NCBI RefSeq assembly: GCF_018336915.1
Contig: NZ_CP064923.1
Coordinates: forward strand, 2,550,001-2,582,000
Source of the DNA: Acaryochloris marina S15
GTDB taxonomy: Bacteria > Cyanobacteriota > Cyanobacteriia > Thermosynechococcales > Thermosynechococcaceae
Direction: 5' to 3'
Length of the DNA: 32,000 nt
Made by a program: the position numbers and the translations under genes. Numbering within the stretch: the stretch's first letter is position 1; each line of letters opens with the position of its first letter. The notes beneath the pieces were generated by a model that was given only the letters and a program-made list of their open reading frames with translations, did not search any database and was not told the DNA's origin. Shown one piece after another: positions 1 through 32,000 of the stretch.

Positions 1-1417
1 AGTGGTTCGTTTTAGCTACTCCGATATAGTCTGAAAAATTCTCACATGGGAAAAACTTTCCGAATGCGTCAAATTCATCGCTCTTGCCTGCTTCTTTGAA
101 AAACGGCTCTACTTCTGCGAAAGTATTTCTGGCGAGCTGAAAGCTATCCCATTCGTAGTATTCTTGGATAGCTGCACGCCACTCTTCAGGTGTAGTGGGA
201 TTCAATGGATTTAGAGAGTCCACTTCCCAATCAGATAATTTCACTCCACTTTCAAAATCACCTTTTTCATAAGCATTTTTAACTTTCGCAAACCGAGTAT
301 GCTGAATAGCATTTGCAGTTTCGAAAATTGCGTTCAAAGCAGTAGTAGTGTTATGTCCTTTCGCAAGTCGGACCTCATGGCTTTCGGGATCATATGAACC
401 CGATGTTCCCTTCTGAGCTGTCTTGTAGGTAACCCCTGCTTTCGCTTTGAGTTTTGCAAACTCCTCGGATTTATCGAGGATTGCTTTGACGATGACTCCT
501 GGTTTACTACCTGCTCCTACTAACTCATCTTTAAGCTCGGTCGGGCTACTTGTACCGCAACAGCGATGCACCCGACCTACAGGGGATTCGTTGATTATCT
601 CAGTGGGCTGACCAAAAGCAATTGCACTCCTCTTAGCCTGATCCTTGGATGGTAGCCGACTCATGGATACTTTACTTCTGTTGGCTTGAATCGCGCCATT
701 CTGCTGTACTACATGGGTCAACTCATGAGCAATCAGCTCTTGTCCAACACGGTTCCCAGGCTGATATGCTCCCTCTCGGAAAAACATATCCTGACCCGTC
801 GTAAATGCCCTCGCCTGAATCGATTGATTTAACTGGTCTGACTGGGTATCTGTATGCACCCGTACTCCACTAAAATCAGCACCCATTGCCTGACCCATTG
901 ACTGCTGCAATTCTGAATTCAATGGCTGTCCACTACCCCTGGCTCTATTGATAGTAGACTCTAAATCTGGCGATGCTTCTTCACCTGCTATTGCTTGCCG
1001 CCGCTGGATGGCAGCACGAAGACTTTTCGCTTGTATTTCATCTTCTGGTCTTTTCTCCCGTTGAATTGACTGATCTTGATTTAATTGAGAAGAATTAGGA
1101 GCATTGATTTGATAAACCACTTGAGAAGCAACTCTATCCGCTTCTTGTTCATATTTATCTCCTGGCTGCCCAAGCGTTAGCTTCCGCTGAATCCAAGGTT
1201 GTGCTAAGTCTCCGGATGGGTTAGGAACTTTATCCATCCAGGGCGTTCCAAACCGTGCCCATTTCTCCTGCTGAGCTTTCCATTCTGCTAAACCCTCTTC
1301 ATTTGTCTTTGCTTGAATAGCAGGTACTACTGGAGCTGTTGATTGAATTTGGTCTAGTGATTTTGCCTGTGGTATCGGTTGAGATTTCTCTGGCTGAGAA
1401 GAATGTGTACGCTTCAT
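1..1417 (-). CDS. DUF4157-type zincin-like (HExxH) domain protein, polymorphic-toxin/effector-like; C-terminus lies beyond the window
   Basis: Not in the supplied ORF track because there is no stop inside the window. My translation of the minus strand from ATG (1417-1415) stays open for about 472 codons down to position 1. It contains 'YEQEADRVASQVV' and 'MGADFSGVRVHTDTQSDQLNQSIQARAFTTGQDMFFREGAYQPGNRVGQELIAHELTHVVQQ', the hallmark DUF4157 block. The HELTH motif is encoded at 713-727. Confidence 0.8.
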   Translation of the reverse strand, partial: MKRTHSSQPEKSQPIPQAKSLDQIQSTAPVVPAIQAKTNEEGLAEWKAQQEKWARFGTPWMDKVPNPSGDLAQPWIQRKLTLGQPGDKYEQEADRVASQVVYQINAPNSSQLNQDQSIQREKRPEDEIQAKSLRAAIQRRQAIAGEEASPDLESTINRARGSGQPLNSELQQSMGQAMGADFSGVRVHTDTQSDQLNQSIQARAFTTGQDMFFREGAYQPGNRVGQELIAHELTHVVQQNGAIQANRSKVSMSRLPSKDQAKRSAIAFGQPTEIINESPVGRVHRCCGTSSPTELKDELVGAGSKPGVIVKAILDKSEEFAKLKAKAGVTYKTAQKGTSGSYDPESHEVRLAKGHNTTTALNAIFETANAIQHTRFAKVKNAYEKGDFESGVKLSDWEVDSLNPLNPTTPEEWRAAIQEYYEWDSFQLARNTFAEVEPFFKEAGKSDEFDAFGKFFPCENFSDYIGVAKTNH

Positions 1418-1581
1418 CTACTGTCCCCTATCCGAAATCGAATCACCTTCCTTCAATCCTAAACCCAAGGAAATAATTACTACGATAGGAAATGTGCTAA
1501 CTCAAATAGTAGTTGATTCACTCCCAGATCCGGGCCAACCACTCCCGACCCAGATACGCCACGACCATCTACTCGATCTGC

Positions 1582-2346
1582 CTAGCTCGCCTCGTGATCT
1601 ATCAAGTCATCAGATTGATCGTTTTGCAATGCATAACCTACCCCACGAAACGTATGGATAAACTCGCATTCCTCTGAACTAGCCTTGAGCTTATTCCGTA
1701 AGCGAGACATATGGACATCAACTGTCCGAGTATCAACGATGGATTCTTGGCTATAACCCCATACTTTCTGTAGCAGCTCTTGACGAGAAACTACTACTCC
1801 AGGGTGACTTGCCAACAGCTCTAACAAACAAAACTCCATATGGGTGAGGTAGATGCGTTCTTGCCCCAGGATTACCTGCCGTTTGTTGGTGTCAATATGG
1901 AGTAAACCAATCTCAATTACACCATTAATTTGATACTTTGACGGGTTTAGAGCATCCAGTCTACGGAGAATACAACGAACACGTGATTCTAATTCTTTGG
2001 GTGAAAAGGGCTTGATCATGTAATCATCAGCTCCCATTTCCAGACCAGTAATGCGGTCTCTTACATCCGATAGAGCCGTCAGCATAATAATCGGCACTCT
2101 CGATATTTGACGGACTGCTTGACAGACTCCATAGCCATCCAGATTGGGCATCATCACATCTAGCACAATTAAATCAGGATGTTGACGCTCAAAAATTTCT
2201 AACGCTTCGACGCCATCAGCAGCGGTGAAAACCTGATAGCCCATCATAGATAGTCGAGTACTTAAAATTCGTCGAATCGGTACTTCATCATCAACTACCA
2301 AAATTGAATGCTGCTCAATGCTCAGATGATTCATGAGGTCAGACAC
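1582..2346 (-). CDS. OmpR-family response regulator, RpaB/Ycf27-like
   Basis: 254-aa ORF starting at GTG 2346, with an alternative ATG at 2334. The receiver domain 'ILVVDDEVPIRRILSTRLSMMGYQVFTAADGVEALEIFERQHPDLIVLDVMMPNLDGYGVCQ...PIIMLTALSDVRDRITGLEMGADDYMIKPFSPKELESRV' is very close to cyanobacterial RpaB as I remember it. The C-terminus is a winged helix ('VDVHMSRLRNKL...TFRGVGY'). No kinase gene is adjacent. Confidence 0.9.
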   Translation of the reverse strand: MSDLMNHLSIEQHSILVVDDEVPIRRILSTRLSMMGYQVFTAADGVEALEIFERQHPDLIVLDVMMPNLDGYGVCQAVRQISRVPIIMLTALSDVRDRITGLEMGADDYMIKPFSPKELESRVRCILRRLDALNPSKYQINGVIEIGLLHIDTNKRQVILGQERIYLTHMEFCLLELLASHPGVVVSRQELLQKVWGYSQESIVDTRTVDVHMSRLRNKLKASSEECEFIHTFRGVGYALQNDQSDDLIDHEAS

Positions 2347-2525
2347 CCTGGGCTACGCTTAATTTTAAGGTAGCATTTATACCTAAGCAATAATACTTAA
2401 AACGCTTGGTTAGACAAGATTCTTATAATTAGTCATTTTTCAAAGAACCTGCCAAGATCACCACTTTCAACTCACCCCCAAACCCTCTCTGCCCGACTCA
2501 GCCAATTAGGCCTAATAGCTGTATC

Positions 2526-3369
2526 GGTAGTGTCGCAAAAATAGAGTGTTGACCGATAGACAGTGGTAAATTGAGAGGCTCTGTTCCTTTTCTCTCCCAT
2601 CAATGAAAACTACTGATCTGTTCAAATGGCGTCATTACCAATCTGAGATCATCCTGCTCAATGTTCGTTGGTATTGCCGTTATCCCCTCAGCTATAGAAA
2701 TTTAGAAGAGATGATGATAGAGAGGGGCTTAGAGGTGGATCACAGCACCATCAATCGGTGGGTTCTCAAATATTCTCCTGAGCTAGACAAGCGCTGTCGT
2801 CGGCATCTCAAGCCTACCAATGATTCTTGGAGAGTTGATGAAACTTACATCAAAATCCGTAAAAAGTGGCGATACCTATATCGAGCCGTAGACTCTGATG
2901 GCTACACCCTCGACTTTTTACTCACAGCAAAGCGGGATGCTAAGGCTGCGAAGCGCTTTCTGACTAAAGCACTGAATGCCGTTCATACCCATGAACCTCG
3001 GGTGATCAATGTGGACAAGAATCCAGCATATCCTCCTGCTGTTGAGCAGTTACAGGAAGAGGAACGTATCCCTGAAGGAGTAAAAGTACGGCAGGTAAAA
3101 TACCTCAATAATATAGTGGAGCAAGATCATCGTGGCATTAAAAGTCTCGTGAACCCTGGTATGGGATTTGGATCGTTTAACTCGGCTAGACGAACCTTAA
3201 AAGGGTATGAAGCGATGAACATGATCCGTAAAGGTCAGATCAAAAATGTGGGCAAAGATGATGTGGTAGGACAGATCTCTTTTATCAATCAAATCTTCGG
3301 ATTAGCTGCATAGTCTCGGATAGAAATCTGAGGAGTTTTGTAACTGGAAGCATTTTTTGCGACACAACC
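2526..3369 (+). mobile_element. IS6-family insertion sequence, copy 1 (844 bp, complete)
   Basis: The terminal inverted repeats are GGTAGTGTCGCAAAAA (2526-2541) and the reverse complement of 3354-3369 (GGTTGTGTCGCAAAAA), matching at 15/16. The same ends, length and ORF offsets (77 and 56 nt) are found in copy 2 at 29649-30492. Confidence 0.9.
2603..3313 (+). CDS. IS6-family DDE transposase
   Basis: 236 aa. 'FKWRHYQSEIILLNVRWYCRYPLSYRNLEEMMIERGLEVDHSTINRWV' and 'DETYIKIRKKWRYLYRAVD' parallel the IS26 Tnp26 motifs (FKGRHF..., DETYVKVNGRWAYLYRAVD). The protein is identical to that of ORF 29705..30415. Confidence 0.95.
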   Translation: MKTTDLFKWRHYQSEIILLNVRWYCRYPLSYRNLEEMMIERGLEVDHSTINRWVLKYSPELDKRCRRHLKPTNDSWRVDETYIKIRKKWRYLYRAVDSDGYTLDFLLTAKRDAKAAKRFLTKALNAVHTHEPRVINVDKNPAYPPAVEQLQEEERIPEGVKVRQVKYLNNIVEQDHRGIKSLVNPGMGFGSFNSARRTLKGYEAMNMIRKGQIKNVGKDDVVGQISFINQIFGLAA

Positions 3370-3686
3370 GGAACTAACACCAAATCGCATCTGGTCAATA
3401 TAGCTTTAGTGACTTCTGAAAGTGAGCCTGGCCCATCAACTACAACAACGTCATAGTCATCTGAAAAGGCAGGTAAACTTTCAAATAACTGTTCAGGATC
3501 TATAAGTACTTTATAATCGAGTCCAAGTTCGTTAAGCCATGCGGAACTACTCTGCTGACCATCTGCATCAACAAGCATTACTGAAAGACCTTTTTGAGCA
3601 AGCCAAAATGCTGCATGAGCAGCACTTGTAGATTTTCCAGATCCACCTTTTTGATTAGCAAAAGCAATGATTTTGGGAGTTTGCAT
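3370..3686 (-). pseudogene. parA: ParA/Soj-type partition ATPase, 3'-truncated by IS6 copy 1
   Basis: From ATG 3686 the sequence reads 'MQTPKIIAFANQKGGSGKSTSAAHAAFWLAQKGLSVMLVDADGQ...VVVVDGPGSLSEVTKAILTRCDLVLVP', which includes the deviant Walker A KGGSGKST. Homology stops at codon ~106, exactly at the IS6 end (3369/3370). The rest of track ORF 3285..3785 is read-through into the IS. Confidence 0.85.
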
Positions 3687-3732
3687 AGAGTAGAGGCTTC
3701 TGTATCTAAACCTAACCAGACAAATATTATAC

Positions 3733-3930
3733 TCAATCTGTTGATTTGCAAATGAGATCGTTATCTTTCGACTGGATAAATGCAATCGACCCTAGAACGG
3801 TGTAAGCAGTGAATATAAATAAGAACCAACTCAGGATTATATAAAGCGTTAAATACCAACCGAGTTTGACCATCGCACTGCTCAACGAATAGGGTAGTTC
3901 TTGCCCGTAAATTTTAGTGATTAACCTCAA
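3733..3930 (-). CDS. hypothetical small membrane peptide (65 aa); doubtful
   Basis: TTG-initiated ORF 46 nt downstream of the NACHT gene stop, with one hydrophobic stretch ('GWYLTLYIILSWFLFIFTAYTVLGSIAF'). No recognisable family and no clear RBS. Confidence 0.25.
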   Translation of the reverse strand: MRLITKIYGQELPYSLSSAMVKLGWYLTLYIILSWFLFIFTAYTVLGSIAFIQSKDNDLICKSTD

Positions 3931-3975
3931 CCCTATGACCTATGGTAATCCTATGGCATAGAGCTTCAATAAATG

Positions 3976-6174
3976 TTATGGCTTTAGACTCAATTCATAT
4001 GGAGTTTTCCCATCCATACTGGCAAAATGCTCAAGCAACATTCGATGGATAAAGATATAGCCATCGCCAATCTTCTGCAGAAAGAGACAGTTCACAGAAT
4101 CATCTAAAAAGCGGGCATAATCCCAAGGAATATATCTCATCCGATAGAGCATCACCCTAAGTGAAAAATGCCGTAGGCAAGTTGTACCACCCCCCAGCAA
4201 CCCACCTATCAGCCCACCTATCAATCCATACCTCATCCCGCTATATGGCCCAAAGATTAGCCCAAATAATAGCCCAGAACTCAGTCCACCCATCAGTCCA
4301 AACGTTATAGCATTACGAAAAGATTTCCAAAGTTCTTGGTTTGCTCTTAATCCCTGATTGAGAGTGACTTCTTGACCTCTAAATACAGTCGTCAGCTCAC
4401 CCAGCAGCCCCACTATTAACCCAAATATCAAGCCATAAATTAGTCCAGATATCGACCCTACCATTAGCCAAACCATCAACCCAGATATTGACCCTACTAT
4501 TAGCCCAAACGCTACAACTGTGCGGAGCGACTTCCTAAATCTTAGGTGCACCCTAGATTTATTAGGAAGGTCTATTCCTGGACCTCTAAAGCCACCCATC
4601 AATCCCACCATTAGCCCAATAATTAGCCCAGCTGCTAACCCAAAGATTGCCCCATATATAGCCCCAATCATGAGTCCAAAGATCGCCCCATACATCAGCC
4701 CAAGTATCAGCCCAATCATCACCCCAGCTGCTAGCCCAGTCTCTAGCCCAGTCGGTAAAGTATCGATTGCTTCTTTCCTAGACCATCTGACCGTCTCTGG
4801 CATTTTAATTCGTTCTAAGCATCCAACAATCAGCCCAACTATTAACCCAATAGTTAACCCAAGCAATGGCCCAGAAAACAACCCAACTAATAACCCAGAA
4901 ATTAGCCCAATCAATAACCCGCTTTCCAGGCGATATCTCATCCTTAGAGGCTCATTGTGAAAGCAGTTCGGCTGCAATCCCTCAACCCTAAAAATGGTTT
5001 GGGAGTTTTGAAGCATTTGCTGTGCTACCCAAATTAGCCAATGTGTTGCTTGCTCTTGGAGATAGGGTTGTGCGGTTTCTCGACGCTTGAAAATGCGTTT
5101 GATATAGGTGTCAAATAAGTGTTGACGGAAAATATCTGATGTCGCTGACTGGGGAAAATCATCCAAAGTACAACCTTGATAGGTCAAGCTCATAATGCTC
5201 AACAATAAAGGTGAAGAGGCAAGTGTTTGAATCTCAGAGTCTTCGCTTATTACTGCTCTTAAAGCCGCTAAAGGGGCTCCTACTTGTTCCAGATAATCGT
5301 CAATTTGCTGAGGTTGTAGAGGTTGAACGTAAATTGCGTTTTGCAAACTGAGCTTTTTTGAAAGGGATTCATAGTCGTAAACCCGGCTACATACAACCAT
5401 TTCAGTACGATTATGAGTTTGCATGAAATGATTGAGGGCGTCTACACATGCATTCTGATGTTTGGACTCAACTTCATCGAGACCATCTAACAGTAGGATG
5501 AGTTGCTCTTTTTCGATCCAGGCTTTCCCCAATACCTTAGCAACGGTATAGGTCTCATAGAGTTCTTGTACCAACCACTCCTCAATGGACTGTTGTTGTC
5601 TCGCCCAAGATGAGAGGTTCATCACCACTGGTAATGGCTGACTTAGATCCGCTTTGGAACGGGCAATCAGGCTTGCCGCTAATTTCAACAGAGTAACTGT
5701 TTTGCCAGACCCAGGCTCTCCTAAAATCAACATTGTGCGTCCAGCACCAATATCTTCAAATAGGTTGGTGGCTGTCTTACTTCGGGCGAGAACTTGCTGT
5801 ATTTCAGCAGGAAGTTCCTCTAAATCTCGTAATGGATTTAAAATACTATCACTCCAATCTTCCAACCCAAGTTCTTGCAAAACTTGGTTATGGAGTGAAT
5901 TTCCTAAAACACCATCAATCCAAAACTGCTGTACTTTACTGAGTAGAATCTTTCGCCATTCTTGTTCTTCTCTGATTAGGGACTTTGTTGTACTCAAAGG
6001 TGCATAATCAACTTGAACAGTGCCATAGATATTGATTAAACCGATCCCATCTTGAATTTGCTCTAATTTTAGATTTTGCCCAGTGATATCACCAATCTGA
6101 ACTGATTTTAGAACGCTATCGGAGATGCTTGATCTCTGTTTGAGCTTTTGATTTGGCGGTGGTTCCATACTCAC
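3976..6174 (-). CDS. NACHT-domain (STAND) NTPase with a C-terminal multi-pass glycine-zipper transmembrane region
   Basis: 732 aa. Walker A 'GEPGSGKT' is encoded at 5698-5721 and Walker B is 'LILLLDGLDEV'; downstream NACHT-like helices include 'SPLLLSIMSLTY'. Residues ~417-663 are four hydrophobic GxxxG blocks. The soluble tail 'IPWDYARFLDDSVNCLFLQKIGDGYIFIHRMLLEHFA' resembles tails I recall on other cyanobacterial NACHT proteins. The start is GTG 6174, overlapping the upstream stop by 1 nt, or ATG 6168. Confidence 0.9.
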   Translation of the reverse strand: MSMEPPPNQKLKQRSSISDSVLKSVQIGDITGQNLKLEQIQDGIGLINIYGTVQVDYAPLSTTKSLIREEQEWRKILLSKVQQFWIDGVLGNSLHNQVLQELGLEDWSDSILNPLRDLEELPAEIQQVLARSKTATNLFEDIGAGRTMLILGEPGSGKTVTLLKLAASLIARSKADLSQPLPVVMNLSSWARQQQSIEEWLVQELYETYTVAKVLGKAWIEKEQLILLLDGLDEVESKHQNACVDALNHFMQTHNRTEMVVCSRVYDYESLSKKLSLQNAIYVQPLQPQQIDDYLEQVGAPLAALRAVISEDSEIQTLASSPLLLSIMSLTYQGCTLDDFPQSATSDIFRQHLFDTYIKRIFKRRETAQPYLQEQATHWLIWVAQQMLQNSQTIFRVEGLQPNCFHNEPLRMRYRLESGLLIGLISGLLVGLFSGPLLGLTIGLIVGLIVGCLERIKMPETVRWSRKEAIDTLPTGLETGLAAGVMIGLILGLMYGAIFGLMIGAIYGAIFGLAAGLIIGLMVGLMGGFRGPGIDLPNKSRVHLRFRKSLRTVVAFGLIVGSISGLMVWLMVGSISGLIYGLIFGLIVGLLGELTTVFRGQEVTLNQGLRANQELWKSFRNAITFGLMGGLSSGLLFGLIFGPYSGMRYGLIGGLIGGLLGGGTTCLRHFSLRVMLYRMRYIPWDYARFLDDSVNCLFLQKIGDGYIFIHRMLLEHFASMDGKTPYELSLKP
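4186..4926 (-). repeat. Four tandem glycine-zipper TM modules inside the NACHT gene (coding repeat, about 12-nt periodicity)
   Basis: The protein has runs with Gly every 4th residue: 'GLLIGLISGLLVGLFSGPLLGLTIGLIVGLIVG', 'GLAAGVMIGLILGLMYGAIFGLMIGAIYGAIFGLAAGLIIGLMVGLMGG', 'FGLIVGSISGLMVWLMVGSISGLIYGLIFGLIVGLLG' and 'FGLMGGLSSGLLFGLIFGPYSGMRYGLIGGLIGGLLGGG'. On the + strand, attagccca/atcagccca/attaaccca units recur. Confidence 0.8.
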
Positions 6175-6758
6175 TATGATTTCTTCTGCAAGCGAACGCT
6201 CTCTTGTTCGGGTTTTAAGCCAGAATATGTGGATGTATCAGTGATGATATCTTTGAGTAATTCACAAATCTCGTTGGAATAATATTGTAAATACCACTGA
6301 ACTATCACATAAAAAGATCCTAAATATAAAGGAATTATTTCAAGTCCTCTCCATTCGAATATGGGTAAAATAAATGCTATCAGAAAAGCCGCGATTGAGA
6401 CTGGGACTAGGATATAGGTATATTGATGATTCAGCTGTATTAGCAACTGTAAGGCAATGTGATCTCCTTGGCTGATCAAACGCCCATGTGTGCGGAACAA
6501 AAACAGACTATTGAGTCTGGGGCCAATCAAAACTAACTGATTTTGAGTGAGATGTCCCCGATAATATCGAGTCGGTACCGTCCGTTGTCTGCGTTTGAGA
6601 ATAATGTCTTGAGCAAATATTATTTTTAATCGCTGCTGTGCTTGCATTATGGGCACAGGAATCGTCAACGTCATACATCGATATGGAATCAATTGACCCG
6701 CGACTGGTTTCAGATTTTTAGTTTTGGCTTTGTATTCCCTGGAAGTTTTTATGTTCAT
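6174..6758 (-). CDS. hypothetical protein, basic N-terminal half plus two C-terminal TM helices
   Basis: 194-aa ORF starting at ATG 6758. Its stop TAG (6176-6174) overlaps or abuts the NACHT start, implying translational coupling. The hydrophobic segments are 'YILVPVSIAAFLIAFILPIF' and 'IIPLYLGSFYVIVQWYLQYY'. No family recognised. Confidence 0.6.
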   Translation of the reverse strand: MNIKTSREYKAKTKNLKPVAGQLIPYRCMTLTIPVPIMQAQQRLKIIFAQDIILKRRQRTVPTRYYRGHLTQNQLVLIGPRLNSLFLFRTHGRLISQGDHIALQLLIQLNHQYTYILVPVSIAAFLIAFILPIFEWRGLEIIPLYLGSFYVIVQWYLQYYSNEICELLKDIITDTSTYSGLKPEQESVRLQKKS

Positions 6759-6932
6759 ACGATAAAGCAGCTTTTTCTTGTAAAGACCTACAGTTTGAGA
6801 AAGATGAATTTCTCAAGCTGATTAATACTCAAATGCATTTCAATCCTTTACCCTAGGTAGAGTTTGAGCCATTATTACTCCAGTAAAAACACAAAATTTA
6901 ATCCTTGATCCAAGCCTCTAACCCGACCTCCG

Positions 6933-7667
6933 TCATAATTTGCGACGGCTCCAGAAATCATCAACAATAATGACAACAACCGTTGGTACACAGCCAAAGA
7001 CCACTATCAAAATGATGCAAGTGAAAATAGTCAACATACCTTCACTTACATCCGTATCATAGAAAAACCGCTGACCTTCTAAATATTGAATCGATTGATC
7101 ATTCGCCCCGATCTTGAAAATCGCTTCATAGTAGGGGGCGTACTCGTCTGCAATTTGATAACCAACGGCACTAATAAACGCTCGTTTTTCTCCTGATGAT
7201 GTTTCGCCAATTAAGATAATTCCTGACATATTATGGTTGGTAAAGCCCTCATCAGGAGCGGCAATAATAGGGGATTGCATCATCGGAGTATATAAATCTG
7301 CAACTCCTTTAGAGTTTTTGTCAAAGGAGGACGGCAACCTGCCCGTAGACTGCAAGTAACGTGGAAGGCGTTTATATAATTCGTTGTGGTGAAACTCGTT
7401 CAGTATTCCAGACAGAGGTATATCAGGATCAACAACGAATGAACATTGTTCAGGGTCTCTACAGTCTGGTGTTCGAACTAGTATTAATCTTTCAACCTTG
7501 ACAATCGTCTTCGCTGCCTCGAGTAAGTCCGGACGCCTATACCAATAGCCCCACCGTTCATTGTTATACCAAAAGGAGGCAATAAAGGACAGGACAACTA
7601 CACCCATGAAGTAATACAAGGCAAGTCTTACGGGCTTGCTCAAAGAACTTAATGGCGCTTCTTTCAT
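6933..7667 (-). CDS. hypothetical bitopic membrane protein
   Basis: The track ORF 6933..7706 starts at TTG; the first ATG is at 7667 ('MKEAPLSS...'), giving 244 aa. It has an N-terminal TM ('LALYYFMGVVVLSFIASFWY') and a C-terminal TM ('MLTIFTCIILIVVFGCVPTVVVIIV') around a ~170-aa domain. It runs in the same direction as the NACHT gene and ends 174 nt upstream of the 194-aa gene. Confidence 0.55.
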   Translation of the reverse strand: MKEAPLSSLSKPVRLALYYFMGVVVLSFIASFWYNNERWGYWYRRPDLLEAAKTIVKVERLILVRTPDCRDPEQCSFVVDPDIPLSGILNEFHHNELYKRLPRYLQSTGRLPSSFDKNSKGVADLYTPMMQSPIIAAPDEGFTNHNMSGIILIGETSSGEKRAFISAVGYQIADEYAPYYEAIFKIGANDQSIQYLEGQRFFYDTDVSEGMLTIFTCIILIVVFGCVPTVVVIIVDDFWSRRKL

Positions 7668-8023
7668 AAAGTTCACACTGTACTGATCTCTGCCAGAACC
7701 AATCAAAGAGGTTAGCTAAAGCCGTGATTAGGATCAGCTATCAGTAGTCATACATCGCTTGAATGTACTTGTGCAGTGATATAGATAAACTTTAAACGTG
7801 ATCTCCCAACACTATCTGAGTGACATCCATCACTATCATAATAATCCACCGAAATATCATCATCACCCCAAAACTCTCGCCACTCGCTCCCGATCCAACC
7901 ACACCCCGATCATTTCCTCAATCCGTTATGATTTGCTCATTAGAGACGTAAACCCCGTTTGAAGCAACCTTCTTATAGCGACTTTCAAACTATTACTAGC
8001 TTTGGGTTTAAGCATAAGCTACT

Positions 8024-9490
8024 GAAAGCGTAATTTTTGTACATTATTCAAGTTTTTAGTGTTACTCTATCTCTTGCAGAGGTTCGAGAGTAACGGTGAG
8101 AGATGGACTACGAATTTAGAGTGATTGTGGAGAAAGTTTCGGTTACCACTCAGGAAGTCGTTAAACGAGACACTCTAAAAATCTATGACATCAAGCAACC
8201 AGAATCTATTCTAGATCTAGGATTGCGTCACGAAGAACAAATCTCTCTGCTTTCCAAAGTCCAAAGTGCTCTGTTATCCGAACAATCTACCCTCATCGAT
8301 ACTGGAGTTACGCAGTGCATCAAATGTGGTGGGAAAATAGGCAAGCTTGGTTTTCAACCATCTACATTCCATGCCGTCTTCAGCGATCATAAACTCCGTA
8401 TCCAAAAACATCGGTGCAAGAATCCTGAGTGTCGATGGCAAAGTATGCCATCGGTGTTGAGCGTCTTTGGCACAGATACTCATCCTGACTTAGTAAAACT
8501 GCAATGTGAGAATGGTGCCTTGCATAGCTATCGAGAAGCTCAGGATAATATGGAGCGGCTGAATGCTCAGCGCCGGAGTGTGAATAACCATGTCCAAATC
8601 AAAAACGTGACCAATCAAGTCGGTGAGCGTTTATCTCAAGCGAACACTACCCCTCCAGATCAAGAAGAGTTACCCACCCCGGCAGCAGAACTCATTGCTC
8701 AAGTCGATGGGGGTCATATTCCTACCAAAGATAAAGACAAGCGCAGTTTTGAAGCCTTATCTGGCATCGTTTATCGTCCTAGTGCCATTGAAGTAGTTGA
8801 TAAACATCATCGCCAAATTACGGAAAAGACTTGTGTTGTTTCCGCCTTAGAGGATGAGTTGCAAACCATCAAGACCTATCTGCATCATGCGGCACTTAAA
8901 CAAGGGATGACAGAAGAGACACAGGTCACTGCCTTGGCCGATGGTGCTAGCAACTGCTGGTCAGTCATCTCAGTTCTTGAGCCTCATTGCAAAGCATTAG
9001 AGCTGATCTTGGACTGGTTTCATATCGGCAAGAAATTCCGAAATGTCAGCAATGCACTGGGTGAAACCTTTGCAGAATCCCTCGATAGTGCGAAGGGGAG
9101 TTTATGGCATGGAAAAGTAGATGATGCTCTGCAGAAGATTGCCATGCTTCGAGACAACATTTCAGATGAGAAGAAGCAAACAAAGCTCAAAGGCTTATAC
9201 GATTACTTAAAGAATAACAGTGAATATCTTGTCAATTATGACGAGCGAGATAAAGCGGGGCTAGCTTATACCAGTCAAGTTGCAGAATCTCATATTGACA
9301 CCCTCATTAATGCTCGCCATAAAAAGAAGCAGAAGATGCAATGGACTCGGGTAGGTGCCCATAATGTCTTGCAAATCAGGGCGAGTATGATCAGTAATGA
9401 ATGGAGTGATAATTGGCTAGATTTAGTTCTTCCTGAAGAAGAAAAAGCTGCTTGAGAATTAGGCTTTTAATGTAGGATATTTACGCTTAC
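8024..9490 (+). mobile_element. ISKra4-like insertion sequence, copy A (1467 bp)
   Basis: The boundaries come from where copies A and B stop being identical. The imperfect terminal IRs are GAAAGCGTAATTTTTGTACATT (8024-8045) and the reverse complement of 9469-9490 (GTAAGCGTAAATATCCTACATT), matching at 17/22. ORF offsets (79 and 35 nt) are identical in both copies. The family name is tentative. Confidence 0.8.
8103..9455 (+). CDS. DDE transposase with N-terminal zinc ribbon (ISKra4-like family)
   Basis: 450 aa. The Zn-ribbon is 'CIKCGGKIG...HRCKNPECRW'. DDE-like landmarks are 'AQVDGGHIPT', 'ALADGASNCW', 'ILDWFHIGKKF' and 'SQVAESHIDTLINARHKKKQKMQWTRVGAHNVLQIRA'. It differs from ORF 25221..26573 at one residue (P here, L there), encoded by C at 8983 here and the complement of A at 25693 there. 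Confidence 0.85.
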   Translation: MDYEFRVIVEKVSVTTQEVVKRDTLKIYDIKQPESILDLGLRHEEQISLLSKVQSALLSEQSTLIDTGVTQCIKCGGKIGKLGFQPSTFHAVFSDHKLRIQKHRCKNPECRWQSMPSVLSVFGTDTHPDLVKLQCENGALHSYREAQDNMERLNAQRRSVNNHVQIKNVTNQVGERLSQANTTPPDQEELPTPAAELIAQVDGGHIPTKDKDKRSFEALSGIVYRPSAIEVVDKHHRQITEKTCVVSALEDELQTIKTYLHHAALKQGMTEETQVTALADGASNCWSVISVLEPHCKALELILDWFHIGKKFRNVSNALGETFAESLDSAKGSLWHGKVDDALQKIAMLRDNISDEKKQTKLKGLYDYLKNNSEYLVNYDERDKAGLAYTSQVAESHIDTLINARHKKKQKMQWTRVGAHNVLQIRASMISNEWSDNWLDLVLPEEEKAA

Positions 9491-9497
9491 GACAGCA

Positions 9498-11272
9498 ATG
9501 GCCTATAAACGTCAAGGAGCAACCCTGTCCATGAGTAAATTCCGCGAAATTATCCGTTTACATGAACTCGGTCATAATAAATCTGAGATTGCCCGTAGCT
9601 GCTTCATCGCCCGTTCTACCGTCCGAGACTATCTGCATCGTGCCCAGCATCAATCCCTCAGTTATGACCAGTTAAGCTGCCTGAGTGATAGTGATGTCCA
9701 GCATCTGCTGGGAAAGGGTCAACGTCAGTCTTCCCGTAAGAAACCTGGAATTGACTTCGAGTATGTGCATCGAGAGATACAACGCAAAGGGGTCACTCTC
9801 TGCCTGTTATGGATGGAAGGTAAAGAGCGAGGAGATTGGAACTGTAGCTATAGTGGCTTTTGTCGTCGATACCGTAAGTGGAAAAAACAGCACTCGCTGT
9901 CCATGCGTCAGACCCACAAGGCTGCAGAAAAAATCTATGTAGATTACTGCGGGATGACCGTGCCTGTGGTCCATCCCCACACGGGTGAAGTCATAACAGC
10001 CCAAATCTTTGTCGCTTGTTTTGGGGCAAGTAACTACACCTATGCTGAGGCGACCGAAAGCCAAACATCAAAGAACTGGCTCGGATCTCATCAACGGTCC
10101 TTGGCCTTCTTTGGTGGAGTGCCGGTCGCGTTCGTCCCAGACAACCTCAAGTCAGGCGTCACAGATCCATGTCGTTATGAGCCCGGTATCAATCAGAGCT
10201 ATCAAGATTTTGCCGAACACTACAACGTGATCATCTTGCCCGCTCGCCCCAAATGCCCTCGGGACAAACCCAAAGTGGAGAATGCGGTGCAGCAAGTGGA
10301 ACGCCATATCTTGGCACCTTTGAGAGATCAGACCTTTACCAGTTTCAAACCTGACTGCCTGACACATCTCTGAAAGCCTTTTCTTCGTAAGGGTTTGCAC
10401 TGTAAGAATAGCAACGCTGCCCCTAAGGCAAGAGAGTTGGTAATACGTTTAGGTTGCGTTTGACGTGTGAACAATGCCAAAAGCTAGCCTTATACACCCT
10501 GCTATTCAGCATCCAAAAGCTACGTATCTAAAGGCTTTGAGGTACTTATGTCAGGCAGTCAGGTTTCAAACACCTCAATGAGGCTATCGCAGTGGGGCTG
10601 GAGAAACTCAATCATCGGACCATGAAATCCTATGGTCTCTCGCGTCGAGAATTATTTGAGCAAGTGGACCAACCAGAACTCAGGCCCTTGCCCAGTCAAG
10701 TGTTTGAGTTTGGAGAATTTAAGAACGCAAAAGTGAGTTTTGATTATCACATTGAGGTGAACCGCCACTATTACAGTGTCCCTTATGAATATGTGGGGAA
10801 ATCAGTATCCGTCAAGATTACGGAATCTTTGGTGCAGATTTTCCATGACCATCAGCGCATTGCGATACATGAACGTTCTAGCTTGCCGTTTCAGCATTCC
10901 ACTGAAGAGGGGCATATGCCACCAGCGCATTTGGCTTACAAAACCCAATCGAGAGAGACCTTCCTGGCTTGGGCCCAGAATGTTGGACCGGCGACAAAGC
11001 AGCAAGTGATAGATATCTTTGAGAAGAAAGCCCATGATGAACAGGCGTTTCGTGCTTTGAAAGGGGTGCAACATCTAAGAACAACCCATGGTGCTCAGCG
11101 ATTGGAGGCGGCCTGTAAGCGAGCGAATGCCATGGGGATGGTGGGTCAACGCTATCTCAAGTCCATGCTCCAACACAAACTGGAATCTGACCCCTTACCG
11201 GATGAGGAGCATAAGGTGGTGCTTCTTCACCATGCCAATGTCCGTGGGTCCAAATACTATCAAGCAACTTAG
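9498..11272 (+). pseudogene. istA: IS21-family transposase IstA, interrupted by a MITE
   Basis: Track ORFs 9498..10373 and 10592..11272 are two halves of one gene. The N-terminal HTH is 'SKFREIIRLHELGHNKSEIARSCFIARSTVRDYL' and the IS21-type motif is 'PARPKCPRDKPKVENAV'. Removing 221 bp (the element plus one target-repeat copy) restores the frame and reads '...QTFTSFK|HLNEAIAVGLEKLNHR...', for a total of about 517 aa. Confidence 0.9.
10351..10562. mobile_element. MITE-like non-autonomous element (212 bp) inserted in istA
   Basis: The perfect terminal inverted repeat is CCTGACTGCCTGACA (10350-10364) and TGTCAGGCAGTCAGG (10549-10563). The flanking direct repeat is GTTTCAAAC (10342-10350 and 10563-10571). 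The TIR/TSD boundary is ambiguous by 1 nt, giving either 14-bp TIR with 9-bp TSD or 15-bp TIR with 7-bp TSD. The element has no ORF. Confidence 0.85.
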
Positions 11273-11284
11273 GGGGAGACAACG

Positions 11285-12148
11285 ATGCAAGCAATGATTG
11301 ACCAGCTGCAACACATGAAGCTTACGGAACTCTTGGAGGCTTGGCGAGAACAGCAGGCCTTGCCCACCTATCATGATCTATCGTTCGATGAACGACTCGC
11401 TTTGATGGTAGAGCGTGAATACATCCGACGACAAAACCAACGGATGCAGCGCCGACTCCGGCAAGCTCGACTGCCGGTGCACGCCACCCTTGATGCAGTG
11501 GATTTTGATGTGCCCAGAGGGCTCAAAAAGATCCAGTTTCTCGAATTTGCTCAAGGCCATTGGCTCCAAGAAAATCTGTCATTGATTTTGCTTGGTCCCA
11601 CGGGCGTGGGAAAGTCTTTCTTGTCAGCTGTACTGGCCCATCATTTGTGCAAACAAGGCCATAGCGTGCGCTATATCAAAACCGCTGATCTGGTTCTGGA
11701 GTTGAAGTTAGCCAAAGGAGATGGGTCTTATCCCAAACTCCGAAAACAATTAGCGGCTTACGATCTACTCGTGCTCGATGAATGGCTTAGAGATCCACTG
11801 TCTGTCTTTGAGGCTAGAGAAATACTCGATATCTTAGATGAGCGTTTCCGTAAAGCTTCCTGTTTATTTGCCACGCAAATGCCCCTCGAACAATGGCACT
11901 CACAAATTCAAGATCCCACCCTGGCTGATGCCATTCTTGACCGGATTATTCATGATGCGATGAAGGTCCCGCTTCGAGGAGAATCCATGAGGAAATTGAC
12001 CAGTAAACTGACCCTGAAGCCAGAAGGGGACATCAGTAATGACCGTTCAGATGAGGATAAAACAACGAGTGAAACAACCGCTACATCTAAGCCCAAAACA
12101 CAAAAGGAGAAAAGGAATGAAAAAAAGGAAGGACAGATGGATGAATAG
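11285..12148 (+). CDS. istB: IS21-family helper ATPase IstB
   Basis: 287 aa. Walker A is 'GPTGVGKS' and Walker B is 'LLVLDEW'; 'DRIIHDA' is present. It begins 13 nt after the istA stop. The unusually long acidic/lysine-rich C-terminal tail is not typical of IstB. Confidence 0.9.
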   Translation: MQAMIDQLQHMKLTELLEAWREQQALPTYHDLSFDERLALMVEREYIRRQNQRMQRRLRQARLPVHATLDAVDFDVPRGLKKIQFLEFAQGHWLQENLSLILLGPTGVGKSFLSAVLAHHLCKQGHSVRYIKTADLVLELKLAKGDGSYPKLRKQLAAYDLLVLDEWLRDPLSVFEAREILDILDERFRKASCLFATQMPLEQWHSQIQDPTLADAILDRIIHDAMKVPLRGESMRKLTSKLTLKPEGDISNDRSDEDKTTSETTATSKPKTQKEKRNEKKEGQMDE

Positions 12149-12518
12149 ACCCGATGAGCTCACGATATTCCTTTCGTGATATGTATGGATTCAGATCTAA
12201 TTTTTTGCCTATGAATTGCAACCCGTAATTCCGTATATACCTGTCGAAAATGGTTGGCCAATATTTTTTTGGTTGGGGGTGGCGAAGTTAGTGCCACTTA
12301 ATCGGCGAGGTCGTGATTATGCAGCAGATAGCTGAAGCGTTTCGCCAGGATTTTCTTTTGCCAGTCGCAGGATTTCCAATTGCACCTGAGATAGAGAAGG
12401 GATATAGACCATGCATTATCTTCGTTTTGTTGAACGCTAACGCATGACAGATTGGAATGGTCGTCATCTCAAAACGAGGTTGGTGCTATGTATCCAGTCC
12501 TTATTTAAGTTCTTTGCA

Positions 12519-12941
12519 CTACTGAAGTATTGAGTCTTCACTGGATTGAATTGCCCGAACTCCTATTTCTTGAATCCACACATAACTGAAATCTTCAAAT
12601 TCTTTTCCAGGTCTGGCTATACCCCCTGAACCCTTGTGCCTAGAAATGAATTTATCTCGCCATAATTCCCAGGCAATGATAGAGGGATATTCTAAATCTG
12701 CGTTGAATTCAGCCCAAGATTTTTTTTGAAACCGCGAAAAATCACAACGCATTTGCCTAGATTTCACCTCGATCAAATCCAAATCAATCAGATTCTGAAT
12801 AAGGGACGTATATCCCGTCGGGAATTCTCCATTATTGAGGATCGGCATTTCACAATAAAGTTGAATCGTTTTTCCAAGATGCTTCTTGGTAAGCCTCAAA
12901 ATTGCTAATTGCTTTAAGGAAAGAGATGGGATGCAAATCAT
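12519..12941 (-). CDS. hypothetical protein (140 aa)
   Basis: ATG-initiated ORF running in the same direction as the hydrolase/DUF2797 genes. No motif recognised. Confidence 0.45.
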   Translation of the reverse strand: MICIPSLSLKQLAILRLTKKHLGKTIQLYCEMPILNNGEFPTGYTSLIQNLIDLDLIEVKSRQMRCDFSRFQKKSWAEFNADLEYPSIIAWELWRDKFISRHKGSGGIARPGKEFEDFSYVWIQEIGVRAIQSSEDSILQ

Positions 12942-13023
12942 TCGATTAACCTATGCTAAAAAAATATTAGCATCACCCTAACCCCTTAGCTTTCTCCCAA
13001 ATGATATTACTCACCCCGCACCC

Positions 13024-13830
13024 TTATTTCAAAAATTGACGTCGGAAGAATTCAGAAACTGCTAAAGATACACTAGGTCCACTCACATCTAGTAGCATCG
13101 AGTGACCAGACTCATCAAACCAAGCTGTTTCGATCTCAATTGGAATGTGTTTTTGCATCATTCCCAGGACGGTAGGTGGCACCATTAAATCATTGTGGGA
13201 GTGGACTCCTAATACAGGACATTGAATTTTAGATAACCGACGACGTGCATAGCCACTTATTTGCCAGAGTGTTTTCAGTGATCTGGAGTGATAAAACTCA
13301 TATACAGGTAAATAAAATGGTTCTTGAGGTGGAGCTTCTATGGAAAAGCTTGCCCAACTTAAAAGTGGAATTAAGACCTCGGCTTTCCAAGATAATCGCA
13401 GAGCTGGTGCTGCTACAACACAGGCATCTAGCAATCCTTCAGCAGCCATAGACAGTGTGATTGCCCCGCCCATCGAAAATCCAAACATACCGATATGAGA
13501 ATAACGTTCCCTTGCCCGAGCAATTTCTTGTCGAGCTGCGGAGAGCATCCCATTTAGTGTGATGCTTGAGAATTCTTCCTCTTGTTTACGGCGATCTCGA
13601 TAACCGTGCCCTGGCATCAAGGGGGCTACTACCGAAAATCCCATATTAGAGAGTGAATGAATTGCTGGAGAAACATCATAAGGGTTTCCTGTAAAGCCAT
13701 GCATACAAATGACTACTGTATCGACATTAGGCTCGGCCTTAAAGTACTGAGGTTTTGCATCAGACATTAACTGCATTTGAATGTCACATGGGAGTGGGTC
13801 AAATCCTGAGAAATATGATGGCTGGCGCAT
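13024..13830 (-). CDS. alpha/beta-fold hydrolase (carboxylesterase/lipase-like)
   Basis: 268 aa. It has 'VVICMHGFTGNP', the nucleophile elbow 'GFSMGG', an acid candidate in 'HSHNDLMVP' and His in 'ESGHSMLLD'. Confidence 0.85.
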   Translation of the reverse strand: MRQPSYFSGFDPLPCDIQMQLMSDAKPQYFKAEPNVDTVVICMHGFTGNPYDVSPAIHSLSNMGFSVVAPLMPGHGYRDRRKQEEEFSSITLNGMLSAARQEIARARERYSHIGMFGFSMGGAITLSMAAEGLLDACVVAAPALRLSWKAEVLIPLLSWASFSIEAPPQEPFYLPVYEFYHSRSLKTLWQISGYARRRLSKIQCPVLGVHSHNDLMVPPTVLGMMQKHIPIEIETAWFDESGHSMLLDVSGPSVSLAVSEFFRRQFLK

Positions 13831-13863
13831 AATCTCAACATCGTATTGTATTCATGATCCCTG

Positions 13864-14682
13864 TTAAGCACGGATTTCGATTTCATATCCAGTGAACTTC
13901 CGAATATTGATGACACCCGTATCGAATATTAAATACTGTCCTTTAATACCGATCAAAGTTCCACTCACCAGTGGTGCTTTTTCAAAATTAAACGAAGATA
14001 TTTTCTGTGGAAATATGTTTACTGGGTAGTTTATCTCCGTGACAGCGGCATTCAACTTTTGTATTGCATTATCGCCGTATTCATTCAAGAGTTCAAAGAT
14101 GGTGTCTTTAATCTGTAGCCCAACCTCATGAGCTTTTTCTTGCAGTGGAATCGGGTCATTGTTACCCTTCAACATGCCTCGCCAGTTTGTTTTATCTGCC
14201 ATGAGCTGAGCTAATTTAACTTCAACTAAGCCAGAAATATACCGAGATTTCACGAGATAAATAGGTAATGCTTCTGTTGCACCTTGATCAATCCAGCGAG
14301 CTGGAATCTGCGAGTGTCGCGTGATACCCACCTTCAACGCTGATGTGTTGGCGAGGTAGACGACATGATCAACCATACAATTGCGTTGACCCCATTCCGG
14401 TTCTCTACAAGTGCCTTTATGGAAGTGACATTGCTCGGGTTTTAAGATGCACATATCACAAGCGGCAAGGCTTTTCATACATGGATAACAGTGACCTTGC
14501 GAAAAACTTTTATTCGTTTTCCGTCCACAATTTTGGCAATAGATCTGACCTAAAAACTCTAATTCTAGATGCTGATTGAGAAGTGGATTTAATAGTAGTA
14601 ACTGATCACCTACTGGCAAAGTATATTCAACAACCTCATTGAGTTTCGTTTTCATTTTGCGCAAGGTACCTTGCATATTCAT
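13864..14682 (-). CDS. DUF2797-like cysteine-rich protein
   Basis: The Cys-rich zinc-ribbon-like block 'CQNCGRKTNKSFSQGHCYPCMKSLAACDMCILKPEQCHFHKGTCREPEWGQRNC' followed by 'VVYLANTSALKVGITR' matches my memory of DUF2797. The track ORF extends to 14730; I prefer ATG 14682 or 14676 ('MNMQGTLRKMKTKL'). Its stop is 33 nt upstream of the hydrolase start. Confidence 0.7.
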   Translation of the reverse strand: MNMQGTLRKMKTKLNEVVEYTLPVGDQLLLLNPLLNQHLELEFLGQIYCQNCGRKTNKSFSQGHCYPCMKSLAACDMCILKPEQCHFHKGTCREPEWGQRNCMVDHVVYLANTSALKVGITRHSQIPARWIDQGATEALPIYLVKSRYISGLVEVKLAQLMADKTNWRGMLKGNNDPIPLQEKAHEVGLQIKDTIFELLNEYGDNAIQKLNAAVTEINYPVNIFPQKISSFNFEKAPLVSGTLIGIKGQYLIFDTGVINIRKFTGYEIEIRA

Positions 14683-15034
14683 TGACCTTCGTATGTATAC
14701 CCAATCCTGGAACTGCTGTTCTGCCTGCAATATTTCTCTTCTATTGGCTCAATGTCCAGTTCAGACCTCTATCTCCTTCTTACTACTTTTTTCAAACTTT
14801 CAGAAACTATTTTTGGCTGCGAGGAAGCAATAGCAGCTTGGAAATAGCAGACTTGCCAACACTGAGATCGCTTCAGTGGGTACCTCACTAAAGGCTTTCT
14901 TGTCTGTGCTATCCATCTGAGTGGTCTCGTTCAGGATCCTTACCCTGACTTTGCAGCAATGGTTGAGAATTGGGAACTACTGGGGGCACTCTATGAAGAT
15001 GATGAGTTGATCAAGGATTGGCCTGGACACATCA

Positions 15035-16696
15035 CTAAATATAGAAGCTGATATTAAGTGGTTCGCCACCTTTTGATAAGACGTTGCGGTTGACCAAATC
15101 TGAAAGCGTTTTAGTTTCATGAATAATCTCCCAGCCAACAGGAGAGAAAGTGTGCTTATTGTATATATTTTCGGCCAGCAGTGGACTGGTGAGTACGTGG
15201 GTTAGAGCATCAATTGCAATGACACGGGTCGCCAGTGGCCCCAATAGTGAATTACTTGGCGTATCTTCTGCGAATAGCCCCACGTATAGCTCTACTTTAT
15301 CGACATCTCCGTACAGCTGTTGTAATAATTCCTGTGTTCGGGGGTTCCCTGTAATTTGATCAAATTGTGTCACTCTGGGAAACTTATATGCATATCGATA
15401 GTCGTTGTAGCTCGCCAGTTGCACTTTACGGCTAAGCTCAATGGTTGGGACTTCAGCTGGTCCAATTAAAAATTCAGGCGTATTAAACAGGCCTATTTTG
15501 CTAGCGGGTTGGGCCGATGTTTCCTGTAAGAGCGTTCCGATGTCACTATCTAGAATCAGCTGATTATTCCAGAGTGTTTCTTTAGTATTTTTAGCTGTGC
15601 CATTGTACTGTATGGTCTCTGGCAAGGAGCTGTGCCAACGATACACAAAGTTAAACTCAATCGACATCCAGTTTTGACGGTACCATTTCTCATTGGGAAA
15701 TGATTGTGGATCAAGAATCACGTTGAAATGGTAAGGCGTAATGTGGTTTACATAATCTTCGATGACGATTTTCATAATCGTCACGATTAAGATATTTCTC
15801 GCTGTTTGAAACAGTCGCTCATCATCCCAATCCGAGCTAGACTTGGCCCTAGCTAGCATGTCACAGATTCTGTTGTGCTCCCGTAAACAAATAACGTTGA
15901 GCATCACGTAGCCAATTTGCACGTTGGCCCTTTCTACACCCATGGCAAACATCTTTTCCTTTTTCTCAGGAAACTGCCTGCGCTCGTCATTTAGTGGTTC
16001 ATACAGACCCTTAAATTCTTCTTTAAAGATGTTATTTCTCGCATCTTCATAGACAAAGAGAGGATATTCTTCGTCGTTTATCCACTGGCTTTTGAGCTTA
16101 CCGCCTTCAAACTTCCTCAATAAATGAGTTGTTTTTCGATTCAGTCCATAAACGGGTGCTAGGTCAATTAGGTGGTTAGAAGTATTTTTTAACCGATTCC
16201 TCCGATCTGTTCGTAAAAAGCCATCGGTAAACCACTGTGCCCAGTAGGGAAATAGTAGCGTTGACTTCTCTGAGTAAATCGTTTCGCCATCTTGTTTGCG
16301 AAAAAGATCAGATAGGTCTTCTGGGGTGGGTAAGGCTGGATCTTGATTGAGCTCGGGTTTAGGTGGGAGGTGGCGACTGCTATAAGTGCGATCGCTTAAC
16401 GAATCCCAAGACGTATAAGTGTCTATCTTTTTAGGTCTTTCTGGGATGTCTGGAATCAGTTCTTTTGTGCATGGATCATATTTAAATGTATCTGGAACAT
16501 ATTCTTCCAGAGTCATTAGACTAAACGGATAGGGCCGGGTCGCAACTTTATACACGGTGAGATTGGTTAAAAAGCGATTGGCCCAACGTGTAAGCACTGG
16601 ACAGCGCTGAATCAATCGCCATATTAATGAAAAATTGGTTAGCAAGAACAGTTCTAACCGATTCATAAATCCATCATTGGAGGTATTTCTCAACAC
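15035..16696 (-). CDS. cyclooxygenase-like haem peroxidase/fatty-acid dioxygenase family protein
   Basis: 553 aa starting at GTG 16696, with an alternative ATG at 16666. It has long colinear similarity to the animal COX catalytic domain as I remember it: 'CLREHNRICDML' against WLREHNRVCDLL, 'DERLFQTARNILIVTIMKIVIEDYVNHI' against [28 protein letters not shown], 'EFNFVYRWHSSLP' against EFNHLYHWHPLMP, and 'LYGDVDKVELYVGLFAED' against LYGDIDALEFYPGLLLE. Confidence 0.85.
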   Translation of the reverse strand: MLRNTSNDGFMNRLELFLLTNFSLIWRLIQRCPVLTRWANRFLTNLTVYKVATRPYPFSLMTLEEYVPDTFKYDPCTKELIPDIPERPKKIDTYTSWDSLSDRTYSSRHLPPKPELNQDPALPTPEDLSDLFRKQDGETIYSEKSTLLFPYWAQWFTDGFLRTDRRNRLKNTSNHLIDLAPVYGLNRKTTHLLRKFEGGKLKSQWINDEEYPLFVYEDARNNIFKEEFKGLYEPLNDERRQFPEKKEKMFAMGVERANVQIGYVMLNVICLREHNRICDMLARAKSSSDWDDERLFQTARNILIVTIMKIVIEDYVNHITPYHFNVILDPQSFPNEKWYRQNWMSIEFNFVYRWHSSLPETIQYNGTAKNTKETLWNNQLILDSDIGTLLQETSAQPASKIGLFNTPEFLIGPAEVPTIELSRKVQLASYNDYRYAYKFPRVTQFDQITGNPRTQELLQQLYGDVDKVELYVGLFAEDTPSNSLLGPLATRVIAIDALTHVLTSPLLAENIYNKHTFSPVGWEIIHETKTLSDLVNRNVLSKGGEPLNISFYI

Positions 16697-17181
16697 GGTT
16701 CTCCTATTCTTACTAACAAAATTTAGGCAATCTCTTTGGTAATTACTTTCATCTCTATCTATCTAACAACTTATGGGACAGTCACCGTTTAGCATATGAA
16801 TTGATATGTAAATTTAATTCAGGGCTATTTGCGGACGATGTGTCTGTCTATTTTGCACTGTCCAATACCTTAGCTGTTTAGGTGACAATTTTATTTCAGA
16901 AAGAACTCTTGAAAGACTTAATTAAAAGGTGTTCCAGAGATTTTGGTTTAGCAAAAAGTGTTGTTCTATTTTAGGCCGTTTCCATTATTCTTAGCCGATT
17001 AGATTTACGAACCCCTCGAAATTGCCCGCCACTAAATCTGATTCAATTATCTGTGAATAGAATATTTTGAGCTTTTTCTGCCCCCAATACTCGAAGAATT
17101 AAAATCAGTATTTCCCCATCAGATTTGTGAGGAATCTTTATTTATAGCAATATACTCCCTATGGAAAAGGAAGCTTCGTTC

Positions 17182-18258
17182 TTAAGCTATGTCACTTCCC
17201 GTTGAATCAGCTTCTTCTATCTCATAAGTTGTAACCGAATCGGCTGATGCTTCTTCCCCACTAAGATCAAGCTTTTGACGCACCTGTTGTTCTACATCTT
17301 GAGCAAACTCTGGATTATCTAGGAAATATTGAATGGTATTCTCCCGCCCCTGGCCTATATTGCTACCGTCATAGCTATACCAAGCTCCTTTACGGACAAT
17401 GATATCCTTCTCTTCCGCCATATCCACAAGGCAACCCATTGTTGAAATCCCTTGACCAAATAGGATGTCAAACTCTGCAATCCGAAAGGGAGGAGCAACC
17501 TTGTTCTTTGCTACCTTGACCTTTGCTCGGATGCCATACATGTCAGTCCCTTTTTTCAAAGTTTGAATCCGACGAATATCCAAGCGAACAGATGCATAGA
17601 ACTTGAGGGCGTTACCTCCCGTGGTCACCTCAGGGTTACCATAGGTGACCCCAATCTTCTGACGAAGTTGGTTGAGGAAGATGACGGTGCTGCCTGACTT
17701 GGCAATGTTGCTTGTAATCTTACGCAGGGCTTGACTCATCAACCGAGCCTGTAAGCCCATATGGGAATCACCCATATCTCCCTCGATTTCAGCTCTAGGA
17801 GTGAGAGCAGCAACAGAGTCAATCACCACCAGATCAACCGCACTAGAACGAACTAGCTGATCCACAATTTCTAAAGCCATCTCCCCAGAATCAGGCTGAC
17901 TCACAAGCAGCTCTGATACATCGACACCCAAGGCTGCTGCATAAACTGGATCAAGAGCATGTTCTGCATCGACAAAAGCCGCGACACCTCCAGTCTTTTG
18001 GATCTGAGAGATCGCATGGAGGGCTACCGTTGTTTTTCCCGAACTTTCAGGTCCATATATTTCAATGACACGTCCTCTAGGAAGCCCACCCCCTAAAGCG
18101 AGGTCCAGGGTTAATGCCCCACTCGAGATGGTCTCGACCTGCATACGAGTGGCATCTCCCAGTCGCATGATCGCCCCTTTGCCAAACGTCTTTTCAACGT
18201 TTTTCATCACCAAGTCGAGGGCTTTTTGCTTCTCAGTCATGTCATTTTTAGCGCTCAT
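17182..18258 (-). CDS. recA: recombinase RecA
   Basis: 358 aa, full length. It has '[23 protein letters not shown]', Walker A 'GPESSGKTT', Walker B '[10 protein letters not shown]', the L2 region '[34 protein letters not shown]' and an acidic C-terminal tail. Confidence 0.98.
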
Positions 18259-18302
18259 TCGGGGATCTCCAAAGGGGGCAATTTTGGGGTGCTAGACCAA
18301 TA

Positions 18303-18318
18303 TAGTAATTCTGTACTA
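18303..18318 (-). promoter_or_regulatory. candidate LexA box overlapping a -10-like hexamer upstream of recA
   Basis: On the recA strand the site is TAGTACAGAATTACTA, a palindrome TAGTA-N6-TACTA, lying 45-60 nt upstream of the ATG. It has one mismatch to the cyanobacterial LexA consensus RGTACNNNDGTWCB as I remember it. TATATT (complement of 18299-18304) follows immediately. Confidence 0.4.
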
Positions 18319-18375
18319 AGATAGTGTCAATAAGATACCTTTGTTCATGTTTTACCTCCAAACGGTGAGGTTGCA

Positions 18376-18579
18376 ATGGCAACAGATATGCTTTCTGAAT
18401 TAGTAGGATTCCCTGGTGGCTGGCTCGTCGGAGTCTCTCTCGATTTAGAGTGGGGCTATCAATGTTGGGTCATCACTCCAGAAAGACAGGTTCACACTGA
18501 TGGGGAATTCTACGAGAATAACTTAGTGGCGTTATCAGCAGGCCGGTTTTTAGTTGAACATTCCTTGGAAGTGGAATAG
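18376..18579 (+). CDS. hypothetical small protein (67 aa)
   Basis: ATG ORF with GGTGAGG 6 nt upstream as a possible RBS. It is the only + strand ORF in the core and fits exactly between the recA upstream region and the RNB gene stop. No family recognised. Confidence 0.4.
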   Translation: MATDMLSELVGFPGGWLVGVSLDLEWGYQCWVITPERQVHTDGEFYENNLVALSAGRFLVEHSLEVE

Positions 18580-18589
18580 GGCTATTTGA

Positions 18590-20524
18590 TCAGCAAGATG
18601 CAACCAAGGATTTGTCTTGGACTAAGGTTGTCTGGAGTTCCTCCACAATCTGTCTCGCAGCTCTATGCTTTGCCGTCTTTTTACTAGAGGCTATACCGCT
18701 GCCAACCATTTCATTCTCTTCAACCTTGAGACGACATTCACAAAGAAAACCTTGTTCATGCTCTGAAATCTCAAATCCTGGCTGTGGCCACTGAAAGCCC
18801 TGGCACAACTCCATGAGCAGACTCAAACAATTATGCCCTTCCTGGTACTGTTTAAGTTTAGTGAGGACAGCTGGAGGCTTAGGTGTCGTCGGTTGGGGGA
18901 TAGGAGGAGCTTCTCTCTGCTCTGGATGGACTAAGGTACCGTTCTTATAGGCCTTGAGCCAAGCTAAACAAGCCTGATGTCTTGCCCCCATTTTGTTCAT
19001 GGAGATACCCGGTTGAGTTGTCGTCAACATCTGTTGGTCAACCAGAATCTCTAACCAGATCATAAAGGAGGATTCTTGATTGCCTTCCACATAAGCAGAA
19101 CTTTCCCAGACTTCCATTTGATTGAGAGCAATACTGACAATGCTCGCAGCATCATGGAGATGTTCTGCTAAGTAACCCAAGACCTGTTCTTGTAACTGCA
19201 GGTCATCACCCAACAAAAGCAAGACAAACAAATCCTCAACGGTTACGTTCCCAGATAGTAAGCGAGTGGTGGCTTCAGCTTTAAGCTTTTCTCCCTGACC
19301 ATCTTCTAGAGCGAATCGGAGCAGGAGAGAAAACTCTCGTGTTGGCAGCTGTTCAATGACCTCGGGTGATTGCAGTTGAGATTCATAGAGTTGTCGCTGC
19401 TGGGCTTTGTAATAGTTTTTTTGAGCTTCTTCTTGGACTTGCAGGGTGGCTTCAATGTGTAGGGACAGCTCGCATATGTCTTCTGGGGAATAGGACAAGG
19501 TCTGCTCTTGGAGGTGAGCTTTGACCATGCGGTGGTTGATCAAGTCTGGGTAACGACGAATGGGAGACGTAAAGTGGCAATAGGCAGACAGGTTTAAGGC
19601 AAAGTGACCGTTGGGCTCAGGTCCATATACTGCAGGATTGAGCCAACCCATCAGAACGCGGCGAATATCTTCTTCAGATTGGGCATTAACGAGGGCCTCA
19701 AACTGATGGGTTTGTTCAGGGCCAATGGCGCGATGGGTATGATTCCGGTAAATGGCGGGGATGTTGTGCTGGACTAGCCATTGGGCAATGGCTGTATTGG
19801 CCAGAATCATAAACTCTTGAATAATCAGATAGCTCTGATAGCGGGTGAAGTCTGTAGACAAAAGAGTACCGTTTTCATCTAGGTAGTACCCTTCCGGTAG
19901 GGTGAGTCCATCAAAGTTCTTGGATTGCATTCGTCTTTGATAGAGCTGCTCAGCCCATTGCCAACATCGATACAAAAAGATGGAGTCAGGAAGACTGATA
20001 TCTAAGAGGGCTTCATCTGCTTGTTCATAGGTGAAGCGTTTATGGCTGATCAGCTGGGATTCATACACTTCAATGTGCTGAATTTCAGCGGATTGATTCA
20101 GAGTGATCTCTAGGGTGATTGTGGGTCTAAGCTGCTGTTCTAGGAGACTGAGTTTATCTTCGGATAAACACCTGGGCAGCATCGGTTTATTGTTATGCCG
20201 AAAATATAAGGTTTGAATCCGGGTCCTGGCTTCTTGGTCGATGAGGGTGCCAGGTTGGACGAGTTCCGAGACGTCAGCGATATGAACGGAAAGGGTCGTG
20301 AGGTTATCTTTCTCTTCAATCCAGATGGCATCATCCAGGTCTCGGGAATGGGCTCCATCAATGGTGATCCCTGGAACTTGTGGGCGTTGATTAATGGAGG
20401 TGGGTAGGGTAATGGTCTCTGCTTCTTCAAGAACGGGCTTAGAGAAGGGTTGTCGAGGCATCTTGGCTGAAGGGTTGGATTGCTCAATACACTTTAGCGG
20501 CTTGTATATGAATCTGTGTGCCAC
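18590..20524 (-). CDS. RNB-domain exoribonuclease (RNase II/R family) with C-terminal dsRNA-binding domain
   Basis: The RNB motifs are 'ITIDGAHSRDLDDAIWIE' and 'HFALNLSAYCHFTSPIRRYPDLINHR'. The C-terminus 'LMELCQGFQWPQPGFEISEHEQGFLCECRLKV...GSGIASSKKTAKHRAARQIVEEL' looks like a DSRM fold signature. The start is GTG 20524 or ATG 20461 ('MPRQPFSK'). Confidence 0.85.
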   Translation of the reverse strand: MAHRFIYKPLKCIEQSNPSAKMPRQPFSKPVLEEAETITLPTSINQRPQVPGITIDGAHSRDLDDAIWIEEKDNLTTLSVHIADVSELVQPGTLIDQEARTRIQTLYFRHNNKPMLPRCLSEDKLSLLEQQLRPTITLEITLNQSAEIQHIEVYESQLISHKRFTYEQADEALLDISLPDSIFLYRCWQWAEQLYQRRMQSKNFDGLTLPEGYYLDENGTLLSTDFTRYQSYLIIQEFMILANTAIAQWLVQHNIPAIYRNHTHRAIGPEQTHQFEALVNAQSEEDIRRVLMGWLNPAVYGPEPNGHFALNLSAYCHFTSPIRRYPDLINHRMVKAHLQEQTLSYSPEDICELSLHIEATLQVQEEAQKNYYKAQQRQLYESQLQSPEVIEQLPTREFSLLLRFALEDGQGEKLKAEATTRLLSGNVTVEDLFVLLLLGDDLQLQEQVLGYLAEHLHDAASIVSIALNQMEVWESSAYVEGNQESSFMIWLEILVDQQMLTTTQPGISMNKMGARHQACLAWLKAYKNGTLVHPEQREAPPIPQPTTPKPPAVLTKLKQYQEGHNCLSLLMELCQGFQWPQPGFEISEHEQGFLCECRLKVEENEMVGSGIASSKKTAKHRAARQIVEELQTTLVQDKSLVASC

Positions 20525-20644
20525 ACTCTATTCTATTGAAAATTATTGCCTTGGCCTCTTGGGAACTGGCCTAAAGGTAATGAAGCTGCAACGAAGTGCC
20601 ATGCGACCTCTATAACTTTGTCGAATCCCCCTTTTCCTCAGCCA

Positions 20645-23600
20645 TTAAGCCCATGATCTCAGTTCATCAACCCAATAGTTTAGGAGTGCTGTCATATGAG
20701 ATCGACGAGCTTCAAAGGTCGCTGCCACCCAAATAAACAGCAGCCCCACAACAATCCCGATGGCCCACAGCAAGAAAGACTGATCGGCAACGAATAGCCA
20801 GAACTGACGCACCACCTTAAGGACGAAAAATAAGCTACCCACATAGGCAAAAGCTCGTACCCGAAGGATTAGACCAGCCAAAATCAACAGTAAGCAGAAG
20901 CCCGCAGCTGCAAATCCCCACAGCAATTGAGCATCGGATTCAGATAGCGCACTTAAGCACATCAAGCCCGTGGCCAGCATCCGCAGTGAATGGCGCTGGT
21001 TGCGGGCAGTGTCTGCATTAAAGATAGGATCGAGCTGGGCTAGATATAGGAGAGAACCTCCGACAAGACAGGCGATCGGAAATGGTCCTTGGAGCTGGTA
21101 AAGTCCAATAAGCCGCCAGATGGCCCAGTCTGCCAAGCATAAGCTGATATAGCTGAATCGGGGTTGCCGTTCCTGCATCGCTATCCAGGCATAAAATGCT
21201 CCTACAGTCAGCAGAGTGGGAATCAGAACTGCATTTGCAGTGGTTAAAGTTGCCCCCAGAGGTAAGACTAGGGCCGTCCGTCGCCAGGGTCGTTTAGACC
21301 AGCCCCACATAGACCAAGGCAGTTGATAAAAGCCAGCGGCTAAGAGGCAGGCCATTGCTGCCCCCCAGTGCTGCAATAACAGCAGGGGAACCGTAAGATA
21401 AAGCCCATAGCCTAGTGCCACACTCGCCTCTAGAATACCCGCGTAGATCCAGTCCTCGCGCTTACGTCCGTGGATAAAGGCATAGCTGCTTAAGCCAGTA
21501 GTCATCCCAATCCACAACGCCTCCATGCCAGAACTTAATCCAGCGACCAACGCCAAGGAAGCCAAACCGCTGGCTACGATCCAGTGGAGATTGGCAATCA
21601 TCTGTAATTCTTTTACTGAAAGCTTCACAAAGCGGGCCAGCCAAGGTGCCAAGATATATTCACTACAAGCAATGACTGTGGCCAGGGCCGCAAACATAAG
21701 ATAGCCATCTGCTACCCGTCCCCCGATCGCCTGCAGCAGTTGGTAAATCAAAAGCTCACAGGCTCCCCAGCTTAGACCAGCAATGGCTAAGAAGGTTGCG
21801 CCTTTGAAGTTAGCCTGCCGCCGGCTGATGCCAATGGCGATTAAGCAGAATACTAGGGTAAAGAAACCAGTGGCGGCGGTAAAGCTGCTGTGGCCAAATA
21901 TCCAACCTAAGCTGCCATAGAAGAGCGGAATGAGCTGTTCGCTGACCTGGTATGGTCGCTCAGTCTGTTTCATCCGCAACGCACCTAGACCGAGACTTAG
22001 GATTCCTAGGGCTAGGTTAGCCATCCCTAATTCTACGATCGAACTGTTTCCCAAGAGCAGTAGGCTGGCCGTCAAAATCTCTAGGCCCCCAGCAATCTGA
22101 AACTGGCTGATCTGCGATGGATTTCGCCAACTATGATAGGTGATGGCAATTGTCGCTAGCCCCGTTGCTCCTACTAGATATTGAGGGCTAGGGCCAATTG
22201 CCTCCCAGCCGCTGTAAAGCAAGCCTAAGCAGAGGCTCATCCCCAACAGATTGAGAGTATTGAGTCCCCAGGCCCATCCACTTAGAGCTTTGGTATACCA
22301 ACGTCCCAGCCTGCATCGCTGCAACTCGCTGTGCAGAAACCAAAGCAGCAGAGCCGTCAGGGCGATCCAGTTTAAGAATAGCCCTAGAGGAACTTGTCCC
22401 TGCCAAAGTTCCCAGAGAGCAGCGTAGATAAAGCTGAGGCCAAAGCCAACGGTCAAACCTCCCGCAAGCGGATGCTTAAGCGTTCGGGTATTGAAGAACA
22501 TGAGCACGGTGCTGCCCAACAACCCTAAAAGACGAGGAGTAGTCCAGGTGAAAATGAGGGTCTGAGCAATCACCAACGTGGCCATGCCTAGACCTGCTGC
22601 CAATGTTCTCTGCTGAAAACCGGTCCGGCTTCCCAAAACGGTCAGCATTAAGGGTGTCATTAGCCATAACACCTGCCAAATCTGAGTTTGACTGCTCCAG
22701 AGAACATAGCTGACTGCAGCCAAGCTTAAACCTAGATCCCAAGCACTTTTCTGCCATCTCACTGTCCCGAACCAACCGCTCATAAGCCACTCAGTAATCA
22801 TGGCTCCTAGGCAGATACTGGCCCAGACTGTGAGGTCGAGGCGAGGAAAACAAAAAGCAATGCTCGCGAAGAGAGCTGAAAGACCTGCTACTTGAGTCAA
22901 GTAGAGTAAAAACGGACAAGCTTGGGGCCGTCGAGGAACGATCCAGCCGAGCGTAAGAGCTGACACAATCAGGTTGAGTGATCGAGTTAAGGGATTAATG
23001 AAGCTGAGGAGCGTCAAAACTAATCCCAACCCCAGTGCTAAGCTTTCTGCAACCTCAGTCAATTGACCTGATGACAGCTGCCGCAATTTGGCCCCTAACC
23101 AGAAGGTCAAAAGACAGTAGGGAAATAACCCGATTCCCCAAAGAACGGTAGGCATGCCCACATCGGTAGATGCCCACTCAATCGCTGTTGTGACCACCTG
23201 CTGCCTTAGACCTACCGATACAAGATGAGTTAGGGGCCAAAATGTTTGGAGGCCGATGAAAAAGAGACAGATCAAATCCACGCTCTGTAACCGATACCAG
23301 AGGCGTTCCCCAAAAATCCACAGGGCGAGACCACTAATCGCTAAAGTCTGCCCAGGTACTGATAGTGATGCCAAACGACCTATGATCAGCAGTCCTACCC
23401 CTACCCAGAACCAGGGCTGGAGAGAGCGGCGAAATAACCAGCACAACAACCAGCCACATAGAGCAATTGCTAAGCTCAATTGTGAAAATGGGATCTGAGC
23501 TACCGCAATAGCCCTGAACAACAGCAGCAGTAGACCACCCATCAGAGCAATTCGGCTTAGCTGTAGCCATCCCAGGTGTGGTTGTAATGAGTCTTCGGTT

Positions 23601-24448
23601 TCCTCAGAAGTGAGATCGCTTCCCTGAGTGTAGTCTTCATAGGCAAGGGCTATACAGGTTGTGAGTACACCACTATAGGTGGCAAACCAGGGCCAGCCTG
23701 GCTGCCCCCATCCCCAGTGCAGCCAGCTCAATCCCACGATGTTGATGCTGGCAATTCGGGTTATGGAGGATGAAAGAGATCCTCGGCTCAAGCGCAACAT
23801 TACCGTCAAAATCCCTGTGAGGGTGAGGGCGGAGAGTACCGCCACCGACCAGCCCCCTCCGCTACGGAAGAGGTTAAGCTGATCCATCATCCAAAAGTTA
23901 ACTGGGATGATCAGCAGTGTGGTCATCTGCAGCATCCGAGCTGTGAGCTGTAGCTGAGGGCGGCGCTCTAGTCCATAGGCCACAGCAGCGAAAACCAGGG
24001 TATAGGCTAGCAGCAAACTATACTGTCCTGCAGATGAAAAATACTGCCATTGGGTTGCGGCCAGCACCCCAGAGGATACCACCACCATAAAAACGCCCAA
24101 CAGCAGCAACCACAAGACGCTCAGCTCTGCCATCAGGGATTGCAGAATTTGTGTCAGCCAGTCTGTCTTTTGCTGCTGAGGAGGGGAAGATATTTGTAGA
24201 GCTGGTACCTGAGGTGAGTCGTTAGATGAGGGAACGGTAGCCTCCAACCTGTTAACTTGATGAGTAACAGTTGTCTCTATGCTCTGTGAAGATACTAAGA
24301 GTTTGCAGGTCAGGTTTTGCTGGCAAAATTCTCGGACTTTGACATCAGAGATCAGTCCTCGCTGCAACCACACATCCAGCCCCTCCAATAGCGCAGGATG
24401 GTTTAACTGAATCTTCAGAGAAAGCTGAGCGGAACGGCTAGAGTCCAT
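20645..24448 (-). CDS. very large polytopic integral membrane protein (1267 aa), function unknown
   Basis: ATG at 24448. A soluble N-terminus of about 95 aa is followed by near-continuous hydrophobic helices, by eye on the order of 30 or more. All overlapping ORFs in the track are short. No catalytic motif recognised. Confidence 0.8.
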   Translation of the reverse strand: MDSSRSAQLSLKIQLNHPALLEGLDVWLQRGLISDVKVREFCQQNLTCKLLVSSQSIETTVTHQVNRLEATVPSSNDSPQVPALQISSPPQQQKTDWLTQILQSLMAELSVLWLLLLGVFMVVVSSGVLAATQWQYFSSAGQYSLLLAYTLVFAAVAYGLERRPQLQLTARMLQMTTLLIIPVNFWMMDQLNLFRSGGGWSVAVLSALTLTGILTVMLRLSRGSLSSSITRIASINIVGLSWLHWGWGQPGWPWFATYSGVLTTCIALAYEDYTQGSDLTSEETEDSLQPHLGWLQLSRIALMGGLLLLLFRAIAVAQIPFSQLSLAIALCGWLLCWLFRRSLQPWFWVGVGLLIIGRLASLSVPGQTLAISGLALWIFGERLWYRLQSVDLICLFFIGLQTFWPLTHLVSVGLRQQVVTTAIEWASTDVGMPTVLWGIGLFPYCLLTFWLGAKLRQLSSGQLTEVAESLALGLGLVLTLLSFINPLTRSLNLIVSALTLGWIVPRRPQACPFLLYLTQVAGLSALFASIAFCFPRLDLTVWASICLGAMITEWLMSGWFGTVRWQKSAWDLGLSLAAVSYVLWSSQTQIWQVLWLMTPLMLTVLGSRTGFQQRTLAAGLGMATLVIAQTLIFTWTTPRLLGLLGSTVLMFFNTRTLKHPLAGGLTVGFGLSFIYAALWELWQGQVPLGLFLNWIALTALLLWFLHSELQRCRLGRWYTKALSGWAWGLNTLNLLGMSLCLGLLYSGWEAIGPSPQYLVGATGLATIAITYHSWRNPSQISQFQIAGGLEILTASLLLLGNSSIVELGMANLALGILSLGLGALRMKQTERPYQVSEQLIPLFYGSLGWIFGHSSFTAATGFFTLVFCLIAIGISRRQANFKGATFLAIAGLSWGACELLIYQLLQAIGGRVADGYLMFAALATVIACSEYILAPWLARFVKLSVKELQMIANLHWIVASGLASLALVAGLSSGMEALWIGMTTGLSSYAFIHGRKREDWIYAGILEASVALGYGLYLTVPLLLLQHWGAAMACLLAAGFYQLPWSMWGWSKRPWRRTALVLPLGATLTTANAVLIPTLLTVGAFYAWIAMQERQPRFSYISLCLADWAIWRLIGLYQLQGPFPIACLVGGSLLYLAQLDPIFNADTARNQRHSLRMLATGLMCLSALSESDAQLLWGFAAAGFCLLLILAGLILRVRAFAYVGSLFFVLKVVRQFWLFVADQSFLLWAIGIVVGLLFIWVAATFEARRSHMTALLNYWVDELRSWA

Positions 24449-24621
24449 CGGTTTACTACATTCCTAAATGATTTCAGTAAGGCGCTAGCTCCCTGGTCTT
24501 TAACCATCGTCTAAGCAATGCCCTCATATATAAGACTATGCGGTGGTTGTCAGCCAAATATAGCAAGCGCCATTTTATTCAGGACATAATAAACTAGAGA
24601 TACTGTTATGTCTTTCAATGG

Positions 24622-25185
24622 ATGCCTAAAATCTACAGCTACGATTTACGTTGCAAAGTGATCGATGCTATTGAACTTGATGGCATGCCTCCCTCAGAAG
24701 CGAGTGACACCTTTCATATCAGTCGTAACACCATTAATCTATGGCAACGTCTCAAAGCAGAAACAGGTGATCTTCATCCCATCCCTAGACAACACCTTGG
24801 CCATAGCCACAAAATCACAGACTGGGATAAGTTTCGAGCTTTTGCTCAAGAACATCGCTATAAAACCCAAGCTCAGATGGCCGAGTTGTGGGAGGGGCAA
24901 ATCAGTGAGCGTACTATTTCAAGAGCGCTGAAGAATATTGGATTTACTCGAAAAAAAAGACCTATGGCTACCGCCAACGCGATGAGCACAAACGGGCTGA
25001 GTTCGTCCAAAAGTTAACAACAGTAGACCCAGACGATATCGTCTATGCTGACGAGTCAGGGATGGACAATCGAGATGAGTATGACTATGGCTATGGTCCC
25101 AAAGGTGAGCGGGTCTATGCTTTAAAGTCTGGTAGCAGAAGTGGACGAGTCAATATGATTGCAGCTTTGAGAGGAAAGCAGCTCA
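24622..25185 (+). pseudogene. IS630-family transposase (two frames joined at an A8 slippery run), 3'-truncated by ISKra4-like copy B
   Basis: OrfA contains the HTH 'MPKIYSYDLRCKVIDAIELDGMPPSEASDTFHISRNTINLWQRL'. After A8 (24951-24958) the -1 frame continues 'KTYGYRQRDEHKRAEFVQKL...IVYADESGMDNRDEYDYGYGPKGERVYALKSGSRSGRVNMIAALRGKQL', which carries the IS630 'DESG' first-D region. It stops at the IS boundary 25185/25186. Confidence 0.8.
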
Positions 25186-26652
25186 GTAAGCGTAAATATC
25201 CTACATTAAAAGCCTAATTCTCAAGCAGCTTTTTCTTCTTCAGGAAGAACTAAATCTAGCCAATTATCACTCCATTCATTACTGATCATACTCGCCCTGA
25301 TTTGCAAGACATTATGGGCACCTACCCGAGTCCATTGCATCTTCTGCTTCTTTTTATGGCGAGCATTAATGAGGGTGTCAATATGAGATTCTGCAACTTG
25401 ACTGGTATAAGCTAGCCCCGCTTTATCTCGCTCGTCATAATTGACAAGATATTCACTGTTATTCTTTAAGTAATCGTATAAGCCTTTGAGCTTTGTTTGC
25501 TTCTTCTCATCTGAAATGTTGTCTCGAAGCATGGCAATCTTCTGCAGAGCATCATCTACTTTTCCATGCCATAAACTCCCCTTCGCACTATCGAGGGATT
25601 CTGCAAAGGTTTCACCCAGTGCATTGCTGACATTTCGGAATTTCTTGCCGATATGAAACCAGTCCAAGATCAGCTCTAATGCTTTGCAATGAAGCTCAAG
25701 AACTGAGATGACTGACCAGCAGTTGCTAGCACCATCGGCCAAGGCAGTGACCTGTGTCTCTTCTGTCATCCCTTGTTTAAGTGCCGCATGATGCAGATAG
25801 GTCTTGATGGTTTGCAACTCATCCTCTAAGGCGGAAACAACACAAGTCTTTTCCGTAATTTGGCGATGATGTTTATCAACTACTTCAATGGCACTAGGAC
25901 GATAAACGATGCCAGATAAGGCTTCAAAACTGCGCTTGTCTTTATCTTTGGTAGGAATATGACCCCCATCGACTTGAGCAATGAGTTCTGCTGCCGGGGT
26001 GGGTAACTCTTCTTGATCTGGAGGGGTAGTGTTCGCTTGAGATAAACGCTCACCGACTTGATTGGTCACGTTTTTGATTTGGACATGGTTATTCACACTC
26101 CGGCGCTGAGCATTCAGCCGCTCCATATTATCCTGAGCTTCTCGATAGCTATGCAAGGCACCATTCTCACATTGCAGTTTTACTAAGTCAGGATGAGTAT
26201 CTGTGCCAAAGACGCTCAACACCGATGGCATACTTTGCCATCGACACTCAGGATTCTTGCACCGATGTTTTTGGATACGGAGTTTATGATCGCTGAAGAC
26301 GGCATGGAATGTAGATGGTTGAAAACCAAGCTTGCCTATTTTCCCACCACATTTGATGCACTGCGTAACTCCAGTATCGATGAGGGTAGATTGTTCGGAT
26401 AACAGAGCACTTTGGACTTTGGAAAGCAGAGAGATTTGTTCTTCGTGACGCAATCCTAGATCTAGAATAGATTCTGGTTGCTTGATGTCATAGATTTTTA
26501 GAGTGTCTCGTTTAACGACTTCCTGAGTGGTAACCGAAACTTTCTCCACAATCACTCTAAATTCGTAGTCCATCTCTCACCGTTACTCTCGAACCTCTGC
26601 AAGAGATAGAGTAACACTAAAAACTTGAATAATGTACAAAAATTACGCTTTC
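25186..26652 (-). mobile_element. ISKra4-like insertion sequence, copy B (1467 bp, inverted relative to copy A)
   Basis: It has the same termini and ORF offsets as copy A. It is flanked by a truncated IS630 element on one side and a truncated IS4-family element on the other. Confidence 0.8.
25221..26573 (-). CDS. DDE transposase with N-terminal zinc ribbon (ISKra4-like family)
   Basis: 450 aa, identical to ORF 8103..9455 except 'VLELHCK' here against 'VLEPHCK' there. Confidence 0.85.
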   Translation of the reverse strand: MDYEFRVIVEKVSVTTQEVVKRDTLKIYDIKQPESILDLGLRHEEQISLLSKVQSALLSEQSTLIDTGVTQCIKCGGKIGKLGFQPSTFHAVFSDHKLRIQKHRCKNPECRWQSMPSVLSVFGTDTHPDLVKLQCENGALHSYREAQDNMERLNAQRRSVNNHVQIKNVTNQVGERLSQANTTPPDQEELPTPAAELIAQVDGGHIPTKDKDKRSFEALSGIVYRPSAIEVVDKHHRQITEKTCVVSALEDELQTIKTYLHHAALKQGMTEETQVTALADGASNCWSVISVLELHCKALELILDWFHIGKKFRNVSNALGETFAESLDSAKGSLWHGKVDDALQKIAMLRDNISDEKKQTKLKGLYDYLKNNSEYLVNYDERDKAGLAYTSQVAESHIDTLINARHKKKQKMQWTRVGAHNVLQIRASMISNEWSDNWLDLVLPEEEKAA

Positions 26653-27394
26653 TCCCGTTCTTACGTCCTTTACGGAAGTCTGTATGACGGGCATGATGTT
26701 TACGTAAAACCCCATCGGCTCCTTGTTGTTGAATCAGGGCTAGATCAACATAGCTGCCATAGGCTTGATCTGCTATGGCCACATCATCAACCTCCAGATC
26801 CTCATAAAGCAGCCGACTGATGACGATTTCACTCATGCTCCAGGGGGCAATGCAGGCTGAGACCACTGCCCCTGTGATTAAGCAAAAAAACACCACTAAA
26901 CGGGCAATGGGGAATCCACAGCCAGGAGCCTGATTGCCATGTTGAGGATACTCCCCTTGGTTCGCCACACTATCAGCCATCAGCACTGTCGTGCCGTCAT
27001 AGACTTTCACTGTTCGATTACACCAGTGGTGTTCTTGGGGAATGCTTTGCTCTATGTGATTAGCAGTTTCGGGAATTAACCGTTGCAGCAGGGACTCAGG
27101 TAATCTTCCTCGGGCTTTACTGTAGGCTCCTGTATCTGATGATGGGGGTTGGAGTCCTGCGGCAGTGAGCCAGGTGGTGATGCATTTGACTGTGTTGCGC
27201 AAGCTTTTGTCTGCAGATAATGCTTGGTAGAGCATGGCCCACAACGTAACGATGGGCGTATACACACGGTTGCGATAGGAGATTGATTCCTCTGCTAGGA
27301 TGTCGGTCAGCATTGAAGCAGGAAGAATATCCGTCCAGGGCAATCCCAGGCTTTGGGAAAACTGATGCTTGAGAATTTCGGCTGACTGAGACAT
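26653..27394 (-). pseudogene. IS4-family transposase, C-terminally truncated by ISKra4-like copy B
   Basis: From ATG 27394 the sequence reads 'MSQSAEILKHQF...ISYRNRVYTPIVTLWAMLYQALSADKSLRNTV', an IS4 N-terminal-domain-like pattern. The first-D region is 'VKVYDGTTVLMADSVAN' and the second-D region is 'VAIADQAYGSYVDLALIQQQGADGVLR'. Homology ends at 26653. The tail of track ORF 26552..27424 reads into the ISKra4-like IR. Confidence 0.75.
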
Positions 27395-27420
27395 AGTAGA
27401 AGGCAGATTATTGATGGATT

Positions 27421-27453
27421 GCAAGTCTTGATTCTATATCTATCAAGACTTGC
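27421..27453. repeat. perfect 12-bp stem / 9-nt loop hairpin in the IS4-family left end (transposase leader)
   Basis: GCAAGTCTTGAT (27421-27432), loop TCTATATCT, then ATCAAGACTTGC (27442-27453). It lies 27-59 nt upstream of the transposase ATG on the transposase strand. Confidence 0.7.
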
Positions 27454-27488
27454 AGCCCTTTTCTACTTTCTTAAGTCAGTGACATTGA

Positions 27489-28337
27489 ACTCAAGTTGGG
27501 GAACAACCTCAACAGAATGTCGCTGCTGCGGCTCAAGCCGAATCGAACGGCACCCAGCCCGAGATTAACTATCAGCCCTCTGAGAATGGCAGACAGGCCA
27601 ATGTCTTTGAGGCCGCAGTGGAAACGGCTGCTAATGTTGTGAATCCGATTCGTTCTGAATCCTCTCAAGAGGCAGAGGATTATGTATTGGGCTTAGTGGA
27701 CAAGCTAGCCGCTGGCAATATGAACGTGGATCGGCTGTATATCAAGATGGATGGCATTGATATCTTCAAAATGAAGAACGGTGCCCCAGATCCATCCACC
27801 TCGATTACAGACTCTCAACGAGACGCCTTACAGCAAGCCTTGGAAGACCCCGCAGCCTTTGGGGGGAATTTGGTGATTAAGCAAGGCAATAAAGTCTTGC
27901 TTAATATCAAAGACGGTCGGATATTGCATAACCCGATGGGTTTAGCCAAGCAATCTCTGAGTGCTGAAATGGAAACGAAGGGGCAAGTTCAACAGCAGTC
28001 TAATCAAGCGGCCAAGGTTGAGGTTCCGAATAATCCTGCTGAAGGTCTGTGGTCTAAGTATGGGGCGAATGTTTCACCTGGCTTGAAAGGAGTCAAGCTA
28101 GCGGCAGATAACGCCTTAAAGGATGGCCTTAAGCCCAAGGAAGTGCGGGCGATGGTGGGTCAGTCTGCTCACTTCCAAGGTCTGAAAGCAGACAAAGGGG
28201 AATCAGTGGCAGAGAAGGTCATTGCCCGCACCGTGAAGACCGCTCAGGCTAGAGTGGCCCAGCAACAGCGACCCCAGCAGAAAGCACAGCAAAAAGAGGA
28301 ACAGAAGCAGGCCGCAGTGATGGCACCTGGCCTCTAA
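27489..28337 (+). pseudogene. 5'-truncated ORF of unknown function (Q/A-rich), N-terminus apparently removed by the IS4-family insertion
   Basis: The track gives 27618..28337 from a GTG. The same frame is open back to 27489 ('TQVGEQPQQNVAAAAQAESNGTQPEINYQPSENGRQANVFEAA...') with no ATG, and it abuts the IS4 left-end region. The C-terminus is 'AQQQRPQQKAQQKEEQKQAAV'. Confidence 0.5.
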
Positions 28338-28353
28338 TTAAGTGCCATTGGCA

Positions 28354-28400
28354 AACCTTTCAACCTCTTGATCCGGCAGCGATTGAGAGGTTTCTTTTTG
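28354..28400 (+). terminator. candidate intrinsic terminator after the 27489..28337 ORF
   Basis: AAACCTTTCAA (28354-28364) pairs with TTGAGAGGTTT (28384-28394) with one mismatch, around a 19-nt loop, and is followed by CTTTTT (28395-28400). It starts 17 nt after the stop codon. Confidence 0.45.
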
Positions 28401-28518
28401 CAATAAAAAGTATTACTTGGAGGAGTCGTAGGAGCTTTGCCGTGAAGATGTTTGTACTTCACCCACAAAACTAAAACCGGACCTTAAGATCAAGATTGCC
28501 GTACATCATTAAAAAAAG

Positions 28519-28818
28519 ATGAAAGTAAGATGTATGGCAGTCAATGTACAAGCACCAATAGTATTAGGCGGTTTAACTTTAATGTCACCTCCCCTTCTCC
28601 GCCAACTCTGGCAAATGATTGAAGAGATTCCTCAGTACTCCCTAGAAAGACTGGATGATTCAGGTTTGGTGAGCTGGGTGCTGTCTCACCTAGAACAAAA
28701 TAAAAGTCTGAAAACAGACGAACGAGCAGCCGCTGAAAGCTATTTATATGATCACATGATGCTGATTCGTGATATTGCTGAATCACAACAACTTCATCAT
28801 GGTTCACTAGCAGGCTGA
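28519..28818 (+). CDS. hypothetical protein (99 aa)
   Basis: ORF with three closely spaced ATGs at its 5' end. No family recognised. The antisense ORF 28541..28807 is less protein-like. Confidence 0.4.
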   Translation: MKVRCMAVNVQAPIVLGGLTLMSPPLLRQLWQMIEEIPQYSLERLDDSGLVSWVLSHLEQNKSLKTDERAAAESYLYDHMMLIRDIAESQQLHHGSLAG

Positions 28819-28822
28819 TTCA

Positions 28823-28996
28823 CTAGAAATGGATAGGGTGAAAGAGCAAAGTACATAACACTCCATCTATGCAAAACCGCCAGCGAATAAAACCGTAGAG
28901 ACTCAAAAACAGCCCTGAAAAGATAACGAACAAGACTGCAAAGAACCAAGTCAGTCTAGATATTTGATGGATCAGAGCAGTTGTTTTGGTCATCAT
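28823..28996 (-). CDS. possible 57-aa membrane peptide; doubtful
   Basis: Not in the track. My translation is 'MMTKTTALIHQISRLTWFFAVLFVIFSGLFLSLYGFIRWRFCIDGVLCTLLFHPIHF', with one clear hydrophobic helix. It is convergent with the 99-aa ORF. Confidence 0.2.
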   Translation of the reverse strand: MMTKTTALIHQISRLTWFFAVLFVIFSGLFLSLYGFIRWRFCIDGVLCTLLFHPIHF

Positions 28997-29511
28997 TCAC
29001 ACGATATAGATTATTGCCTGGAGAGTGCTAGCAACAGAAGAGAGCGAAACTAGCTGTGTCTTTCTCAGACACAGCCTACTCAAGTGATTCGTTAAGGGAG
29101 AATTAGGTAACGAGTCGTAAATTAAGCACTAGCATTTATCTTAGAATTTATCTGCTTATTCCTAGCCTAAAAAGGGCACAAGAAAGTACTGGAAAACTAA
29201 AGCGTCAATTGTTATAAATAGGCCATCACAAGCCTAAATTGACGTAAGTAAAACAGGTAGATGCATAAAACTCTAATTATGAAAATAGTGTACAGCTAGT
29301 TCTTAACAAACTATAGATAAGTTAACCTTGATTTCACAATATGTTGAACTTCTTCTGACTATGAAGGCTACCTGGAAAAGATTTAACCCTTTCTGAACAA
29401 AATATTCACTGCAATTATCTGCTGGTTAGTCTGGGAACCCTAGGTGTCTAGAGTCTGACTTGCTATTTCTTATGAATACCCTTGAGTTTCAACCATTAGA
29501 GTTCGGCACTA

Positions 29512-29553
29512 CTCTCTTAAGGAGTGATAAGCCCGCGAAACTCCTTAAGAGAG
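29512..29553. repeat. 14-bp perfect stem / 14-nt loop hairpin in ORF-free AT-rich DNA
   Basis: CTCTCTTAAGGAGT (29512-29525) and ACTCCTTAAGAGAG (29540-29553). There is no following T-run on either strand, so its function is unknown. Confidence 0.5.
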
Positions 29554-29648
29554 CAGTGTTCTAGCTATTTTAAGCAAAAACTCCTAGAAGTCTTTCTAGA
29601 TTTAGGTTTGATATCCCTATCACGCCTTAACAAAACAGTGCCCTGAAG

Positions 29649-30492
29649 GGTTGTGTCGCAAAAAATGCTTCCAGTTACAAAACTCCTCAGATTTCTATCC
29701 GAGACTATGCAGCTAATCCGAAGATTTGATTGATAAAAGAGATCTGTCCTACCACATCATCTTTGCCCACATTTTTGATCTGACCTTTACGGATCATGTT
29801 CATCGCTTCATACCCTTTTAAGGTTCGTCTAGCCGAGTTAAACGATCCAAATCCCATACCAGGGTTCACGAGACTTTTAATGCCACGATGATCTTGCTCC
29901 ACTATATTATTGAGGTATTTTACCTGCCGTACTTTTACTCCTTCAGGGATACGTTCCTCTTCCTGTAACTGCTCAACAGCAGGAGGATATGCTGGATTCT
30001 TGTCCACATTGATCACCCGAGGTTCATGGGTATGAACGGCATTCAGTGCTTTAGTCAGAAAGCGCTTCGCAGCCTTAGCATCCCGCTTTGCTGTGAGTAA
30101 AAAGTCGAGGGTGTAGCCATCAGAGTCTACGGCTCGATATAGGTATCGCCACTTTTTACGGATTTTGATGTAAGTTTCATCAACTCTCCAAGAATCATTG
30201 GTAGGCTTGAGATGCCGACGACAGCGCTTGTCTAGCTCAGGAGAATATTTGAGAACCCACCGATTGATGGTGCTGTGATCCACCTCTAAGCCCCTCTCTA
30301 TCATCATCTCTTCTAAATTTCTATAGCTGAGGGGATAACGGCAATACCAACGAACATTGAGCAGGATGATCTCAGATTGGTAATGACGCCATTTGAACAG
30401 ATCAGTAGTTTTCATTGATGGGAGAGAAAAGGAACAGAGCCTCTCAATTTACCACTGTCTATCGGTCAACACTCTATTTTTGCGACACTACC
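29649..30492 (-). mobile_element. IS6-family insertion sequence, copy 2 (844 bp, complete, inverted relative to copy 1)
   Basis: It has the same IRs as copy 1 (GGTTGTGTCGCAAAAA at 29649-29664, and the complement of GGTAGTGTCGCAAAAA ending at 30492) and an identical transposase. Confidence 0.9.
29705..30415 (-). CDS. IS6-family DDE transposase
   Basis: 236 aa, identical to ORF 2603..3313. Confidence 0.95.
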   Translation of the reverse strand: MKTTDLFKWRHYQSEIILLNVRWYCRYPLSYRNLEEMMIERGLEVDHSTINRWVLKYSPELDKRCRRHLKPTNDSWRVDETYIKIRKKWRYLYRAVDSDGYTLDFLLTAKRDAKAAKRFLTKALNAVHTHEPRVINVDKNPAYPPAVEQLQEEERIPEGVKVRQVKYLNNIVEQDHRGIKSLVNPGMGFGSFNSARRTLKGYEAMNMIRKGQIKNVGKDDVVGQISFINQIFGLAA

Positions 30493-30894
30493 TGAAATAC
30501 TACCTCCTTGTGGAACACCTTCTGTTGTCTTCTGTACTCCCTTCCTTTCTGCCCATTTACTAAAGTCTATGACTCCAGCTTTTAGCCACGCCTTAATCTG
30601 GCGTTTAAAGATTGGAAAGGTATTTAGTTTTTCCAACAGCTTGGAATGGGATATTTTGTCAAAACATTTGCAAATGTCCGCATCTAAAACATACTTCGAT
30701 TTTTGTTTGATGCATGTTCGGATTGCTTCTATTGCGTCATGACAACTTCTACCTGGTCTAAAGCCATATGAGTTTGATGCAAAACGGGCTTCCCACTCTG
30801 GCTCTAGGGCCATTTTGATGAGCGTTTGTTTTGCTCTTTCCTTAATTGTCGGGATTCCGAGTCCTCGTTTTTCCTTTTTCCGGTCGTGCCTCAA
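30493..30894 (-). pseudogene. group II intron reverse transcriptase fragment (RT domains ~1-4 only)
   Basis: 'KRGLGIPTIKERAKQTLIKMALEPEWEARFASNSYGFRPGRSCHDAIEAI...KYVLDADICKCFDKISHSKLLEKL...GVPQGGSIS' parallels LtrA-type RT blocks (RPLGIPT, GFRPxRSCHxA, D-I-KGCFDNI, GTPQGG). It is cut after QGGSIS by the IS6 end (30492) and lacks the N-terminus, which lies next to the IS1-family element. No YADD, maturase or intron RNA domains are present. Confidence 0.8.
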
Positions 30895-30945
30895 GTAATT
30901 GTGGGTTGAGTATACTAGAGGCTCAGCTCAGCTTCTAACCTACCC

Positions 30946-31494
30946 ATGCAATGCCCACTATGCGGTCATTCCAAAGCACACAAGCATGGCAAGATGCCCA
31001 ACATGCTTCAACGATACCGTTGTCCTGAGTGCCAGCAGACCTTTACTGAACGCTTTGATACCCTTTACTATCGTCGTCAGGTGAGTCCAGAGCAGGTCCG
31101 ACAAGTTCTCCAAGCCCATGCAGAAGGGAGTAGTCTTCGAGGTATCACTCGGACCAGTGGCCTGGCTTACAACACTGTAGTCTCTCTAGTAAGAGCTGCT
31201 AGCCAACGATCTCAGCAACTCCATAATGGCCAAGTGCAAGCCGTTGAAACGGAGGATGTCAGTGCAGATGAAATGTGGTCCTTTGTGAAAAAAAGCAAAA
31301 ACACTGTCTTCCCCATGAGCTAGAGATGGGTGATTGTTGGATGGCGATTACCTTGGCAAACACAAGCGGCGTGATCCTCTCGTGTCGTGTGGGCAAGCAC
31401 ACCGATTCATTATTGAATGAACTGGTGACTAGCACTGAAGGTAAGACCGATTGCAAGGACTGGAATAGCGACGATTGGGGGGGGTACGAAAGAG
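30946..31494 (+). pseudogene. IS1-family transposase (InsA-InsB joined by an A7 -1 slippery site), truncated by IS6 copy 3
   Basis: The InsA-like part has the Zn finger 'CPLCGHSKAHKHG...YRCPECQQTF' and the HTH 'GSSLRGITRTSGLAYNTVVSLV'. At A7 (31288-31294) the -1 frame continues 'DEMWSFVKKKQKHC...WNSDDWGGYER', matching the IS1 DEMW and TDxWxxY landmarks. It ends at the IS6 IR (31495). The left end of the IS lies somewhere in about 30895-30945. Confidence 0.75.
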
Positions 31495-32000
31495 GGTTGT
31501 GTCGCAAAAAATGCTTCCAGTTACAAAACTCCTCAGATTTCTATCCGAGACTATGCAGCTAATCCGAAGATTTGATTGATAAAAGAGATCTGTCCTACCA
31601 CATCATCTTTGCCCACATTTTTGATCTGACCTTTACGGATCATGTTCATCGCTTCATACCCTTTTAAGGTTCGTCTAGCCGAGTTAAACGATCCAAATCC
31701 CATACCAGGGTTCACGAGACTTTTAATGCCACGATGATCTTGCTCCACTATATTATTGAGGTATTTTACCTGCCGTACTTTTACTCCTTCAGGGATACGT
31801 TCCTCTTCCTGTAACTGCTCAACAGCAGGAGGATATGCTGGATTCTTGTCCACATTGATCACCCGAGGTTCATGGGTATGAACGGCATTCAGTGCTTTAG
31901 TCAGAAAGCGCTTCGCAGCCTTAGCATCCCGCTTTGCTGTGAGTAAAAAGTCGAGGGTGTAGCCATCAGAGTCTACGGCTCGATATAGGTATCGCCACTT
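31495..32000 (-). mobile_element. IS6-family insertion sequence, copy 3 (partial; runs off the window)
   Basis: The IR GGTTGTGTCGCAAAAA starts at 31495, and by eye the sequence is colinear with copy 2 from 29649 onward, with the same 56-nt offset to the transposase stop. Confidence 0.9.
31551..32000 (-). CDS. IS6-family DDE transposase (C-terminal 149 codons visible; start beyond the window)
   Basis: The track ORF 31551..31862 begins at an internal Met. The frame stays open to 32000 and matches the copy 1/2 protein ('...YLYRAVDSDGYTLDFLLTAKRDAKAAKRF...'). Confidence 0.9.
   Translation of the reverse strand, partial: KWRYLYRAVDSDGYTLDFLLTAKRDAKAAKRFLTKALNAVHTHEPRVINVDKNPAYPPAVEQLQEEERIPEGVKVRQVKYLNNIVEQDHRGIKSLVNPGMGFGSFNSARRTLKGYEAMNMIRKGQIKNVGKDDVVGQISFINQIFGLAA

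What the first reader, a model, noticed from the sequence alone, without database searches (positions are those of the whole stretch)
3733..7667. Membrane-only gene cassette centred on a NACHT NTPase with a glycine-zipper transmembrane arm: candidate undescribed STAND-type conflict system
The minus strand carries co-directional genes:
- a 244-aa bitopic protein (7667->6933);
- a 194-aa protein with two C-terminal TM helices (6758->6174);
- a 732-aa NACHT protein whose start (GTG 6174 or ATG 6168) overlaps or lies 5 nt from the upstream stop TAG (6176-6174);
- possibly a 65-aa TM peptide.

The 732-aa protein has a clear NACHT core (GEPGSGKT, LILLLDGLDE) after ~140 aa of unassigned N-terminal sequence. 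Where STAND proteins usually carry WD40/TPR/LRR-type sensor repeats, it has ~250 aa of GxxxG transmembrane segments and a short soluble tail (IPWDYARFLD...GDGYIFIHRMLLEHFA).

Established knowledge: bacterial NACHT/STAND NTPases are oligomerising switches used in antiphage defence, built from effector, NTPase and sensor arms.

Inference: NTPase-driven oligomerisation could assemble the glycine-zipper helices into a membrane lesion, in the manner of abortive infection. The upstream membrane proteins would then act as sensor, partner or immunity components. The setting fits an accessory conflict island: IS elements, a parA remnant and a DUF4157 toxin-like gene within 4 kb. I know of no characterised system with this architecture.
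Basis: partly seen in the sequence, partly recalled or inferred. Interest (0 to 1): 0.8.

Follow-up and report, generated by a model that had tools for sequence, protein, structure and literature searches.

The report
Membrane-embedded NACHT switch, orphaned from partner
The region holds a real but ordinary member of a large, already catalogued and untested family of bacterial NACHT (NLR-like) ATPases with membrane helices inserted into their winged-helix domain; the neighbouring membrane-protein genes are an unrelated local pair, not parts of a conserved new defence cassette.

Summary
All four ORFs are real, and the 730/732-aa protein is a genuine NACHT NTPase with a glycine-rich hydrophobic region. 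Three points of the interpretation change.

1. The hydrophobic region is not a C-terminal arm. It is four predicted helical hairpins inserted inside the NACHT winged-helix domain. The "soluble tail" (GYIFIHRMLLEHFA) is the most conserved segment and carries the winged-helix histidine motif. Kibby et al. 2022 already list this architecture as "68TM-wHTH".

2. The family is very large (more than 2,700 hits; 369 or more genomic loci), mostly in cyanobacteria and Chloroflexota. None of the 80 loci fetched carries the 194-aa or 244-aa genes. That pair also occurs without a NACHT gene.

3. In relatives the N-terminus is the swappable effector position (kinase, TIR, CHAT, cyclase, or a short amyloid-like motif). 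The window protein carries such a motif. Paralogues pair it with a ~144-aa gene 13 nt upstream. That partner is missing here.

The 65-aa ORF is the stump of a 141-aa gene cut by a rearrangement. The best reading is a membrane-embedded STAND switch with an N-terminal templating adaptor, orphaned in an IS-bracketed mosaic. The function has not been tested.

The parts
3976..6168 (-). NACHT NTPase gene with a TM-inserted winged helix (730 aa from ATG 6168; alternative GTG start at 6174)
   Evidence: ORF. Identical to A. marina QUY44780.1. Pfam NACHT 45.8 bits. AF2 model pLDDT 71, with Foldseek top PDB hits NLRP9, NLRC4, NLRP3, NOD2 and NAIP5 at E 3e-5 to 8e-4. dN/dS 0.33 against the orthologue in L082.
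6010..6135 (-). N-terminal amyloid-like adaptor motif (aa 12-53: RSSISDSVLKSVQIGDITGQNLKLEQIQDGIGLINIYGTVQV)
   Evidence: Conserved across the 42-sequence alignment. Motif HMM E 9e-13. Local alignment to the 144-aa partner of the paralogue in L083 gives z 5.8, with 0 of 500 shuffles reaching it. AF2 pLDDT is below 50 for residues 1-37. dN/dS 0.29 for aa 1-58, which contain the motif.
5284..5739 (-). NACHT nucleotide-binding domain (Walker A GEPGSGKT, Walker B LILLLDGLDE, sensor-1 VVCSR)
   Evidence: Pfam PF05729 at aa 146-297. Invariant columns G150, P152, G153, G155, K156, T157, D228, G229, L230, D231, E232 and R262. Mean pairwise identity 0.71.
4141..4959 (-). Hypervariable hydrophobic insert: four predicted helical hairpins (8 TM helices) separated by K/R-rich loops
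   Evidence: Hydropathy blocks. AF2 helices 406-432/434-449, 464-497/499-524, 546-570/574-597 and 611-639/641-676. Mean identity 0.34 and length 185-317 aa among homologues. Loops carry 4-7 K+R; hairpin turns are uncharged. 12- and 24-nt tandem repeats lie in the DNA.
4018..4140 (-). Conserved C-terminal remainder of the winged-helix domain (IPWDYARFLD...GDGYIFIHRMLLEHFA) with an invariant His
   Evidence: Most conserved segment, mean identity 0.74; H708, R709, E713, F715 and A716 are invariant. AF2 predicts helix 684-693, a beta hairpin 697-700/703-706 and helix 709-717. The spacing F-x-H-x4-E-x-F-A matches the NLR winged-helix His motif (my own knowledge). A '68TM-wHTH' domain is named in Kibby Table S1.
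6174..6758 (-). p194: lineage-restricted protein with two C-terminal hydrophobic helices; its stop overlaps the NACHT GTG
   Evidence: ORF and junction. Only 4 homologues among 5.8 billion proteins. One homologue (P0124) carries an extra CD225 domain and sits after a p244 homologue with no NACHT downstream. No motif shared with the NACHT N-terminus, z below 1. dN/dS 0.45.
6933..7667 (-). p244: bitopic protein (TM, about 170-aa alpha/beta domain, TM) of an unannotated family
   Evidence: 157 cluster representatives at E<=1e-3. AF2 pLDDT 92, with no PDB fold match (best E 0.24). Relatives occur without a NACHT gene: three tandem copies beside PadR and an RND pump (L094), and beside a glycosyltransferase on plasmid pREC3.
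3733..3930 (-). 65-aa ORF: stump of a 141-aa multi-TM gene that follows the NACHT gene in the orthologous locus
   Evidence: aa 20-52 are 85% identical to residues 1-33 of the 141-aa product in L082. DNA synteny with L082 stops at window 3776.
3370..3768 (-). Plasmid-type parA 5' fragment abutting the cassette
   Evidence: AAA_31/ParA Pfam hits on the 166-aa ORF 3285-3785. 87% DNA identity to parA of A. marina plasmids.
2526..3369 (.). IS6-family element (transposase 2603-3313) bounding the mosaic on one side
   Evidence: DDE_Tnp_IS240, E 8e-45. A 100% identical inverted copy lies at 29649-30492 and a third partial copy at 31493-32000.
8024..9490 (.). UPF0236 (ISLre2-like) element bounding the cassette on the other side
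   Evidence: 450-aa ORF with a weak UPF0236 hit. A 99.9% identical inverted copy lies at 25186-26652.

Best explanation
**What it is.** The 730-aa gene encodes a member of a very large family of bacterial NACHT (STAND) NTPases, found mainly in cyanobacteria and Chloroflexota. In this family several transmembrane helical hairpins are inserted into the winged-helix domain (WHD) of the NACHT module. Kibby et al. call this '68TM-wHTH'.

**Shown.**
- The NACHT core is intact.
- The region holds four hydrophobic hairpins. Their connecting loops are K/R-rich and their turns uncharged. Every soluble part is therefore predicted to be cytoplasmic, and there is no periplasmic domain.
- The final ~56 residues are the most conserved part. 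They are predicted to form a helix, a beta hairpin and a helix carrying an invariant His.
- Across the family the N-terminus is the swappable position. It holds Ser/Thr kinase, kinase plus cyclase, cyclase, CHAT, TIR, DUF4062 or AAA_35 domains, or else a short G/Q/N/I-rich motif.
- That short motif is shared with the product of a small gene lying immediately upstream. The small protein is either Bell-type, with the motif at its C-terminus, or a ~144-aa protein with the motif at its N-terminus and a short hydrophobic C-terminal tail.
- The window protein has the second kind of motif but no partner gene in the 32-kb window.
- Its neighbours p244 and p194 form a separate, lineage-restricted gene pair.
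- The downstream 141-aa gene is truncated by a rearrangement.

**Inferred mechanism.**
1. The WHD histidine normally locks STAND proteins in the ADP-bound off state.
2. Because the WHD is threaded through the membrane, a change in the bilayer or in hairpin packing (for example phage-induced membrane damage or depolarisation) would release the lock.
3. The NTPase would then oligomerise and bring the N-terminal motifs together.
4. The clustered motifs would template the same motif in a small membrane-targeting executioner, as in HET-S/NWD2 and Bell/BASS, or would activate the fused enzyme in relatives.
5. In this locus the executioner would have to be supplied in trans. Otherwise the protein is an orphan sensor.
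For: - NACHT identity: Pfam, invariant Walker A, Walker B and sensor-1 residues, and Foldseek hits to NLRP9, NLRC4, NLRP3, NOD2 and NAIP5.
- Insert in the WHD: AF2 secondary structure. Segment identities are 0.74 for the tail, 0.71 for the NBD and 0.34 for the insert, whose length varies from 185 to 317 aa. [quoted passage not shown]
- Topology: loops hold 4-7 K+R and turns hold no charged residue.
- Family size and spread: more than 2,700 hits and at least 369 genomic loci.
- N-terminal effector swapping: and 29 long versus 14 short N-termini.
- Bell-type pairs: 8 loci, z 5-13, 0 of 500 shuffles.
- 144-aa partner: its gene ends 13 nt upstream of the NACHT start in five loci (L002, L004, L083, L088, L089) and 110 nt upstream of the annotated start in L086, where the motif-bearing reading frame begins further upstream; in L090 the upstream gene, called at 128 aa and likely with a miscalled start, also ends 13 nt upstream. 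Cognate pairs tested score z 8-14, and the HMM also matches partners and NACHT N-termini that were not in its seed. 67 partner homologues were found, 14 of them on contigs whose length equals that of a NACHT-hit contig.
- The window motif matches the partner motif (z 5.8) and is under purifying selection (dN/dS 0.29 for aa 1-58).
- No other motif-bearing ORF lies in the window.
- p194 and p244 are independent of the NACHT family.
- Mosaic structure of the region.
Against: - No experiment exists for any member, so defence, membrane sensing and amyloid formation are all inferences.
- The WHD assignment rests on predicted secondary structure, a remembered motif pattern and a supplementary-table domain name. 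A PDB profile search with the insert removed found only P-loop matches.
- Placement in Kibby's clade 5 was not tested.
- Cognate and non-cognate partner/NACHT motifs are equally similar (0.52 against 0.50), so there is no pair-specific covariation.
- The partner's hydrophobic tail is only about 13 residues, short for a TM helix.
- p194 and the NACHT gene are adjacent in the window and in L082, and probably also on the 6,439-bp contig shared by P0003 and P0123, which I inferred from equal contig length and did not inspect. The two genes have similar dS (0.33 and 0.30), so a local functional link is not excluded.
- The hydrophobic insert could itself perturb membranes on oligomerisation.
Confidence: 0.6

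Rival explanations
1. p244, p194, the NACHT-TM protein and the small downstream membrane protein form one dedicated conflict cassette. NTPase-driven oligomerisation assembles the glycine-zipper helices into a membrane lesion, and the neighbours act as sensor, partner or immunity components.
For: - The gene order p244-p194-NACHT-p141 is kept in the closest orthologous locus, L082, and probably on P0003's contig.
- The p194 stop overlaps, or lies 5 nt from, the NACHT start.
- All the genes are under purifying selection.
- A p194 homologue carries a CD225/IFITM-type domain.
Against: - None of 80 family loci carries these genes, and the paralogues use a different upstream gene.
- The p244-p194 pair exists without a NACHT gene, and p244 relatives stand alone.
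- p194 has only 4 homologues.
- No motif is shared with the NACHT N-terminus.
- The conservation is seen only across a short evolutionary distance (dS about 0.3).
- The fourth gene is already destroyed in the window.
- The N-terminus, not the TM insert, is the effector-type variable position.
Confidence: 0.1
2. The TM insert is itself the effector across the whole family. Oligomerisation of the NACHT ring clusters 6-8 glycine-zipper helices per protomer into a pore, and the N-terminal modules are accessory or regulatory.
For: - GxxxG-rich helices are typical of pore-forming or tightly packing TM segments: 40 GxxxG matches, and G makes up 15.5% of the insert.
- Some members have very short N-termini.
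- The window copy persists under selection without a cis partner.
Against: - N-terminal fusions to TIR, CHAT, kinase and cyclase domains, and to Bell/BASS adaptors, occupy the canonical STAND effector position.
- An executioner that is permanently membrane-embedded would need another safeguard.
- The insert sequence is hypervariable rather than conserved, as a defined pore would be.
Confidence: 0.15
3. The family is not immunity-related. It would be a membrane-associated signalling ATPase for envelope stress, cell-cell recognition or developmental death in multicellular prokaryotes, and the window copy a chromosomal paralogue of that housekeeping-like function.
For: - The phyletic bias is towards filamentous or multicellular lineages, including cyanobacteria, Anaerolineae, Caldilineae and Methanocrinis.
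- Kinase and cyclase fusions suggest signalling.
- No PADLOC or NCBIfam defence model is matched above cutoff.
Against: - Several paralogues occur per genome, and locations include plasmids, integrases and IS-rich regions.
- Neighbours include KAP NTPase, CHAT-TPR and other STAND genes.
- TIR, CHAT and Bell/BASS modules are typical of death and immunity systems.
Confidence: 0.1
4. The window copy is a functionless relic. The gene would have been carried into the chromosome by IS6-mediated plasmid integration, stripped of its partner, and now be drifting.
For: - The cassette is bracketed by IS copies and abuts a plasmid-type parA fragment. The downstream gene is truncated.
- The paralogues are plasmid-borne and have partners.
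- The window motif scores lower against the motif HMM than most family members, 47.6 bits (L082 45.0) against 50-63.
Against: - The 730-codon ORF is intact.
- dN/dS is 0.33 overall, 0.16 in the NBD and 0.29 across aa 1-58, which contain the motif, against an orthologue at dS 0.3.
- The partner-less arrangement is shared by at least two diverged strains.
Confidence: 0.1

Closest known systems
Bacterial NACHT proteins with TM regions inserted in the NACHT module ('68TM-wHTH', clade 5 in Table S1 of Kibby et al. 2022, bioRxiv 10.1101/2022.07.19.500537)
   Same: A NACHT NBD followed by a winged-helix domain interrupted by 6-8 TM helices, with variable N-terminal effector domains (ACYC, REase and HTH there; kinase, TIR, CHAT and cyclase here). 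The paper proposes that the TM region senses intramembrane or periplasmic signals.
   Different: The listed '68TM-wHTH' examples are actinobacterial, and I did not test phylogenetic membership. No clade-5 entry in the part of the table I read carries a tested bNACHT number. The window protein has no periplasmic loops, and it has an amyloid-like N-terminal motif rather than an enzyme.
Bell/BASS-NLR amyloid signalling pairs (Dyrka et al. 2020, bioRxiv 10.1101/2020.01.06.895854; Bab/Agp, bioRxiv 10.1101/2024.11.07.622273) and fungal NWD2/HET-S
   Same: A short G/Q/N-rich motif at the NLR N-terminus is repeated in the product of a small collinear gene a few nucleotides upstream. Eight loci of this NACHT family have canonical Bell-type partners.
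   Different: The motif type found in the window protein pairs, in paralogues, with a ~144-aa protein that carries the motif at its N-terminus and a short hydrophobic tail at its C-terminus. That is the reverse of the Bell layout. The window has no partner at all. Amyloid formation is untested.
KAP family P-loop NTPases (Aravind et al. 2004, Genome Biol 5:R30; cited)
   Same: A P-loop NTPase related to STAND/AAA+ with TM helices inserted inside the catalytic module rather than appended to it.
   Different: In KAP the helices are inserted in the P-loop domain itself; here they lie in the winged helix after HD1. The Pfam KAP_NTPase match is only E 0.057, whereas NACHT is matched above its cutoff.
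Experimentally validated antiphage STANDs (bNACHT01 and others, Avs1-7, DS8, EruA)
   Same: A STAND NTPase core and a tripartite logic. There are weak NTPase-only matches to PADLOC PDC-S60 and to NCBIfam DS8 and EruA.
   Different: Scores are far below the family cutoffs (28.8 bits against 790, and 27.2 against 1000). The protein has no soluble repeat or FGS sensor and no phage-protein-binding domain.

Membership tests
NACHT clade of STAND NTPases | Walker A GxxGxGK[ST] and Walker B hhhhDG(h)DE, with the Pfam PF05729 match above its gathering score | tested here: met
   GEPGSGKT and LILLLDGLDE are present and invariant in 42 homologues. PF05729 scores 45.8 bits against a cutoff of 26.7.
NACHT clade of STAND NTPases | A sensor-1 arginine after strand beta4 and a winged-helix histidine (F-x-H-x4-E-x-F-A type motif) | tested here: met
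   VVCSR has an invariant R262. YIFIHRMLLEHFA has an invariant H708 within a predicted helix-hairpin-helix. The motif definition comes from my own knowledge of NLR sequences.
NACHT clade of STAND NTPases | An NBD-HD1-WHD fold similar to solved NLR structures | tested here: met
   The Foldseek top PDB hits are NLRP9, NLRC4, NLRP3, NOD2 and NAIP5, at E 3e-5 to 8e-4 over 270-385 aligned columns. Per-residue alignment of the WHD was not available.
NACHT with 6-8TM-inserted wHTH (Kibby et al. clade 5) | Multiple TM helices inserted within the winged-helix domain, with conserved WH elements on both sides | tested here: met
   Eight predicted helices form four hairpins between the WH helix at 371-387 and the helix-hairpin-helix at 684-717. 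Hydropathy and the positive-inside pattern agree.
NACHT with 6-8TM-inserted wHTH (Kibby et al. clade 5) | Phylogenetic placement of the NBD within that clade | not tested
Only the table entries were read.
NLR amyloid-signalling pair (BASS/Bell-type) | A short motif at the NLR N-terminus shared with the product of an adjacent gene | tested here: not met
   The window NACHT has the motif, but no other ORF in the 32 kb carries it, and p194 and p244 share nothing with it (z below 1). The feature is met in paralogous and related loci.
NLR amyloid-signalling pair (BASS/Bell-type) | The motif forms cross-beta fibrils and templates its partner | not testable with these tools
   Only indirect signs are available: G/Q/N/I/V-rich composition and AF2 pLDDT below 50.
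Known antiphage defence systems (PADLOC-DB, NCBIfam antiphage equivalogs) | A full-length match to a defence-system protein model | tested here: not met
   The best matches are PADLOC PDC-S60 at E 5e-9 (NTPase segment only), NCBIfam DS8 at 28.8 bits against a cutoff of 790, and EruA at 27.2 against 1000.
CD225/dispanin (IFITM-like) for p194 | A Pfam PF04505 match | tested here: not met
   p194 has no Pfam hit. Only its homologue P0124 carries CD225, as an extra C-terminal domain (E 9e-17).

The most novel reading that the evidence does not exclude
The family would be a membrane-integrity-sensing NLR. TM hairpins threaded through the winged-helix lock would convert bilayer perturbation into NACHT oligomerisation. 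One large subfamily, to which the window protein belongs, would then signal by prion-like templating to a so far undescribed ~144-aa executioner. That protein has the reverse layout of Bell proteins: the motif is N-terminal and the hydrophobic tail C-terminal. In the Acaryochloris chromosomal lineage the cis partner has been lost, so the sensor would fire through plasmid-borne partners in trans or through the translationally coupled p194.
Probability: 0.25. Interest if true: 0.7.

Novelty: new member of a known kind. Interest (0 to 1): 0.38.

Why it matters
The specific claim of a new membrane-only STAND cassette does not hold. What remains is worth a modest follow-up. A very abundant family of cyanobacterial and Chloroflexota NLR-like proteins has membrane helices threaded through the domain that locks STAND proteins off, and no member has been studied experimentally. 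If the helices act as the sensor, this would be an NLR that reads the state of the membrane rather than a soluble ligand. The recurrent 144-aa partner would add a new effector layout to bacterial amyloid signalling. The better experimental entry points are the intact plasmid-borne pairs of A. marina MBIC11017 (ABW32835/ABW32834 and ABW33029/ABW33030), not this orphaned chromosomal copy.

Tried and rejected
- **PDB profile search.** I searched with the TM insert excised (A2) to align the tail with NLR winged helices. Only P-loop matches appeared, at E>=0.05, so this was uninformative.
- **hhalign against neighbouring STAND proteins.** I compared A2 with STAND proteins from L055 and L006. They are not NACHTs and aligned only at Walker A.
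- **Pfam on the insert-less chimera.** No WH-specific family was detected.
- **PADLOC and NCBIfam on all four products.** No system-level match was found.
- **Cognate versus non-cognate motif identity.** There was no difference, 0.52 against 0.50. Pair-specific covariation therefore cannot be used as evidence.
- **Fold search of the p244 model.** The model is confident (pLDDT 92) but has no PDB match.
- **DUF4157.** None was found in the ORFs scanned.
- **Literature search for NACHT plus glycine zipper.** No papers were returned.
- **The Cell version of Kibby et al.** It was not held, so I used the bioRxiv version and its supplement.
- **DGR-type diversification of the insert.** I considered and dropped this. 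The only reverse-transcriptase fragment (30466-30894) is about 25 kb away, and the variability is explained by 12- and 24-nt repeat slippage.

Full report
**Observation**

The four co-directional minus-strand ORFs exist as described.
- The long one is identical to the annotated 730-aa 'NACHT domain-containing protein' QUY44780.1/WP_212665865.1 of Acaryochloris marina, on a 5.88-Mb contig.
- The junction with the upstream gene reads ...AAG AAA TCA TAG TGA GTA TGG.... The p194 stop therefore overlaps GTG 6174 and lies 5 nt before ATG 6168.
- Pfam NACHT matches aa 146-297 at 45.8 bits against a cutoff of 26.7.
- Hydropathy shows four G/L/I-rich blocks between about aa 405 and 676, with 40 GxxxG matches.
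- p194, p244 and the 65-aa ORF match nothing in Pfam, NCBIfam or PADLOC.
- I found no DUF4157 gene in any ORF scanned.

**What the NACHT protein is**

It belongs to a very large family.
- More than 2,700 proteins match at E<=1e-3 among the 8,000 candidates scored. The top 120 are 40-50% identical (apart from near-identical and closer Acaryochloris sequences), and many of them align over about 98% of the length.
- One scan of species-representative genomes returned at least 369 relatives. They are mostly cyanobacteria, with some Anaerolineae, Caldilineae, Verrucomicrobia, Rhodothermaceae, Syntrophobacteraceae and the archaeon Methanocrinis.

A 42-sequence alignment (A1) and segment statistics show two strongly conserved regions: the NBD (mean pairwise identity 0.71) and the last ~56 residues (0.74). 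They flank a hydrophobic region that is poorly conserved (0.34) and varies in length from 185 to 317 aa. The hydrophobic region is punctuated by three conserved polar loops: IxTVETLKWSW, GGFRGPxI and PNQGIWKSAxNA.

The AF2 model has mean pLDDT 71. It predicts:
- four helical hairpins, at 406-449, 464-524, 546-597 and 611-676;
- then helix 684-693, a beta hairpin at 697-706 and helix 709-717.

The last of these elements carries YIFIHRMLLEHFA with an invariant His708. This is the layout and motif spacing of the NLR winged-helix histidine. The motif pattern is from my own knowledge.

The inter-hairpin loops carry 4-7 Lys/Arg and the hairpin turns carry no charged residue. All soluble parts are therefore predicted to be cytoplasmic, and there is no periplasmic domain.

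Foldseek places the model closest to NLRP9, NLRC4, NLRP3, NOD2 and NAIP5, at E 3e-5 to 8e-4.

The hydrophobic region is thus an insertion within the NACHT winged-helix domain, not a C-terminal sensor arm followed by a tail. This architecture is already catalogued.
- Their Table S1 names a '68TM-wHTH' domain in clade-5 proteins.
- I saw no tested bNACHT number on the clade-5 entries I read.
- I could not test phylogenetic membership.

**Are the neighbours part of it?**

tblastn of p194, p244 and p65 against the 80 fetched family loci found nothing at E<1.
- p194 has four homologues among 5.8 billion proteins.
- p244 belongs to an unannotated family of 157 cluster representatives. Its model is confident (pLDDT 92: TM, alpha/beta domain, TM) and has no PDB fold match.

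Only the closest orthologous locus keeps the arrangement. In L082 the NACHT protein is 82% identical, p244 is 69% and p194 is 73%. There a 141-aa multi-TM gene follows the NACHT gene.

The window's 65-aa ORF is the first 33 residues of that 141-aa gene. DNA synteny stops at 3776, where a plasmid-type parA fragment begins; that fragment is itself cut by an IS6 element.

Conversely, the pair occurs without the NACHT gene.
- L092 holds a p244 homologue (74%) followed by a p194 homologue (56%, with an added CD225 domain) and then an unrelated gene, with no NACHT.
- L094 has three tandem p244 paralogues beside PadR and an RND pump.
- Plasmid pREC3 has a p244 relative beside a glycosyltransferase.

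The p244-p194 pair and the NACHT gene are therefore separable units, juxtaposed in one Acaryochloris lineage.

All three genes are under purifying selection against L082: dN/dS is 0.33 for NACHT, 0.45 for p194 and 0.26 for p244. dS is 0.71 for p244 against 0.30-0.33 for p194 and NACHT, which hints at recombination between them.

**What the family usually travels with**

Clustering the flanks of the 80 loci and context look-ups gave two recurrent upstream genes.

1. In eight loci a 121-172-aa gene lies upstream, encoding a Bell-like protein. [quoted passage not shown] Local alignment gives z 5-13, with 0 of 500 shuffles reaching the score. This is the published Bell/BASS-NLR arrangement.

2. 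A ~144-aa gene lies just upstream in L002, L004, L088, L089 and L090, and beside the two A. marina MBIC11017 plasmid paralogues (L083, L086).
   - In five loci (L002, L004, L083, L088, L089) it ends 13 nt before the NACHT start.
   - In L086 it ends 110 nt before the annotated start; the motif-bearing reading frame begins further upstream.
   - In L090 the upstream gene is called at 128 aa, probably from a miscalled start, and also ends 13 nt upstream.
   - In L089 and L090 it precedes two tandem NACHT-TM genes.
   - Its N-terminus (SI.ISGGQ.S.VQIGGIAG.D..V.Q.QQIG) matches the NACHT N-terminus (NISDSVLE.VQIGGIAGRDLNLTQIQG) with z 8-14.
   - It continues as a helical segment and ends in a short hydrophobic tail (PWLGVA.GFL).
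   - 67 such proteins were found. Fourteen sit on contigs whose lengths equal those of NACHT hits.
   - It has no Pfam or NCBIfam match.

Other family members carry N-terminal fusions instead: Pkinase, Pkinase plus cyclase, cyclase, CHAT, TIR_2, DUF4062 or AAA_35. Among 43 ORFs with both family signatures, 29 have long N-termini and 14 short.

The N-terminus is thus the variable, effector or adaptor position, and the TM-inserted NACHT is the constant part.

**The window copy**

- Its N-terminus (aa 12-53) carries the second motif type: HMM E 9e-13, and z 5.8 against the L083 partner.
- The first 58 residues, which contain the motif, are still constrained (dN/dS 0.29).
- No other ORF in the 32 kb carries the motif.
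- p194 and p244 share nothing with it (z below 1).
- The cassette (3776 to about 8023) is bracketed by an IS6 element plus a parA fragment on one side and an ISLre2-like element on the other.
- Its paralogues are plasmid-borne, next to relaxase and coupling-protein genes.

A plausible history, which is inference, is IS-mediated capture of plasmid DNA with loss of the partner.

**Mechanism (inferred)**

STAND proteins are held off by the winged-helix His contacting ADP. Activation rotates the WHD and allows oligomerisation; this is established knowledge for NLRs.

Here the WHD is threaded through the membrane by three or four hairpins whose sequence is free to vary. This fits a role in anchoring or in sensing the bilayer state better than a role as a defined pore.

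Oligomerisation would cluster the N-terminal motifs. These would template the same motif in a small membrane-targeting protein, by analogy with NWD2/HET-S, Bell/BASS and Bab/Agp, or would activate the fused enzyme in relatives.

In this locus the executioner would have to act in trans. I give about 0.85 to the identity and architecture and about 0.4 to this mechanism.

**Rivals**

- The insert as the family-wide effector (0.15).
- A non-immune membrane signalling role (0.10).
- A decaying relic (0.10).

Evidence for and against each is given in the dedicated fields.

**Verdict**

- It is a new member of a known, computationally catalogued and experimentally untouched kind.
- Interest is moderate to low for this locus. 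It is higher for the family and its 144-aa partner.

Noticed in passing
window 2526-3369, 29649-30492, 31493-32000; 8024-9490, 25186-26652: Two IS families form nested inverted pairs around a ~16-kb segment that contains recA. The IS6-family copies are 100% identical, with a third partial copy at the window end. The UPF0236/ISLre2-like copies are 99.9% identical. This layout would permit large inversions.
   Followed up: partly
window 20645-24448 (minus strand): A 1267-aa ORF has no Pfam match at E<=1e-3. It lies in the only stretch of the window with raised GC content (0.52-0.53, against about 0.44 elsewhere).
   Followed up: no
window 15035-16696 (minus strand): A 553-aa protein matches animal haem peroxidase (PF03098, E 6e-50). 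It sits next to a DUF2797 gene and an alpha/beta hydrolase gene, upstream of recA (17182-18258) and an RNB plus dsRBD ribonuclease (18590-20524).
   Followed up: no
window 9498-12148: The ORFs at 9498-10373 and 10592-11272 look like an IS21-type istA split in two, followed by an intact istB-like ORF with an ATPase motif (11285-12148). The IS21 assignment is from reading the translations, not from a family search.
   Followed up: no
window 30466-30894 (minus strand): A 142-aa reverse-transcriptase fragment (RVT_1, E 4e-24) lies between IS6 copies. It is probably a remnant of a group II intron or retron; I did not examine its type.
   Followed up: no
L083 7553-7987, L086 7457-7891, L088 3550-3987, L089 1514-1948, L002 6838-7281, L004 428-862: A ~144-aa protein family has no Pfam or NCBIfam match. 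It has an N-terminal G/Q-rich motif matching the adjacent NACHT N-terminus and a short hydrophobic C-terminal tail. In all of these loci except L086 its gene ends 13 nt before the NACHT start. This looks like an amyloid-signalling partner with the reverse layout of Bell proteins, and I found no description of it in the papers read.
   Followed up: partly
L092 1199-2023 (protein P0124): A homologue of p194 carries an extra C-terminal CD225/IFITM-like domain (PF04505, E 9e-17). It sits directly after a p244 homologue. This suggests that the p244-p194 pair is a membrane module of its own.
   Followed up: partly
L089 1962-6001 and L090 4001-8352: Two NACHT-TM genes lie in tandem behind a single small partner gene. 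In L089 the two NACHT genes overlap by 4 nt.
   Followed up: no
window 4201-4920: 12- and 24-nt imperfect tandem repeats underlie the GLxxGLxx hydrophobic blocks. Repeat slippage may explain the length variation of the insert among homologues (185-317 aa) and the extra block in the window protein.
   Followed up: partly
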